A stretch of DNA of 64,000 bases from Patescibacteria group bacterium (GTDB taxonomy: Bacteria; Patescibacteriota; Patescibacteriia; Patescibacteriales; GWC2-42-12). The notes below the pieces were generated by a model. That model was not told the DNA's origin. It saw only the letters and a list, made by a program, of their open reading frames with translations, and searched no databases. Location: contig JBAZRI010000003.1 in assembly GCA_041662965.1 (NCBI GenBank), forward strand, positions 65,331-129,330, written 5' to 3'. The first letter of the stretch is position 1, and every line of letters starts with the position of its first letter. Of this stretch, positions 1-64,000 are shown piece by piece. The position numbers were made by a program, and so were the translations under genes.

Positions 1-99
1 CGCAACGAGAAAAAAACTAACCCAAGACTTCGCATTCTGTAAAAACCGACATCTTTGCGCGACAGGTTCTACTAAAAATTGTCAAAAAATAAACTATAA

Positions 100-3000
100 T
101 TAATCCGCTTTCTGTCGATACCCCGTGCCCGCCGGAATCGGCCGGCCGATAATGACATTTTCTTTAAGCCCTTCAAGATGATCAACCTTGCCGGTAACCG
201 CCGCGTCAATCAAGACTCTGGCGGTTTCCTGGAACGAAGCCGCTGATAAAAAGCTATTGGTGGTGAGCGATGATTTGGTTATGCCTAATAACAACTCTTC
301 GCCCTTGGCCGGCTTTTTATCTTTAGCTTTTACCTCTTCATTGGTCCGGTCAAAAATCGCTTTTTCTACGATTTCTCCGGGCAATAACTCCGTATCGCCG
401 GCGTCATTAACATAAACGCGCGCGAACATTTGTCTAGCGATTATCTCTATATGCTTGTCATTCAGCGGCTGGCCCTGGGAGGAATAAACGTACTGAATTT
501 CTTTAATAATATATTTTTGCGCTTCTAATTTGCCGCGCAGCTGGTACAATTGATGCAGATCCAAAGAGCCCTCGGTTAATTGGTCGCCAATTTTAACTTC
601 GTCGCCATCTTTAACCCAAACGCCAAAGCCTTTCGGCACGATAAACTCTTTAACCTTTTCCACGTCGCTCACAACTTTAATTAATTTTTCATTTAATTTA
701 ACCACGCCGGCCTTTCTGGCTTTAAAAACTTTTTTGCCGATAGCGAACAATTCGCTGTTTTTAACGACTTCGGCGCCGTCTTTAACCAATATTTTTACGT
801 CTTTCTTTTTATTGTCTTTATCTTCTAGAGAGGCTTCCTTAACCGCTTCGGTAAAATAATATTTATCGCTTTCCGCGCCTTGATAATATATCTTTAAAAT
901 TTTTGATTGCGGATTGGAAATAATCATTTCTCCGGCTTCGCCGGCGATTGTCCTTTGCGCCGTCTCAATTTTAACCTTGCCGGCAACGTCGGCGACAAAA
1001 GCTTTCTTTTTCGGCGGGCGCCCTTCAAAAATTTCTTCAACGCGAGGCAGACCTTGGGTAATATCTTCTTGGCCGGCTACGCCGCCGGTATGGAAGGTTC
1101 TCATGGTAAGCTGAGTTCCCGGCTCGCCGATTGACTGAGCCGCAATAATGCCTACGGCCGTGCCGATCGCTACCTTCTTGTTATATGCCAGGTCATAGCC
1201 ATAACATTTAGCGCAGATGCCACGGTGTATTTTACAAGTCAAAACCGATCTGACTTTGACTTCTAAAATATCTTCTTTAGCAATTTTTTCCCCGAGCTCT
1301 TCGGTAACTAGTTCCCCGGCTTTTATTAAAACCTTGCCTTTTGCGTTTTTTAAATCAGCGGCTAAAAATCTGCCGGTCATGCGCTTAACCAAGTTTTCAC
1401 CCATCTCTTCGCTTTCTTTTTTAATAATTAACAAGCCTTCTTTGTCTCCGCAATCATCTTTGACGATTATGACATCTTGGGAAACATCAACTAAGCGCCT
1501 GGTTAAATAACCGGCGTTAGAAGTACGGAGAGCCGTATCGGATAAACCTTTGCGTACGCCGTGCGTGGCGATAAAATATTCAAGAACCGAGAAGCCTTGC
1601 TTAAAATTTCCTTTAACCGGCAATTCAATAATGTCGCCGGACGGAGAAGTTACCAAGCCCTTCATGCCTAAAATTTGCGTCAGCTGGGCCCAGGAACCGC
1701 GAGCGCCTGATTCAATCATGGAATAAACCGGCCCGTCTTTCGGCAGATGGTGGCGGCAGATTTCCGTTACTTTTTCTTTGACCGTGGTCCAAAGCTCAAT
1801 AATTTTGCTGTAGCGCTCGCTGTCGGTTAACAATCCGTCATGATATTGCTCGCTGATTTCTTCAGCTTGCTTGGAAGCTTGAACCAGCATTTCGTCTTTC
1901 TCGTAAAGATGAGGTATGTCGTCCATGCCCCAGGATAAACCGCTTTTGGTAATATATTTAAAACTAGCCTTTTTCAAACTATCCAATAAATCAATCGTCG
2001 GCTGTTCGCCGTAGAATCTTAAGCATTCTTTAACTAAATTTTTTAGCTTGCTCTTACCCACGGTTTCGTTGACGAATCGCAGTTTCGGCGGCAAAACTTC
2101 ATTAAAAATAATCCGGCCGACGGTAGTAATTATTAATTTGCCGTCTATCATCGCCCTGATTTTCTGCTGTAATTTTATATTTTTCATGCTGTAAGACAGC
2201 TTGGCATCTTCGGGCGAATAAAAATTTTTCAGCTTTTTTTCATCAGCGTCCAAATAGGCCTGGTCAATATTGGTAATATAAAAAGCTCCCCAAACAATAT
2301 CCTGGTTGGGCGCCACGACCGGATCGCCGGTAGCCGGCTTGAGTAAATTATGGCTGGCCAGCATGATATCGCGAGCTTCGGCGATCGCCTCTTCGGTTAA
2401 AGGCACGTGAACCGCCATTTGGTCGCCGTCAAAATCGGCGTTAAACGCTGTACAAACCAAAGGATTGATCTGGATAGCTAAACCTTCAATTAAAATCGGC
2501 TTAAACGCCTGGATGCCTAAGCGGTGCAAAGTCGGCGCGCGGTTTAACATCACATATGATTTTTTAACAATATCCTCAAGAATATCCCAAACCTCGTCTT
2601 TGCCTGATTCAATATAGCGGGAAGCGCTTCTGACGTTATGGACGATTTCTTTGTTTATCAGCTGGCTGATTATAAAAGGCTTGAATAATTCTAAAGCCAT
2701 GCGCTTAGGCAAACCGCATTGGTCTAAATTCAAATTCGGGTTGACGACGATTACGCTGCGGCCGGAATAATCAATTCTTTTGCCAAGTAAATTCTGTCTG
2801 AATCTGCCCTGCTTGCCTTTTAATGAATCGGCGAGCGACTTAAGCATTCTTTTCTGCCCGGTAGAGGCGACAACCGTTTTGCCGTGCCTGATAGAATTAT
2901 CAATTAAAGCGTCAACCGCTTCCTGAAGCATCCTTTTTTCATTGCGGCAGATAACTTCCGGCGCGTTAAGGTCAATCAGCTGTTTTAAGCGATTGTTGCG

Positions 3001-4044
3001 GTTAATAATCCGGCGGTATAAATCATTTAAGTCTGACGTGGCGAAACGTCCGCCGTCAAGCGGCACCATAGGCCTTAAATCGGGCGGTATAACCGGCACC
3101 ATATTTAAAATCATCCATTCGGGCCTTAAATTATTGGCTCTCAAGCTTTTCAATAATTTTAAACGCCTGATCATTTTATCTTTTTTTGAGTCAATCGCGG
3201 TTAAAAGCTCTTTATCTATAATGGCAATCGTTTTATCCAAATCAATTCTTTCCAAAAGTTTCCTAATGGCGCTGGCGCCGATATCGGCGGTAAAAATATG
3301 CCCGTATTTTAAGCTTAAATTTTGATAAACGCTTTCGGAAATTATGGTTAAAGGCTTTAAGTCTTTTAATTCTTTCTGCGCCTGGTCAAAAGCCTGCTCT
3401 AGATTATTAATTTTGTCATTTTTTATTTTTTCCAAAGATTCAATTTCTTGGCTTAAAATATTGGCAATCTCAAACTCGCTCTTGCCTTGAGTCAGTAATT
3501 TGCCTTTTTTATTTTTAATTTCATTAACCTGCTTTTGCCAATCATTTTCAATGGATTTTCTCTTATTCTTATATTCCTGCTTAATTTGTTCAATGGTGGC
3601 CAAGCATAATTCTTGGTTAACATCGGAAATAATAAAACTGGCGAAATAGACCACTTTTTCTAAAGCCTGCATGGGTAAATCTAAAATTAAGCCGATTTTT
3701 GAAGAAGTGCCGCGCAGAAACCAAATATGGCTTACCGGCGCTTCAAGCTTAATATGCCCCATGCGCTCGCGCCTGACCAAGCTTCTGGTTACTTCCACGC
3801 CGCACCTGTCGCAAATTATGCCTTTATAGCGGATTTTTTTATATTTGCCGCAATAGCACTCCCAATCTTTTGACGGGCCGAAAATACGCTCGCAAAACAA
3901 GCCGTCTTTTTCCGGTTTTTGCGTGCGATAATTAATGGTTTCCGGGCGGATGACTTCGCCGTGGGACCAATGTAAAATTTCTTCAGGTGAAGCTAATTTT
4001 AATTTAATGGCGTCAAAATCGGTGGTCTTTATTGGATTAAGCAT
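100..4044 (-). CDS. rpoC: DNA-directed RNA polymerase subunit beta'
   Basis: 1314-aa ORF with the catalytic NADFDGDQMAVH motif and an N-terminal Zn-finger Cys pattern (CYCGKYKK...CDRCGVEV). Lies directly downstream of rpoB. Confidence 0.97.
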   Translation of the reverse strand: MLNPIKTTDFDAIKLKLASPEEILHWSHGEVIRPETINYRTQKPEKDGLFCERIFGPSKDWECYCGKYKKIRYKGIICDRCGVEVTRSLVRRERMGHIKLEAPVSHIWFLRGTSSKIGLILDLPMQALEKVVYFASFIISDVNQELCLATIEQIKQEYKNKRKSIENDWQKQVNEIKNKKGKLLTQGKSEFEIANILSQEIESLEKIKNDKINNLEQAFDQAQKELKDLKPLTIISESVYQNLSLKYGHIFTADIGASAIRKLLERIDLDKTIAIIDKELLTAIDSKKDKMIRRLKLLKSLRANNLRPEWMILNMVPVIPPDLRPMVPLDGGRFATSDLNDLYRRIINRNNRLKQLIDLNAPEVICRNEKRMLQEAVDALIDNSIRHGKTVVASTGQKRMLKSLADSLKGKQGRFRQNLLGKRIDYSGRSVIVVNPNLNLDQCGLPKRMALELFKPFIISQLINKEIVHNVRSASRYIESGKDEVWDILEDIVKKSYVMLNRAPTLHRLGIQAFKPILIEGLAIQINPLVCTAFNADFDGDQMAVHVPLTEEAIAEARDIMLASHNLLKPATGDPVVAPNQDIVWGAFYITNIDQAYLDADEKKLKNFYSPEDAKLSYSMKNIKLQQKIRAMIDGKLIITTVGRIIFNEVLPPKLRFVNETVGKSKLKNLVKECLRFYGEQPTIDLLDSLKKASFKYITKSGLSWGMDDIPHLYEKDEMLVQASKQAEEISEQYHDGLLTDSERYSKIIELWTTVKEKVTEICRHHLPKDGPVYSMIESGARGSWAQLTQILGMKGLVTSPSGDIIELPVKGNFKQGFSVLEYFIATHGVRKGLSDTALRTSNAGYLTRRLVDVSQDVIIVKDDCGDKEGLLIIKKESEEMGENLVKRMTGRFLAADLKNAKGKVLIKAGELVTEELGEKIAKEDILEVKVRSVLTCKIHRGICAKCYGYDLAYNKKVAIGTAVGIIAAQSIGEPGTQLTMRTFHTGGVAGQEDITQGLPRVEEIFEGRPPKKKAFVADVAGKVKIETAQRTIAGEAGEMIISNPQSKILKIYYQGAESDKYYFTEAVKEASLEDKDNKKKDVKILVKDGAEVVKNSELFAIGKKVFKARKAGVVKLNEKLIKVVSDVEKVKEFIVPKGFGVWVKDGDEVKIGDQLTEGSLDLHQLYQLRGKLEAQKYIIKEIQYVYSSQGQPLNDKHIEIIARQMFARVYVNDAGDTELLPGEIVEKAIFDRTNEEVKAKDKKPAKGEELLLGITKSSLTTNSFLSAASFQETARVLIDAAVTGKVDHLEGLKENVIIGRPIPAGTGYRQKAD

Positions 4045-4069
4045 ACTTTAATGCAAAATTAAAATTTTC

Positions 4070-4168
4070 TGTCATTGCGAGAAGCACGTAATCGGGCGAC
4101 GAAGCAATCTCCGGTTAAAATCAGAGTACGTGAGATTGCTTCGCTTCCTTCAGTCGCTCGCAATGACA
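4070..4168. repeat. TGTCAT-headed GC-rich palindromic repeat, two inverted half-units forming a ~99-nt hairpin in the rpoB-rpoC spacer
   Basis: TGTCATTGCGAG...GCGACGAAGCAATCTC is mirrored by GAGATTGCTTCGC...CTCGCAATGACA. The same unit recurs at 12602, 16086, 45290 and 59845. Confidence 0.9.
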
Positions 4169-4212
4169 ATAAAAAATAATTTTATATTTTAAATGTCATT
4201 TTTAATTATTTG

Positions 4213-7200
4213 TTATCTTTGCTCTCTTTCTCCAAAATTCTGCCTTCTCTCCCCTTCTTCCGCTGGTTTGTCATCGCCTTGCCGTTCTAGATTTACCACC
4301 TGATCGCCCTGTAAAAGCTCAACGTCTAAGCATAAACCTTTTAATTCCCTGACTAAAACGTTAAATGATTCCGGAACATTTAATTTTCTAATCGGCTCTC
4401 CTTTAATAATCGCCTCATAAGCCTTGCTCCGGCCCGGCACGTCATCCGATTTAATGGTTAATATTTCCTGCAGGCAATGAGCCGCGCCATAAGCCTCAAG
4501 CGCCCAAACTTCCATTTCGCCGAAACGCTGGCCGCCGAATTGGGCTTTGCCGCCTAGAGGCTGCTGGGTAATTAAAGAATAAGGCCCGATGGAACGCTGG
4601 TGCATTTTATCTTCAACCATATGGTTTAATTTCAGCATATATTTATAGCCAATCACCACCTGGTTGTCGTAAGCCTCGCCGGTTTTGCCGTCATAAAGAG
4701 TTACTTTGCCGTTGGTCGGCAGGCCGGCTTTCTTTAATTCTTCTTTAATTTGCGCCTCGCTAATGCCGTTTAAAGGCGGCACGGCAATTTTATAATTTAA
4801 TTTTTTTGCCGCGTAGCCTAAATGAGTTTCTAAAAGCTGGCCTAAATTCATTCTGGAAACAACGCCTAAAGGCGATAAAATTATTTCAATCGGCGTGCCA
4901 TCGGCTAAATAAGGCATATCTTCAATCGGCACGACTTTAGAAATAACTCCTTTGTTGCCGTGCCGGCCGGCCATTTTATCGCCGATTTGAATTTTTCTTA
5001 AGTTGGCCACGGTTACCTGAATTGACTGGATTACTCCGGCCGATAGCTTGTCGCCGTCTTCGCGGGAAAACAATTTAATATCAACCACTTTGCCGTGTTC
5101 ACCATGCTCTAAATACAGTGAAGAATCTCTAACGTCTTTGGCTTTTTCGCCGAAAATCGCGCGCAGAAGTTTTTCCTCGGCCGATAGTTCGGTTTCGCCC
5201 TTGGGCGTAATTTTACCGACTAAAATATCGCCTGAAGAAACTTCGGCGCCAATTCGGACAACGCCGCGCTCATCCAAGTCTTTTAATTTTTCCTCGCTGA
5301 TGTTAGGAATGTCATTAGTGATTAATTCCGGACCGAGCTTAGTGTCGCGCACGTCAATCGTATAATTTTCTATATGAATTGAAGAATAAACGTCTTCTTT
5401 CATTAAGCGCTCGGAGATAATCACCGCGTCTTCATAATTAAAGCCTTCCCAACTCATAAAAGCCACGAGCACATTGCGCCCCAGTGACAATTCGCCGTCA
5501 TCTACGGCCGAGCTGTTGGTTAAAACATCGCCTTTTTTTACTTTATCGCCGTGATTAACAATCGGGCGCTGATTTATGCAGGTTGAAGCGTTAGAGCGTA
5601 AAAATTTATTTAAAATATATTTGGTAGTCTGGCCTTTTTTACTTTTAAATTCAATTGAACCGCCGTCCATTTTAACGATTTCGCCGTCGTCAGGAGCTAA
5701 AATAATATGCCCTGAATCAGTAGCCGCCCGCGCTTCCATGCCCGTGCCGACGATCGGCGCTTCGGCGGTTATTAAGGGAACTGCCTGGCGCTGCATGTTT
5801 GTTCCCATTAAAGCCCTGATGCCGTCGTTATGCTCTAAAAAAGGAATTAAAGAAGTGGCCACGGAAACGATTTGATTCGGCGCCACGCCGATTAAATCTA
5901 TTTTTTCCACCGGCTCAAGCGAAGGCTGGCCGTATTTTCTGGCTTCGGCTTTTAGAACTTTAAAATAGCCGTTAGCGTCAACCGGAGTAGTCGCGGGCGT
6001 GGTAATATATTTTTCCTCTTCAAAAGCATCAAGATAAACAATCTCATCGCCTAAAACCGGCACGATCGGAATGGTAACATGGCCCATTTTCGCCTTTAAC
6101 TCGGCCGCGGTTTTTTTATCAATAACCTCGCCGGCCTTGATAATCAATTTGCCTTTTTTATCGCCCTTGATCTCATAAATATCTTCACGGGCGATTTTAT
6201 TAAGAGTCTTGGCCGGATCATTGGCTATGTCATGCAAAACCACGCGGTAAGGCGCTTCAATAAAACCATAACTGTTAAGGCGCGCGTAGCTGGCTAAATG
6301 GCCGACTAAGCCGATATTCGGGCCTTCCGGAGTAGCAATCGGGCAAATACGGCTATAATGGGTGGTATGCACGTCGCGCACTTCAAAGCCGGCGCGTTCG
6401 CGGGTTAAACCGCCCGGGCCCATGGCTGATAACCGGCGCTTATGTTCAAGCTCGGCCAAAGGATTGGTCTGATCCATGAATTGCGATAACTGCGAAGACA
6501 TGAAAAATTCCTTGACCACGCTGATGACCGGACGGGCGTTAATTAATTTATTTGGCGTCAGAGAGTCTATATCCATAATACTCATTCTGTCTCTGACGAT
6601 TCTTTCCATTCTGGCCAAACCGACTCTGAATTTATTTTGAATCAACTCGCCGATCGCTCTGACGCGGCGGTTGCCTAAATGGTCTATATCGTCTTCTCTC
6701 TCCTGGGTAATATTTAATCTGACGATTTCTTTAACGATGGCGATTAGATCTTCCCTTCTTAAAACTCTGTTTTCTTTATTATTGGGAATATTCTGGCCGA
6801 AGCGCTTATTCATCTTATAGCGGCCCACGCGGTCAAAGTCATAGCGGTCAAATCTGAAAAACATGGAATGGATTAATTGCCTGGCATTATCGGTCGTAGC
6901 TAAATCACCCGGCCTTATCCTCTTATATACTTCCTTAAGCCCTTCGGCCTCGTTTTTGGCCGCGTCTTTGGCTAAAGTGGCTTCAATATAGCCGGACAAA
7001 CTTTTCTGGCCGTCGATTCCGCCGGTCAATTCGTTTTTCTCGGTGAACAACTGCCTGATTTCTTCATCCGCTCCATAACCGAAAGCCCTGAATAAAGAAG
7101 TAATGGCGACTTTTCTTTTACGGTCAATTCTGACCCAGATGACATCATTCATGTCGGTTTCAATTTCCAGCCAAGCGCCGCGGTTAGGTATGACTTTGGC

Positions 7201-7674
7201 GCCGTAATATTTTTTGCCCTTAACGAATTCCGAAGTGAAAATAACGCCGGCGCTTCTGATCAACTGCGAAACCACGACTCTTTCAATGCCATTGACTATA
7301 AAAGTGCCGTTTTTAGTCATTAAAGGAAAATCGCCTAAAAACACCTCCTGAGTAACGGCTTGGCCGGTTTTTTTATTGGATAATTTAGCCTTGACTCTAA
7401 GCGAAGCTTCATAAGTGATATTTTTAGACTTACTCTCGCTTTCGTCAAATTTAGGCTCGTCCAAATAATAGTCTTCCAAAGACAATTCAAGGTCGCGGCC
7501 GATAAAATCGGTGATCGGAGAAACTTCTTCAAACAAATCTTTGAGTCCATCAGTCAAAAACCAATTATAAGAATCTTTTTGAATTTCAATTAAATCCGGC
7601 AAATCAATCGATGCCTTGGTATCGCTGAAAAATTTCCGGCCGGCTGATTTTATTTTCGTAGTCATAATATTCAA
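4213..7674 (-). CDS. rpoB: DNA-directed RNA polymerase subunit beta
   Basis: 1153-aa ORF with conserved beta-subunit blocks (GEMEVWALEAYGAA, NMQRQAVPL, GRHGNKGV). The true start may be a few codons inside. Confidence 0.97.
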   Translation of the reverse strand: MNIMTTKIKSAGRKFFSDTKASIDLPDLIEIQKDSYNWFLTDGLKDLFEEVSPITDFIGRDLELSLEDYYLDEPKFDESESKSKNITYEASLRVKAKLSNKKTGQAVTQEVFLGDFPLMTKNGTFIVNGIERVVVSQLIRSAGVIFTSEFVKGKKYYGAKVIPNRGAWLEIETDMNDVIWVRIDRKRKVAITSLFRAFGYGADEEIRQLFTEKNELTGGIDGQKSLSGYIEATLAKDAAKNEAEGLKEVYKRIRPGDLATTDNARQLIHSMFFRFDRYDFDRVGRYKMNKRFGQNIPNNKENRVLRREDLIAIVKEIVRLNITQEREDDIDHLGNRRVRAIGELIQNKFRVGLARMERIVRDRMSIMDIDSLTPNKLINARPVISVVKEFFMSSQLSQFMDQTNPLAELEHKRRLSAMGPGGLTRERAGFEVRDVHTTHYSRICPIATPEGPNIGLVGHLASYARLNSYGFIEAPYRVVLHDIANDPAKTLNKIAREDIYEIKGDKKGKLIIKAGEVIDKKTAAELKAKMGHVTIPIVPVLGDEIVYLDAFEEEKYITTPATTPVDANGYFKVLKAEARKYGQPSLEPVEKIDLIGVAPNQIVSVATSLIPFLEHNDGIRALMGTNMQRQAVPLITAEAPIVGTGMEARAATDSGHIILAPDDGEIVKMDGGSIEFKSKKGQTTKYILNKFLRSNASTCINQRPIVNHGDKVKKGDVLTNSSAVDDGELSLGRNVLVAFMSWEGFNYEDAVIISERLMKEDVYSSIHIENYTIDVRDTKLGPELITNDIPNISEEKLKDLDERGVVRIGAEVSSGDILVGKITPKGETELSAEEKLLRAIFGEKAKDVRDSSLYLEHGEHGKVVDIKLFSREDGDKLSAGVIQSIQVTVANLRKIQIGDKMAGRHGNKGVISKVVPIEDMPYLADGTPIEIILSPLGVVSRMNLGQLLETHLGYAAKKLNYKIAVPPLNGISEAQIKEELKKAGLPTNGKVTLYDGKTGEAYDNQVVIGYKYMLKLNHMVEDKMHQRSIGPYSLITQQPLGGKAQFGGQRFGEMEVWALEAYGAAHCLQEILTIKSDDVPGRSKAYEAIIKGEPIRKLNVPESFNVLVRELKGLCLDVELLQGDQVVNLERQGDDKPAEEGERRQNFGEREQR

Positions 7675-7682
7675 TTTATTTC

Positions 7683-7792
7683 ATCAAGTTAAAATTTAAT
7701 GGCCATAGAGCTTGGCTCGCTATTAAATTTTAACTTGATACATTATATTTTTTGAAAATATTAAAAACTTTTTTTGAAAAAGTTTTTAAAGG
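7683..7792 (-). promoter_or_regulatory. Hairpin plus TATAAT cassette (copy 1 of 3) immediately upstream of rpoB
   Basis: 18-bp AT stem (7683-7700 / 7722-7739) around the conserved loop GGCCATAGAGCTTGGCTCGCT. This is followed by a conserved 53-nt block that reads TATAAT on the minus strand and contains the AAAAACTTTTT/AAAAAGTTTTT palindrome. Copies at 10749 and 61051. Confidence 0.6.
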
Positions 7793-7912
7793 TTAAAAAA
7801 CAAAAAAACCCCAACCAGTTTTTTAATAGCTGTGAGTTAACGCGGAATATTTAATTAATGAGATAAGTCTTCACTTATTTTAGTTTTAAAATATGAACAG
7901 GATATTTTATCG

Positions 7913-7940
7913 CCCCCTTTGAACAAAGGGGGTTAAGGGG
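7913..7940. repeat. Small GC-rich palindrome plus G-run (CCCCCTTTG-AA-CAAAGGGGG-TTAAGGGG)
   Basis: Perfect 9-bp inverted repeat followed by a GGGG tail. Same architecture as the in-ORF elements at 8777, 44541 and 54365. Confidence 0.7.
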
Positions 7941-8030
7941 ATTTTATCTTTTTGATAACAAAAAAACGGCCAGTTTATACCTTTCCATCCTGCTTGTTAC
8001 TGCTTTGACGGAGCCGTTGAGTTTTTATTC

Positions 8031-8056
8031 TGTCATCCCCATATAACCGGGGACGT
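8031..8056. repeat. TGTCAT-headed mini-palindrome (TGTCATCCCC...GGGGACG)
   Basis: Shares the TGTCAT head with the other sub-families. A similar unit is at 45272. Confidence 0.6.
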
Positions 8057-8311
8057 AGAATGAGTTTTATTATGTATCAATTTTTAGCTTGTTGAAAACT
8101 TATTAAATACTAACAACAATCATTAGGCTTGTCAAGGGTTTTCGGTTTAAATTTTATAAAATTACGCAAGCCTATTTAATTTACTTTAATTTTAGCCATA
8201 ATACATAATTTTTTTATTATATCAACATACTGGAGGGCATAATTATCCACAGGTTAGACACGAAGGAAATAATTTTTCAAATTAGTGTTATAAAATATAA
8301 AATTGTTATTT

Positions 8312-9742
8312 TTATTTTTCCAACTCCTTCAATTCCTCCTTCACCACCTCCCTGTCATCCCAAGGAATTTTTACGCCTTCGGGCCCGCAAATAGCCTGCT
8401 CGCAGCCTTTGCCGGTAATTAAAACCATATCGCCTTCGCCGGCCAAAGACAAAGCTTTTTTAATAGCCGCGCGCCGATCTTCAATTTTAAATAAATTTTC
8501 ATTTTCTTTTTTGCCGGCGTTTTTCGCTCCGACCGCCACCTGATCAATAATTAATTTCGGATCGTCGTCGTAAGGATCTTCGTTGGTTACGATTACTATA
8601 TCGGCTTTTTCTCCGGCCAAGGCTCCGAGCTTCGGCCGCCTAGCAACGTCGCGCCCGCCCCCGGCAGAGCCTATTACATGGATTATTTTACTATGCTCTA
8701 ATTTTAAAATAGTGCCGTATATTTTTTTTAAAGCCTCAGGCTCAAAAGCATAATCAACTATAACCGTAAAGCTTCCCCCCTCTCCTTTAAAAGGAGAGGG
8801 GCGGGGTGAGGTTATCAGCTCCAGCCTGCCGGGAATGCCATCAATTTTTTCCAAACCGATTTTTATTTTTTCCAAATCCACCCCTTGGCTAAGCCCTAAA
8901 CAAACCGCGGCCATGGCGTTAGCCGCGTTATATTCGCCCAATTGCTTTAAATTTACTACTGCCTCATCTTTTACTTTAAAACTCACGCCATTTTGGCTTG
9001 ATTCAATATTGCCATATTTTACAATCTGCGTTTTATCATCCGCCGGCTTGGCTTTTAATTCGCCTTTGGCATATTGCCACTTTTCTTCAGCCCAAAAAGA
9101 CAAAAAGAAATCAGCATATTTGTCATCGCCGTTAGCGATAATGGTTTTTTTAACCCGGTTAGACTCTATTTTCTTAAAACCATTTTCAGTTTTAACCACT
9201 CGCTTTTTATCATCGGCATATTTTGTTTTGCCTTGTTTTAAATGAAAAAATAATTTGCCTTTAGCCTGCTTATAGTTGGCAAAACTGCCGTGGGCTTCAA
9301 TATGCTCGGGATAAAGGCCGGTAAAAATTAAGATGTCGTAATTTATAAATTTGTGGCGGAATTGTTCAATGCCTTGCGAAGTGGTTTCAACGATAGCGTA
9401 TTGGCAGTTATTTTTTACCATTTGTTTTAGCATTTTTTGGGTAAAAAACCTGCCGGCCATGGTCATTTTTTTGTTATTCAGCCATTCGCTTCGGCCGTCA
9501 TTAAAAATAGCCGTTGAGGTAAAGCCGGTTTTATAGCCGGCCGAAGCCAGCATTTTAGAGATTAAATAAACGCTGGTGGTTTTACCGGTTGTGCCGGTTA
9601 CGCCGATAACGATAAGTTTATTTGACGGCCAGCCGTACCAAGCAGAAGCAATCAGGCTTAATAAAAAATGATAGGCCGGTTGTAGGGCCTTAAATAACTT
9701 TGTGGGTATATATTGTTTAATTATGTGCAGTAATTGTTCCAT
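8312..9742 (-). CDS. Mur ligase family protein (MurE-like UDP-MurNAc-peptide ligase)
   Basis: 476 aa with the P-loop GVTGTTGKTT, central and C-terminal Mur-ligase blocks (VDYAFEP), and a FemAB neighbour. Which amino acid it adds cannot be told from sequence. Confidence 0.8.
   Translation of the reverse strand: MEQLLHIIKQYIPTKLFKALQPAYHFLLSLIASAWYGWPSNKLIVIGVTGTTGKTTSVYLISKMLASAGYKTGFTSTAIFNDGRSEWLNNKKMTMAGRFFTQKMLKQMVKNNCQYAIVETTSQGIEQFRHKFINYDILIFTGLYPEHIEAHGSFANYKQAKGKLFFHLKQGKTKYADDKKRVVKTENGFKKIESNRVKKTIIANGDDKYADFFLSFWAEEKWQYAKGELKAKPADDKTQIVKYGNIESSQNGVSFKVKDEAVVNLKQLGEYNAANAMAAVCLGLSQGVDLEKIKIGLEKIDGIPGRLELITSPRPSPFKGEGGSFTVIVDYAFEPEALKKIYGTILKLEHSKIIHVIGSAGGGRDVARRPKLGALAGEKADIVIVTNEDPYDDDPKLIIDQVAVGAKNAGKKENENLFKIEDRRAAIKKALSLAGEGDMVLITGKGCEQAICGPEGVKIPWDDREVVKEELKELEK
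8777..8811. repeat. GC-rich palindromic element inserted in frame inside the Mur ligase ORF
   Basis: CCCCTCTCCTTT-A-AAAGGAGAGGGG followed by CGGGGTGAGG. Translated on the minus strand as ...TSPRPSPFKGEGGS.... Near-identical element at 44541. Confidence 0.85.
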
Positions 9743-9767
9743 AATTTACTGACGAGTTAAAATTTTA

Positions 9768-10739
9768 TTAAAACGTTCTTCTGGCTTGCCTGACCATTTT
9801 ATAAATACTGTACCAATTTTGATCAAAAATATAATCAAACGTTCCCGGATAATCATGCTCAAAGCCGCCAAAGCCTTTTTTAAATCTGGTTACTCCCGGC
9901 CACCTTTTTTCATTAATGCCGCATAAATCATAATATTTGAAACCCGCGGCTTTAACTTCTTTAATTATTTGCCAATGAAGCAAATAAGGCGCCATGACTT
10001 CGCGATCATGATCGGCCGAAGCGCCGTGCAAATAAGAAACCGTATCGCCGAAATAAGAAAAAATACCCGTAACTAACGGCTTGCCCTTATATTCGGCAAA
10101 ATACAGTTTTATAAAATCGCTGTCCGCTTCCAGCATTTTTTTGTAATAATCTATGCCGTGCGGGCGAAAATTATCCCGCTCGCCGGTTAAATTCATTAAT
10201 CGCCAAAAATCATCAAAACGCTCCGGCCCGGCTTCGACCATTTTTACTTCTTTTTTGGCCGCAAGTTTTATATTATACCTGGTTTTCTGATGCATCTCTT
10301 TCAATAATTCTTCTTCCGATTTGGTTAAATCTAAAATCAAGGTTTTGCTTGGCTGAATATCAAGAGTTTTCTGGATTTCTATCGGAGAGATATCAATCTT
10401 AAAAACCGGCTCAAAGCGAAGGAAAATCACATCTTCATTTTCCGCGAATTTTTTCAGCGCGTCAAATAATTCTTTTAAAATTTTTAATTTATCCTGATTG
10501 GCCCCGATAATCGGCCCGCGCGGGCATAAAAAATAACTCTTGCCCATGGGCAAGGTTTTTTTGACAAAAGTGGCCGCGGCCGCCAATTCATTATTCTCCA
10601 AAACGCCTAATCTGATAATTTTCCCGGCCGCCTTGCCCTGGAATTCCCCCCATTCAAACGATTGCAAAAACTGGCTCATAGTCTCTCGGCTAACAAAATC
10701 ATTCAGCTGTTTTTTGTCTGTGATAGTGATTATTTGCAT
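9768..10739 (-). CDS. FemAB-family peptidoglycan bridge aminoacyltransferase
   Basis: 323 aa with a FemAB-like N-terminus (FLQSFEWGEFQ) and overall family pattern. Adjacent to the Mur ligase. Confidence 0.75.
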   Translation of the reverse strand: MQIITITDKKQLNDFVSRETMSQFLQSFEWGEFQGKAAGKIIRLGVLENNELAAAATFVKKTLPMGKSYFLCPRGPIIGANQDKLKILKELFDALKKFAENEDVIFLRFEPVFKIDISPIEIQKTLDIQPSKTLILDLTKSEEELLKEMHQKTRYNIKLAAKKEVKMVEAGPERFDDFWRLMNLTGERDNFRPHGIDYYKKMLEADSDFIKLYFAEYKGKPLVTGIFSYFGDTVSYLHGASADHDREVMAPYLLHWQIIKEVKAAGFKYYDLCGINEKRWPGVTRFKKGFGGFEHDYPGTFDYIFDQNWYSIYKMVRQARRTF

Positions 10740-10748
10740 ATTATATTT

Positions 10749-10858
10749 ATCAAATAAAAATTTTATGGCCGTAGGGCTTTGCCCGCTATAAAATTTATAT
10801 TTGATACATTATATTTTTTGAAAATATTAAAAACTTTTTCTAAAAAAGTTTTTAAAGG
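10749..10858 (-). promoter_or_regulatory. Hairpin plus TATAAT cassette (copy 2 of 3) between the ruvA stop and the FemAB-family start
   Basis: Different AT stem (10749-10766 / 10788-10805), conserved loop GGCCGTAGGGCTTTGCCCGCT, and a distal block (10806-10858) nearly identical to 7740-7792. Confidence 0.6.
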
Positions 10859-10859
10859 C

Positions 10860-11438
10860 TTATTTACCTAACTTTTTTAAAGCTTGCCTGATTCTTTCGC
10901 CCGAATCTTTAATTTTAGCGTCAACATTATTTAAAGCTTCCCGCGCTTGCGAAAGAGAATAGCCTAAAGCCATTAGCGCGTCAATCTCGTCGCTTGAGCC
11001 TAATTGGCTGCCGCCGGGCAGACCATCGCCAAAATTTAATTTGCCGATTTTTTCTCTTAATTCTAAAACCACCCTTTCCGCGGTTTTACGGCCGATGCCG
11101 GAAACCTTGGTTAAGAGCGCCGGATCGCCGCGGCCGATTGATTCTTTAATATCCGCTACTGTGGCGATGGACATAGCTCCTAAAGCCGATTTCGGGCCGA
11201 TGCCGGAAATGGAAAGCAATAATTCAAATAATTCCAGCTCTGCCGTACTTTTAAAACCGTATAAATTCAAAGCGTCTTCGCGCACCTGCTGATACGTATA
11301 AAATTCAATCTCTTGATTAAGGTTTAAGTCAACATAAAGCAAGGGCGAAATAAAAACTTGATAACCGATATTATTTACTTCAAGTATCACAAAACCCTGG
11401 CCTTTATGCTTAATTTTTCCTTTTAAATATGAGATCAT
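10860..11438 (-). CDS. ruvA: Holliday junction branch migration complex subunit RuvA
   Basis: 192 aa with a typical RuvA N-terminus (MISYLKGKI...) and HhH motifs (SGIGPKSA, VSGIGRKTAERV). Confidence 0.9.
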   Translation of the reverse strand: MISYLKGKIKHKGQGFVILEVNNIGYQVFISPLLYVDLNLNQEIEFYTYQQVREDALNLYGFKSTAELELFELLLSISGIGPKSALGAMSIATVADIKESIGRGDPALLTKVSGIGRKTAERVVLELREKIGKLNFGDGLPGGSQLGSSDEIDALMALGYSLSQAREALNNVDAKIKDSGERIRQALKKLGK

Positions 11439-11490
11439 AATACCTTTATTTTCTCATAAATTGCTTAAAGATGCAATCTATAATAATTTA

Positions 11491-11518
11491 AAAGAGCACG
11501 ACTACCGTCATGCTCTTT
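11491..11518 (-). terminator. Hairpin terminator after the membrane protein gene
   Basis: AAAGAGCA-CGAC-TACC-GTCA-TGCTCTTT hairpin flanked by A/T runs. Confidence 0.5.
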
Positions 11519-11541
11519 TATATATAATCTTCTAAATTTTC

Positions 11542-12525
11542 TTACGCCTTCACCATATTATTCACCGCCCTGACTAATTTGCTGACTCCGCCCTTTTTTT
11601 CCAGTTCCAAAAACAAGCCGGTCCAGGAAGAAATTTGGAAAACCGCCAAAGCCGCTCCGGCCGAAACAACAATGAATAAAAAACTGGCAAAAGCCAAAAT
11701 AGCGATCAGCCAAGAGCCGACTAAAGAAAAAGCATAGTAAAATATCAAACCTAAAAATAAAAACGGCACGGCTAAAATTAGAATCGCCAAAACTATAGCC
11801 AACCCGACCAGCAGGTTGATGAAAAATAAAATAATCGCCATCTCAAAGCTAATCAGCCAATTTTCCTTAAACAGGCGCCAGCCTTGCTTAATCGCCGGTA
11901 CAACTTTGCTTTTATTGATAACCGCGTAAGCCACGGCGTATTTCATGATAAAAGATAAAATAATAGCCACCGGCGCGACAATAATTAAAGCAAAAATATA
12001 AAAAAGTTTAGCGTTAAAATTCCCTTGGTAAAAAATCGCCGGCAGGCTGACGGCCACTAATAATATATAAATAATGGCTTTGATTATAATATTTAAAGTC
12101 AGCACCGGCCAAAAATTTAAAATTCCGGAATTAAAACCGTCCCGGAGAGTATGCTTTTTTTGCTTAATAACCGCGGCGGAATTATTAACTACGGCCGCCT
12201 GCGAAACTATAACCAGCCAAATTAAAAATAAGCAAACAGCCAAAACAATCAAGCAAGTAATTAAAACAAAAATCATATTTAAAGTATCCTGTTTTAATAA
12301 ATTGCCGATATTAGTAAGAGTATGGCCGCTGAATATTCCGGTAGAAAAAATCCTCTGCCAAGACGGAAATAAAGCCTGCCCGGGGTTGGCGCCCGAGTTA
12401 TTGAATAAAATTTCAAATTCTCCGCCATTGCCTAAGAGCGCGGCAAAAATGCCAAACCACCAGAGATATTTATTGCGCCAGGTTAATTGCCAGGCCTGTT
12501 TTAAAATATTTCTATAAAATGGCAT
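11542..12525 (-). CDS. Multi-pass membrane protein, unknown function
   Basis: 327-aa ORF with several long hydrophobic segments and no recognisable catalytic motif. Confidence 0.6.
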   Translation of the reverse strand: MPFYRNILKQAWQLTWRNKYLWWFGIFAALLGNGGEFEILFNNSGANPGQALFPSWQRIFSTGIFSGHTLTNIGNLLKQDTLNMIFVLITCLIVLAVCLFLIWLVIVSQAAVVNNSAAVIKQKKHTLRDGFNSGILNFWPVLTLNIIIKAIIYILLVAVSLPAIFYQGNFNAKLFYIFALIIVAPVAIILSFIMKYAVAYAVINKSKVVPAIKQGWRLFKENWLISFEMAIILFFINLLVGLAIVLAILILAVPFLFLGLIFYYAFSLVGSWLIAILAFASFLFIVVSAGAALAVFQISSWTGLFLELEKKGGVSKLVRAVNNMVKA

Positions 12526-12601
12526 AAAAAATCCTCCTAATACCGCTTTTAAAGCGAGGTTTAATTATTAATACTTATATTATACCACAAGATATATCGC
12601 C

Positions 12602-12645
12602 TGTCATTGCGAGAAGCCTGTAATCAGGAGACGCGGCAATCTCAC
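12602..12645. repeat. TGTCAT-headed repeat, single half-unit
   Basis: TGTCATTGCGAGAAGCCTGTAATCAGGAGACGCGGCAATCTCAC, followed by the GCCTGCCGGCAGGC palindrome at 12665-12678. Confidence 0.8.
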
Positions 12646-12725
12646 ATAGCAAATACGAGTTCCCTGCCTGCCGGCAGGCGCAGTAAAAAAAATCACTAAT
12701 CAAAGCCTTTGCCCGCTGTTAACAA

Positions 12726-14558
12726 TTATTCTCCTTCTTTTAGCTTAGGGCCGACAATTTTTTCAAACTCCTCTTTTTCCAAAGTCTCTTTAACTAACAG
12801 CTCGGCCACGACTTTTTCTAAAATTTCGCGTTTGGCTTTAACCAAGCCTTTGGCTTGATGCACGGCCTTATCAATAAAATTGGATATTTCTTTATCAATC
12901 TGCTCGGCCACTTTTTCGCTGTAATCGCGCTGCTCATGAATTTCCCGGCCTAAAAATATCATCTCGTCTTTTTCGCCGTAAGTGCGCGGTCCTAAAGTAT
13001 CGCTCATGCCGAAATCGGTAATCAATTTTCTGGCCAAATTAGTGGCACGGCGCAAATCAGATGTGGCACCGGTGGTAACTTCGCCGAAAATCTCTTCTTC
13101 TGTAATATAGCCGGCGAGCAAAACGGCGATTTCTTCAACATACTCGGTCTTAGAATACATATGTTTGTCTTCTAAGGGCAGCTTTAAAGTATAGCCGCCG
13201 GCTTGGCCGCGGGCGATAATGGAAACCTTTTGCACCGGATCGCTATGCAGTAGAAAGTGGGCGACAACGGCGTGCCCGGCTTCGTGGTAGGCGGTTATTT
13301 TTTTCTCTTTATCTGACAAAATTCTTGATTTTCTTTCCGGACCGAGCATGACTTTTTCAATGGAAGAAAAAATTTCTTCCAAATCAATTATTTTTTTATT
13401 CTTCATGGCGGCTAAAATCGCGGCTTCATTTAAAAGATTGGCTAAATCCGCGCCCGTAAAGCCCGGCGTTCTTTCCGCCACTCTCTTTAAGCTTACTTCT
13501 TTGCCTAACGGCTTTTTCTTGGAGTGAACCTTTAAAATCGCCTCGCGATCGGCCAGGTCTGGCTCGTCTAAAATAACCCGGCGGTCAAAGCGCCCGGGCC
13601 GCAGAAGCGCTGGATCTAAAACGTCGGGGCGGTTAGTGGCCGCGATAACAATAACGTTAGTAGTCACGTCAAAGCCGTCCATTTCCACTAAAATCTGGTT
13701 TAAAGTCTGCTCGCGCTCGTCATGCGAGCCGCCGAGTCCGGCGCCGCGCCGGCGGCCGACCGCGTCAATTTCATCAACAAAAATTATGCAAGGCGCGCTT
13801 TTTTTGGCTTTACGGAATAAATCTCTGACGCGCGAAGCGCCGACGCCCACGAACATTTCCACGAATTCGGAGCCGGAGATGGAAAAAAACGGCACGCTGG
13901 CCTCGCCGGCGACCGCGCGGGCCAGCAAAGTTTTACCCGTGCCCGGTGAACCCAAAAGTAAAACGCCGCGCGGCGTGCGCGCTCCCAGCTCGGAAAATTT
14001 CTTAGGATTTTTTAAAAATTCAACCACCTCGGATAATTCTTCTTTAGCCTCTTTGGCCCCGGCCACGTCTTTAAAAGTCACCTTGCCTTTAAATTCCCGG
14101 CCGGTTTCTCTGGCCTGGGACTGGCCGAACATCATAGCTTTGGAATTAGCGCCCTGGACCGAGCGCATCATGAAATAAATAAAAACGCTGATCAGTAAAA
14201 AAGGAATTAAAAACGGCAGAATCGTTGCCAGCCAAAAATCCAAGCCTTGATTATCCTGCACTTCAATCAATAGGCCGTTTAATTTGCTCGGATCAACATT
14301 ATAATTTTTAACAATCTGCGAAAAAGTGTCACCCGGCTCTTTTTTTACCACTTGGCTTTTTCCATCCTTTAAAGTCGTTCTTATTTCATTGCCGACAATG
14401 GCGATTTTGGCCACCGTCTGATTATTAATCTGGCCGATTAAAGTCTCCACTCCGACTTGCTCGGCTTTTTGCCCGCCGCCGCCGAAAAAACTGAAAAGCG
14501 CGGCAATCAGCAAAAATACCGTAAAAAATATTAAAAAGTTTTTGATTAAATTTTTCAT
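12726..14558 (-). CDS. ftsH: ATP-dependent zinc metalloprotease FtsH
   Basis: 610 aa with an N-terminal TM segment, Walker A GSPGTGKT, an AAA+ module and the HEAGHAV zinc site. Confidence 0.95.
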
Positions 14559-14571
14559 TTATTTTTCCGTT

Positions 14572-14619
14572 TGTCATTCCCGCGTAGGCCTGCCTGCCCG
14601 GTAGGTAGGCGGGAATCCA
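14572..14619. repeat. TGTCAT-headed repeat, TGTCATTCCCGC...GCGGGAATCCA sub-family
   Basis: TGTCATTCCCGCGTAGGCCTGCCTGCCCGGTAGGTAGGCGGGAATCCA. A related unit is at 45334-45360. Confidence 0.8.
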
Positions 14620-14665
14620 CTTCCTTAATTTAATAAATTATATAGCATTTACTCATTTCTGGCAA

Positions 14666-16072
14666 TCAGGCGGAAAATTTATCCCTGAAAAAATTATCCA
14701 AATCAGCTATTTTAACTCTCGCCTGTTCCATAGTATCGCGGTCGCGCACCGTTACGTCGCCTTTTTCCAAACTGTCAAAATCAACGGTTAAGCAATAAGG
14801 CGTGCCGATTTCATCCTGCCGGCGGTAGCGCTTGCCGATATTGCCGTGATCGTCAAATTCGCACATGTAATTAATTTTTAAATTTTTATAAATCTCTTTG
14901 GCTTTTTTAACCAGTTCCGGCTTATTTTTTAAAAGCGGGAAGATGGCGATTTTAATTGGCGCCAAATGCTTAGGAAATTTCATAACCACTCTAATTTCGC
15001 CTTTAACTTCTTCTTCAGAGTAGGCAAAATCAAGGAACATCAAAAGTAGCCGATTGAGTCCGACTGATGTTTCCATAATATGCGGAATAAATTTCTCGCC
15101 GGTTTTTTCATCGGTATAATTGAGTGGAACGCCGGAAAATTTTGCATGCTGGCTCAAATCCCAATTGCCTCTGGCGTGGATTCCTTCAACCTCGTCAAAT
15201 CCGCCGAATATTTTAAAATCGTACACAATATCGTAAGCCTCGGAAGCGTAATGAGCCAGTTTTTCGTGTTTAAACCATTTTATTTTATCCGCCGGAATGC
15301 CATTGGCTAAATACCACTGCCATCTTAAATCTTTCCACATTTCGTATTTCTCTTTCATCATGCTGGGATGGAGAAAATATTGCATTTCCATTTGCTCAAA
15401 TTCCCGCGTCCGAAAAATAAATTGCCGCGCTACAATTTCGTTTCGGAAAGCCTTGCCAACTTGGGCGATGCCGAACGGCAGTTTTTTATGGAGTGAATCG
15501 ACCGTATTTTTATATTCCAAATATATGCCGCCACAAGTTTCCGGCCTTAGATACACAACATTTTCTTCTTTTAGCTCTTCGGTCGGAGAACCGATGTTTG
15601 ATTTCACCATCAGCGAAAATATTTTCGCGTCGGTTAATTTATCCGAACCGCAATTAGGGCATTTTAACTTCTTCTTCTCCCGAAGTTCGGTCAAATGCTT
15701 ATTAATTTCTTCTAAAGTGGCTTTATCCGCTTCAATCCCGTAATTTTTCAGCAAATGATCCGCCCTAAATCTGTTTTTGCAATCTTTGCAGTCAATTTGA
15801 GGATCATTAAAACCGCCCACGTGCCCGGAAGCCACCCAGGTTGTCGGATGCATAAAAATCGCGCTATCAAGGCCGACAACATCATCCCGCGTTTGAATCA
15901 TGCTTTTCCACCACGAATCACGGATATTATTTTTTAACAGCGTTCCATAATGGCCATAATCATAAATCGCCGCCAAGCCGCCGTAAATTTCCGAAGACGG
16001 ATACACAAACCCCCGCCGCTTGCATAAAGAAGCGATTTTTTCCAATGTTGTGTTATCCTTTTTATTTGCCAT
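14666..16072 (-). CDS. glyQS: Glycine--tRNA ligase (dimeric class II GlyQS type)
   Basis: 468 aa with a typical N-terminus (RRGFVYPSSEIYGG) and class II motifs. Confidence 0.9.
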   Translation of the reverse strand: MANKKDNTTLEKIASLCKRRGFVYPSSEIYGGLAAIYDYGHYGTLLKNNIRDSWWKSMIQTRDDVVGLDSAIFMHPTTWVASGHVGGFNDPQIDCKDCKNRFRADHLLKNYGIEADKATLEEINKHLTELREKKKLKCPNCGSDKLTDAKIFSLMVKSNIGSPTEELKEENVVYLRPETCGGIYLEYKNTVDSLHKKLPFGIAQVGKAFRNEIVARQFIFRTREFEQMEMQYFLHPSMMKEKYEMWKDLRWQWYLANGIPADKIKWFKHEKLAHYASEAYDIVYDFKIFGGFDEVEGIHARGNWDLSQHAKFSGVPLNYTDEKTGEKFIPHIMETSVGLNRLLLMFLDFAYSEEEVKGEIRVVMKFPKHLAPIKIAIFPLLKNKPELVKKAKEIYKNLKINYMCEFDDHGNIGKRYRRQDEIGTPYCLTVDFDSLEKGDVTVRDRDTMEQARVKIADLDNFFRDKFSA

Positions 16073-16085
16073 ATTATTAACTCCC

Positions 16086-16208
16086 TGTCATTGCGAGGAG
16101 CGAATTAAGCGAAGCGTAATGAGCGACGCGGCAATCTCCGGTTCAATGGCATATACGTTGATTTTTACCAGAGATTGCTTCGCCATGAGTACATGGCTCG
16201 CAATGACA
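16086..16208. repeat. TGTCAT-headed repeat, two inverted half-units (long hairpin)
   Basis: TGTCATTGCGAGGAGCG...GCGGCAATCTC is mirrored by GAGATTGCTTCGCC...GCTCGCAATGACA, located upstream of glyQS. Confidence 0.85.
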
Positions 16209-16280
16209 AATATTATTTGTTATTAGCTAAACTATAGCTTAATTTATTATATCATTTTTTTATATCTTAAGTCTATTTTA

Positions 16281-16309
16281 AAAGCGCCTCTAATTCAGAA
16301 GCGCTTTTA
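16281..16309 (-). terminator. Intrinsic terminator after rpsA
   Basis: AAAAGCGC-loop-GCGCTTTT hairpin immediately after the stop, with a T-run on the minus strand. Confidence 0.55.
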
Positions 16310-16313
16310 AATT

Positions 16314-17570
16314 TTATTTTTCCTTTTTCTTCTTCGCCGATTTGTCCTTTTTCTCTGGCGCGTCATCAGCCTTTTCTTTCTTCACCTTTTTAGTTTTAGC
16401 CTTTTTTTCGCCTTCGTTTTTTTTATCTTCTTTATGTTTACTTTTTACGGCAGGCTGTTCGGCCTCGGCCGAAACGGACAAGCCTAAGCGGTGATCTTTC
16501 GGCTCAATGGAAACAATGGTAAAATCCCGTTTTTCTCCCGAGTGAAAAGCCTCGCTGATTTTTTGCCCCGCGGCCAAGCCGATCTGGCTGATATGCGCTA
16601 AGCCGTGGATATCCGGGTCCAACTCAACGAACAAGCCGAACGGGTTAACTTTAAGGATAGTGCCGGAAACCACCTGGCCGACTTTATATTTCTTTTCCAC
16701 GTCATGCCAAGGATCAGTTAAAAGCTTCTTGGCTGATAAAAATATTTTTGAGCCTTCAATGGAAATTATTTCGGCCTTGACTTTGTCCCCGACTTTAAAT
16801 AAGTCCGACGGATCATCAATGCGCTGCCAAGCCAATTCGGAAATATGAATCAAGCCTTCTAAGTTTTCGCCAAAGCTGACGAAGACTCCGAAGTCGGTTA
16901 AGGCCGTAATCGCGCCTTCGACCACGCTGCCGACTTTATATTTGGAAATTATGTCTTTTTGCTTTTCTTGCCAAGCTTCTTTCTCGCTGACAATTAATTT
17001 TTCGTCTTTTTCGTCCAAAGTCATAACTTTGACTTCAAAGTCAGTGCCGACGAAAGATTTTAACTTGTCTAAAATTCTGCCTTTATCGCCGCCGTTAACT
17101 CGCGGATAATTTTCCGGCGCTAATTGCGACACCGGTAAAAAGCCCTGAATTTGGCCATAGCTTACCAGTAAGCCGCCTTTATTGGCGTCTTGAACTCTGA
17201 ATTTCAATATGGTTCTATTTTCATAAGCATCAAATAAAGCGCTCCAGGCTTTTTGCTGGCCGGCGCTCCTGAATGACAGCTCTAAATCCCCGTTTTCATT
17301 TTCCTCTTCAACGATAGTCGCTTCAACTTCATCGCCCGGCTTTAAATTGGCGTATTCTTCGGCTTCAAAATAAAGCTCGCGGCCGCGCACCACGCCGGTA
17401 GCTATGCCGTCAATATCAAGCTTAACCTCGGCTTTTGAAGCGGACAAAACCGTACCCTTGATAATTTCTCCGACTTGAGGAATCTTGGCGTTTTCCGCGT
17501 CCAATAATTTTTGAAAATCATCGTTGGAAACGTCAGATTGCCCGTTATTTAACTTAGTTTCTTCCGTCAT
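16314..17570 (-). CDS. rpsA: 30S ribosomal protein S1 (four S1 domains) with a lysine-rich C-terminal tail
   Basis: 418 aa with repeated S1 OB-fold signatures (G.V.G.V..i..fG.FV) and a KKxK-rich tail. Confidence 0.85.
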   Translation of the reverse strand: MTEETKLNNGQSDVSNDDFQKLLDAENAKIPQVGEIIKGTVLSASKAEVKLDIDGIATGVVRGRELYFEAEEYANLKPGDEVEATIVEEENENGDLELSFRSAGQQKAWSALFDAYENRTILKFRVQDANKGGLLVSYGQIQGFLPVSQLAPENYPRVNGGDKGRILDKLKSFVGTDFEVKVMTLDEKDEKLIVSEKEAWQEKQKDIISKYKVGSVVEGAITALTDFGVFVSFGENLEGLIHISELAWQRIDDPSDLFKVGDKVKAEIISIEGSKIFLSAKKLLTDPWHDVEKKYKVGQVVSGTILKVNPFGLFVELDPDIHGLAHISQIGLAAGQKISEAFHSGEKRDFTIVSIEPKDHRLGLSVSAEAEQPAVKSKHKEDKKNEGEKKAKTKKVKKEKADDAPEKKDKSAKKKKEK

Positions 17571-17699
17571 AAAATAAAAAAATTATCCTAACCTCTCTTC
17601 GCAGAGAAGTCCTTTAGCCGCCTTGACTAAAGGCTTAATTATAGGCGTTATTTAATTTGTTTTTATATTATACACTATTAATTTAAAATTGCAAGCATT

Positions 17700-18119
17700 T
17701 CAATTAAACACCAGACTATTTTTTATATCTAATAAATATTTTCTACAAATATTTTTCTCTTCTTTATCTACCAATTCAAAAACCAAGTTATCAATATTTA
17801 TTTTGCCGCCGGTCTTTTTAATATAATGTTTAATCTCGCATTTTTTTTCACCCGCTTCTTCCATATAAAAACTAATATTTTTCGCGCCGATTGTTTTAAA
17901 GCCTTCGGGCAAATCAAAGCCATAGCCCATTAAAACATTGCTGATAAGCAAACCGTCTGCGGTCTCGGCTATAACGTAAGGCGAAACTTGATGGGCGATT
18001 TGCGAACTTAGCCAATCAACGCTTTCATCGCGCATTAAAGCGTACCAAATAGCGAAAATGCCGGCGCCGGTCGCTAAAAATAAAATTAAAAATTTTACAG
18101 TATAATTTTGCTCGCGCAT
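17700..18119 (-). CDS. Hypothetical membrane-anchored protein
   Basis: 139-aa ORF with one N-terminal hydrophobic helix. Confidence 0.5.
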   Translation of the reverse strand: MREQNYTVKFLILFLATGAGIFAIWYALMRDESVDWLSSQIAHQVSPYVIAETADGLLISNVLMGYGFDLPEGFKTIGAKNISFYMEEAGEKKCEIKHYIKKTGGKINIDNLVFELVDKEEKNICRKYLLDIKNSLVFN

Positions 18120-18313
18120 AATTAAAAAATAACAATATCTATAATCTATTCATATTTTATCTTTTTTACCAATTTTAGGCAAATAAAATATCAATATAAT
18201 TATAATTTGTATTTTAAAGGCGAGCCTAGAAAAATTTAGGTTTAAATTTGCGGAAAAAAATAATAAAATATAAAAAAGAGCGCTATTACGCGCCCTTTTT
18301 TCTAAAAATTATA

Positions 18314-19285
18314 TTAATTGCAACTGGCCGCCGCGCCGCCGGCCGCGGCCGCGGCCGCGCCAAAACCCGCGGCCGGAGCCGCGCTCGATACTTGCTGAGA
18401 ACATTCCGCCGGAGGAGTATTAAAGGCCGCGCAAATACCGGCTAAATAACTGGCCGAATCTCTGCCGGCGCTAGATTGAACGCCATTAATAACTAAGGTC
18501 GGGCTGCCGCCGATATTTTTAGATTGGGCGTTTGCTTCTTCTGCCGCGTATAAATTTACGCTGTCAGTTTTTATGCAAGCGTCTATCGTCGATTTATTGA
18601 TTCCGTATTTAGTATATAACACGTTTACTAATGGTTCTGAACATTGAGCGTCAGAGCCGCATGATCCGATTCCGGAATCAAGCGCAAAAGCCAAAACATA
18701 ATCTAATAATTTTGTAGGATATTTTTTCTCAATGCATAATTGTCTTTGAGCTTCAAGTTTTTCGTGCTCTCCATGCATCGCCCCAATCTGTCTTATTTTG
18801 AAATCAATTTTACTTCCTAATAATTTTACCGCGGGAATAATTCCTTTTTCAGATTGAGTCCCGTAAGGGCAATAAGTAAATACATATAATTCAACAGAAG
18901 GCTTATCGCTTTTTGGTACAACCGTAGGAGCGGCGGCTTGAGTATCGGCGGCCGGAGCGGCGGCTTGCTTCGCCTTTTCCTCGATGAAAGCCGCTATATC
19001 AATGCCTGATTGAAAAAATTTCCCCCCGTCTTTGGTCATGTACGAATTATATTTTTGGCCGCTGACATCCAATTCAATATTATAAACATCTCCTTCTAAA
19101 ACCGCGCTTTTAACCGTAGCCTTGGTATCGGCCGGCAGTAAATTTTCATTAATAAACTTTTCCGCCGCGGCCTTGGCTTCTTCCGGGTTAAGAGTTTTCT
19201 TAACATTTTTCGCCGTAGGAATGGCTAAAGAACAGCCGCTAACCAATAAAACCGACAACAAGCTTAATAGTATTAGTTTTTTCAT
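18314..19285 (-). CDS. Lipoprotein with thioredoxin/DsbA-like domain and Ala/Gly-rich C-terminal tail
   Basis: Signal peptide with lipobox LLVSGC, CPYG redox motif (YVFTYCPYGTQ), and the tail AAPAAGFGAAAAAAGGAAASCN. Confidence 0.65.
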   Translation of the reverse strand: MKKLILLSLLSVLLVSGCSLAIPTAKNVKKTLNPEEAKAAAEKFINENLLPADTKATVKSAVLEGDVYNIELDVSGQKYNSYMTKDGGKFFQSGIDIAAFIEEKAKQAAAPAADTQAAAPTVVPKSDKPSVELYVFTYCPYGTQSEKGIIPAVKLLGSKIDFKIRQIGAMHGEHEKLEAQRQLCIEKKYPTKLLDYVLAFALDSGIGSCGSDAQCSEPLVNVLYTKYGINKSTIDACIKTDSVNLYAAEEANAQSKNIGGSPTLVINGVQSSAGRDSASYLAGICAAFNTPPAECSQQVSSAAPAAGFGAAAAAAGGAAASCN

Positions 19286-19371
19286 GTTTTTGAGTTATAA
19301 ATTATTTATCTTAATAGAATAGCAAATAATGTATAAAGTATCAAGTATTATGGTTTCCGGGATACTTAATA

Positions 19372-21513
19372 CTATTTTGTTGGCAACTCAAAGCAAAACC
19401 TACTGCCCTTGCCTTCGCCGTCCGACTCGGCCCAGATCTTGCCGTGGTGCGCTTCAATCATCATGCGCGCCACGTACAGACCCAATCCTGTGCCTTCGGT
19501 ATGGATCAGCGACGTGCCGGTGCCGCGGGAAAATTTCTTAAACAGATTTACCATATCTTCCGGCCTAATGCCCATGCCCGAATCAGCCACGCAAAATTTT
19601 ATTTTATTTCCCGCCTGTTCAAGCTTAACCGTCACACTGCCCTGCTTAGTGTATTTTATGCCGTTATCAATCAAATTCATGACTACCTGCCTGATTTTTT
19701 CCTCGTCAATTTTTAAAAGCGGCAGAGGCTTAGCCGGCGGCTTGTATTGCAAAATCAAATTTTTCTTTTTGGCGTTGCCGGATAATTCCTCTACGACGCT
19801 CTCGGCCATCTTGTTTAAATCAACTTCCTGGAAATCAAACTGCAGGCGGCCGGATTCAATGCGGGAGATATTCAGCAGATTTTCCACCAGCTGAATTAAC
19901 CTTTCGTTGGATAAAAAAACTTTTTCTAAAGATTCGGTTTCCGGCTTGGTTAAGGCGCCGAAATTGCCTTCTAGCATCATGGAAATATAGCCTTTAATCA
20001 CGGTTAGCGGCGTGCGCAGTTGATGCGAAGCGATGGAAATAAATTCCGATTTGGCCGCGTCAAGCTTTTTTAGCTGGATGTTGGCTTTTCTTAAATCGCG
20101 CGTGGCTTTTTCCACTTCTTTTTCCATTTTAACGCTGAAATTTTTGGTTTCTTTGTATAGTAAGGCGTTTTCTAGGGCAATGGCGGTTTGCGCCCCGACC
20201 ACTTCTAAAACCTTTAAATCTTCTTCATTATACATATCGCCCGACTCTTTAGCGCCTAGAGCGATTAGGCCGATGGTTTTATCTTTAACGTTTAAGGGGG
20301 TTAATATCTCAACCCCTAATTTAAGCAGTATGCCTAAAGTTTTATTATTTTTAAATTGCGTTTTTATGTCATCGGTAATAATAGTTCGGTTTCTCTTTAT
20401 ATAAATTTCATTTAATTTTTTATCCTCATCAAATTCTTGCTGTCCGCCCGTGTTAAAGCCGTTATTGTAATTTATGATATATTTCTTGGTTTTCTCACTG
20501 TAAGTTAAAATGCCGATGGCTTTGGCATGGAAAGCGCTGGACAAGGTGTCAAAAATATAGCCGTAAATTTTTTCCGCCTCTAAAGTGGAGCGCAGTTTTT
20601 CCGATAGCGTGGCGATTACTTCACTGCTATCGTATAACGAAGAGAAAAAATATTTATTGGCCAGGCGGTAAAAACGGTGTCTGATGGACGGATAAACAGA
20701 AATTGACCCTATTAACATAAAAAGATTCGCCCAGTCGGAATATTGAGTAAAATATCTGTCAAAAAAATATTTTATGCCAACCGCGGCTAGCAGTATTGAA
20801 ATTAACGAAGATAAATAAACCGAGTAGCGCCGCATCACCAATTTAATATCCATGAGGCGATGAGCGATAATGGCGTAGGCGGTTAAAATAACGTACAATG
20901 ATACTAAAATATTTCCAATTGGTAAAATCGGTATATTATACCAAAGAAAAAAATTTGTTGAACCGCCTAAAAAACCTATGCCTGTCCCTAGAAGCAAAAA
21001 TTTAATTTGCAATCTTTTAGCCCCGATAGAATATTTATAATTAACTATAAACAAAACTACAGAATAAACAACGAAGCTAAAAAACATTAATAAAAATAAC
21101 CAATACAAACTACCCGCCACAGGCCAAAATTTAAAAGATAATTTTGAAGAAATCCTTTCGACTAATAAGTCGCTAGGTGATATAAAAGCTAAAAATACAA
21201 CAAATAAATATCCAACATATAACAAAATTCTATTATATAATATTTTATCTGCTTCTAAATAAAACAAAGTAAACCTTAAATAAAATAATGGAATAAAAAG
21301 TGAAAAAACTGTTAAAATTTTACACCATAATAATGCGCTTTGAGAATTGTCGGCAACCTGCCATAAAAAATAAGCGACGCTCCAAAAAGCTACGCTAAAA
21401 CAAAATAAAACAAAACTAATATTTATATTAGATTTCTTTTTGCGTAAAATAATTACGCCTAAAATTAAACTGGTTAAAGCATTTATTAATGCCGAAATAG
21501 CGTAAAAACTCAT
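19372..21513 (-). CDS. Sensor histidine kinase (multi-TM N-terminus, GAF-like region, HisKA, HATPase)
   Basis: H-box IASHQLRTPL and N/G boxes (DNGIKYT, DSGMGI, GTGLGL). I placed the start at MSFYAIS (21513) because the longer ORF runs through an upstream hairpin. Confidence 0.85.
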   Translation of the reverse strand: MSFYAISALINALTSLILGVIILRKKKSNINISFVLFCFSVAFWSVAYFLWQVADNSQSALLWCKILTVFSLFIPLFYLRFTLFYLEADKILYNRILLYVGYLFVVFLAFISPSDLLVERISSKLSFKFWPVAGSLYWLFLLMFFSFVVYSVVLFIVNYKYSIGAKRLQIKFLLLGTGIGFLGGSTNFFLWYNIPILPIGNILVSLYVILTAYAIIAHRLMDIKLVMRRYSVYLSSLISILLAAVGIKYFFDRYFTQYSDWANLFMLIGSISVYPSIRHRFYRLANKYFFSSLYDSSEVIATLSEKLRSTLEAEKIYGYIFDTLSSAFHAKAIGILTYSEKTKKYIINYNNGFNTGGQQEFDEDKKLNEIYIKRNRTIITDDIKTQFKNNKTLGILLKLGVEILTPLNVKDKTIGLIALGAKESGDMYNEEDLKVLEVVGAQTAIALENALLYKETKNFSVKMEKEVEKATRDLRKANIQLKKLDAAKSEFISIASHQLRTPLTVIKGYISMMLEGNFGALTKPETESLEKVFLSNERLIQLVENLLNISRIESGRLQFDFQEVDLNKMAESVVEELSGNAKKKNLILQYKPPAKPLPLLKIDEEKIRQVVMNLIDNGIKYTKQGSVTVKLEQAGNKIKFCVADSGMGIRPEDMVNLFKKFSRGTGTSLIHTEGTGLGLYVARMMIEAHHGKIWAESDGEGKGSRFCFELPTK

Positions 21514-21611
21514 AGTAATAAATAATATAATTATTATACCATATTTATTATTTTTAGATAAGAAAAGAGGGCGGAATTTTATCCGAAGATAATAATCCAC
21601 CCTCTGTAAGT

Positions 21612-22808
21612 CTACTCGATCACCGCAATGTTAAAAATACGATGCGGAGTCTGAATAACCCTAATTCCTCTTCCTTTATAAGCCTCGAAGAGAATATTCC
21701 TCCATTCTTTATCGGAGCGATATTTCATCTTCGGCCATTGAATTAGGATGTGCAAAAACGGTCGCTCAATAAAGTTATCAGCGATATTGGCCGTAATAAT
21801 TTTGGCATGGCCATTGATGCCGAAACTCGCGAGTAGAGCCTTAATACGTTTCGGGGTATAGTAGTAATCCCCTAAGCCAATGCATGTAATAATATTAAAG
21901 CGCTCTGATTGAACTCCGTTTTGGAAAAGAATATTTGATAGGTATTTTTCAGCTCGACTGGTAGAGACATTCGAACTAATAAATTTAAAACACTTTTCAT
22001 CGAGTTTAAATATCCCTATCAATTCACGAGCACGTTCACGAGCAAATAATGAATCAGGCTCAACCGATACTACGTGGTATTCAAATTTAGACCCATCGTC
22101 AATTGCTCGTCTGATTCCCATCATAGTGGCCTGAAGTTGACCCCCAGCGACCTCTAATATGGAAATCTTTCTCCCCGGATTTTTGGCAGCCAATCTGTTG
22201 ATGGTCCGTCGATATTCATCGGCTATAATTTCTAGCCGAGATCTGACGTCCTGGGCAATCGGCATACCGACCCAGAAAATTGACCACGTTTTAATTAGCT
22301 TGTTGACGATTCTAAAAGGCGTAATTTTATTTTCCCAGTCTTGGGAAAATTTAGCCGGCTTAATCCCAAAACGTTCGAAAGCGTTATAAATAACATCCAA
22401 CGAACGAGACAGGGCCGAGTATTGACGTATTTCTCTCAGCATCGGCGAACCGATAAAGAGAAATCCATCAAACCAAAAACTTGATGACCGGATGGTGTGA
22501 CGCGGATCTTTAATTCGCCTGATTTTAGCGATCGCGAGTCCTATTAAACCCTTAACGTATGGCCATAATAGAATTGCACTACCAATGAACAAAAGGCTGA
22601 TTAAAGAAAGGTTGGAAAAAAATAATCCAATAATCACTGTTGCCAATATCGGCCAACCGACATAAATCAAGCATTCTACCGTCTGATACCTGTTTTTATT
22701 TCCTGTCTCCAGAGGGTCATTAAAAACCTCCTGAATAATTATGGCCCCGTTTTTAATGTCAACGAAGCTCGCACTCTCTGTCTTCAAATTTTCGTTGACT
22801 AGCAACAT
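21612..22808 (-). CDS. Membrane-anchored protein with a C-terminal class I SAM-methyltransferase-like domain
   Basis: N-terminal TM helices, then ILEVAGGQ (motif I-like) and VVSVEPD (post-I acidic) motifs. GGAGGTG sits 6 nt before the ATG at 22808. Confidence 0.55.
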   Translation of the reverse strand: MLLVNENLKTESASFVDIKNGAIIIQEVFNDPLETGNKNRYQTVECLIYVGWPILATVIIGLFFSNLSLISLLFIGSAILLWPYVKGLIGLAIAKIRRIKDPRHTIRSSSFWFDGFLFIGSPMLREIRQYSALSRSLDVIYNAFERFGIKPAKFSQDWENKITPFRIVNKLIKTWSIFWVGMPIAQDVRSRLEIIADEYRRTINRLAAKNPGRKISILEVAGGQLQATMMGIRRAIDDGSKFEYHVVSVEPDSLFARERARELIGIFKLDEKCFKFISSNVSTSRAEKYLSNILFQNGVQSERFNIITCIGLGDYYYTPKRIKALLASFGINGHAKIITANIADNFIERPFLHILIQWPKMKYRSDKEWRNILFEAYKGRGIRVIQTPHRIFNIAVIE

Positions 22809-22823
22809 GCAATTCACCTCCCT

Positions 22824-23120
22824 TTAATTAATCGGCCCCTCGCGGAAGAACTTCCGCGGACCTTTAATAAAACCATAAAGCTGGCAGCCGACAAGAACGC
22901 CTAAGCTGCGCAAAAACATCAGCGGATACCGTAAAAAGTTTTTGATTATTGTAATTTCCTCTTCCCAAATATCTGCTAACTCTTCAGCTATCTTTAGAAT
23001 TAAAACGCTTACATAATAGCAGACGATAATTACCAACTCCGCCATCCAGATAATAAAAAGAATTCTCATTACCCACGAAGTCAAAATATAATCTACTAGG
23101 CCTATCAAGTTTTCCCACAT
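22824..23120 (-). CDS. Small membrane protein (98 aa)
   Basis: GGAGG-N7-ATG at 23120 and two hydrophobic helices. The longer 172-aa ORF has no RBS and a Cys-rich junk N-terminus. Confidence 0.55.
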   Translation of the reverse strand: MWENLIGLVDYILTSWVMRILFIIWMAELVIIVCYYVSVLILKIAEELADIWEEEITIIKNFLRYPLMFLRSLGVLVGCQLYGFIKGPRKFFREGPIN

Positions 23121-23182
23121 GTTTCTACCTCCATTTTTTTCAGAATTTTTCCACCGCCGAAAAGGAGGTGGTTTATTTTTTA

Positions 23183-23365
23183 TTAACTTCTGCATCTGCC
23201 AACCGGTAAATTCGGTGTGCCGATATATCTTTCCGCTATTTTTTCCTTTATTAGCTTCGGCAACTTTACAAACAGCCACAAAGCACCGCTTGCTACTGCT
23301 AAAAATAACAGCCCTAGCCAGACTACAACAACAATAAACCAATAAATTGGATTGCTCTTTTTCAT
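23183..23365 (-). CDS. Small membrane protein (60 aa)
   Basis: GAGGAG RBS before the ATG at 23365 and a hydrophobic core (IYWFIVVVVWLGLLFLAVASGALWLF). Confidence 0.5.
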   Translation of the reverse strand: MKKSNPIYWFIVVVVWLGLLFLAVASGALWLFVKLPKLIKEKIAERYIGTPNLPVGRCRS

Positions 23366-23776
23366 TTTATTCTCCTCTTTTCTTTTTGAAGTTTGTTTAT
23401 TTATATTTTCACCCTAAGGTGTTTTAACGAGCTTTTTGTTATTACCGACAGCTTAGTTAAAAACTGCCTAGCAAATAACAACTTTTATCTTGATTTTACC
23501 AATATTTAATTAAAATCAAATTAAAAAGTGTTATCCTAAATAACACTTTTATAATAAGCAAAAAATAAGATTTTGTCAATAGTTTATCAAAGGTTGGCTA
23601 ATTTTAGGTAAATTATAATAATTTTACCCTAGCTATGCTATTTTAAATTTATCCACTCCTCTGGCGATGGCAGGCGTAATAAATAAAATTGTTATATTAA
23701 TTAAACTTTTGATATAATATTGATATATTTGCTTCGCGTTATTCGGTATCATAAGAATAATAATAAATATAATTTA

Positions 23777-24985
23777 ATGGTATTATCAAAGAGAAGAGTA
23801 ATATTTGAATTTTGGCCTTTTTTTATTTATAAGTTTTTAAAAGGCGCCTGCTTTATCACTAGCATAACTTTCTTTTTGTATTTCAGGGAAAAAGGAATTG
23901 ATTTCTTTAAAGCTTCTTTCTTGCTTTCAATCCTTTTTTTATTGCCGATTTTTTTTGAAATAATCACCGGGGCAATCGCCGACACATTCGGCCGTAAATT
24001 TTCAGTGCTAACCGGCATCGCCGGGGAAATATTGATTCTTTTAGCAATTATTTATACCGCTAATTACTTCTTGCTTATTGGTTTTTTTGTTCTCTGGGGA
24101 ATCATCACAACTTTCACAACCGGCGCCGACGACGCCTGGGCGATTGAGCTCGCACCAGACGAGTTAAAGGAAGAATATCTTGATAACTTCTACCCGCTAT
24201 CATCAAGTTTCTATAGCGTTGGTATGATCGTTGCCGGTCTTTTATCGGGCTGGCTCTTGTTTTTTTCTAACAATCAGGCCGTTTGGGTTGCCCGCCTGAT
24301 TATTATAATAATCACCTTGCTTGTTTTGTCTTTTACAAAAGAAAATTTTAAAAAAGAAAAGGATGGCAGCTCAAAATTTTTTCAACTCAAAGCGAGCCTT
24401 AAAAAGGGATATGAATTTTTTATCATCAACGCAAACACTAAAAATATTATTTTGGGAGAATTTTTCGCTACAATTGCCTTGGTTGGAATCGGCAGTGTGG
24501 CAATGCAAAAATATCTTTTGGATTCAGGCCTAAAAGAAAGCAACTGGGGCTTGGTTTATTCATTGTCGGCTATCGCGGGTATTTTTATACCTTTATTGGC
24601 TATCGGAATGACAAAAAAGTTTTCAAATCAAAAAATTTATCTTATTATCGTTTATGCTTCCCAAATTATTTTATATCTTTCCGCCAGTCTTTTGCTTAAT
24701 CCCCTGTTTGCCGTTTTATTAATTTTTCTTCATAACAGCCTGGAAGATGCCTTCAACCCGGTTAACTCGGCCTTTTTTCAAAAAGAGATCCCATCGAAAA
24801 TCAGAGCCACCCTCGGCTCTCTCCGGGCCGCCTCGCTTGGCCTAGCCGCCTTTAGCGGCACAATTCTTGGCGGTTTTTTAACAAATTATAGCAGCGGTCA
24901 AGCGTCAATCTTCGGCCTTGCCCTGCTGATTATTCCAGCAATCATTTTCTATGCTAAAATTAAAACACCTGCCTTACAAAATTAA
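23777..24985 (+). CDS. MFS transporter
   Basis: About 12 predicted TM segments and the MFS loop motif (GAIADTFGRK). ATG at 23777 is preferred over the TTG at 23720; TATAAT lies at 23713-23718. Confidence 0.8.
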   Translation: MVLSKRRVIFEFWPFFIYKFLKGACFITSITFFLYFREKGIDFFKASFLLSILFLLPIFFEIITGAIADTFGRKFSVLTGIAGEILILLAIIYTANYFLLIGFFVLWGIITTFTTGADDAWAIELAPDELKEEYLDNFYPLSSSFYSVGMIVAGLLSGWLLFFSNNQAVWVARLIIIIITLLVLSFTKENFKKEKDGSSKFFQLKASLKKGYEFFIINANTKNIILGEFFATIALVGIGSVAMQKYLLDSGLKESNWGLVYSLSAIAGIFIPLLAIGMTKKFSNQKIYLIIVYASQIILYLSASLLLNPLFAVLLIFLHNSLEDAFNPVNSAFFQKEIPSKIRATLGSLRAASLGLAAFSGTILGGFLTNYSSGQASIFGLALLIIPAIIFYAKIKTPALQN

Positions 24986-25043
24986 TAAAAAATTTGAATA
25001 GATATTTGGCTAATTTTAGATATATAATTGCAATTTTATGTTT

Positions 25044-26447
25044 TTATATCATTAATAAAATTAAATAGTATGGAATAAAATACAAAACCTGGCCGTTCAC
25101 TTCTTTTCTATCCATTTCACTTTTTGTTACAACCACTCCGTATCCCAGCTTTTTCGCCTTTATATAATCTGCCAAAACCGAAAGTTCTTTAGAGCTGATA
25201 TTGTTTGAAAATTTAACTTCAACCGGCAAGTATTTATTATTAATATTAATTATAAAATCTATTTCCTTTTCTCCTTGCCGCCAAAAACTCAAGCTATCTA
25301 TTAATTTATTAGTTTTATATTTTAATTCAAACACGTTATAAACCACATTCTCAATAATTTTTCCAAAAGCCTGCGGAACTTCATCGACGTGATCCGCCCT
25401 GAAATGATTAAGAGCGCAGGTAAAGTTAATGCAGGGAGTATATAATTTTTTTAAAATTCTGCCTTGCTTAATCGGACTTTTGTGATATTTATAAAGTACT
25501 TCCACGACATAACTGTCTTTCAAATATTCCAAATATTTATTTAAAGTTATAAAAGACACTCCGGCCTCTTGGCCGATATTCTTTAGCTCGAAAATTGAGC
25601 CGGCATTATTGATTAATTGGCGCGTAATCAATTTGAATTGGTCGATTTTTTCAATATTAAAAATACGAATGCAGTCCTCCAATACTTTGCCTATCACCGA
25701 TTCGACGATATATTCGTGCTTTCTTTCCGGACTGGCAATTTGCCTGGTTTCGGGAAATTGGCCGACAGTTATATATTCTCTGCTCAAATCGGCAATTTCC
25801 TTGCCGTGGTGGGTGTTATAAATGCTTAATTTTCCGAACTGTTTCGGCAATTCAAACAAATCAAATTTTTCCGCTAAATTAGCTCTACCATAATTAATTT
25901 TTGCGAACTCCCTGAATGACATCGGCGGTAGATAAAAATCAAAAATTCTGCCAGCCAGACTTTCCCGATACTTGCCCCTTAATAAAACGCTTTGCGAGCC
26001 GGTAACAATAAACTTAATTTTTTTACCGGACAAATCATAGTATTTTTTCAAAACTGATTGCCAATCTTCAATATATTGAATCTCGTCCAATAAAATATAG
26101 ACCAGTTCATCTAAGGCGAGGCTCGGCCTAGCTATAATATCTCTAAAATAAACAGACAGAACCTCATCAAGAAATTCCGCCTTTTGTATTTGACTGGCAT
26201 AATCAAATAAAAAATAAAAAATATTTTTTGGTTGAACTTTTTCTTCTATCAGCCGGCCGATTAATTGCTTAACAATCGTACTCTTGCCAACGCGCCGCAA
26301 GCCAACGATATTAAGCATTAAAGGGTGCCCCAAATTGTTAATTATAACCTCATAGAGATCTCTTTTCTCCCATTTTGCCTCTTCCGCTTTATACTGATTA
26401 TTTTCCCACCAGCCATTTTTCAAGGCTAAATCTTGGCTTGTTATCAT
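25044..26447 (-). CDS. AAA+ ATPase of the AAA_14/DUF4143 type
   Basis: 467 aa with Walker A GLRRVGKST and Walker B LLDEIQ, plus a C-terminal region resembling the restriction-endonuclease-like DUF4143. Confidence 0.7.
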   Translation of the reverse strand: MITSQDLALKNGWWENNQYKAEEAKWEKRDLYEVIINNLGHPLMLNIVGLRRVGKSTIVKQLIGRLIEEKVQPKNIFYFLFDYASQIQKAEFLDEVLSVYFRDIIARPSLALDELVYILLDEIQYIEDWQSVLKKYYDLSGKKIKFIVTGSQSVLLRGKYRESLAGRIFDFYLPPMSFREFAKINYGRANLAEKFDLFELPKQFGKLSIYNTHHGKEIADLSREYITVGQFPETRQIASPERKHEYIVESVIGKVLEDCIRIFNIEKIDQFKLITRQLINNAGSIFELKNIGQEAGVSFITLNKYLEYLKDSYVVEVLYKYHKSPIKQGRILKKLYTPCINFTCALNHFRADHVDEVPQAFGKIIENVVYNVFELKYKTNKLIDSLSFWRQGEKEIDFIININNKYLPVEVKFSNNISSKELSVLADYIKAKKLGYGVVVTKSEMDRKEVNGQVLYFIPYYLILLMI

Positions 26448-26579
26448 ATATTTATAATTAAAGCGTTATATAACTAAATTACAATTTAACTATACTATAC
26501 ATAAGCTATAATGTCAAGAACTGGCTAATTTTAGTAATTTTATTGCAATTTTATACTTAATATGCTATTTTATTAATAT

Positions 26580-27284
26580 ATGGTAAATAAAATAACCAGC
26601 AATAAATCATATAAACAACTGGCTGAATATTACGATGAGCTTACCAATTTAAGGGTGTTTACCGTTTATAAATCTATTATCGGTAAAACTAAAGGTTCGC
26701 GTATGCTTGATCTGGGCTGTGGCACCGGGAATTTGCTTAAATATTATTCTTCAAAAAATGAAACATACGGCATTGACGGTTCGCCGGAGATGATTAAAAT
26801 CGCCGAAGCGAAAGATAAAAATACTTATTATTCCGTCGGCGATATAAGGAATTTTAAAAACAATAAAAAATTTGATCTTATTACCTGCACATTTGATGTA
26901 ATTAACCATCTGCCGACTTTAAAAGATTGGGAGCGACTATTTAAAATGGCGGCTGCCTGTCTTAGCGCTGGCGGCATATTTATTTTTGATTTTAATACGA
27001 TTGAAGGCTTTAAAAATTATGGCGGACGGACAATTTTTAAAAAAATCGGCCGAGATTACATTCTTATGCGGGTAAAAGCCGAGGGGCAAATTTGCTTTTG
27101 GATAATTGACGGCTTTATAAAAAAATCATCGGGATTATTTAAGCATAAAAAATTTATTATTGAGGAACGCTCTTATCCGAATAAATTGATTATAAAAAAA
27201 GTAAAAAAATATTTCTCTATCATAAAAATTATAAATCTGGACAACAACCGGATATATATTAAGGCAAAAAAGAGAGTGGCTTAA
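26580..27284 (+). CDS. Class I SAM-dependent methyltransferase
   Basis: Motif I LDLGCGTGN. 234 aa. Confidence 0.8.
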   Translation: MVNKITSNKSYKQLAEYYDELTNLRVFTVYKSIIGKTKGSRMLDLGCGTGNLLKYYSSKNETYGIDGSPEMIKIAEAKDKNTYYSVGDIRNFKNNKKFDLITCTFDVINHLPTLKDWERLFKMAAACLSAGGIFIFDFNTIEGFKNYGGRTIFKKIGRDYILMRVKAEGQICFWIIDGFIKKSSGLFKHKKFIIEERSYPNKLIIKKVKKYFSIIKIINLDNNRIYIKAKKRVA

Positions 27285-27299
27285 CGGTTAAGCCACTCT
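27273..27299. terminator. Bidirectional hairpin between the convergent methyltransferase and radical-SAM genes
   Basis: Perfect 13-bp stem AGAGTGGCTTAAC-G-GTTAAGCCACTCT overlapping the methyltransferase stop. Confidence 0.6.
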
Positions 27300-27309
27300 T
27301 AAATTTCAA

Positions 27310-28575
27310 CTAAATACTCAGCGCCGCCTCCACTCTTGATTGTTGAGTATAAGCGAAATCCTCTGGTGAGTGCAGGGAGCGCAGCTTATCCAGCCGCGAA
27401 TCATTCCACATTTCAAGAAGATCATCCGTCATAATGTTGCCTAGCTTTAATAATTCCTCGGCTCGTTGCTTGGCGTCCAAATAACAATCCCCTTTGCTGG
27501 AAATGGCAAAATTATAAATTCCCAAACTCATGGCGCTAAGAGTTCCGGCCAGCGGGTGATACTCATTATTTCCCAAATGATGCAATTCTGATTTCCAAAA
27601 AGGATTTCTCATTTTAACTTTACCTGCGGCCGCCCAGCGCAGACATGTTTGCGCCATATATTTTAAATCCTCGTCGTCAAGCAAAAAATCTTGCATTGTT
27701 TCCTTGGCTCGGCCATATGGAGTAACTGCGTTAAGATAAATGGAGGATGCTCCGTATTCACCGGCAAGCTCAGCAATTTCATCTAGCTCGCCGATATTTT
27801 TTTTATGGACCGCTGCCGCAACGGTAAAAGCCAAGCCGGCATCATTGAGCAGGCGCAGACGGCGCAAAGTTTTTAAAAATGACCCTTTGCCTCGCAGAAA
27901 ATCATGAGTTTCCGCCGTTGCTCCATCTAAACTGGTTTGTATACTGATAAGATGCTTTAAAGATTTAAGACCGGAAGCTTGCTGCTCATCGAGATTGTCA
28001 TAGTCAGTCAACAGAGTTAAGCCAAATTGCATCTCATCGGCGATTTCAAGAATCCGTTGTGTATATGGAAGTGATAATGGCTCTCCGCCGGAGATAACCA
28101 ACATAAGAACGCCGGCTTCTCGCAATCGTTGTATTATTTTCACCCAATCGTCAAAGATCAGCTCTTTTTGTCTGTTGATGCGACTGTTTGCATTCGTGGC
28201 GCAATGACGGCAATATTTCGGGCAATAGTCGGTAATATAAATTGTAACGCTAGATGGCGCCGCTAAGCAATCGGTTCTAAAATTATTTTTACTTTCGTTG
28301 AAAATCAAAATACCTGAAGCCTCATTTCGTCGGTCTATCAATCCTTGTTCATCATAAAAAGTGATAAAATCCTGAATTTCTTGATCGCCGATCATCATTC
28401 CCTTAACAATTAAATTTTTACGCAATTCACTTATAGTCAAAGGGGTATTGAGAAGACGGAGAATCTCAAAAGCATCTTCATTAAATTGCCAATAACGCCC
28501 GCTAAAAGATTGAAAGGCCAAACAGCCAAACCATTCATGACGCAATATAATTCCTTCCTTCAGCGCGTATTTCAT
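27310..28575 (-). CDS. Radical SAM enzyme with an N-terminal peptide-binding-like (RRE/PqqD-like) extension and no SPASM cysteine pattern
   Basis: CX3CX2C motif (CPKYCRHC) about 115 aa into the protein. GGAGGTAAA-ATG start at 28575. The C-terminal third has only two Cys. Confidence 0.8.
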   Translation of the reverse strand: MKYALKEGIILRHEWFGCLAFQSFSGRYWQFNEDAFEILRLLNTPLTISELRKNLIVKGMMIGDQEIQDFITFYDEQGLIDRRNEASGILIFNESKNNFRTDCLAAPSSVTIYITDYCPKYCRHCATNANSRINRQKELIFDDWVKIIQRLREAGVLMLVISGGEPLSLPYTQRILEIADEMQFGLTLLTDYDNLDEQQASGLKSLKHLISIQTSLDGATAETHDFLRGKGSFLKTLRRLRLLNDAGLAFTVAAAVHKKNIGELDEIAELAGEYGASSIYLNAVTPYGRAKETMQDFLLDDEDLKYMAQTCLRWAAAGKVKMRNPFWKSELHHLGNNEYHPLAGTLSAMSLGIYNFAISSKGDCYLDAKQRAEELLKLGNIMTDDLLEMWNDSRLDKLRSLHSPEDFAYTQQSRVEAALSI

Positions 28576-28595
28576 TTTACCTCCAATGGATTGAT

Positions 28596-28630
28596 GGTGA
28601 GGATTTACGCTATAGCCGTAAATCCTCACC
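28596..28630 (-). promoter_or_regulatory. Intercistronic hairpin between the peptide gene and the radical SAM gene
   Basis: Perfect 14-bp stem GGTGAGGATTTACG / CGTAAATCCTCACC with a 7-nt loop and no U-tract. Confidence 0.7.
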
Positions 28631-28650
28631 TGAGTTGTGCCACCGGTCAG

Positions 28651-28773
28651 TTATTTGGACCTGATAGCGGGTTGAATTTCCGATGGTGCCGGGGCCGATA
28701 CTTCGCCATGGTTAATCATCACGGCAGGCTGAGGCCGTATAACGACCACTTCCTTTGGATTTAGAGTGCGCAT
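28651..28773 (-). CDS. Candidate RiPP precursor peptide (40 aa): MRTLNPKEVVVIRPQPAVMINHGEVSAPAPSEIQPAIRSK
   Basis: Hand-translated small ORF. AAAGGAGGG lies 7 nt upstream of the ATG and the stop is TAA. It sits immediately upstream of, and on the same strand as, the radical SAM gene. Confidence 0.6.
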   Translation of the reverse strand: MRTLNPKEVVVIRPQPAVMINHGEVSAPAPSEIQPAIRSK

Positions 28774-29032
28774 CCCCATCCCTCCTTTCTTGAGCATAAA
28801 TTGTAAGGCATAACAACATCCTTACGCCCTCACCTAAAATAAAATATTCTCAACTTTTAGTATTTAGTATTAAGACATTTTAATGAGCTTTTTATTATCG
28901 CTAATAACCTTTTAAGCTATAACGATAACACCTTTAAAATAGTCTGAATTGCCGTGATTGTCAAGAATTGTGTCAGAAGAATGCGGGCGTAAAATTATCT
29001 CAACTAAAACGGCTTTTTTTATATAATCATTT

Positions 29033-29515
29033 TTGTTGTATAATTTAACTATGAACACCTATTTAAAAAAATTCATAGACGTTAAATTCAAAAAACCGGG
29101 TAAAGCCCTGGATTTGGGAGCCGGAGATTTTTCCGATATAACAGACTTAAAAAAACTTGGCTGGGAGGGTGAAGGCGTGGATATAAAAACCGGCGTGGAT
29201 TTGGAGAAACCATATCAATCAAAAAATAAGCCTTTTGATTTAGTATATACGAATTATGTTCTGCAAAAATTAAAAAATAAAGAACAGCTTATTAAAACAG
29301 CCTATAGTAATTTAAAAAACAGCGGTTGGTTTTTTATTCATACTTTTGATAAATCAGACCCTAACGGCAAATCCGATATAACCGCTGATTTTTTAGAAAA
29401 ATTATTAAAAAAACAAGGTTTTAAAAATATCGCCGTTAAAATATTTGATTTTTACGACGATGAAGCCGGACATAAGCATTGGCATAAAATTTTAGAGGCC
29501 AAGGCGCGAAAATAA
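29033..29515 (+). CDS. Small class I SAM-dependent methyltransferase
   Basis: Motif I LDLGAGDF. 160 aa. Divergent from the peptide gene. Confidence 0.7.
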   Translation: MLYNLTMNTYLKKFIDVKFKKPGKALDLGAGDFSDITDLKKLGWEGEGVDIKTGVDLEKPYQSKNKPFDLVYTNYVLQKLKNKEQLIKTAYSNLKNSGWFFIHTFDKSDPNGKSDITADFLEKLLKKQGFKNIAVKIFDFYDDEAGHKHWHKILEAKARK

Positions 29516-29576
29516 AAACCCGACAAATTAATGCCGGGTTTTATAATTTTAAACACAAACTTTTATAAAATATCGC

Positions 29577-29867
29577 CTACTCAATATTAAATCTATATCC
29601 ATTAACTTCTTCCAATAATTTCAAAGTGGCGATTACCGACTGATTATCGGAACGCTTTATAATAAATTTTCTGCCGTACTTTTTTACCAGCGGAGTTAAG
29701 AACTCATCGCCCCAGGACGGCGAAAAAGTATTGACCCCGTAAAAATCAGCCTCAACATTTTCTATTTTATCTGCGCTTGGCAAAGAAGGCATAAAAGCGG
29801 CTAAAGCTTCTTTGCCTAATTGCCTTGAAGTTAAAGTTGCGCCGAATTTTTTTAGTTGTATTATCAT
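29577..29867 (-). CDS. STAS-like small protein (DUF4325-like)
   Basis: 96 aa. The pattern (LTSRQLGKE...FYGVNTFSPSWGDEF) resembles the STAS-like DUF4325 family that partners with GHKL ATPases. Confidence 0.55.
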   Translation of the reverse strand: MIIQLKKFGATLTSRQLGKEALAAFMPSLPSADKIENVEADFYGVNTFSPSWGDEFLTPLVKKYGRKFIIKRSDNQSVIATLKLLEEVNGYRFNIE

Positions 29868-29892
29868 ATTATTTATTTTATCAATAACACTT

Positions 29893-30627
29893 TTAAAACT
29901 TAACTAACGCCAAACAACCGTTAACCGGCGTTTTCGCTTCAGCTATGTCTATGCCATGGCTTTTTTTATTTATTCTTAATTCGGCCTGCCCGCTCTTGAA
30001 TAAAAAATCATATTTGTTTTCCGCAACTATTTTTCTAACAAATTTAAGACCGTTGCCCCGGCTTTCCGGCGCCCGCCCGGATATTATTTCGGTAAAAGCC
30101 ATTTTTACCGCGTCTTGATCATCTTTTAAATCTGGCCTGACCTTTCTTAAGGTAGTTAAAACTCCCTGGCCTCGATCGGCAATCGCCAATTGCCGGTTAT
30201 TAAGATTATAGATAAAAAACACCCCCGGAACATCCGGCCAGTTGCCGAGATTGTGGTCATAGGCATTATTGCCGATTTCTCCGACGACGGAAGTAATTAA
30301 AGAAAACCTGTCTTGCAGAATGCCGGATTTAATAAGTTCGGTTTCCAGCCTTGACAGCCGCGCCTGAAAAATTGAACTGTTGGGACAGTAAAAATCGGCC
30401 AGAGGTTCAACGGCTGTATCGCCGCTTGCCCATTTTAAAGCCAGTTTATAAATATCCAAATTAGGCATCAATTCGGCCAATAAATTTCTGTCATAGTATC
30501 TATGCCCGGAGCTTTTAAGGCGAACCGCCGGCAATTTTCCGCTTTTATCCCAGCGGCGAAGCGTATCTAGAGAAACTCCTAATATTTGCGTGGCCTGATT
30601 AATTGTTATTAACTCTTTATTTTGCAT
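29893..30627 (-). CDS. MerR/excisionase-type HTH fused to a GHKL (histidine-kinase-like) ATPase domain
   Basis: N-terminal HTH (ITINQATQILGVSLDTLRRWDKSGKL). C-terminal N-box-like EIGNNAYDH, and G-boxes DRGQGV and GNGLKFV. Confidence 0.65.
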   Translation of the reverse strand: MQNKELITINQATQILGVSLDTLRRWDKSGKLPAVRLKSSGHRYYDRNLLAELMPNLDIYKLALKWASGDTAVEPLADFYCPNSSIFQARLSRLETELIKSGILQDRFSLITSVVGEIGNNAYDHNLGNWPDVPGVFFIYNLNNRQLAIADRGQGVLTTLRKVRPDLKDDQDAVKMAFTEIISGRAPESRGNGLKFVRKIVAENKYDFLFKSGQAELRINKKSHGIDIAEAKTPVNGCLALVKF

Positions 30628-30657
30628 AATAGTATTATACCTTATTTTTTAAAACTA

Positions 30658-30685
30658 TGCAAATACTGATTTTAAATAATTTGCA
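30658..30685. promoter_or_regulatory. Inverted repeat TGCAAAT-N14-ATTTGCA upstream of the HTH-GHKL gene (candidate operator)
   Basis: Perfect 7-bp arms 31-58 bp upstream of the start at 30627. A third TATGCAAAA half-site lies at 30754-30762. Confidence 0.4.
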
Positions 30686-30763
30686 AAAATAATTAAATTT
30701 AGCTAAAATTAAACAAAAATATTAAATAATATGATATTACTAAGATTACAATCTATGCAAAAT

Positions 30764-30795
30764 AGAAAAGGCCTGATTTTACTCAGGCCCTTTTT
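30764..30795 (-). terminator. Intrinsic terminator after the ArgA-like GNAT gene
   Basis: GGCCTGA-loop-TCAGGCC with T-runs on both strands. Confidence 0.6.
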
Positions 30796-30796
30796 G

Positions 30797-31273
30797 TTAA
30801 AAATTTTTGATGAGCGCGATTTCCTTGCAGTCTACTGACCCCGGTACGGCGATATTGCGCGGACAGCGGATACAATCTGTCCACATTTTTTTAGGCAGCA
30901 TCTCCATGCCAACTTTTTTAAAACCGTGCTTTTCAAAAGTATTAGGGCGTAAAGTTAAAGTGTAAACTATTTTTATGCCCAGATCCTCTATCCTCTCCAT
31001 CACTGCCGAAATTAGCATAGAGCCTATGCCGTGATTAAAATATTTTTTATCCACAACCCAAGAAACTATTTCCGCTTTTTCATCTTCACCGATTTTAAAA
31101 GCCACGCTGCCGGCAAATTGGCCATCATAGTCAGCCGCCAAAAAATTCGGCAACATGACCGTTAGCTCGGCTCTGCTTTTTGGCAGAAGCAACTCTTCCT
31201 TAGCATAGAGCTTGATTAAATCGTGAATTTTTACTATATCACTAACTACCGCTTGTCTAATTATTATTTTCAT
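30797..31273 (-). CDS. GNAT acetyltransferase of the short ArgA-like (COG1246, N-acetylglutamate synthase-like) type
   Basis: 158 aa. The N-terminal IRQAVVSDIVKIHDLIKLYAKEELLLPKS pattern, the GNAT core, and the C-terminal KMWTDCIRCP...C motif are typical of this subfamily. AGGAG RBS. Confidence 0.65.
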   Translation of the reverse strand: MKIIIRQAVVSDIVKIHDLIKLYAKEELLLPKSRAELTVMLPNFLAADYDGQFAGSVAFKIGEDEKAEIVSWVVDKKYFNHGIGSMLISAVMERIEDLGIKIVYTLTLRPNTFEKHGFKKVGMEMLPKKMWTDCIRCPRNIAVPGSVDCKEIALIKNF

Positions 31274-31371
31274 GATGAATCTCCTTTTTTGATTAAAATT
31301 TAACCGGTTGTTTCGTTTACCCTTTACGCTCCCCTATGCGCAGCATCACCTCCTTTCATTTTCAAAGAACT

Positions 31372-31394
31372 AAAAAACGGCCTTTTTGAGGCCG
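31372..31394 (-). terminator. Second short intrinsic terminator in the GNAT leader (CGGCC-TCAAAAA-GGCCG-T6)
   Basis: 5-bp all-GC stem with a 7-nt loop, followed by TTTTTT on the minus strand. Confidence 0.5.
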
Positions 31395-31421
31395 CTTGAT
31401 AGTTCGTAAAGTATAAATATT

Positions 31422-31505
31422 TTAAACACTAACAAACAGCCTCAAAAAAATAGTTTGAGTTGCGCGGCGTCTGTTTATAATTGCGTGTATTTTATTTTTT
31501 GCCAT
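31422..31505 (-). CDS. Candidate Arg-rich leader peptide (27 aa): MAKNKIHAIINRRRATQTIFLRLFVSV
   Basis: Hand-translated. AGA-CGC-CGC triplet of Arg codons. The ORF overlaps alternative hairpins upstream of the terminator at 31372-31394. No Shine-Dalgarno sequence is seen. Confidence 0.35.
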   Translation of the reverse strand: MAKNKIHAIINRRRATQTIFLRLFVSV

Positions 31506-31513
31506 ATAATATT

Positions 31514-31789
31514 AAAAAACCTCGTCTTCAAATAGAAAAAATTCTATTCAAGGACGAGGTTATTTAGTCTCGTGGTACCACCCTGATTCCCCAATTTTAT
31601 TATCGGAGCGCTCATTAAGCTATTTGCCCGCGGTAGCAAACCGCTCCGGCCTACTTAGGTTCAGCCGGCAATCTCCGGAAGCGCGTTCAGCATTACTGGC
31701 CTGCCGGGCTCGCACCATTACCCGGCTCGCTTAGAGGCTTAAATATTGCTTACTATTTTCCTTCAATGATTAGGTTGATTTTTAAGATC
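31514..31789 (-). promoter_or_regulatory. T-box riboswitch leader (specifier most likely CGC, Arg) with a terminator/antiterminator
   Basis: T-box sequence AATCAGGGTGGTACCACGAG (31569-31588). Stem I AG-bulge AGCGA and distal loop GGTGCGA. AGTA S-turn and GAA-CGC-G specifier loop. Terminator CCTCGTCC...GACGAGG plus T6 (31514-31559). Confidence 0.8.
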
Positions 31790-31795
31790 AATTAT

Positions 31796-31824
31796 ATTGT
31801 AATATATAAATAATTTTTTGTCAA
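31796..31824 (-). promoter_or_regulatory. Sigma-70-type promoter for the T-box leader
   Basis: TTGACA (31824-31819), a 17-nt spacer, and TACAAT (31801-31796). Confidence 0.6.
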
Positions 31825-31838
31825 ACTGACAAACTTTT

Positions 31839-32357
31839 TTACAAAACTTTCTCAAGAATAATCCCTCGTCGGCGATACCTTTCCTTCATTTCAGCAAAAG
31901 TAACTACGCCTAAATTTTCATGTATTTCATGGTTTATTTCGGTTATTTCACCGCCGAACCATTCGGGCGGAATAAAATTAAGCATGTCTTCATCATTATC
32001 AAATTCAACTTCCACTCTAACATAACCGCTTAATTTTTCTTTATAAATATCTAGCTCGCATATCAAATTATTAAGCGGTAACAAGTATCTTAATTTTTTA
32101 TGAGATTGGACGGTAGCGCCGATCAGGGCTTTAAACTCTCCTTCTTTAATATGAATAACATGCTCAATTCTTTCCTGCGCGGAATTATCTTCTTTTTTGA
32201 TTAAATGATAATCATTGCCTTTTTGGCGAATTTTTAAAGCATCAACCGCGTTAGAATCAAAAAAATCTCCGATTTGAATTTCAATCGGCTTGAATTGATT
32301 TAAATTATTGGGCAAATATTTTACTAAATAAACCCGTTCTCTTTCTGTTTGTTTCAT
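31839..32357 (-). CDS. CYTH-domain (triphosphate tunnel metalloenzyme) protein
   Basis: 172 aa with an N-terminal ExExK-like signature (TERERVYLVK) and a beta-barrel-type pattern. Confidence 0.6.
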   Translation of the reverse strand: MKQTERERVYLVKYLPNNLNQFKPIEIQIGDFFDSNAVDALKIRQKGNDYHLIKKEDNSAQERIEHVIHIKEGEFKALIGATVQSHKKLRYLLPLNNLICELDIYKEKLSGYVRVEVEFDNDEDMLNFIPPEWFGGEITEINHEIHENLGVVTFAEMKERYRRRGIILEKVL

Positions 32358-32379
32358 AAAAATTAATACAAACTATTGC

Positions 32380-32925
32380 TTATAAAACTTTCGCGTATGA
32401 ATAGCAATCTTTCATTTTTCCGTCTTTCTCTTTTAGCGCTTTCCGCATCCGCCCTTCTTTCCGGTAGCCGTTTTTTATAGCCACTTTTTCGCTGGCAATA
32501 TTGGCCGGCTGCATTAATATTTCAATCCTCATAAGCTTTAGTTTCTTAAAGCAAACATCTTCCATTAATTTAACTGCTCTACTGGCAATGCCTTTACCCC
32601 AATATTTTTCATCTATAAAATAACCGATTTCTCCAACATATCTCCGGTGATAATTTATTTTCACGCCAATCGCGCCAACAACCTCTTCGCCATAAATAAT
32701 CGCGTAATTCCATTCGGTATTCTCTTTCTGCCGTTTCGTATTGCCTTTAAGCCAATTTTTCTCGGCTAAAACAGACTTCGGCCGGACGCTTGTCAGATAA
32801 ACAAAATTCTGGTTATTTAAAATCTCGTAAAATTTTTTGGCGTCGCTGATTTTTTGCGGCCTTAATTTTATTTTTGGCATAAAATTAAATATTAGTCTCT
32901 TATGCGCGAATTTTATCATATTCAC
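32380..32925 (-). CDS. GNAT acetyltransferase (RimJ/RimL-like)
   Basis: GNAT motif A (YWGKGIASRAV). The start is uncertain; an alternative ATG is at 32880. Confidence 0.7.
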   Translation of the reverse strand: MNMIKFAHKRLIFNFMPKIKLRPQKISDAKKFYEILNNQNFVYLTSVRPKSVLAEKNWLKGNTKRQKENTEWNYAIIYGEEVVGAIGVKINYHRRYVGEIGYFIDEKYWGKGIASRAVKLMEDVCFKKLKLMRIEILMQPANIASEKVAIKNGYRKEGRMRKALKEKDGKMKDCYSYAKVL

Positions 32926-33002
32926 TGATAATTTTCAATAAAATATATCTGCTTTAAATTAATTTTGACACTTCTCTAATCTTCCTCTAAAATTAACTAC
33001 AT

Positions 33003-34232
33003 ATGAAACAATCCCAACTTTTCACCAAAACTGAACGCTTCGCTCCTAAGGACGAAGAAACTATAAATGCTCAACTTTTAACGCGGGCCGGTTTTACCGA
33101 GAAGCTAATGGCCGGAGTCTATAATTACCTGCCCCTAGGGCTTTTGACCCTTAGGAAAATTGAACAGGTAGTTAGGGAAGAAATGAATAAAATCGGCGGA
33201 CAGGAAATTTTAATGGCCATGCTGCATCCTAAGGAAAACTGGGAGAAAACCGGTGGCTGGGATAATATTGACATTCTTTTTAAAATTAAAAGCCGAACGG
33301 AAAAAGAATACGCGCTGGGGCAAAGCGAAGAAGAAGTGGTTACTCCCCTAATCATGCACCGGGTGCAGACAAGCAAAAACCTACCTTTGGCGGTTTACCA
33401 GATTCATTGGAAATTCCGCGATGAGCTAAGGGCTAAATCAGGGCTCTTAAGAGGCCGGGAATTTTTAATGAAAGACATGTACAGTTTCCATGCCGATCAG
33501 GACGACTTTGATAAATTTTATAAAATCGCCAAACAGGCCTACTTAAAAATATTTGAACGCCTGGGCTTAACGGCAAAAGTGACCGAAGCTTCAGGCGGAA
33601 GTTTCAGTAAAAAAATATCCTATGAATTCATGGTTCTGACCGACGCCGGAGAAGACGATATTCTGTATTGCGATGAATGTGTTTTTTGCGTTAATAAAGA
33701 AATCGCCGAACAAAAAGAATTTGATTCTTGCCCGAAATGCAAAAAGGGCAAATTAAACCGCGCTAAAGCCTCCGAGGTTGGCAATGTTTTTGATTTAGGG
33801 CAAAAATACGGCCAAGATTTTGGCTTGTCATTCAAAGATGAAAAAGGAGCAAAAAAATATCCGGTTATGGGCTGTTATGGCATCGGCATCTCGCGCCTTA
33901 TCGGCGTAATTGTTGAAAAAATGCATGATGACAAGGGCATTATTTGGCCGGAAGCGGCCGCGCCGTTTAAAACCCATCTTATTTCTTTGGGGCAAAACGA
34001 GCGGGCGGAAAAAATTTATTCCGACTTGAACAAAAATCAAATTGAAGTTTTATATGACGACCGAGAAGTAAGCGCCGGCGAAAAATTCGCTGACGCGGAT
34101 TTAATCGGCCTGCCTTATCGCTTAGTGGTGAGCGAAAAATCTCTTAAAGCCGGCGGAGTTGAATTAAAAAAACGAGCGGAAAAAGAAAGTAAAATTATTG
34201 AAGAAAAGAATGTAATAAAAGAGTTAAAATAA
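33003..34232 (+). CDS. proS: Proline--tRNA ligase, short form lacking the INS editing domain
   Basis: 409 aa. Bacterial ProRS N-terminus (LLTRAGF...YNYLPLGL), class II motifs, and GCYGIGISR. The INS position is occupied by a ~37-aa CxxC...CxxC segment. Confidence 0.85.
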   Translation: MKQSQLFTKTERFAPKDEETINAQLLTRAGFTEKLMAGVYNYLPLGLLTLRKIEQVVREEMNKIGGQEILMAMLHPKENWEKTGGWDNIDILFKIKSRTEKEYALGQSEEEVVTPLIMHRVQTSKNLPLAVYQIHWKFRDELRAKSGLLRGREFLMKDMYSFHADQDDFDKFYKIAKQAYLKIFERLGLTAKVTEASGGSFSKKISYEFMVLTDAGEDDILYCDECVFCVNKEIAEQKEFDSCPKCKKGKLNRAKASEVGNVFDLGQKYGQDFGLSFKDEKGAKKYPVMGCYGIGISRLIGVIVEKMHDDKGIIWPEAAAPFKTHLISLGQNERAEKIYSDLNKNQIEVLYDDREVSAGEKFADADLIGLPYRLVVSEKSLKAGGVELKKRAEKESKIIEEKNVIKELK

Positions 34233-34298
34233 ATACAATAGAAAAAAGACGAGATTAAAAAACTCGCCTTTTTTATTGTAATTTTAAATTTTTAAGGC

Positions 34299-34428
34299 GA
34301 GCCTAGAAAAATTTAGGATAAAATTTATGGCAAAATTTCTTTACAAAATTTTCCTGTTTGAGCCGTTAGGCGAGTTGAAAATTTTGTTAGAAATTATTGG
34401 CATAAATTCCTAAATTTTTCTCCAGCTC
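34299..34428. repeat. ~130-nt imperfect long hairpin with the core CTGTTTGAG-hairpin-CGAGTT
   Basis: ~50-bp imperfect inverted arms around 34354-34376. The left arm begins with the recurrent GCGAGCCTAGAAAAATTTAGG motif. Confidence 0.7.
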
Positions 34429-34483
34429 GCGATTTTTGCGCCGCTTTTTCTAAAAAAGCGGCCCCGAGCGGAGCGGAAACATA

Positions 34484-36010
34484 TCACTTAAACACCTGCG
34501 CCGTGAACGTTAAAATTTGCGTGCTTTTATCCTTGTAGCAATCCGGCGCCAGCCCGGCTTTTTGCCAGCAGAGTTCTGATAAAAATTCTTCTAGGGTCCA
34601 ACCGGTGTCGGTGGCTACTTGGGGTAAAAACACTCCGCTTTGCGCGCCTCGCCTTATAATCACGCCGTGCCGGCCTAACTCTATTTTTTGCCAATCATCA
34701 ATCGGTTCCGGTGTTGATAAAACACTAACTTCATATTCTAACTTGCTTAATTCATCTTCGCTTACCGGGTTAAAACGCCCGTCTTCCGAACAGGCGGCCA
34801 CCGCCATGTCGCGCACTACCTGCCACAGCGGCTCGTCTGACGGCACAATTTGCCCGATACAGCCGCGCAGTCGCCCGTCTTTTTCTAGCGTCACGAACGC
34901 ACCCTGTTTTTGATTTAATCTCTCATCGGTAACATTAAATTCCGGAATCTTACTATTCTTCACATAGCTTTCCACTGTCTGTCTCGCTATATCTAGAAGC
35001 TTCTTCTTCTGCTCATCACTTAATTCGTTAATATTTTTAAATTTTTCATTGTCATTTTGCATTTTGCTATTTACATTTTCCATTTTAGCAAAAGCGACCG
35101 TCCCGTATCCGACCACCCTTGCTTTATCGCCGATTAACGGCGCGTCGCCGCTATTGGCATATTTTAAAATTTCAACTTTATCCCAGCCGGCTAATCGCGC
35201 TAACTCTATAGCGGTTTTAACCGCGTCAATGCCGCAAAGCGCGGTTTGCTCGTTAGCGTAGCCGGCGCTTTCCACGCCCTTGATATAACCGACGAATTCT
35301 TCGGCAGTAGCGGTTTTTATTTTTTCCAAAGTTTCTTTATCAATTTTATTAGCGTCTTCATACTCCGGGTAATGCGACATGTCAGTGGAAATTATTACTA
35401 TGTCATCCTGGCTTAAATTATCTTTTAAAGCCTCGGCTAATTTTTTATAACTATCTTCATCTTGGTTGCCGAATAAAATCGGCAAAATTTTAAAATCGCC
35501 CTCTAAAACCGTTTGTAAAAACGGAATTTCCACTTCTAAAACATGATCTTCTTTATGGATTGAGCCGTCATATTTTATGTCGCCGCCTGCCGCGATTAAT
35601 TTTTCCGCCAACTCTTTATCTACCGCTACGGTTCCGAGCGGCGTCTGCCAGCCGTCGCTATCATCAATGGCTATGCCGTCAAAATAGGCTTTATGGGAAT
35701 TACTGATAATCACGGCTGTGTTAATTTTTTTGCCCTCTAGTTGTTTAAAGGCATAAGCCGCCGCCGCTCCGCTATAATCATAGCCCGCGTGCGGCACTAT
35801 AATGGCTTTAACCCGGCCTTCTATTTTCTCCGCCAGCGCCTGTTTTAAATACCTCCGGATTTGATCGGTAATCGCGCCCGGCTCATTTGGATAAAATTGC
35901 CCGGCTACGGCCGCCGGTCTGATGGTTTTTAACATATCATTAGTCGCCTGTTTCTGACCGCAGGCGGTTAAAAGCATTAAAACTAAGAATAAAAATAATA
36001 ATTTCTTCAC
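34484..36010 (-). CDS. Fusion protein: Memo-like (AmmeMemoRadiSam protein B) plus AMMECR1 (protein A) domains, with a lipoprotein signal peptide
   Basis: Lipobox LLTAC. Memo block AGQFYP...VPHAGYDYSG. AMMECR1 block GAFVTLEKDGRLRGCIG. Confidence 0.75.
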   Translation of the reverse strand: MKKLLFLFLVLMLLTACGQKQATNDMLKTIRPAAVAGQFYPNEPGAITDQIRRYLKQALAEKIEGRVKAIIVPHAGYDYSGAAAAYAFKQLEGKKINTAVIISNSHKAYFDGIAIDDSDGWQTPLGTVAVDKELAEKLIAAGGDIKYDGSIHKEDHVLEVEIPFLQTVLEGDFKILPILFGNQDEDSYKKLAEALKDNLSQDDIVIISTDMSHYPEYEDANKIDKETLEKIKTATAEEFVGYIKGVESAGYANEQTALCGIDAVKTAIELARLAGWDKVEILKYANSGDAPLIGDKARVVGYGTVAFAKMENVNSKMQNDNEKFKNINELSDEQKKKLLDIARQTVESYVKNSKIPEFNVTDERLNQKQGAFVTLEKDGRLRGCIGQIVPSDEPLWQVVRDMAVAACSEDGRFNPVSEDELSKLEYEVSVLSTPEPIDDWQKIELGRHGVIIRRGAQSGVFLPQVATDTGWTLEEFLSELCWQKAGLAPDCYKDKSTQILTFTAQVFK

Positions 36011-36495
36011 AAAAGTTCTAATATTTTAAGCTCTAGCCTGCCGCTTCCGCTGTCATAAACCGCGAAGCTGGCTTTATTAAAAACTCCGCCTAAAGTTCCC
36101 GGATTGGCCGTAGTAATTCCGTCCTTAGCTTCAATCCACGGCTCATGCGTATGGCCGTAAAAAACCACAACGCATTTTTTTTGTTCTAAAACTTTTTTGA
36201 TAAACCAGGGCTCATGGCATAAGCCGACGGTTTTTCCCTCAATCTCAAACGCGCCGAACCTGCCTAAATAATTTATATTGCTATGTTTGCCGATCTCCGG
36301 CTCTTGATAAATTTCCAAATTGCCTCTAATTAAATAAACAGCTTTAAAACTCGCCGCCAGATGTTTCAAAGTTTCCGCATTCACCACGTCGCCGCAGCAA
36401 ATCGCGCTGGTAATTTCCTGGTCTCTGCCCCAATTTATACATTTTTCCAGATTAACCAAATTATCGTGAATATCCGCTATAACTAAAAATTTCAT
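36007..36495 (-). CDS. YfcE/MJ0936-type metallophosphoesterase
   Basis: Motifs DIHDN, GDV and GHTH. 162 aa. Confidence 0.8.
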   Translation of the reverse strand: MKFLVIADIHDNLVNLEKCINWGRDQEITSAICCGDVVNAETLKHLAASFKAVYLIRGNLEIYQEPEIGKHSNINYLGRFGAFEIEGKTVGLCHEPWFIKKVLEQKKCVVVFYGHTHEPWIEAKDGITTANPGTLGGVFNKASFAVYDSGSGRLELKILELL

Positions 36496-36508
36496 AGTTT
36501 TTATTAAT

Positions 36509-36613
36509 AATTCAGCTGCAAAAAATTGTTTTTATCGCGCATACGAAATTGTAGCGACCGCAGGGAGACCAAATTTCGTCTAAGCAGAAAAAACAATTTT
36601 TTGCAGCTGAATT
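36509..36613. repeat. Conserved-core / locus-specific-stem hairpin, family B' copy 1
   Basis: 25-bp outer stem AATTCAGCTGCAAAAAATTGTTTTT / its complement. Core GCGCATACGAAATTGTAGC...AAATTTCGTCTAAGC is shared with 42455-42601. Confidence 0.75.
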
Positions 36614-36622
36614 ATGCGTAAG

Positions 36623-37759
36623 CTATTTCAACGTCGCCCAAATCTCATAAACTACCCCTAAAATAAGCAGTAGCGATAAAAAATAAGCCATGGGTTTAGT
36701 TAATTTATTCTTTATAATTGAGACCTGCTCCGGCTTAGCTTTGACTCTGAATACCAGCCAAATTAAAATGATGCCGGATAATCCGCCGGCCACGGCTCCG
36801 GTAAAGCTGATAACTTTAGTTAAGTTGGCCCAGCCGACCAAATATAAAAAATAAGGAATAAAACAAGCTAAAAACCAGGACAATTTATTGCTTAAACCAA
36901 GATCCCATTGATAAATTTCTTCCATGGCTTGAGCAGTGACTATGTATGATGTGATTATGGCTAAAAGCCCGAAAATCAAAGAAAAAATAATAACGCCGTC
37001 ATTTAAAACCAAACTTAAGCCGGCTAAAGTATCGGGCGTTGTGCTCGCGCCGGTTATGCCTAAGATTGCCAAGACAAAAATTAGCGTCAACACGGCCGGA
37101 ATAAAAGTGCCCCAGGCGATGGCGCTTTTAATTTTTTCTTTTTCATAAGCTAGCAAGCGGCAAATTTCAGGAATGGCCGCGCCGCCGCTGACGGCGAAAA
37201 ATATCGGCCCATAAGGCAAAAAGACGTTTCTCCATTCCACTAAATGATAATTGGCCAATTGGATATGGCCAAAGCCTCGCCAGATGATCAAACCGATGGC
37301 GATTACTAAAAAAGAGGTTAAAACCAATTCGGTGCCGGCGATCATTTTTATGTCAAAAAAAGTAATTAAAGAAACGCCGGCGAAAATAACGGTTGAATAC
37401 AAAAAAATACTGCCGCCCAAATAAGGATTCAATAATTGGTGTAAAAAAAGGCCGCCGACAATAATATAGGCCAAAACCGAACCGTAGCTGCCGATGGCGT
37501 CAATGATAAAAGTCAATTTCTTGCTTTTTTGATTAACATATCTGCCGACAAAACCGGGCAGACGATGCTTATTCTTAGTTGATAAAACCACTTCAGCGAA
37601 AAGCAGATGAAAAAAATATTGAATCGCGGCCAAGGCCGCTATATAAACAAACAGCGGTATAATGCCTGATTTATTTATAACAAAAGGTATGGCGAATAAA
37701 CCCACGCCGATAATCGTACCCATTAAGGTTGCCACGGCCAAAAGATAATTTTTTGACAT
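36623..37759 (-). CDS. Amino acid permease-like membrane transporter
   Basis: 378 aa with about 11 TM segments. Resembles the aromatic/hydroxy amino acid permease family. Confidence 0.6.
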   Translation of the reverse strand: MSKNYLLAVATLMGTIIGVGLFAIPFVINKSGIIPLFVYIAALAAIQYFFHLLFAEVVLSTKNKHRLPGFVGRYVNQKSKKLTFIIDAIGSYGSVLAYIIVGGLFLHQLLNPYLGGSIFLYSTVIFAGVSLITFFDIKMIAGTELVLTSFLVIAIGLIIWRGFGHIQLANYHLVEWRNVFLPYGPIFFAVSGGAAIPEICRLLAYEKEKIKSAIAWGTFIPAVLTLIFVLAILGITGASTTPDTLAGLSLVLNDGVIIFSLIFGLLAIITSYIVTAQAMEEIYQWDLGLSNKLSWFLACFIPYFLYLVGWANLTKVISFTGAVAGGLSGIILIWLVFRVKAKPEQVSIIKNKLTKPMAYFLSLLLILGVVYEIWATLK

Positions 37760-37780
37760 AAAATATGTTCTCTATTAACT

Positions 37781-37880
37781 AATTGGGCTAAATTTGTAAA
37801 ATTTTCGTACGAGGACTGTTTGAGCCCGAGTACTCTCGGGCGAGTTCCGCAGTAGAAAATTTAATAAATTTAGCCCAATT
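37781..37880. repeat. Conserved-core / locus-specific-stem hairpin, family B copy 1
   Basis: Outer stem AATTGGGCTAAATTT.. and conserved arms TTTTCGTACGAGGACTGTTTGAG / CGAGTTCCGCAGTAGAAAAT around the central hairpin CCCGAG-TACT-CTCGGG. Confidence 0.8.
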
Positions 37881-37903
37881 ATCATGTATTTTAACTAAAA
37901 AAT

Positions 37904-38491
37904 CTATTTTCTCAAATTTATCTCGTAATTTATCTGCTCAATCTTCCTTAAATGCCCTTTGGCCTGATCATATTTGGTGCGCAGATAGCTCCTCATATCA
38001 AATTCAACCAATTCAGCCATAATGTCGTTGGCAATCTGATTAATTTTTTTCACTTCGTTAATATTACCCAGGGTAGCCATTTTTATGGCCTGGCGGACTA
38101 ACTCGCCGATTAAATCGCTGATCCCGCCGAGATAACTTTCATAGTCAACTTTTATGCCCTGAATTTTATCGACTTTTTTTCCAATCATTACTAAATAAAA
38201 CATTTTCGCTTCAACGTATTCTTCTAAAGCCGCCTTATAAGACCCTTCCTGCATTAAGCGGGAGGAATTGAATTTTTTTTCCAAATTTTTTAAAATCTCT
38301 TCAAGCTCCTTAAGTGTCTTTTCCGCGCCGGCTATATCGTCTCGATGCAGGGAAAATATTGCTTTTTTAGAATCATGCAAAACTATATTAGCTAAGCTAA
38401 TAATTTGCCGGCGCTCATTACCATGCGCGTCAAAATCTTTTTTTAACTGCTGGACGAATTTTTTATTGATCATAGATAGTGTAAAATGCAA
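37904..38491 (-). CDS. Translin-family-like protein (COG2178-like)
   Basis: All-helical 195 aa with YLGGISDLIGELVR, which resembles the translin signature. Confidence 0.45.
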   Translation of the reverse strand: MHFTLSMINKKFVQQLKKDFDAHGNERRQIISLANIVLHDSKKAIFSLHRDDIAGAEKTLKELEEILKNLEKKFNSSRLMQEGSYKAALEEYVEAKMFYLVMIGKKVDKIQGIKVDYESYLGGISDLIGELVRQAIKMATLGNINEVKKINQIANDIMAELVEFDMRSYLRTKYDQAKGHLRKIEQINYEINLRK

Positions 38492-38535
38492 AAATCAAAA
38501 TGTAAAATTTTTGATTTTTTAATTTTTAATTTATT

Positions 38536-40239
38536 TTACTCCGCTACTCTGAATATTTCTTCAACGGATGTGATGCCGTCAAGCGCTTTTAAAAGCCCGT
38601 CCTGGGCCATGGTAATCATGCCGTTTTTCTTGGCGTTATCGCGCATGTCATATTCGCTGGCCGCGCCGCCTAAAATTAATTTTTCAATTTCCTTATTCAT
38701 GGTTAAAACTTCATAAATGCCGATTCGCCCTTTATAGCCGATGCCTTGGCAAGTTTCACAGCCCTGGCCCTGAAAAAATTTTAAATTGTTAAAATCAATT
38801 TTTTTCTTGTCTTCTTCCAAAAGCTCGCCTAAAAGGCTTTTCACTCTGTCTAAAACTTCGTCTACCAATTTTATTTCCTGCTTGCATTTCTGGCAAATTT
38901 TTCTAACCAATCTTTGCCCAAGCATGGCGTTTAAAGCCGGCGCCAATAAATACGGTTTAGTCCCCATGGATAAAAATCTTGGCACCGTGCCGGCCGCGTC
39001 GTTAGTATGGATAGTGGATAAAACCAAATGGCCGGTTAAAGCGGCTTGAATGGCGATTTCCGCCGTTTCTAAGTCGCGGATTTCGCCAACCATGACAATA
39101 TCCGGATCTTGGCGCACGATTGAGCGCAGCCCTTGGGCAAAAGTATAATTTTTACTGGCTTGCGATTGGTTTATGCCGGCGAGCTGATATTCAATCGGGT
39201 CTTCAATGGTTATGATTTTAGTTTCTTGATTATTTAATTTTTTAAGTATGGCGTAAAGCGTGGTGGTTTTGCCCGAACCGGTCGGGCCGGTAGTAATAAT
39301 CATGCCGTTAGGCCGCTCAACTTCTCTTTTTAACTGATCAAAAGCTCGGTCGCGGATGCCTAAATCAGTAAATTCCAAACCAACGGCGCTGGAACGCAAT
39401 AAGCGCATAACCACGCTTTCGCCGAAATTAGTGGGTAAAAACGAAACCCTGATATCAATGCGGTCATCTTTCATGTAGATTGACAGCCGGCCATCCTGGG
39501 GCTTATCCGTAATATTTATTTTTACCGCGGCTAAAAGTTTCATGCGGGAAATTATTTTATCCCAAGACGATTTATCTAAACTGGCCACGTCATGCAAAAC
39601 GCCGTCAATCCTAAACCTGACCTTTATTAATTTTTCTTCGGCTTCAATATGGACATCCGAAGAGTCTGATTTTACGGCCGCGGCCATGATCATGGTGACG
39701 ATTTCGGTAATTTGCGCCCGGCTTATCTCGGCCTGCAAATCCTTAAAGCTGGAAAATTTTTCTCCATATTTATTTAATTCTTCTTCCGTGATTTTAATGC
39801 CCCTGACGACTTCCCTGACTTTTGGCATGGTTTTATACATCTCTAAGCCGAAATTGAAGCTATTCTCGGTGATTAAATAAATGCTGACCTCTGAAAAATA
39901 TTTTTCTGATAAACTTTTAGCCAAAGCCTGCACTTTTTCATCTTGGGGCGCTAAGCTGGCTAATTTAATATTTTTGCCGTCATAATAAAAACACAGCGTT
40001 TCCAGCGCCTTAACCTCCTCTTCATTAATTAAAATTAAAGCTTCCGGGCTGATAGGAAAACCGAATAAATCAACATAAGGCAAGCCGGCGCCATCCGCCG
40101 CCTGTTTGGTTAAACGCTCCAGCTCTTTTATTTTCAGCTTTTTTTCTTTAACTTTAAACTTAGCCGCCGCGCTTTCATCGTTAACGTCCTGCCCGGCGGC
40201 GCTACTGAATAAATCATTGATGGATTGGTTGTTTGGCAT
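38536..40239 (-). CDS. Type II/IV secretion system ATPase (GspE/PilB family)
   Basis: Walker A GPTGSGKTTT, Asp and His boxes, and a C-terminal tetracysteine (CQKC...CETC). Confidence 0.9.
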   Translation of the reverse strand: MPNNQSINDLFSSAAGQDVNDESAAAKFKVKEKKLKIKELERLTKQAADGAGLPYVDLFGFPISPEALILINEEEVKALETLCFYYDGKNIKLASLAPQDEKVQALAKSLSEKYFSEVSIYLITENSFNFGLEMYKTMPKVREVVRGIKITEEELNKYGEKFSSFKDLQAEISRAQITEIVTMIMAAAVKSDSSDVHIEAEEKLIKVRFRIDGVLHDVASLDKSSWDKIISRMKLLAAVKINITDKPQDGRLSIYMKDDRIDIRVSFLPTNFGESVVMRLLRSSAVGLEFTDLGIRDRAFDQLKREVERPNGMIITTGPTGSGKTTTLYAILKKLNNQETKIITIEDPIEYQLAGINQSQASKNYTFAQGLRSIVRQDPDIVMVGEIRDLETAEIAIQAALTGHLVLSTIHTNDAAGTVPRFLSMGTKPYLLAPALNAMLGQRLVRKICQKCKQEIKLVDEVLDRVKSLLGELLEEDKKKIDFNNLKFFQGQGCETCQGIGYKGRIGIYEVLTMNKEIEKLILGGAASEYDMRDNAKKNGMITMAQDGLLKALDGITSVEEIFRVAE

Positions 40240-40274
40240 AATTACATTATAACTTATTTTTTCAATAAAAAAAA

Positions 40275-40301
40275 GGCGTTTGCCATAATCTCAAAAACGC
40301 C
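40275..40301 (-). terminator. Intrinsic terminator after the M18 aminopeptidase gene
   Basis: GGCGTTT-loop-AAACGCC flanked by A8/T7 runs. Confidence 0.6.
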
Positions 40302-40314
40302 TTTTTTTATTTAT

Positions 40315-41739
40315 TTAATTTTCTAAAAATGCCTTATAAGCTAAATAAGCGCAATACAAATCGGCTTTAGAAGAAATCTCCAGCGGCGCGTGCATATTGA
40401 ATAAAGGCACGCCGGCGTCAATTACCTCCATATTGCGATTGGCTAAATATTTGGCGATTGTGCCGCCGCCGCCTTTGTCAATTTTACCCATGCCGCCGAC
40501 CAACTGATAAACAATAGCTTTATTCTTATTATATAATTCTACCAACTCCCGCATGAATTTCCCCGATGCTTCGCTGGTTGAATATTTGCCGCCATGGCCG
40601 GTGTATTTTTCAATAGCTAGGCCGTAGCCTAAGCGGCAAGTATTGCGAACGTCAAAAACATCTTTGTAATCCGGATCCAATCCGGCCGTAACGTCAGCGC
40701 TAATTGCCTGACTCTTGGCAAAAATTTTATAAACACGATCAAGGTCATCTTCCCCGTCGACTAGCTCTGACAAATCAGAAATAAAAATTTCTAAAAAATA
40801 TGAATTGGCGCCGGTATTGCCGGCCGAACCGATTTCTTCTCGGTCTACCATGGCTAAAACCTGCGTTTTTTCACTCGTCTTTGATTCTATAATGCCCATC
40901 AAGGCGGTATAAGCGCAAATCAGATCATCTTGGCTGAAAGCTGAGATCAAACTGCGGTCAAAACCTAAATCGCGAGCCTTTTCGCAAGGCACGGCTCTAA
41001 GTTCAGCGCTGGCCAAATCAATTTCTTTCATGCCATACTCGACCCACAAATATTCTAAAATAGCCAATTTAACTTTTTCTTTTATTTTTTCATCTTTAAC
41101 CGGAATTGAGCCAACTACTAAATTTAATTCTTCGCCCAGCACCTCCTTTGATTCAACTTTTGAGCCCGGGGCGCCGTGGCGGTCTATATGAGGCAATAAA
41201 TCAGTAATCATAAAAATCGGATCGCTGTCTTTCTCGCCGATATTAATTTCTACTTTCTTGCCGTTTTCCAAATAAACCTGGCCGTGCAAAGCCAAAGCGA
41301 TGGTCGGCCACTGGTATTTTTTTATGCCGCCATAATAATGAGTTTTCAAAAAGGCCAAGCTTTCATCTTCGTATAAAGGCATGACTTTTAAATCCAAGTG
41401 CGGCGAATCAATATGAGGCATAATCATATTAAAGCCATGGTTTAGCGGCTTTTTCCCGACCTTAGCTAAAAATAAGCTCTTGTCGCGGTTAACCGCGTAA
41501 ACTTTATCGCCTGCTTTAAGCGATTTTAGCTCGGCCATATCTTTAAATCCGGCCTGTTTAACTAAAGCCATGCTCGCGGCTACGGCTTCAGGTACGGTTT
41601 TTGACTGATTTAAAAACTTTTTATAACCTTCGGAAAATTTAAAAGCTGACTGTTTAGTTTTCTCATCCCAAACCTCCCAGGCATTTCTCTTCTGCATGGT
41701 TAACTTTTTTTCCAAATCTTTATAATTTGTTTTTGACAT
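40315..41739 (-). CDS. M18-family aminopeptidase
   Basis: 474 aa with the overall M18 (aspartyl aminopeptidase-like) pattern, including HIDSPHLDLK. Confidence 0.75.
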   Translation of the reverse strand: MSKTNYKDLEKKLTMQKRNAWEVWDEKTKQSAFKFSEGYKKFLNQSKTVPEAVAASMALVKQAGFKDMAELKSLKAGDKVYAVNRDKSLFLAKVGKKPLNHGFNMIMPHIDSPHLDLKVMPLYEDESLAFLKTHYYGGIKKYQWPTIALALHGQVYLENGKKVEINIGEKDSDPIFMITDLLPHIDRHGAPGSKVESKEVLGEELNLVVGSIPVKDEKIKEKVKLAILEYLWVEYGMKEIDLASAELRAVPCEKARDLGFDRSLISAFSQDDLICAYTALMGIIESKTSEKTQVLAMVDREEIGSAGNTGANSYFLEIFISDLSELVDGEDDLDRVYKIFAKSQAISADVTAGLDPDYKDVFDVRNTCRLGYGLAIEKYTGHGGKYSTSEASGKFMRELVELYNKNKAIVYQLVGGMGKIDKGGGGTIAKYLANRNMEVIDAGVPLFNMHAPLEISSKADLYCAYLAYKAFLEN

Positions 41740-42446
41740 ATGGTTGTAATTATTAATTTATAATTTTCATCAATATAGAAATCAATTTCGCTTCTAACGC
41801 CGAACTTATTTTTAAAATAAATTCCCGGCTCAATCGTATAGCCGATATTAAGCGGCAGCGATTGCCGGCCTTTTCTGCTGATTCTGGTCCTTCTGCCATG
41901 AGGGCTAACCAAACCCAGTGAATGCCCGGTACTATGCAAAAATTTTTCGGCCAGTCCATGATCATTTAAATAATTTCTGGCCGCGTCATCAATCTCTTTA
42001 CCCAACGGTATTGTTTTATTTTTTAAATTGCTTTGTAAATACTTTATTGCCATCTCTCTGGCTTGCGCCACAATTCTAAACGCATCAACATGCTGTTTCG
42101 GTAGCTTCCTGCCATAATACATCATCCAGGTAATATCCGCAAACGGCGCGCCAATTTCCTCTAACCTTGCCCAAATATCAATCATTATTATGTCGCCTTT
42201 TTTTAATCGGCGCGGTTTCTCGGCATAATAGTGGACATGAGCCGTACTTTTGCCAAAAGCCACGATTGATTTCTGTTTATCGGATTTTAGATGATATCTT
42301 TTATATCGCTTTTTTATAAATTGCCTGATTGCTACATCCGTAGTCTCTGGATTATATTTTATAAATTCAACAATTTTTTTTATTATCTTGCGTAAAGCTT
42401 CGGCGGCCTGTTTATGCTGTTTTATTTGTTTTTTAGTCCAAGACAT
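41700..42446 (-). CDS. M24-family peptidase (creatinase/aminopeptidase P fold, catalytic domain only)
   Basis: 248 aa with HSTGHSLG and the pita-bread fold pattern. The 3' end overlaps the next gene by 40 nt. Confidence 0.7.
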   Translation of the reverse strand: MSWTKKQIKQHKQAAEALRKIIKKIVEFIKYNPETTDVAIRQFIKKRYKRYHLKSDKQKSIVAFGKSTAHVHYYAEKPRRLKKGDIIMIDIWARLEEIGAPFADITWMMYYGRKLPKQHVDAFRIVAQAREMAIKYLQSNLKNKTIPLGKEIDDAARNYLNDHGLAEKFLHSTGHSLGLVSPHGRRTRISRKGRQSLPLNIGYTIEPGIYFKNKFGVRSEIDFYIDENYKLIITTICQKQIIKIWKKS

Positions 42447-42454
42447 TATAATAT

Positions 42455-42601
42455 TGTCCGGTTTGGGAAAATTATTTTATAGCGCATACAAAATTGTAGC
42501 TGATTTTTTTCAAAAAATAATCATCTAATATAATAAAATATTCTTTGAAAAAAATCACCAAAATTTTGTCTAAACGGGAAAATAATTTTCCCAAACCGGA
42601 C
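42455..42601. repeat. Conserved-core / locus-specific-stem hairpin, family B' copy 2
   Basis: 24-bp outer stem TGTCCGGTTTGGGAAAATTATTTT / its complement. Core arms GCGCATACAAAATTGTAGC and AAATTTTGTCTAAAC, with an AT-rich central insert. Confidence 0.7.
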
Positions 42602-42636
42602 ATTAAGCATGCTGATTTAAAAAACCAATTTTTATT

Positions 42637-43509
42637 TTACCAACTCCCGCTCGACCCGCCGCCGCCGGACGACCCGCCGCCGAAGCCGCCGAAACCGCCG
42701 CCGCCGAATCCACCTGATCCGCCGCGTCCGCCGCCGATCCACCAAGGTATATGGCCGCCGGCCTTGCCGGCCTGATATTTTTTAGAAACTACATAATCAA
42801 ATAACAAGCCGAACGGAATTAAAAAACCGATAGCGGCTATGCCGAAAAATAAAAAGCCTTTGATTATGCCGATTACTATCCCAATAACCGCGCCGACGAT
42901 GCCGCCGGCCCACCACGATTTGCTTCTGCCTAAGATGCTGGCCAGCCACATAAAACCGAAAATAACTATATAAAAAATAAATTCCGGATCAAACGACGAT
43001 TTTTTATCGCCGCTGTTTTGGCTGTCGCTTGGCACATATTCTCCTTTAGTCGCGGCCATTATCTGGTCAACTGCTTTATCCAGCCCGCCGTAAAAATCAT
43101 TAGCGCGAAAAGCCGGCTGCATCATCTGATTGATAATCCAATTGGATTGGGCGTCGGTTAAAGCGCCTTCTAAACCATAGCCGACTTCAATCCGCATTTC
43201 CCGGTCATCTTTGGCTACCAATACTAAAACACCGTTATCTTTTCCTTGCTTGCCGATCTGCCAATCTTCAAATAGTTTAACCGCGAAATTTTCAATCGTA
43301 TCGCCTTCAAGGCTGGCTATTAAAACCACGGCGATTTCATTGCTGGTTTCTTGATTAAACTGCGCTAATTTATTCTCCAGCGCTTGTTTTTGTTCAGAAG
43401 AAAAAGTTCCGGCATAATCATTAACAAAACCGCTGGGCTGCCCGGGATTATAGTAGGCAAAAACCGGCCAAGCAAAAAATAATAATAAAATTATGATTAT
43501 TTTTTTCAT
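42637..43509 (-). CDS. TPM-domain (YgcG-like) protein with a C-terminal TM region and a Gly-rich tail
   Basis: Signal peptide MKKIIIILLLFFAWPVFA, the TPM pattern, and a GGFGGGG tail. The longer ORF start at 43626 reads through a repeat and was rejected. Confidence 0.8.
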   Translation of the reverse strand: MKKIIIILLLFFAWPVFAYYNPGQPSGFVNDYAGTFSSEQKQALENKLAQFNQETSNEIAVVLIASLEGDTIENFAVKLFEDWQIGKQGKDNGVLVLVAKDDREMRIEVGYGLEGALTDAQSNWIINQMMQPAFRANDFYGGLDKAVDQIMAATKGEYVPSDSQNSGDKKSSFDPEFIFYIVIFGFMWLASILGRSKSWWAGGIVGAVIGIVIGIIKGFLFFGIAAIGFLIPFGLLFDYVVSKKYQAGKAGGHIPWWIGGGRGGSGGFGGGGFGGFGGGSSGGGGSSGSW

Positions 43510-43524
43510 AATTAGAAATCTCAA

Positions 43525-43624
43525 GATTGGGCAAGGCTTATTTAATTTTCGTGCGAGGACTGTCTGAGGCCGAGCAATCTCGACCGAGTTCCGCAGTAGA
43601 AAATTAAATAAGCCTTGCCCAATC
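43525..43624. repeat. Conserved-core / locus-specific-stem hairpin, family B copy 2
   Basis: Outer stem GATTGGGCAAGGCTTATTTAATTTTC / its complement. Same conserved arms as 37781. Central hairpin GGCCGAG-CAAT-CTCGACC. Confidence 0.8.
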
Positions 43625-43659
43625 ATTTATGCTATAACTTACATTTTGCTAAACTGTTA

Positions 43660-44214
43660 TTAGAAATTTACCGCTGGCGCGTTTTCCGCTCCGGCCGCGG
43701 CTTCAAAATAAGCTTTTTCCGAAAAGCCGAACATAGAGGCAAGCCATTTGGCCGGGATGCGTTTTACCATAACATTGAAATCACGCGCCGCGTCATTAAA
43801 TCTTTTTCTTTCCACGCTGATTCTGTTTTCCGTGCCTTCTAACTGCACCATCAAAGTCTGCACGGTTTCTATGGATTTTAACTGCGGATAATTTTCCATA
43901 ATTACGAGCAGCCGCCCTAAAGCGCTTTCAACTTGCGTCGCGGCATCGGCTTTTTCGTTGACGGTTTGGGCGCCGGCATAACGCGTGCGAGCATCGGCTA
44001 AATCACCGAATACTTTCTGCTCCTGGCCCATAGCGCCTTTAACGGAATTAACTAAATTCGGAATCAAATCAAAACGCCTTTGGTATTGGGTTTCAACTTG
44101 CGCCCACATATTGTCTACGCCTTCATTGGCCGTAACCATTTTGTTGTAAGTGCCCCAGACATAAAGCGCCAGGACGGCGGCAACAACCGCCAGAATGATA
44201 AGAACTTTTTTCAT
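43660..44214 (-). CDS. LemA family protein
   Basis: 184 aa with an N-terminal TM segment and the LemA pattern (YNKMV...RRFDLIPNLV). Classic pairing with the TPM protein. Confidence 0.85.
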   Translation of the reverse strand: MKKVLIILAVVAAVLALYVWGTYNKMVTANEGVDNMWAQVETQYQRRFDLIPNLVNSVKGAMGQEQKVFGDLADARTRYAGAQTVNEKADAATQVESALGRLLVIMENYPQLKSIETVQTLMVQLEGTENRISVERKRFNDAARDFNVMVKRIPAKWLASMFGFSEKAYFEAAAGAENAPAVNF

Positions 44215-44221
44215 AGTTTTT

Positions 44222-45262
44222 TTACTTATTAATTATATTTAATTTTAATTTTTTCCCTCTGCTTTTAGTCGCATAATAACCGGTCAGCATCGTAGCCAGT
44301 TTAATAATTTCTTCTTGGCTTTTCGAATCGCCTAATTTTAATTCGCTCATTTTCAATTCTTCAAGAACTTGAATTTCCCTTTCCATTATACTTGATACAT
44401 TATACTGTATACCTCTTAAAAGGCTCGTCGGCCCGTTTTCGTCAGCTAATTGTATTATCACGTCTCCCTTTTGCGCTAATTTTTCCAAATTTTCATTATC
44501 CTTTTCATCTCGCCCGATTACTAATAAAATATTTTTTTCTCCCTCTCCTTTATAAGGAGAGGGTTGGGGTGAGGTATCTTTAAGCCAAAACGCCCGGCCG
44601 TATTTTAATAATGCGATATCATTGCTAGCGCAATCAGGCCAATATCCAAGAATTTTAAGCAATTTTTCGCTAAATTCCGGATCGGTTAAAAGGCAGCCGC
44701 CGCCCGGGCTGGCATATTCTTTTATACCATATTTTTTTACCAGCTCTAATTGGCGCTGGCGCGATCGGCCGCTTATATCCAATAACTTCCCCCTGATTAA
44801 TTTGCCCTGTTTTTCCGGTTCGCTTATATTAAGTAATTTTGCCGACAGCGGCCTGACTAATTTGCCTTCCAACCCGGCTATTTTTTCCACTATTTTTAAA
44901 GCTTCTTTATTTTGCGACATCGGCCTTTGCCCTAAGACTTCGCCGGTCGCCACAAAATCAAATTTTTCTTTCTCCATTATCTCTTTAGCCTTTTTTAGCA
45001 TTAGGCCGTGGCAATCAACGCAAGGATTCATGTTTTTACCATAGCCATGAGCCGGATTTTTTACCATTTTTAAATGTTCATCCGAAAAATCAATTTCAAT
45101 TAATTTTATGCCTAACTCTCCGGCCGCTTTTTTAGCCCTGTCCGCGCTAAAAAAATTACTTTTAAAGCTTAATCCGGTAACTTCAACGCCTTGCTCCATT
45201 AAAACGCGCGCCGCCAGCATTGAGTCCAGCCCACCCGATAATAGCACTAGGGCTTTAGTCAT
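44222..45262 (-). CDS. PP-loop ATPase (ThiI/MnmA-like tRNA thiolation family)
   Basis: SGGLDS PP-loop. The start is set at MTKALVLL because the longer ORF translates a TGTCAT repeat (LRSLWSLAMT). Confidence 0.65.
   Translation of the reverse strand: MTKALVLLSGGLDSMLAARVLMEQGVEVTGLSFKSNFFSADRAKKAAGELGIKLIEIDFSDEHLKMVKNPAHGYGKNMNPCVDCHGLMLKKAKEIMEKEKFDFVATGEVLGQRPMSQNKEALKIVEKIAGLEGKLVRPLSAKLLNISEPEKQGKLIRGKLLDISGRSRQRQLELVKKYGIKEYASPGGGCLLTDPEFSEKLLKILGYWPDCASNDIALLKYGRAFWLKDTSPQPSPYKGEGEKNILLVIGRDEKDNENLEKLAQKGDVIIQLADENGPTSLLRGIQYNVSSIMEREIQVLEELKMSELKLGDSKSQEEIIKLATMLTGYYATKSRGKKLKLNIINK
44541..44574. repeat. GC-rich palindromic element inserted in frame inside the PP-loop ATPase ORF
   Basis: CCCTCTCCTT-TAT-AAGGAGAGGG followed by TTGGGGTGAGG. 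Translated as ...SPQPSPYKGEGEK.... Same family as 8777. Confidence 0.85.
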
Positions 45263-45271
45263 AATATTATC

Positions 45272-45360
45272 TGTCATCCCCGCCCCGTTTGTCATTGCGA
45301 GCGACCAGAGGGAGCGAAGCAATCTCATTTATTTGTCATTCCCGCACAGGCGGGAATCCA
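45272..45360. repeat. Three different TGTCAT-headed units in tandem
   Basis: TGTCATCCCCGCCCC, TGTCATTGCGAGCGACCAGAGGGAGCGAAGCAATCTC and TGTCATTCCCGCACAGGCGGGAATCCA. Confidence 0.85.
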
Positions 45361-45452
45361 TTTTCTACTTAAACCCAATAATCTGATACCCGTATTTCTC
45401 AACATTTTCTTTAATTATTTTCTTTATTTATTTAGTGCGAGCCTAGAAAAAT

Positions 45453-48395
45453 TTATATTTTTCTTATTCCTAACTTTACCATTTCCCCATTTACCTTAAT
45501 TCCCTCGCCTTTAACTTCGCTTTCCATTATTTTTTCGCATAAAACATCTCTTTTTAGCTCCTCTGCCATTTTTGCAAAAACATTTTTTATCAATTCACTA
45601 TCGCTCTGCCAGGACAAAACAATTTTATCTTTAATAGTCAACCCGGCGTTTTTGCGCATACTATTAACCATACGTACAATTTCCCGCTTTAAGCCTTCAA
45701 GCTTTAATTCGGGTGTTAAGGTCGTATCAATTTTAACTTCAATATTTCCATCGCCATATTCGCTAACAACATTTTTAACATTTAATTCATCTTTTATCAA
45801 TTCAACATATTCATCTCTTAATTCGTGGCTCGTAAATCGTAATTCCGAGAGCGGCTGCCTAACTTTAATGCCCGCTTTATCCCTTTCCGCTAATCCCAGC
45901 TCTACAATTTCTCTCACCATCTCCATCTGTGTAATTATTTTTATATCTTCGGCTTCCATCGGGTCGTTATATTCCACCCAAGCGGTTAAATGCACTGACT
46001 TATTTTCATCTTTAAAATTCAATCCGGTTACTTTCTGCCAAATAGTCTCGGCCATAAACGGCATAACCGGAGCGATAATTTTAGCTAATTCCAGCAAAAC
46101 AAACCTGGTTATTATAACCGCCGCTTTTTGATCGGCTTGATCGTCGGATTTAAATCTATCGCGCGATCTTCTTAAATACCAGGTAGAAAAATCATTGATA
46201 AAATCGCTTATCGGCCGAGTGGCTTTAGGCAGATTATAATTTTTCATGTTTTCGGTTACGTCTTTCGCTAAAATATTTAATTTCGCCAGTATCCATTTAT
46301 CCAAAATATTTTCGCCTTCCGGCCTGGCGCATTCTTCGCCGGCGGCTTCTTCCTGATACATTTCATAAAATTTATACACATTCCATAAAATCATGATATT
46401 TTTTCTGAAAACATCTCTTAAATCGCGCTCATTAAAAAATAAATTTTCCGCTTGCATCACGGCTGAACTCATTAAATAAAAACGCAAAGCGTCCACGCCG
46501 TATTCGTTAATCACTTTCCAGGGGTCGGGATAATTCTTTTTTGATTTGCTCATCTTATCGCCTTTTTCATTTAAAATTACGCCGGTGGCGATAACGTTTT
46601 CAAAGCTGTTGGAATCAAATAAAGCCGCGGCTAAGACGTGCATAACGTAAAACCAGGCCCTGGTCTGGGAAATATATTCGCTGATGAATTGCGCGGGAAA
46701 ATTGGCTTCAAATTTTTCTTTATTGGCAAATGGATAATGCATTTGAGCGAAAGACATGGAGCCGGATTCTACCCAGCAATCCAAAACTTCGCTGATGCGT
46801 TTCATCTGGCCGTCGCGCTTGGCGCATGGCCAGGTTAAGCCGCTAACTTTATGGATATGAATATCGGTAATATTTTTCTCACCGCTTTTTTCTTGCAATT
46901 CTTTAACCGAGCCGATTACTTCCAGCTCACCGCATTTATCGCATTGCCAAACCGGAATCGGCGTGCCGAAATAGCGGTTGCGTGAAATATTCCAGTCCGG
47001 CGCCTGCTCAATGCCTAAAGCGAACCTCCCCCCTTTTAAATATTCAGGGAACCAATTTATCCGTTCGTTTAATTCCAACATCCGCTTTTTTAGTTTGCTG
47101 ACGGCCATAAACCAGGCTGGAATGGCGTTATAAAATAATTGGGTATCACAGCGATGGCAAAATGGATAAGAATGGGTTGTTTGTTCGGTGGTAAAAACCA
47201 AGCCGCGCTTTTCTAAATCTTCAATTACCATTTTATTGGCTTTTTTAAAATATATGCCCTTAAATTTTGGCACGGTTTCGTTAAAAATCCCTTTTTCGTC
47301 CAGCATGGGTATAACCGGCAAATCATATTTTAAGCCAAGGTTGTAATCGTCTTCGCCATAAACCACGGCCGTATGCACTACGCCCGTACCGTCTTCGGTG
47401 GTAACGAAATCAGCCGCGAAAACTTTATAAACCGGTTTGCCACTATCCTTAAACGCCGGCACTTCAAATAATGGCTCGTATTCCAAACCAACCAAATCTT
47501 TACCCTTAATGTCATCGTGCACAATCTCAATTTCTTTATTTTTGAAAATTACGCCGGACAAAACTTTTGAGGCGGCAATTAACATCTCTTTTACTCCTTT
47601 AATCCTGAAGGCAGTATAATCAATATCTTCTCCGACCGCTAAGGCCACATTTCCCGGAAGCGTCCAGGGGGTGGTTGTCCAGGCGAGTATATAAGCTGAA
47701 TCTTTTGTTTCTTTGCCTTCGCCGTATTTTTGGCCTGGCTTTAATTTAAATTTCGCATAAACACTCTGTTCGGTTATTTCTTTATAACTATTATCCATAG
47801 CCACTTCAAAATTGGAAATCGGGGTTTCGCATCTGGGACAATAAAGTTGGACTTTCCGGCCCTGATAAATCAAGTCTTTTTCCCATAAATTCTTAAAGGC
47901 CCACCAGACCGATTCCATATAATTAACATCCATGGTTTTATAAGAATCTTTAAATTCCACCCAGCGGCCGATGCGCCGGATCATAACTTCCCAGATGTCG
48001 GCGTATTCTAAAACGCGCGAACGGCAGGTTTCGCAAAACTCTCCCACGCCGATTTTTTCAATTTCTTTTTTGCCGCTGATTTTTAAATCCTGCTCAATGA
48101 TATTTTCAATCGGCAGGCCGTGGCAATCCCAGCCCCAGCGCCGCTCAACGCGGTAGCCCTGCATAGTCCAAAATCTAGGTATAACGTCTTTGGAAATGCT
48201 GGATAAGAGATGCCCGTAATGCGGCTCGCCCGTGCCGAACGGCGGGCCGTCATAAAAAACATAATCGCCCCGCGGCGCGGATTTTTCAACTGACTTCTTA
48301 AAAATTTCATTTTTATCCCAAAAATTCAAAACCTCCTCTTCCATAGCCGGAAAAGGGCTTTTAATCTGTTCTCTTTCCTGTTTTTTATTAGGCAT
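45453..48395 (-). CDS. ileS: Isoleucine--tRNA ligase
   Basis: 980 aa with the HIGH-type motif (PHYGHLL), KMSKS, and a CP1 editing domain. Confidence 0.93.
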   Translation of the reverse strand: MPNKKQEREQIKSPFPAMEEEVLNFWDKNEIFKKSVEKSAPRGDYVFYDGPPFGTGEPHYGHLLSSISKDVIPRFWTMQGYRVERRWGWDCHGLPIENIIEQDLKISGKKEIEKIGVGEFCETCRSRVLEYADIWEVMIRRIGRWVEFKDSYKTMDVNYMESVWWAFKNLWEKDLIYQGRKVQLYCPRCETPISNFEVAMDNSYKEITEQSVYAKFKLKPGQKYGEGKETKDSAYILAWTTTPWTLPGNVALAVGEDIDYTAFRIKGVKEMLIAASKVLSGVIFKNKEIEIVHDDIKGKDLVGLEYEPLFEVPAFKDSGKPVYKVFAADFVTTEDGTGVVHTAVVYGEDDYNLGLKYDLPVIPMLDEKGIFNETVPKFKGIYFKKANKMVIEDLEKRGLVFTTEQTTHSYPFCHRCDTQLFYNAIPAWFMAVSKLKKRMLELNERINWFPEYLKGGRFALGIEQAPDWNISRNRYFGTPIPVWQCDKCGELEVIGSVKELQEKSGEKNITDIHIHKVSGLTWPCAKRDGQMKRISEVLDCWVESGSMSFAQMHYPFANKEKFEANFPAQFISEYISQTRAWFYVMHVLAAALFDSNSFENVIATGVILNEKGDKMSKSKKNYPDPWKVINEYGVDALRFYLMSSAVMQAENLFFNERDLRDVFRKNIMILWNVYKFYEMYQEEAAGEECARPEGENILDKWILAKLNILAKDVTENMKNYNLPKATRPISDFINDFSTWYLRRSRDRFKSDDQADQKAAVIITRFVLLELAKIIAPVMPFMAETIWQKVTGLNFKDENKSVHLTAWVEYNDPMEAEDIKIITQMEMVREIVELGLAERDKAGIKVRQPLSELRFTSHELRDEYVELIKDELNVKNVVSEYGDGNIEVKIDTTLTPELKLEGLKREIVRMVNSMRKNAGLTIKDKIVLSWQSDSELIKNVFAKMAEELKRDVLCEKIMESEVKGEGIKVNGEMVKLGIRKI

Positions 48396-48505
48396 AATAT
48401 AAAAAATTTCACGAATTATTTATTTATTTTAGCCTAAATTAAGCTAAATGTCAAAGAAAATTATAGGCTTGATTAAATCGGTAATTTTGTTAGAATTTAA
48501 TCAAT

Positions 48506-49132
48506 ATGATTATTTCTTTCATCGGCATGTCAAACGTCGGCAAGTCAACCTGGTCGACTAAACTGGAAAAATTAAAAGGCTTTAAAAAATATTGCTGCGA
48601 CGATTTGATCGAAAGCTATTTAAGCCCGGAATTAAAAGCCTTGGGCTACGCCGGCATAAATGACTTAAGCCGCTGGCTGGGTCAGCCTTACGACCGGAGG
48701 TATAAAAAAAACAGCCAAAAATTTTTAGAGCTTGAGGCTAAATCTTTAAAAGACAGTTTTGAAAGAATTGACAGCCTAACAAGCGAAATTGACGTTGTGT
48801 TGGATACGACCGGCAGCGTTATTTATCTATTCGAGGAAATATTGAAAACCTTAGCCGGCCGGACAAAAATAATATATCTTGAAGCTCCGATCGGCATGAT
48901 GGAGCTGATGATTAAAAATTATATCGCCAACCCTAAACCGGTAATCTGGGGGGATTTATACCGACCGCTGGCCGGAGAAAATAAAGCCGAAACTTTAAAA
49001 AGATGCTATCCTGAATTATTAAAATATCGAACCGGCCTATATGAAAAGCTAGGCGCGATCAAGCTTGATGACTTTACTAGGACAAAAAAAGATTTTACTT
49101 TAGAAAATTTGCTTGAGCTGGTCAATGGATAA
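48506..49132 (+). CDS. P-loop NTPase / small-molecule kinase-like protein
   Basis: Walker A GMSNVGKST at the N-terminus. 208 aa. Substrate unknown. Confidence 0.45.
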   Translation: MIISFIGMSNVGKSTWSTKLEKLKGFKKYCCDDLIESYLSPELKALGYAGINDLSRWLGQPYDRRYKKNSQKFLELEAKSLKDSFERIDSLTSEIDVVLDTTGSVIYLFEEILKTLAGRTKIIYLEAPIGMMELMIKNYIANPKPVIWGDLYRPLAGENKAETLKRCYPELLKYRTGLYEKLGAIKLDDFTRTKKDFTLENLLELVNG

Positions 49133-49150
49133 CTATTTCTCAATTTAAAA

Positions 49151-49177
49151 AATAACCCCGCGCTTTACGGGGTTATT
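49151..49177. terminator. Bidirectional intrinsic terminator between convergent genes
   Basis: AATAACCCCG-CGCTTTA-CGGGGTTATT flanked by A6 and T5 runs. Confidence 0.75.
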
Positions 49178-49191
49178 TATTTTTAAGTATC

Positions 49192-50736
49192 TTATTCCCA
49201 TTCAATCGTTCCGGGCGGTTTTGAAGTTATGTCATAAACCACGCGATTAATTCCTTTAACTTCATTAGTAATGCGCGTTGAAATTTTAGCTAAAAGTTTA
49301 TAAGACAAAAATGCCCATTGAGCTGTTAAAAAATCATTCGTGGTAAATGACCTGACAATAATAGGATAACCATAACTTCTGGCGTCTCCTTGCACGCCCA
49401 CAGAACGTATTGTTGGCAAAACCGCAAAATGTTGAGTGCTATTTTCTCCGCTTTTTTCAATTTCACCACACACAATGGCATCGGCCTGCCTTAAAATTTT
49501 TAATTTTTCTTTAGTTACCTCGCCAATAATTCTAATCGCTAATCCCGGCCCCGGGAACGGAGTACGGTAGACTATTTTTTTTGGCAAACCTAATTTGTCC
49601 CCAATTTTACGAACTTCATATTTATATAGATCGCGCAACGGTTCAATTAATTTAAAGCCAATTTTTTCCGGCAGACCGCCGACATTATGATGGGATTTTA
49701 TAACTGCCGTGTGCTTTCCCCCGGAACTTACGCCCGAACTAACAGCATCAGTATATAAAGTGCCTTGAACAAGCCATCTGGTTTTAAAAAGTTTCTTGGC
49801 TTCTCTTTCAAAAATTCTTATGAATAATTCTCCAATAACCTTTCGCTTTTTTTCTGGATCTGTTACCCCCTTTAGTTTCTCTAAAAATTCTTTTTCCGCA
49901 TACACTATCCGCAAATTCATTTTCATGTAAGTTTTAAAAACTTTTTTTAACTCTCTAGTTTCGCCTTCTCGCATAAGACCAGTATCCACATAAACGCAGG
50001 TAAGATTTCTGCCAATGGCCCTATGAACAATAGTGGCAGCCACCGCGGAATCGACCCCGCCCGAGAGTCCGCAAACCGCTCGATCATTGCCAATTTGTTT
50101 CCGAATATTTTTTATTGATTCCTTAATAAAATCCTCCATTAACCAAGATCTCTTAACTCCGGTTATTTCAATAAAATTTATGATGATCATATGGCCGTTA
50201 GTAGTATGCAGTACTTCTGGATGAAACTGCAATCCATAAATTTTACGTTTTTCATCCGCCATTGAAGCAATTAAACAATTATTCGAACTGGCAATTTTCA
50301 TAAACCCTTTAGGTAGCTTAATAACAGAATCGCCATGGGACATCCAAGTATCTTGAATTTTCTTTAAGCCGATAAAAATTTTGCTGGGTTTGTTTATGGT
50401 AATTTGCGCGGGGCCATATTCTCGTTTTTTTCCAGCCTTTACTGTACCTCCCAACATAAATGCAGTTAATTGCATGCCATAGCAAATTCCTAGAATTGGG
50501 ACTCCCAAATCAAAAATTTTTTTATTTACCCGCAAAGCGCTTTTATCTGACAGATTTTGCGGTCCACCCGACAAAATGATGCCTTTACTCTGCGCTAATT
50601 TGTCTATGGGAAAATCGGGGGAAACAAGTTCAGCCAAAACGCCGGCCTCGCGAATACGCTTGGTAATTAAATGCGAATATTGCGAGCCAAAATCTAAAAC
50701 ATATATTATGTCTTTCGTTGGTAATGTTTGTAGCAT
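49192..50736 (-). CDS. guaA: GMP synthase (glutamine-hydrolysing)
   Basis: 514 aa with a GATase domain (ICYGMQ), the PP-loop SGGVDS, and the typical C-terminal ...PPGTIEWE. Confidence 0.95.
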   Translation of the reverse strand: MLQTLPTKDIIYVLDFGSQYSHLITKRIREAGVLAELVSPDFPIDKLAQSKGIILSGGPQNLSDKSALRVNKKIFDLGVPILGICYGMQLTAFMLGGTVKAGKKREYGPAQITINKPSKIFIGLKKIQDTWMSHGDSVIKLPKGFMKIASSNNCLIASMADEKRKIYGLQFHPEVLHTTNGHMIIINFIEITGVKRSWLMEDFIKESIKNIRKQIGNDRAVCGLSGGVDSAVAATIVHRAIGRNLTCVYVDTGLMREGETRELKKVFKTYMKMNLRIVYAEKEFLEKLKGVTDPEKKRKVIGELFIRIFEREAKKLFKTRWLVQGTLYTDAVSSGVSSGGKHTAVIKSHHNVGGLPEKIGFKLIEPLRDLYKYEVRKIGDKLGLPKKIVYRTPFPGPGLAIRIIGEVTKEKLKILRQADAIVCGEIEKSGENSTQHFAVLPTIRSVGVQGDARSYGYPIIVRSFTTNDFLTAQWAFLSYKLLAKISTRITNEVKGINRVVYDITSKPPGTIEWE

Positions 50737-50958
50737 ATTTATTATTAATTAAACTCCTTGCTAAATGTAATAAAAAATTATCACAATTGTTATTATCAAT
50801 CAGTCTAAATCAAATAACAAACATTGTCAAAATAATTTATTTTCTGCGGGGATTTTTATTTAAAAAATTGGATTAATTAATTTCAGGCGGGTATCATTTT
50901 TTATCTTTTTATGGTATAATATTGTTAATGAAAATAATTTTACTTTAAGAATAAGACT

Positions 50959-52950
50959 ATGTGGCAAGAAAATATAATACTTATATTAATTTTCTTAGCA
51001 GGCCTTTCTAATTTCAGCTTAGCCGCTTATGTTTATAGAAATGGACCGGGCAAGAGGCTTAATAGGAATTTTTCATATCTTGGGTTTGTAATTTTTTTAT
51101 GGTGCCTTAGTAATTTTGTCTCCTTAATCAGCCGCAACTTGGCTTGGATTCGCTTAACTTACGCCTTAGGCTTGCTCGTGGTTTTATTTTCATTTTTTTT
51201 GGCCGGCGCAATAGCTGAAAAAGAGATAAAGAAATCAATAAAATTCTTCTTATTCTTGATAAGCGCTATATTATTTATTGCTTGTTTCTCCCCCTTGTTT
51301 ATATATAATATCAACAGTTATGGAGTAAGCGGCGTTGATGCCAGATTCGGACCTTTGTTCAGATGGTGGGAAGTTTATATGATAGTTATAGGCGCTGTCG
51401 GAATATATCTGCCTATTAAAGCTTTGCCGCTGCTTGATGACCGCAGGAAAAAACAAATAGCATATTTTTATGTCGGCTGCTTTTCCTTCGGGATCTGGTC
51501 AAGTTTTACCAGCGTTATTCTGCCGTTTTTCGGATATACAAAACTTTTGAATCTTGACGCTCCGAGTACTATTTTTTTTACCGGCCTTACCAGCTACGCC
51601 ATAATTAAATATGAAATAATGGGAATAAAATCATTATTTTTCAAAGCCTTTGCCTATTCATTAATTATAGGATTCATTAGCGGTGTATTAGCGGTTGTTA
51701 TTTTCCTGGTATCATGGTTTTTTAACAACTTCGGTTCAACCGCGGCCTATTTAATTTCAATTATTGTTTCTATTATAATCTTTTTAATTGGCAGATCTTT
51801 TTATAAAGAAACTAAAGAGCTGGAAATGGCGAAAAAAAGCCTTACGGCAATGCTCCAAAAATCAGAAGAAGATCGATTGAAAGCTGAAGCAGAGAAAAAT
51901 AAAACTTTAACAATCATCAAAAATTTCAGCGATGGGCTTTTAATTATTAACGAGGAAGGCAAAATTATTATCGTCAATCCTGTGGCTGAAAATTATTTAG
52001 GGCTTAAGTCCAATAATATTCTGAAAAAAAATATAACCAGCTTATTTGAAAATCTACCCGGTTTAAAAGCGATAGCTTCTGATTTGCCGATAACCGCGGA
52101 TAAAATAGTTAAAAAAGAAATTGAAATAAACAAAAATTTAATCATTGAAATATCAGCCATTAAGCTAAACTTCAAAAAAAAGAATATCGGCAATTTAATT
52201 ATTATGCACGATATAACCAGGGGTAAAAATGTAGAAAGATTAAAAACTGAGTTCGTTACCTTGGCCGCCCATCAACTCCGCACGCCTTTAACGGCGATTA
52301 AGTGGTCATCGCGAGCGCTTTTAGACGGAGATGCCGGTCATATCGTTCCGGAGCAGCGTGAATATATCGAAAAAATAGATATTAGCACTGAACGAATGAT
52401 TTATTTAATAAAAGATCTTTTGAATGTCGGACGTTTGGAAGAAGGCCAGTATATATATAAAGCATCAAAATTCAAAATTAAAGACGCTTTTTTTAATGTT
52501 TTATCTAATATAAAAGAAAAGATTGACCATAAAAAAATTAAGTTAGACTACAAGCTGCCGGCTGATGAGCTGCCGTCGATCAGCGCCGATCAAGAAAAAA
52601 TAGAGATAGTTATGCAAAATTTTATAGAGAATGCGATTAACTATTCATTCGAGGGAGGCCTGATCTTAATTACGATTGAAAGGAGCGGAGAAAAATGGTT
52701 TTTTAAAGTGGCTGACTCGGGCATCGGAATTTCAGAAGAGAGCAAAGGACGAATTTTTAAAAAATTTTATAGAAGCGAAGAAGCATTTAAAAAAAATACT
52801 GAGGGGTCAGGCCTCGGCCTGTTTATGTGCAAAAATATCATTGAAAATCATGGAGGGGAAATCGGCTTTGAATCTGCGATGGGCAAAGGCTCAACTTTTT
52901 ATTTTTCATTACCGCTCAAATCTGCGATAAAAGAAAAACCTACTAATTAA
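50959..52950 (+). CDS. Sensor histidine kinase (multi-TM N-terminus, PAS-like, HisKA, HATPase)
   Basis: H-box AAHQLRTPL and G-boxes DSGIGI and GSGLGL. Extended -10 TGGTATAAT at 50912-50920. Confidence 0.85.
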   Translation: MWQENIILILIFLAGLSNFSLAAYVYRNGPGKRLNRNFSYLGFVIFLWCLSNFVSLISRNLAWIRLTYALGLLVVLFSFFLAGAIAEKEIKKSIKFFLFLISAILFIACFSPLFIYNINSYGVSGVDARFGPLFRWWEVYMIVIGAVGIYLPIKALPLLDDRRKKQIAYFYVGCFSFGIWSSFTSVILPFFGYTKLLNLDAPSTIFFTGLTSYAIIKYEIMGIKSLFFKAFAYSLIIGFISGVLAVVIFLVSWFFNNFGSTAAYLISIIVSIIIFLIGRSFYKETKELEMAKKSLTAMLQKSEEDRLKAEAEKNKTLTIIKNFSDGLLIINEEGKIIIVNPVAENYLGLKSNNILKKNITSLFENLPGLKAIASDLPITADKIVKKEIEINKNLIIEISAIKLNFKKKNIGNLIIMHDITRGKNVERLKTEFVTLAAHQLRTPLTAIKWSSRALLDGDAGHIVPEQREYIEKIDISTERMIYLIKDLLNVGRLEEGQYIYKASKFKIKDAFFNVLSNIKEKIDHKKIKLDYKLPADELPSISADQEKIEIVMQNFIENAINYSFEGGLILITIERSGEKWFFKVADSGIGISEESKGRIFKKFYRSEEAFKKNTEGSGLGLFMCKNIIENHGGEIGFESAMGKGSTFYFSLPLKSAIKEKPTN

Positions 52951-53015
52951 TAAAATAATTTCTAGCATTCTCCGATAAAATTAACTATAAAAAATATTTT
53001 TTGCGAAAACTCTTG

Positions 53016-53041
53016 TTGACAATTTTTTTTCATGGTATAAT
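53016..53041 (+). promoter_or_regulatory. Promoter with TTGACA and extended -10 TGGTATAAT
   Basis: TTGACA at 53016-53021 and TGGTATAAT at 53033-53041. The spacer is short, so it probably functions through the extended -10. Confidence 0.55.
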
Positions 53042-53126
53042 AAAAATACAGTTAAAAAAATTTCACATAACCGGCAGAATTTTTTACAAAAAATCTTTTG
53101 CTAAAACGAGAGGGGGTGCAAAAAAT

Positions 53127-53204
53127 ATGGCAAAGAAAAAAGCTAAGAAGAAAGCGACCAAGAAAGTTGCTAAGAAGAAAGCGACCAAGAAAAAGAAAAA
53201 ATAG
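53127..53204 (+). CDS. Polybasic micro-protein (25 aa): MAKKKAKKKATKKVAKKKATKKKKK
   Basis: RBS GAGAGGGGGTG about 8 nt upstream of the ATG. Has its own promoter and terminator and an internal direct DNA repeat (24-nt unit, 27-nt period). Confidence 0.5.
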   Translation: MAKKKAKKKATKKVAKKKATKKKKK

Positions 53205-53232
53205 TTTATAAAGTTTTGCTTTATAAATAAAA

Positions 53233-53266
53233 AATAGAAGCGGTTTGAATCGTTTCTATTTTTTAT
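53233..53266. terminator. Hairpin terminator shared by the micro-ORF and the convergent PHP gene
   Basis: AATAGAAGCG-loop-CGTTTCTATT followed by T6. Confidence 0.6.
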
Positions 53267-53277
53267 TCGGATAAATT

Positions 53278-54576
53278 TTAAAATAAACTTCTTTGTTTGT
53301 TTTTTTCTTTTTCTTGTTCGCTGAAAATTTTAATTTCTCCGTATTGCCCGTCAAAGCCAGGCTTGATGATTAAATTGCCTTGGCGCGCCCGCTTTACGGC
53401 CTCGGCTATTGCCGGATCGGTTATAGCCGTTAAATCTTTTAGGCTAATATTTAATAAAATATTAAGCTCGTTAGCTCCTGATTTTATTAAATTATTATAC
53501 GCTGACCGCACTCTTTTTGAATACCTTGATTTAACGTCTAAAGCTTCGGCGATTATTTTATCAAGCTCAACTAATTTAATAAACGGCGCAGCCGATAAAG
53601 GTTTAAAGCCTAAAGGTCGGTCAGCCAGTTCGTCAACTCGGTTCATCACGCCGATAGTTAAAGATTTTTTGCAAACCGGACAAATATTTTTATGTTTTTT
53701 AGTTTGTTCCGGAGTAAAGCTTACGCCGCAGGCGCGATGGCCGTCATAATGGTACATGCCTTCTTCCGGATAAAATTCTATAGTGTATTTAATGCCGGCG
53801 GCGCCATTCTGAGAAATTTTTTTATTTTTAATAATATCATAAATTTCATCATAGTTGATAATTTTCATCTCAAACACATTGGCTTCGCGCGCGATATTCG
53901 GTAAAGAATGAGCGTCGGAATTGGAAAGCACGGTTAATTTATCCAAAGCCGATAAGCGCCAATTCATCTCCGGGTCGCTTGAAAGTCCGGTTTCTATGGC
54001 GTAAATATTTTCCGTATACTCGTGAAAGCATTCTTCCATTTTATCAAAGCCTGATTTTGAACCGAAAACCGCGAACCACGGCGTCCAAATATGCGCCGGA
54101 TAAATTAAAAATCTTTTATCAATCCCTAGGCACAATTTCATTAAAGTCGGGGCGCTCATGCCTAATATCGGCCGTCCGTCCGAGCGAATATTATATTTTT
54201 TATCTAAAAAATTATTTAATTCCTCAACCGCTTTTATGTTGGGCGCGTGGATTACTAAGTGAATGCGCCTGGCTTTGCCCCCGTCTTTATAAATTAAGGC
54301 TACTTCGGTTGATAAAATAAATTTTACCCTATCGTCTTTAGCGCTTTTTAGTTTATATAGCCCGGCTCCTCCTCCTGGCAAGGGGGAGCTAGAGGGGGTT
54401 ATTTCTTCCAATTTATTTTTTATATCGGAAAACCAAAGAGGATAAGTAAAATCACCGGTAGCGATTATATCAACGCCCTTAATTCGGCAGGCGGCGTCAA
54501 TATTTTCCAATGTCAGCTCCGGCGAGCAGGAGCGGGAATATTTAGAATGGATATGTAAATCTAAAATTTGCTGCAT
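53278..54576 (-). CDS. PHP-domain protein, endonuclease Q-like
   Basis: N-terminal LDLHIHSKYSRSCS PHP motif and an internal CPVC zinc-ribbon-like motif. 432 aa. Confidence 0.6.
   Translation of the reverse strand: MQQILDLHIHSKYSRSCSPELTLENIDAACRIKGVDIIATGDFTYPLWFSDIKNKLEEITPSSSPLPGGGAGLYKLKSAKDDRVKFILSTEVALIYKDGGKARRIHLVIHAPNIKAVEELNNFLDKKYNIRSDGRPILGMSAPTLMKLCLGIDKRFLIYPAHIWTPWFAVFGSKSGFDKMEECFHEYTENIYAIETGLSSDPEMNWRLSALDKLTVLSNSDAHSLPNIAREANVFEMKIINYDEIYDIIKNKKISQNGAAGIKYTIEFYPEEGMYHYDGHRACGVSFTPEQTKKHKNICPVCKKSLTIGVMNRVDELADRPLGFKPLSAAPFIKLVELDKIIAEALDVKSRYSKRVRSAYNNLIKSGANELNILLNISLKDLTAITDPAIAEAVKRARQGNLIIKPGFDGQYGEIKIFSEQEKEKNKQRSLF
54365..54398. repeat. GC-rich hairpin plus G-run inserted in frame in the PHP/EndoQ-like ORF
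   Basis: GCTCCTCCT-loop-AGGGGGAGC followed by TAGAGGGGG. Translated as ...PSSSPLPGGGAGLY.... Confidence 0.6.
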
Positions 54577-54597
54577 AAAATATATTATAATATACCT

Positions 54598-54692
54598 AAA
54601 AATTCCGCAAATAATAGTAAATTTTCGTGCGAGGACTGTTTGAGGACGCCATTAGGCGGACGAGTTCCGCAGTAGAAAATTTGCTGTTATTT
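54598..54692. repeat. Conserved-core / locus-specific-stem hairpin, family B copy 3
   Basis: Outer stem AAAATTCCGCAAATAA.. / its complement. Conserved arms TTTTCGTGCGAGGACTGTTTGAG and CGAGTTCCGCAGTAGAAAAT. Central CGCC-ATTA-GGCG. Confidence 0.8.
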
Positions 54693-54734
54693 GCGGAATT
54701 TTATCTGTTTAATAATTTAAGAAGCTAGGCTATT

Positions 54735-55241
54735 TTACCCAAAATATTTTAAATGCTTGCCAATCGGCAGGCCTCTTTGCTTCTCGCCGACATCAACGTC
54801 CAGCCATTTATCATTAATTTTTACCTGCAAATATTGATGTAATATAAAATTAACAAACACATGCCGGCGCCTTATATCCTCTTCTTTAAACCAGCCGCTA
54901 CTAACCAAAAAAATTTTCAATAAATAATTATTTACCGTACACGGTAAATAACCGCCCATCCGCCAGGCCTCGTCTAAAGATTTAAACAAATAATTGAATT
55001 TTAAAAAAGTATTAAAGCGCTCGGAGCGATATCTTGAGCCAAGATAATCATAAGCTAATCGTAAAAATTCTTCGTCCGTACGCGACTGCGCTTTATACTC
55101 TTCAATTTTTACTCGCATTTCAGCCGGCATCTGCTCGGGAATTTTTTCTTCAGAAAAACCCAAATGCGGAATAACTAAACGAGATAAAACAAAAACTAAT
55201 AAAATATAAATTGCGATAATATAGACAATATAATAGATCAT
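54735..55241 (-). CDS. Membrane-anchored protein with a possible transglutaminase-like Cys-His-Asp core
   Basis: N-terminal TM segment, then an ordered C (GYLPCT), H (ILHQY) and D (WLDVD). Confidence 0.35.
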   Translation of the reverse strand: MIYYIVYIIAIYILLVFVLSRLVIPHLGFSEEKIPEQMPAEMRVKIEEYKAQSRTDEEFLRLAYDYLGSRYRSERFNTFLKFNYLFKSLDEAWRMGGYLPCTVNNYLLKIFLVSSGWFKEEDIRRRHVFVNFILHQYLQVKINDKWLDVDVGEKQRGLPIGKHLKYFG

Positions 55242-55244
55242 ATA

Positions 55245-55997
55245 TTAAATATTTTTTCTTCTGTCCGCTTCGGCTAACTGCTCCGGCGTATTTATACCAA
55301 ACCATTGATCGGGATTTTTTAATTTTACCGCGGCCAGTTTAGACCGGCTGGCTAAAGCCTCTTCTATGAAACTGGGCAACCCGTATTCTCCTAGGCCGCT
55401 GATCGGCTTTAAATTTAAATAATGCTTTTTAAACCAAGCCCTTTTAAAGCAAAAAGTGTTAGTGTTAATTTCTCTAACTTCCTCTAATTCCGGCGTCATA
55501 TTTTCTTTTTCCACGATTTTCATCACCTGGCCGTTCTCCCCGCGGACAACGCGCCCCAGCCCCTTAGGGTCAGGCGGCTCGCAAGTCAAAATGCTGATAT
55601 CATTATTATTTTCTAGATGCAATTCAATTAATTCAAAAAGCGAATTGAATTTATAAAAAGCCGAATCATCGCCGTTTATTACCAAAAAATTAGTAAAATT
55701 TGCCGGCAACGCGCTTTCACCTATCAGCGCGGCATGAGCCGTGCCTAAACGCTCAGTTTGCGCGGCATAAATATAACCTTGGCCGATGGTTTCTTTAACT
55801 AATTCGGCCTTAAAACCGACTACTAAAAAAATTTGGCTTTTATCCAGCCCTCCCTTTTCTAATTCTTCTAAAATATAACTGATAATCGGCCGCTCGTTTA
55901 TTTTATAAAGCACCTTGGGCAAATCAACGCAACCCAGCCTTTTACCCTGGCCGGCCGCTAAAATCACTATAGCGAAATTTTTTAATTTCTGCTCCAT
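55245..55997 (-). CDS. Sugar-1-phosphate nucleotidyltransferase, GlmU N-terminal-domain-like (no LbH acetyltransferase domain)
   Basis: LAAGQGKRLG signature. 250 aa. Last gene of the glmS-glmM cluster. Confidence 0.75.
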   Translation of the reverse strand: MEQKLKNFAIVILAAGQGKRLGCVDLPKVLYKINERPIISYILEELEKGGLDKSQIFLVVGFKAELVKETIGQGYIYAAQTERLGTAHAALIGESALPANFTNFLVINGDDSAFYKFNSLFELIELHLENNNDISILTCEPPDPKGLGRVVRGENGQVMKIVEKENMTPELEEVREINTNTFCFKRAWFKKHYLNLKPISGLGEYGLPSFIEEALASRSKLAAVKLKNPDQWFGINTPEQLAEADRRKNI

Positions 55998-55998
55998 A

Positions 55999-57363
55999 TT
56001 AATTTAATTTATTTTCAATAACCTCTCCTATTTTTTCAGCCAAATTTTTAATTTCTTTTTCATCTTTTCCCTCAACCATTATCCGGCATAAAAGCTCGGT
56101 GCCGCTATAGCGCACTAATACCCTGCCTTCTGCGCCTAAATATTTTTCCGTGTCTTTTATCGCCTTGTTAATTTCCGGCACGGTAGAAAAATCCGGTTTA
56201 GTTTTTACTTTGACATTAATTAATATTTTAGGCGCCAAATAAACTTCTTTGGCTAATTCCGACAGCGGTTTATTAAAATATTTCATTGCCGAAAGCAGCA
56301 TCAAACCGCTTAATATGCCGTCGCCGGTCGTATGATAATCTAAAAAAATAATATGCCCGGATTCTTCGCCTCCTAAAACTGCTTTTTCATTTACTAACGC
56401 CCTATAAACTTGCCTATCACCTACGTCAGTTTGGAAATGCCTAATTCCCAAATTTCTTAAACCATTAATGAAACCGATATTACTCATCGATGTACTAGCA
56501 ACCAGATTATTTTTTAAAATATCTTTTTTCTTTAGCATTTTAGCGCAGATATAAAGCAAGTGGTCTCCGGTTAAACGCTCTCCTTTTTCATCAATAGCGA
56601 TTAATCTGTCGCCGTCCCCGTCAAAAGCCAAGCCGATATCGGCTCGCTTTTTAAGAACCGCTTTTTGCAAATCTTCGGCGTGCTCGGATCCGCAAGCTTT
56701 GTTTATATTTTTCCCGTTCGGAGAATTAAAAATCACCGCTGCTTCCGCGTCCAATTTCTTAAAAATATAGGGAGCAACTTTAAATGTTGCTCCGTTAGCG
56801 CAGTCTAAAACAATCTTTAAGCCTTTTAAATTGCCGCCATTTAAAATATTTATCAAAAATTCGGCGTATTTTTTATTATAATCATTAAGTGATCTCGCGT
56901 TAGAATCAGCTATAATTTCTAGGGCGGCCGGGTAAGCTCTCCTCCCGGCGCGGGCCTTCCCTCCGGCTATTAATTTTTCTATCTGCTCTTCTTCAAGGTC
57001 CGTTAATTTCGCGCCGTCGTTTTTAAAAATTTTAAAGCCGTTATGGTTGTAAGGATTATGCGAAGCTGAAATCACTAATCCTAAACCGGCGCTTTCCTTT
57101 TTTGCTAAATAAGCTATGGCCGGAGTCGGGATTATTCCGGCTGAAATTATTTTACCGCCAGACTCTACTATGCCCCGTGAAACCGCCAATTCCAATAAAG
57201 GGCCGGACGCCCTGGTGTCTCGGCCGATAATTATTACCGGCGTGATTTTGTTTTTTCGGCAATACTGCATTAAAGCCTTGCCCAGTTTAAATGCCAGCAC
57301 TTCATTCATGGTTTCGCTTCCCGCCACGCCCCTGATGCCGTCGGTGCCGAATAATTTTTTCAT
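55999..57363 (-). CDS. glmM: Phosphoglucosamine mutase
   Basis: 454 aa with the active-site loop SASHNP and the alpha-D-phosphohexomutase pattern. Confidence 0.9.
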   Translation of the reverse strand: MKKLFGTDGIRGVAGSETMNEVLAFKLGKALMQYCRKNKITPVIIIGRDTRASGPLLELAVSRGIVESGGKIISAGIIPTPAIAYLAKKESAGLGLVISASHNPYNHNGFKIFKNDGAKLTDLEEEQIEKLIAGGKARAGRRAYPAALEIIADSNARSLNDYNKKYAEFLINILNGGNLKGLKIVLDCANGATFKVAPYIFKKLDAEAAVIFNSPNGKNINKACGSEHAEDLQKAVLKKRADIGLAFDGDGDRLIAIDEKGERLTGDHLLYICAKMLKKKDILKNNLVASTSMSNIGFINGLRNLGIRHFQTDVGDRQVYRALVNEKAVLGGEESGHIIFLDYHTTGDGILSGLMLLSAMKYFNKPLSELAKEVYLAPKILINVKVKTKPDFSTVPEINKAIKDTEKYLGAEGRVLVRYSGTELLCRIMVEGKDEKEIKNLAEKIGEVIENKLN

Positions 57364-57384
57364 AAAATAAAAAATATTTTACCA

Positions 57385-57993
57385 TTATTTAACTACAACC
57401 AGCCAATTAGCCGCCAAATCCGAATTTTCTTCGTCAGCCTTAAAGCCAAGCGCTAAACTAAATTTTACTGATGCGTTGTTTTTATTATCCATTCCAGCCC
57501 AAAACCTAAGGCCGGAAAATTTTTTCTCATAAATATCCATCGCGAATAAGGTGAAATTTTTCATCAGCCCCTTACCCCGAAAACTTGGATAAGAACGCCA
57601 AACGGCCGTATGCCAATAAGTTTGCTCTTTATCTTTTTCCTCGATTCCAAACTTTATTGATTTTTTACCCAGTGATTTTGGTCCAAACCAAACTAATGCG
57701 GCTAAGGCATCAGTTCGTTTGTGAATAAGCATAAATGGCGTGCGATCTTTCCTATACCAATCTTCATAAGAGCCTTCGCCAAAACGCCTTCTGTCGCCAG
57801 TATTATTTTGCAGATCAACGTCGGTTTTATCCAGAGATAATCGTTGAAGTTGCTCGGTATATTTTTTATCAAGCCCGATAAAAATACTAAATTCTTCGCC
57901 GTCTTTAGTTATGGCGTCGGCAATATGAACCGAACTGTAAATCGGCAGAGGCAGCGAAAAATTTTCTAAATTTTTTTTAGAAATAATTTTCAT
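57385..57993 (-). CDS. GNAT-like protein embedded between glmS and glmM
   Basis: 202 aa with the motif-A-like FRGKGLM and overall beta-alpha GNAT-like spacing. Weak call. Confidence 0.35.
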   Translation of the reverse strand: MKIISKKNLENFSLPLPIYSSVHIADAITKDGEEFSIFIGLDKKYTEQLQRLSLDKTDVDLQNNTGDRRRFGEGSYEDWYRKDRTPFMLIHKRTDALAALVWFGPKSLGKKSIKFGIEEKDKEQTYWHTAVWRSYPSFRGKGLMKNFTLFAMDIYEKKFSGLRFWAGMDNKNNASVKFSLALGFKADEENSDLAANWLVVVK

Positions 57994-57997
57994 ATAT

Positions 57998-59836
57998 TTA
58001 TTCCACGGTTACCGACTTTGCTAAATTCCTCGGCTTATCAACGTCCCGGCCGTTTAACACCGCCATATGATAAGCGAATAATTGCAAAGGAATGGTGGCC
58101 AAGATCGGCGTCAACATTTCCAAAGTTTTCGGTATATAAATTACTTGGTCCGCCACTTCTTTTATTTTAGTATCGCCTTCCGTGGCGATGGCGATAATTT
58201 TCCCGCGGCGCGCTTTTATTTCCTGCATGTTGGAATAATTCTTTTCATAAACGCTGTCGGCCGGCGCGATGACTAAAGAAGGAAAATTTTCGTCCAGTAA
58301 AGCGATAGAGCCATGCTTCATTTCGCCGGAAACAAAGCCTTCGGCATGAATATAGGAAATTTCTTTTAATTTAAGCGCGCCTTCAAAGGCCACCGGGTGA
58401 TTATATTTCCTGCCCAGATAAGCAAAATGCTTAGATTGATAAAACTCTTGGGCAATTTTCTTTATCTCTTTTTCAGTGGATAAAACCTGCTTTATTTTAT
58501 CCGGCAGCTTAATCAATTCCTGAAGGATTCTCTGCCCCATGACTAAAGACATTTGCCTTTGCCGGCCCATCATTACAGCCATTAAAGCCAGAATCGCGAC
58601 TTGCGAGGTAAAAGCCTTGGTTGAAGCCACGGAAGTTTCCGGCCCGATATGATTATAAATTCCGGCGTCGGTCTCGCGGGCGATAGTTGAGCCAACGACG
58701 TTAACAATGCCTAAAACCAGCGCGCCTTTTTCTTTAGCTTCCCTCAGCGCGGCCAAAGTGTCGGCGGTTTCACCCGATTGGCTTAAAGCGATAACTAAAG
58801 TTTTATTGTCTAAAACCGGCTTGCGATAGCGAAACTCGGACGCATAATCAACTTCCGTTGATATGCCGGCGTATTCTTCAAACATATATTCGCCGACCAA
58901 ACCGGCATGGCGCGCCGTGCCGCAGGCAACGATTACAATTTTTTCTATTCCTCTTATTTTATCAACCACTTGATCCAAACCGCCTAATTTAGCCTTGCCT
59001 TCGTCTAAAATAATCCGGCCGCGCAGGCTATTGGCGATTGAAGCCGGCTGTTCAAATATCTCTTTAAGCATAAAATGCGGAAAGCCGCCTTTTTCGCTTT
59101 CTTCTAAGTTCCAATCAATCTCTGTGGTTTCCTTGGCCACAGTTTCATTTTTTAAATTATAAATTTTAAGGCCGTCGCCGTTTATTTCGGCTATTTCATT
59201 ATCATCCAAATATATAACTTGCTTAGTGTAGCGGATTATGGCCGAAACGTCGGAAGCAATGATAGTTTCATTGTCGGCCAAGCCTAAAACCAAAGGCGAA
59301 CCGCATCTGGCCGCCAATAATTTGTCCGGTTCGTCAACGTGATAAAGCGCCAAGCCGTATGTGCCTTTTAAAATTTTTAAAGCCTTGATTAAAGTAGTTG
59401 TTAAGTTGCCGTCATATAAATCTTCTAAAAGATGCGCGATCACTTCCGTGTCGGTTTGCGAAACGAATTTATGCCCTTTGGCGATTAACCGGGTTTTTAA
59501 TTCCTGATAATTTTCTATAATGCCGTTATGCACCAGCCAAATTTTTTTCTGGCAATCGCAATGCGGATGCGCGTTTTCTTCCGACGGCGCGCCATGAGTG
59601 GCCCAGCGCGTATGAGCGATGCCTAAGCCCGACCCCTTAACCGAAGACAAATCCATAAGATTTAATTTCTTCTCTAGCTCCGCGATTTTACCCACAGCCT
59701 TAGACGTAAAAACGCCAGCCGCGGTTTTTATTGATATGCCCGAGCTGTCATAGCCCCGATATTCAAGCCGCTTTAAGCCATCAAGCAAAATCGGCAAAAC
59801 ATTATTTTTTCCAATATAACCGACGATTCCACACAT
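57998..59836 (-). CDS. glmS: Glutamine--fructose-6-phosphate aminotransferase
   Basis: 612 aa with the MCGIVGY Ntn start, two SIS domains, and the C-terminal ...KSVTVE. Confidence 0.96.
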   Translation of the reverse strand: MCGIVGYIGKNNVLPILLDGLKRLEYRGYDSSGISIKTAAGVFTSKAVGKIAELEKKLNLMDLSSVKGSGLGIAHTRWATHGAPSEENAHPHCDCQKKIWLVHNGIIENYQELKTRLIAKGHKFVSQTDTEVIAHLLEDLYDGNLTTTLIKALKILKGTYGLALYHVDEPDKLLAARCGSPLVLGLADNETIIASDVSAIIRYTKQVIYLDDNEIAEINGDGLKIYNLKNETVAKETTEIDWNLEESEKGGFPHFMLKEIFEQPASIANSLRGRIILDEGKAKLGGLDQVVDKIRGIEKIVIVACGTARHAGLVGEYMFEEYAGISTEVDYASEFRYRKPVLDNKTLVIALSQSGETADTLAALREAKEKGALVLGIVNVVGSTIARETDAGIYNHIGPETSVASTKAFTSQVAILALMAVMMGRQRQMSLVMGQRILQELIKLPDKIKQVLSTEKEIKKIAQEFYQSKHFAYLGRKYNHPVAFEGALKLKEISYIHAEGFVSGEMKHGSIALLDENFPSLVIAPADSVYEKNYSNMQEIKARRGKIIAIATEGDTKIKEVADQVIYIPKTLEMLTPILATIPLQLFAYHMAVLNGRDVDKPRNLAKSVTVE

Positions 59837-59844
59837 ATATTTCT

Positions 59845-59880
59845 TGTCATTGCGAGGAGCCTCAGCGACGAAGCAATCTC
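59845..59880. repeat. TGTCAT-headed repeat, single half-unit, directly upstream of glmS
   Basis: TGTCATTGCGAGGAGCCTCAGCGACGAAGCAATCTC. Confidence 0.8.
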
Positions 59881-59895
59881 ACGAACGACATATTA

Positions 59896-60642
59896 TTATA
59901 TAAATTTCCACAGTTGCAAAAATATTGTTTTCTGCGTCTGATAGATCATTTCATTCTCTATAATCACCCCCACCGGATTATTGCGGCTGTCGCGGGAGAT
60001 AAAAGCGCATTTATCCGCGTAAATTAAAATATAAGTCATATTATCTTCACTCTCCCGATCGGTTTTAAGCCATTTTCTTTCGTCTAGGCCGTAAGTGCCG
60101 CCGCCGGAAGATAAAGAAATAGTATTAACTTTTATCTTGCTCTTAATTCTCTTTTTATTAAAATCCGGATAAGCGCCATAAACGTCTTCGCGCACCCCGG
60201 CCGCGGAATAAACATAATATTCTTTAACTTCAAGCTCTTTAGCCGAATTTAAAATATCATCTAAAATAAACTTTATGCCTGCTTTGCCTTCATAAAATTT
60301 AGTCACCGGCTTATTGCCGCCCTTTTCCTGAAGCGATTTCAGCTCGGGAATTAATTCTTTGATTTTTTCCCCGGCGTTTTTAAGCTCGTCCGCGCGGTCA
60401 GCCAGTAATTTTAAAATTTTTTCCGGATCTTCAGCCACGAAATGTTGCCTGGTGTTTTTATGGAAAAAGCTCACCAGCCCGGCTTCCTGCAGTTTTTTTA
60501 AAATGTCGTAAGTCGTGCCGCGATTTAAATTAGTTAAGGAAGCTAAATTTCTAACCGAGCCGGCGCCATGCTCTAAGAGCGATAAATAAACAGCGGTTTC
60601 TTTATCGCCTAAGCCTAATTTTTTTAAAATGGCTATGTCCAT
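59896..60642 (-). CDS. TrmB-family transcriptional regulator
   Basis: N-terminal wHTH (LGLGDKETAVYLSLLEHGAGSVRNLASLTNLNRGTTYDILKKLQEAGLV). Confidence 0.8.
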   Translation of the reverse strand: MDIAILKKLGLGDKETAVYLSLLEHGAGSVRNLASLTNLNRGTTYDILKKLQEAGLVSFFHKNTRQHFVAEDPEKILKLLADRADELKNAGEKIKELIPELKSLQEKGGNKPVTKFYEGKAGIKFILDDILNSAKELEVKEYYVYSAAGVREDVYGAYPDFNKKRIKSKIKVNTISLSSGGGTYGLDERKWLKTDRESEDNMTYILIYADKCAFISRDSRNNPVGVIIENEMIYQTQKTIFLQLWKFI

Positions 60643-60673
60643 ATTATTTTCTCCTCTTCTCGCGAAGGAGAGG

Positions 60674-60880
60674 CTAAGTAAGACTAATATTTTTAATAAT
60701 TTGTTGGCCGGTTTGGCAATTAAATTTTATTCCATCATGCCCTTCAGCTTTAGCTTTATTTATTAACTGCCTTAATTTATTTAGATCTTCTTTTTGGCAA
60801 AATTTCTGGCAATTAACGCAATTTATATTTTTAAGCTTCTTGCCGCTAGATTTCTTCTTAAACATAATAAATTTTCTCAT
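60674..60880 (-). CDS. Small basic Cys-containing protein, unknown function
   Basis: 68-aa ORF with CVNCQKFC...C. No RBS recognised. Confidence 0.35.
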   Translation of the reverse strand: MRKFIMFKKKSSGKKLKNINCVNCQKFCQKEDLNKLRQLINKAKAEGHDGIKFNCQTGQQIIKNISLT

Positions 60881-61050
60881 CGTAAATTGTTATTTAATCA
60901 GCATAACTCAATAATTTATTATTGTCAATAATTTTTCTACAATAATATAATATAATAAAATAAATAGCTTAAATTAGCTATTTATTTATAATATACTTGT
61001 CAACTAATATAACTACAATTATAAAGTTATCCACAGTAAAAGGCATTATA

Positions 61051-61176
61051 GTTTTATTAAAATTTTTGGCCGTAGAGCTTTGCTCGCTAAAAATTTTAAT
61101 AAAACACATTATATTTTTGGAAAATATTATTTATCCCCGTAGGGGGAAAACCTTTTTTGAAAAGGTTTTTAAAAAC
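61051..61176 (-). promoter_or_regulatory. Hairpin plus TATAAT cassette (copy 3 of 3), downstream of the 5S rRNA
   Basis: Stem 61051-61067 / 61089-61105 and loop GGCCGTAGAGCTTTGCTCGCT. The distal block carries an extra CCCCGTAGGGG palindrome. Confidence 0.55.
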
Positions 61177-61194
61177 AATTAAAAAAGCACCATG

Positions 61195-61312
61195 GTTCCG
61201 GCGCTGGCCTACTCTCCCAGGGCTTATGCCCAAGTACCATCGGCGCTGATGAGCTTGACTTCCGTGTTCGGGATGGGAACGGGTATGGCCTCATCGCTAG
61301 AAGCACCAGAAC
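61195..61312 (-). rRNA. rrf: 5S ribosomal RNA
   Basis: The minus strand reads GTTCTGGTGC...CCCGTTCCCATCCCGAACACGGAAGTCAAGC...GGGAGAGTAGG...GCGCCGGAAC. Helix I closes with 10 bp including G-U pairs. Confidence 0.9.
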
Positions 61313-61386
61313 TATGATGCCTTTTTATATGTTTATCAAAAAAGTATAGAGATTGCTTAAGCAATTTATTTTTTCAAAACAAAAAT

Positions 61387-64000
<2,614 letters not shown>

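Follow-up and report, generated by a model that had tools for sequence, protein, structure and literature searches.

Bacterial bifunctional GlmU (E. coli / S. pneumoniae type) acetylates GlcN-1-P by its C-terminal left-handed beta-helix (LbH) domain and then uridylylates the product. In eukaryotes, acetylation is carried out by GNA1 (GNPNAT1), a GlcN-6-P N-acetyltransferase (EC 2.3.1.4). In some species, a truncated, N-terminal-only GlmU has been noted and ‘an unidentified acetyltransferase’ was inferred (bioRxiv 10.64898/2026.06.23.733835, S. aureus NagU study), and GlmU of Chlorobaculum limnaeum lacks the C-terminus (PMC7725333).

The 64-kb window analysed here (the whole stretch of DNA) belongs to an ultra-small Patescibacteria/CPR bacterium and encodes a GlmU of this partial kind in one operon with a 202-aa protein, GNATx, which represents a concrete candidate for the acetyltransferase called “unidentified” in the literature. 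We propose, at a probability of about 0.78, that GNATx is an acetyl-CoA-dependent glucosamine-phosphate N-acetyltransferase of the UDP-GlcNAc pathway, its catalytic activity being predicted from sequence and gene context. GNATx most likely provides the precursor of the cell-wall sugar with its N-acetyl group.

The UDP-GlcNAc operon and its shortened GlmU

Translation of the window recovered all four of the packed minus-strand genes that an earlier sequence-only reading had described, namely glmS (57998..59836), the GNATx gene (57385..57993), glmM (55999..57363) and glmU-N (55245..55997), separated by gaps of 4 nt (glmS/GNATx), 21 nt (GNATx/glmM) and 1 nt (glmM/glmU-N). The 612-aa glmS product, a glutamine--fructose-6-phosphate transaminase with an N-terminal MCGIVGY, a GATase and two SIS domains (TIGR01135, 803 bits, cutoff 418; NF001484, 818 bits), is predicted to make GlcN-6-P. 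The product of glmM, a phosphoglucosamine mutase of 454 aa (TIGR01455, 497.8 bits, cutoff 447.55), has four PGM_PMM domains, falls into the alpha-D-phosphohexomutase superfamily and shows the motifs SASHNP, DGDGDR, GEESGH and RYSGTE. Acetylation is the sole step towards UDP-GlcNAc without a dedicated known enzyme in the operon, all other steps being encoded.

The 250-aa glmU-N product, a stand-alone N-acetylglucosamine-1-phosphate uridylyltransferase domain, is an NTP_transferase that covers just positions 1-234 of GlmU models of 447-452 positions (161-171 bits). Its alignment to S. pneumoniae GlmU (E 1.6e-35) spans residues 2-236 of that protein and shows conservation of the G-x-G-x-R, PK, Q..LGTAHA, GDD, E-K-E, INT and GINT motifs. 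The reading frame closes with a stop codon 3 nt ahead of the next one, and the 120 best homologues are all short (182-270 aa, about 250), the Hexapep domain being absent in 120/120. Within the 64-kb window, a query with the E. coli GlmU C-domain returned zero matches, while the same query detected LbH in 49/49 full-length GlmU genes as a control, and 37 ORFs of the window that were scanned against Pfam were free of Hexapep domains. Given the stop codon, the short homologues and the lack of LbH or Hexapep in the window, the absence of LbH is no truncation artefact, and the claim of the earlier reading that the acetyltransferase half of GlmU is missing holds. In addition, no LbH was found in the ~0.8 Mb surrounding 78 GNATx loci.

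The tight cluster ends with a fifth minus-strand gene, orf168 (54735..55241), which encodes a membrane-anchored protein of 168 aa. Searches of Pfam, NCBIfam and PDB gave zero matches to it, and it is kept at the same position in related loci (L078, L079, L081; 54-73% identity). Upstream of glmS, a minus-strand gene for a TrmB-family HTH protein (59896..60642; PF01978 TrmB, 48.9 bits) also adjoins the cluster in L003, L078-L081, L083, L084, L088-L092 and L113 (44-88% identity); this conserved upstream partner is probably a sugar-responsive regulator of the cluster. A PHP-like / MJ0043_C protein is encoded downstream (53278..54576, minus strand; TIGR00375, 172.8 bits, below cutoff), as in L003, L078, L079, L081-L084 and L088-L089, and its relatives contain PF27218; whether it is a member of the pathway is uncertain. 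The window also carries Mur ligase and FemAB genes as well as two further GNATs, one amino-acid N-acetyltransferase-like and one canonical RimL-like, which likely have jobs other than GlcN-phosphate acetylation.

GNATx, a divergent GNAT-fold protein

The AlphaFold2 model of GNATx (pLDDT 94.2, pTM 0.90) gave 237 PDB matches by Foldseek at E<=1e-3, GNATs throughout among the matches listed. The predicted fold is unambiguously that of a GNAT, which bears out the earlier suggestion that the protein is GNAT-like. On the Pfam GNAT models it remains sub-threshold (PF13302, 20.5 bits; PF00583, 17.6 bits), and the best structural matches, to the Pat, RimJ/RimL and NatD protein acetyltransferases, reach TM values of about 0.5-0.6 at 10-17% identity. 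Its assignment as a divergent GNAT-fold acetyltransferase rests on the model and on motifs, context and fusions. The family of GNATx, which is small, unnamed and confined to CPR, has the AcCoA loop R139-G-K-G142, 19 invariant residues and an invariant N-terminal motif of its own, NTGDxxRF...WY...R; compared with GNA1, GNATx also has an additional beta-hairpin at the N-terminus and a variable insert (106-126). Within the alpha1-alpha2 acceptor region, D58, T65, D67, R70, Y80, R84 and R133 form an invariant polar/charged cluster, and in GNATs in general such an acceptor-side cluster suits a small anionic substrate.

A comparison with GNA1, which the sequence-only reading had put forward as a check, revealed no specific similarity in either structure or profile. 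GNA1 was absent from the top 50 Foldseek hits of GNATx and from its 37 profile hits at E<=10, and the conserved residues of GNATx differ from the GNA1 signature; GNATx is not a GNA1 orthologue. Recruitment of GNATx most likely occurred independently of GNA1.

Gene context, slot alternation and fusions

Across 71 species-level GNATx loci, glmS was nearby (within 6 kb) in 27 and directly upstream in 13, and an acetyl-CoA-producing module was present in 54, the types being an ATP-citrate-lyase-like pair (33), Kbl (19), which was paired with SDR-type or Zn-type Tdh, and Pta (5). Taken together, glmS and/or an acetyl-CoA module occurred in 62/71 loci. Linkage to glmM was limited to 4/71, and a glmU-N match was found at only 4/78 loci, the window's own copies counted among the 78.

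The slot of GNATx may be filled differently. In L081, whose glmS, TrmB and GlmU-N are 93%, 88% and 83% identical to those of the window, an unrelated mini-GNAT of about 109-110 aa occupies the exact GNATx position. L078, L083 and L084 also have a mini-GNAT, and L082, with a glmS 93% identical to that of the window, holds GNATx. The GNATx and mini-GNAT families have the AcCoA motif alone in common (hhalign probability 8%). The best solved relative of the mini-GNAT by Foldseek (ranks 1-3) is T. brucei GNA1 (3fb3/3i3g, 29% identity), and its profile matches T. brucei GNA1 at E 7e-12 and yeast GNA1 at 1.2e-8. Furthermore, it matches, at equal spacing, six of the ten conserved GNA1 residues as marked in PMC4559419 (Glu98, Asp99, Val102, Gly112, Tyr143 and Gly147). 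In L101, a separate 209-aa LbH gene directly follows a 243-aa GlmU-N within the cluster, and no GNAT occurs there. The partner in a glmU-N-centred metagenome sample was the mini-GNAT, not GNATx, in 5/6 loci with glmS, indicating that GNATx is the rarer solution in the clade. Acetyltransferase and mutase types were found in all four combinations among close relatives (GlmM of the window and of L078 are 69% identical), and this independent assortment suggests that both GNATs pass the same intermediate to orthologous GlmMs.

In three representative clusters (P0426, P0427, P0430; <=50% identical), a nucleotidyltransferase is followed by a GNATx-family domain at the usual LbH position. The nucleotidyltransferase part is of the archaeal-GlmU type (TIGR03992 positions 1-230, 177-204 bits), and P0427, from a Gracilibacteria MAG, is 30% identical to the GNATx of the window over 152 aa (E 1e-15). 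HAD-GNATx fusions were also seen, which favour neither the GlcN-6-P nor the GlcN-1-P order. The linkage to glmS and acetyl-CoA modules, the alternation with mini-GNAT and split LbH in the same slot and the nucleotidyltransferase fusions strongly support the previous proposal that GNATx stands in, without being an orthologue, for the acetyltransferase domain of GlmU.

Acceptor, rival readings and known systems

In the proposed pathway, GlmS would form GlcN-6-P from fructose-6-P and glutamine, GNATx would move the acetyl group from acetyl-CoA to the 2-amino group, GlmM would shift the phosphate from C6 to C1, and the stand-alone GlmU N-domain would convert GlcNAc-1-P to UDP-GlcNAc for peptidoglycan synthesis. 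We lean towards this eukaryote-like order with GlcN-6-P as acceptor, much less firmly than towards the role of GNATx as such; given that role, the chances appear slightly better than even for GlcN-6-P, about one in three for GlcN-1-P and about one in ten for UDP-GlcN. The GNA1-like nature of the alternative slot occupant and the linkage of GNATx to glmS (27/71), far above that to glmM (4/71) or glmU-N (4/78), appear to argue for GlcN-6-P and against a bacterial order, in which GlmM would yield GlcN-1-P for acetylation by GNATx and subsequent uridylylation by GlmU-N. The independent assortment of acetyltransferase and mutase types likewise speaks for GlcN-6-P. The bacterial order is a possible, if rather unlikely, alternative, as the bacterial glmM equivalog model recognises this GlmM with a score higher than its trusted cutoff and GNATx is devoid of the GNA1 signature residues. 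In E. coli, GlcNAc-6-P reaches the GlmM/GlmU route only after NagA has removed its acetyl group, and a canonical GlmM would therefore not be expected to handle GlcNAc-6-P well. By analogy, the nucleotidyltransferase-GNATx fusions may also speak against GlcN-6-P, since they mirror the domain logic of GlmU, whose fused activities, acetylation and uridylylation, are consecutive. The fusions would also be compatible with consecutive steps in which GlmU-N makes UDP-GlcN from GlcN-1-P and GNATx converts it to UDP-GlcNAc; GNATs for nucleotide-linked amino sugars exist, and PseH is found at rank 21 among the Foldseek matches of GNATx. We regard this route as very improbable, as the active-site motifs of GlmU-N are those of GlcNAc-1-P-specific GlmU, the uridylyltransferase of E. 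coli GlmU uses GlcN-1-P poorly, and both the glmS link and the GNA1-like alternation point to a sugar phosphate.

It is also improbable that GNATx is a protein (lysine/N-terminal) acetyltransferase or another regulator acting on metabolic enzymes such as GlmS or ATP-citrate-lyase-like proteins, with the sugar acetyltransferase located elsewhere. Such a role would fit the top Foldseek hits (the lysine acetyltransferases Pat/PatZ/Rv0998 and RimJ/RimL/NatD), the RimJ/RimL-like label of GNATx homologues in some sources and the frequent proximity to CoA-ligase-type enzymes; however, these structural matches are weak and generic, a canonical RimL-like GNAT is already present in the window, and the acceptor-side residues of GNATx are invariant and polar. 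A regulator would be expected neither to share its slot by turns with a GNA1-like enzyme and a split LbH nor to take the place of LbH in a GlmU-type fusion protein. The sequence-only reading had considered an LbH acetyltransferase or a full-length GlmU elsewhere in the genome as evidence against a replacement, and GNATx might then be redundant or serve in salvage, e.g., in the acetylation of free glucosamine, the reaction of Clostridium GlmA. LbH was absent from the 64 kb covered by the search in this genome, and L101 shows that a related cluster can contain a split LbH gene. Yet L101 keeps its LbH inside the cluster, where no GNAT is present, and neither the surroundings of the 78 GNATx loci nor the 120 nearest GlmU-N homologues revealed any LbH, rendering this explanation highly unlikely.

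Taken as a glucosamine-phosphate N-acetyltransferase, GNATx would place acetylation on a separate GNAT of a different fold and superfamily than the LbH domain of bifunctional GlmU, which the window lacks, whereas the uridylyltransferase homologue with its catalytic motifs, the canonical glmS and glmM and the end product of the pathway are the same. With GNA1, GNATx has in common the GNAT fold, the acetyl-CoA donor, the proposed amino-sugar-phosphate acceptor and a gene directly after glmS, but it is about 40 residues longer and lacks specific GNA1 similarity and the Glu-Asp...Tyr signature; closest to the GNA1 structures is the mini-GNAT that replaces it in sister operons. It resembles the Acetyltransf_3 (RimJ/RimL-like) and Pat-type GNATs, its best structural matches, in its N-x-x-S...LGF motif at the C-terminus and in matching PF13302 weakly, but remains below the Pfam threshold, has its own invariant N-terminal motif and occurs in the context of hexosamine and acetyl-CoA metabolism rather than of ribosomal proteins. 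The Gracilibacteria fusions carry the nucleotidyltransferase domain of the archaeal bifunctional sugar-1-phosphate nucleotidylyltransferase/acetyltransferase (TIGR03992 Arch_glmU; ST0452 and MJ1101 types), followed by an acetyltransferase domain, with the C-terminal LbH swapped for a GNATx-family domain; the window, in contrast, has two separate genes and a nucleotidyltransferase of the bacterial GlmU type. No published description of such a GNATx-for-LbH replacement was found in the literature. The reports on partial GlmU (bioRxiv 10.64898/2026.06.23.733835; PMC7725333) neither propose a specific enzyme nor deal with CPR bacteria, and no uridylyltransferase of the NagU type (eukaryotic UAP-like) is involved here. 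The acetylation gap in those bacteria is of the same kind as that of the window, where, however, it is filled by an operon-encoded candidate.

An operon with a short GlmU

UDP-GlcNAc is an essential entry metabolite for peptidoglycan. As a Mur ligase gene and a FemAB-family gene are also encoded in the window, we conclude that the cell makes peptidoglycan and requires UDP-GlcNAc. The four minus-strand ORFs that a sequence-only reading had assigned to this pathway were recovered exactly where it had placed them: glmS (57998-59836), the gene for the 202-aa GNAT-like protein GNATx (57385-57993), glmM (55999-57363) and the gene for the 250-aa GlmU-N (55245-55997), separated by gaps of 4, 21 and 1 nt. 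GlmS scored 803 bits against TIGR01135 (cutoff 418) and displays the features of a class-II amidotransferase, with an N-terminal cysteine (start MCGIVGY), GATase_6/7 and two SIS domains. GlmM scored 497.8 bits against TIGR01455 (equivalog cutoff 447.55) and is a bacterial GlmM by its four PGM/PMM domains and the catalytic motifs SASHNP, DGDGDR, GEESGH and RYSGTE in the translation. A gene for a TrmB-type regulator is located 59 nt upstream of glmS, and 5S and 23S rRNA genes lie farther out. A scan of 53000-61200 for promoters and terminators returned sites no more numerous than in shuffled sequences and therefore carries no information on the operon boundaries.

The sequence-only reading had taken GlmU-N for the N-terminal half of GlmU, and this was borne out: the protein matches only positions 1-234 of GlmU models of 447-452 positions and its alignment with S. 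pneumoniae GlmU (4aaw; E 1.6e-35) spans residues 2-236 of the latter, a stretch in which the uridylyltransferase motifs G-x-G-T/K-R, PK, Q..LGTxHA, GD and N are kept. No Hexapep domain was detected by Pfam in GlmU-N, which stops near model position 234 of 452, or in any of the 37 window ORFs scanned. The C-domain of E. coli GlmU, used as a query, yielded no match in any frame of the 64-kb window; in a control on a metagenomic set, the same query detected the left-handed beta-helix (LbH) acetyltransferase domain in 49 of 49 full-length GlmU genes. In addition, the 120 best homologues of GlmU-N are all 182-270 aa long, none with a hexapeptide domain. We therefore rejected the possibility that glmU-N is a truncated pseudogene, as its homologues are equally short, no LbH was found in the window and the next ORF follows tightly.

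This fifth gene, orf168 (54735-55241, minus strand), starts 3 nt past glmU-N. Its product shows no LbH similarity, no family match in Pfam or NCBIfam and no match in the PDB. It has an N-terminal transmembrane helix, and the gene is kept directly after glmU-N in three related loci (L078, L079 and L081). A Cys...His...Asp pattern spotted by eye might point to a transglutaminase-like protein, an otherwise unsupported assignment.

Fold and family of GNATx

GNATx is 100% identical to NCBI WCV70_03525, which makes the window part of a Patescibacteria (CPR) MAG. The AlphaFold2 model (pLDDT 94.2, pTM 0.90) shows the secondary-structure order of the GNAT superfamily, beta1-alpha1-alpha2-beta2-4-alpha3-beta5-alpha4-beta6, and Foldseek matched it with probability 1.00 to many GNAT structures (237 matches at E<=1e-3). 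The closest of these are generic, of the Pat, RimJ/RimL, NatD and PA3944 types, with TM scores of 0.5-0.6 and 10-17% identity, and no GNA1 chain occurred among the best 50. The predicted structure thus upheld the GNAT fold proposed earlier for the 202-aa protein but not a likeness to GNA1. Also among the 37 matches (E<=10) of a GNATx profile to PDB sequences, only weak C-terminal GNAT matches were obtained and GNA1 was absent.

The loop between beta4 and alpha3 reads R139-G140-K-G142-L-M144, corresponding to the pyrophosphate-binding loop R/Q-x-x-G-x-G/A of motif A with Met, not Gly/Ala, at the last position. Across 44 homologues, R139 and G140 are invariant and G142 and M144 at least 90% conserved; the invariant residues, 19 altogether, include the acetyl-CoA loop and an N-terminal motif NTGDxxRF...WY...R. 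The GNA1 signature (Glu98-Asp99...Val102...Gly112...Tyr143...Gly147 in yeast numbering) was not found in GNATx: beta4 is W127-H128-T129...R133-S-Y135, and the homologue alignment contains no conserved Tyr four residues ahead of the LGF glycine. Pfam GNAT models gave sub-threshold matches only, such as PF13302 (Acetyltransf_3, RimJ/RimL-like) with 20.5 bits, below the gathering threshold of 25.4 and restricted to the C-terminal 59 residues, and NCBIfam gave none. Some homologues have precomputed PF13302 matches, which places the family at the edge of that clan. A search of 5.8 billion proteins identified 185 relatives; among the best 120 of these, the named sources are all CPR lineages or unclassified bacteria, and most are labelled hypothetical. 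The family is small: of 1.84 billion cluster representatives searched with a profile, only 480 matched at E<=1e-3. GNATx is a GNAT outside the GNA1 family.

Two further GNAT genes of the window were considered as sugar acetyltransferases and rejected, as both are unlinked to the operon and their products are amino-acid N-acetyltransferase-like (30797-31273) and RimL-like (32380-32925). The former, of 158 aa, is similar to short N-acetyltransferases that act on amino acids (NF005840, 127 bits against a cutoff of 154 and thus sub-threshold; PDB 5yge, E 3e-9). About 270 nt upstream of its gene lies a T-box leader (RF00230, 115 bits, 31547-31775, minus strand), an unusual element ahead of an acetyltransferase gene. 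The window of this bacterial genome also encodes a Translin-family protein (37904-38491, minus strand; PF01997, 72 bits) and a Memo-AMMECR1 fusion protein (34484-36010, minus strand), with a radical-SAM/SPASM gene (27310-28629, minus strand) some 6 kb off.

Exchange, fusion and linkage of the acetyltransferase gene

Loci of close relatives were compared, centred on the short GlmU-N. In the window, GNATx occupies the slot after glmS and GlmM the mutase position. L082 (glmS 93%, GlmU-N 85% identity to the window) also has GNATx (73%) in the slot, with YvcK/GlmR and a HAD-family protein at the mutase position (2070-3712). The same pair is present in L081 (5002-6651; glmS 93%, TrmB 88%, GlmU-N 83%) and L083 (5284-6908; glmS 74%, GlmU-N 82%), where the slot holds a mini-GNAT of 110 and 108 aa, respectively. 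A mini-GNAT is combined with GlmM in L078 (glmS 70%, GlmU-N 71%) and L084 (glmS 74%, GlmU-N 79%), so that all four combinations of the two GNATs with the two mutase solutions were seen. Neither a mini-GNAT nor an LbH gene occurred in any of 78 GNATx loci. In the window, GC3 is 0.345 for GNATx as compared to 0.476 for glmS, 0.434 for glmU-N and 0.400 for glmM, and the identity to L082 is just 73% for GNATx and 93% for glmS, as would fit a GNATx gene that was acquired separately or has evolved faster.

The mini-GNAT family comprises at least 268 members, all of 95-136 aa. The top solved relatives in a profile search were an uncharacterised protein of Agrobacterium and Tb11.01.2886 of T. brucei (E 7e-12). 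Yeast GNA1 (1.2e-8) came next, together with its counterparts from Arabidopsis, human, Aspergillus and C. elegans, so that six GNA1 orthologues were matched. T. brucei GNA1 (Tb11.01.2886) also took Foldseek ranks 1-3 with the AlphaFold2 model (pLDDT 90.9). A published alignment of Tb11.01.2886 with GNA1 of yeast and GNPNAT1 of human marks ten conserved residues, including Glu98, Asp99, Val102, Gly112, Tyr143 and Gly147 (PMC4559419). The mini-GNAT retains E44, D45, V48, G58, Y92 and G96, with a spacing identical to that of the GNA1 residues. GNATx is not a long form of the mini-GNAT, as BLASTP found no match between them and hhalign aligned the acetyl-CoA motif only, with 8% probability. Two mini-GNAT members (P0300 and P0320, 61-65% identity) carry the label of a group of DPANN archaea, Candidatus Nanoarchaeia, which hints at sharing between two ultra-small radiations or at mis-binning.

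In a further locus, L101, GlmU is split (8007-9310): the gene for a 243-aa GlmU-N overlaps the start of a 209-aa LbH gene, in the order murB-murA-GlmU-N-LbH-TrmB-glmS, with YvcK also downstream. The alternation of GNATx, mini-GNAT and LbH thus puts three different acetyltransferases at equivalent places in one conserved cluster.

Some representatives of the GNATx family are multidomain proteins. P0426, P0427 and P0430 (422-431 aa) start with a nucleotidyltransferase whose best model is archaeal GlmU (TIGR03992, positions 1-230 only, 177-204 bits), and the GNATx-family domain follows at the usual place of the LbH. P0427 (MDD3302859.1) stems from a Gracilibacteria MAG (L164, 2245-3528), and its coding sequence contains 26 UGA codons that are read through with genetic code 25. 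The C-domain of this protein is 30% identical to GNATx of the window over 152 residues (E 1e-15) and keeps the family motifs. By its domain order, the Gracilibacteria fusion is a putative GlmU analogue with a GNAT instead of the LbH. Six other representatives (P0385, P0392, P0403, P0435, P0441 and P0478) fuse GNATx to a HAD domain of the type found in L081-L083. The HAD protein of these sister operons (211-220 aa, uncharacterised) gave generic HAD matches only and may be an alternative phosphosugar mutase. Its partner YvcK belongs to the CofD family, and in Listeria, YvcK/GlmR is reported to act as an accessory uridylyltransferase (PMC10128056).

The context of GNATx was sampled in 75 species-level genomes and counted over the 71 loci with a called ORF. 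GlmS is encoded within 6 kb in 27 loci, directly upstream in 13, and the UDP-GlcNAc-binding protein YvcK/GlmR in 15. An ATP-citrate-lyase-like (ACL-like) gene pair lies downstream of GNATx in 33/71 loci; Kbl (glycine C-acetyltransferase; above cutoff with 512 bits) occurs in 19, accompanied by a threonine dehydrogenase (Tdh) of either the SDR or the Zn type, and phosphotransacetylase (Pta) in five. Altogether, a module producing acetyl-CoA is present in 54/71 loci, and either glmS or such a module in 62/71. By these counts, the GNATx family persistently sits between a gene for making an amino-sugar phosphate and genes for supplying the acetyl donor. The ACL-like pair, common in reduced CPR genomes, consists of Citrate_bind plus ATP-grasp and CoA-ligase plus citrate-synthase C-domain proteins; it directly follows the GNAT gene in L024, L028, L030-L077 (e.g., L050, 6600-9566) and L080 (12248-15920), and Tdh plus Kbl or Pta take its place at other loci, which suggests amino-sugar acetylation as one of the main uses of acetyl-CoA in the CPR cells. 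One contig labelled 'uncultured Gammaproteobacteria' (L075, CAZPQJ010000001.1) displays the typical CPR arrangement TrmB...glmS-YvcK-GNATx-ACL and is probably a taxonomic mislabel.

Role, acceptor and relation to known systems

The earlier proposal that the GNAT gene replaces the GlmU C-domain agrees with the gap in the pathway, the fold of GNATx, its linkage to glmS and acetyl-CoA genes, the slot alternation and the fusions. We infer from all of these, with a probability of roughly 0.8, that GNATx is the N-acetyltransferase of the UDP-GlcNAc pathway and a candidate non-orthologous replacement of that domain. The weak and generic fold matches would also suit a protein acetyltransferase, a role they suggest but one that fits poorly with the displacement and fusion data. 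For the pathway enzyme, GlcN-6-P is the tentatively favoured acceptor, and only genomic context bears on the candidate reaction acetyl-CoA + GlcN-6-P -> GlcNAc-6-P, which is that of GNA1/GNPNAT1 (EC 2.3.1.4). Three findings count for GlcN-6-P: the protein that alternates with GNATx in the slot resembles GNA1, the type of acetyltransferase varies independently of the mutase solution, and linkage of the GNATx family to glmS is much more frequent than linkage to glmM or glmU. Acetylation of GlcN-1-P would agree with the canonical appearance of GlmM in the window and with the nucleotidyltransferase-GNATx fusion, which resembles GlmU, whose two reactions run consecutively; we consider this acceptor somewhat less likely, and UDP-GlcN a minor possibility.

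Taken jointly, these observations allow a wider and tentative reading, that of a hexosamine pathway rewired throughout the Patescibacteria, which we hold to be possible but on balance doubtful. The GlmU acetyltransferase domain may have been lost and GlcN-6-P may be acetylated, with the steps ordered as in eukaryotes, by one or the other of two unrelated GNATs, the 110-aa minimal GNA1 relative or the 200-aa GNATx. The adjoining ATP-citrate-lyase-like, Tdh plus Kbl or Pta modules would feed the reaction, some lineages would have swapped GlmM for the pair of YvcK/GlmR and HAD-family protein, and the Gracilibacteria fusion would do the work of GlmU with a different acetyltransferase fold. Confirmation of the proposed acetyltransferases would close a hole that genome-scale models have in this pathway for a huge and uncultivated radiation of bacteria, give an example of an essential enzyme domain being displaced by non-orthologous proteins more than once, show whether bacteria have the eukaryote-like order of steps and account for the survival of acetyl-CoA-producing genes in reduced genomes. 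The locus and its relatives provide two concrete, cloneable acetyltransferase candidates, GNATx and the mini-GNAT, and a natural experiment in which the acetyltransferase is interchanged within otherwise near-identical operons, along with fusion proteins that mimic GlmU.

GlmU has been regarded as present in all bacteria and as a target for antibiotics. Two papers reveal unexplained holes in the pathway: an earlier survey recorded GlmU without the C-terminus and gave no explanation (PMC7725333), and for bacteria in which the N-domain is all that is left of GlmU, a preprint of 2026 on NagU of S. aureus inferred "an unidentified acetyltransferase" (bioRxiv 10.64898/2026.06.23.733835). Our literature search on UDP-GlcNAc acetylation in CPR bacteria found nothing relevant; GNATx belongs to none of the Pfam or NCBIfam families, and the source databases label it hypothetical. 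The reaction and the fold are known already, and the GNATx family, its proposed bacterial recruitment to the acetylation step and the repeated displacement are new.
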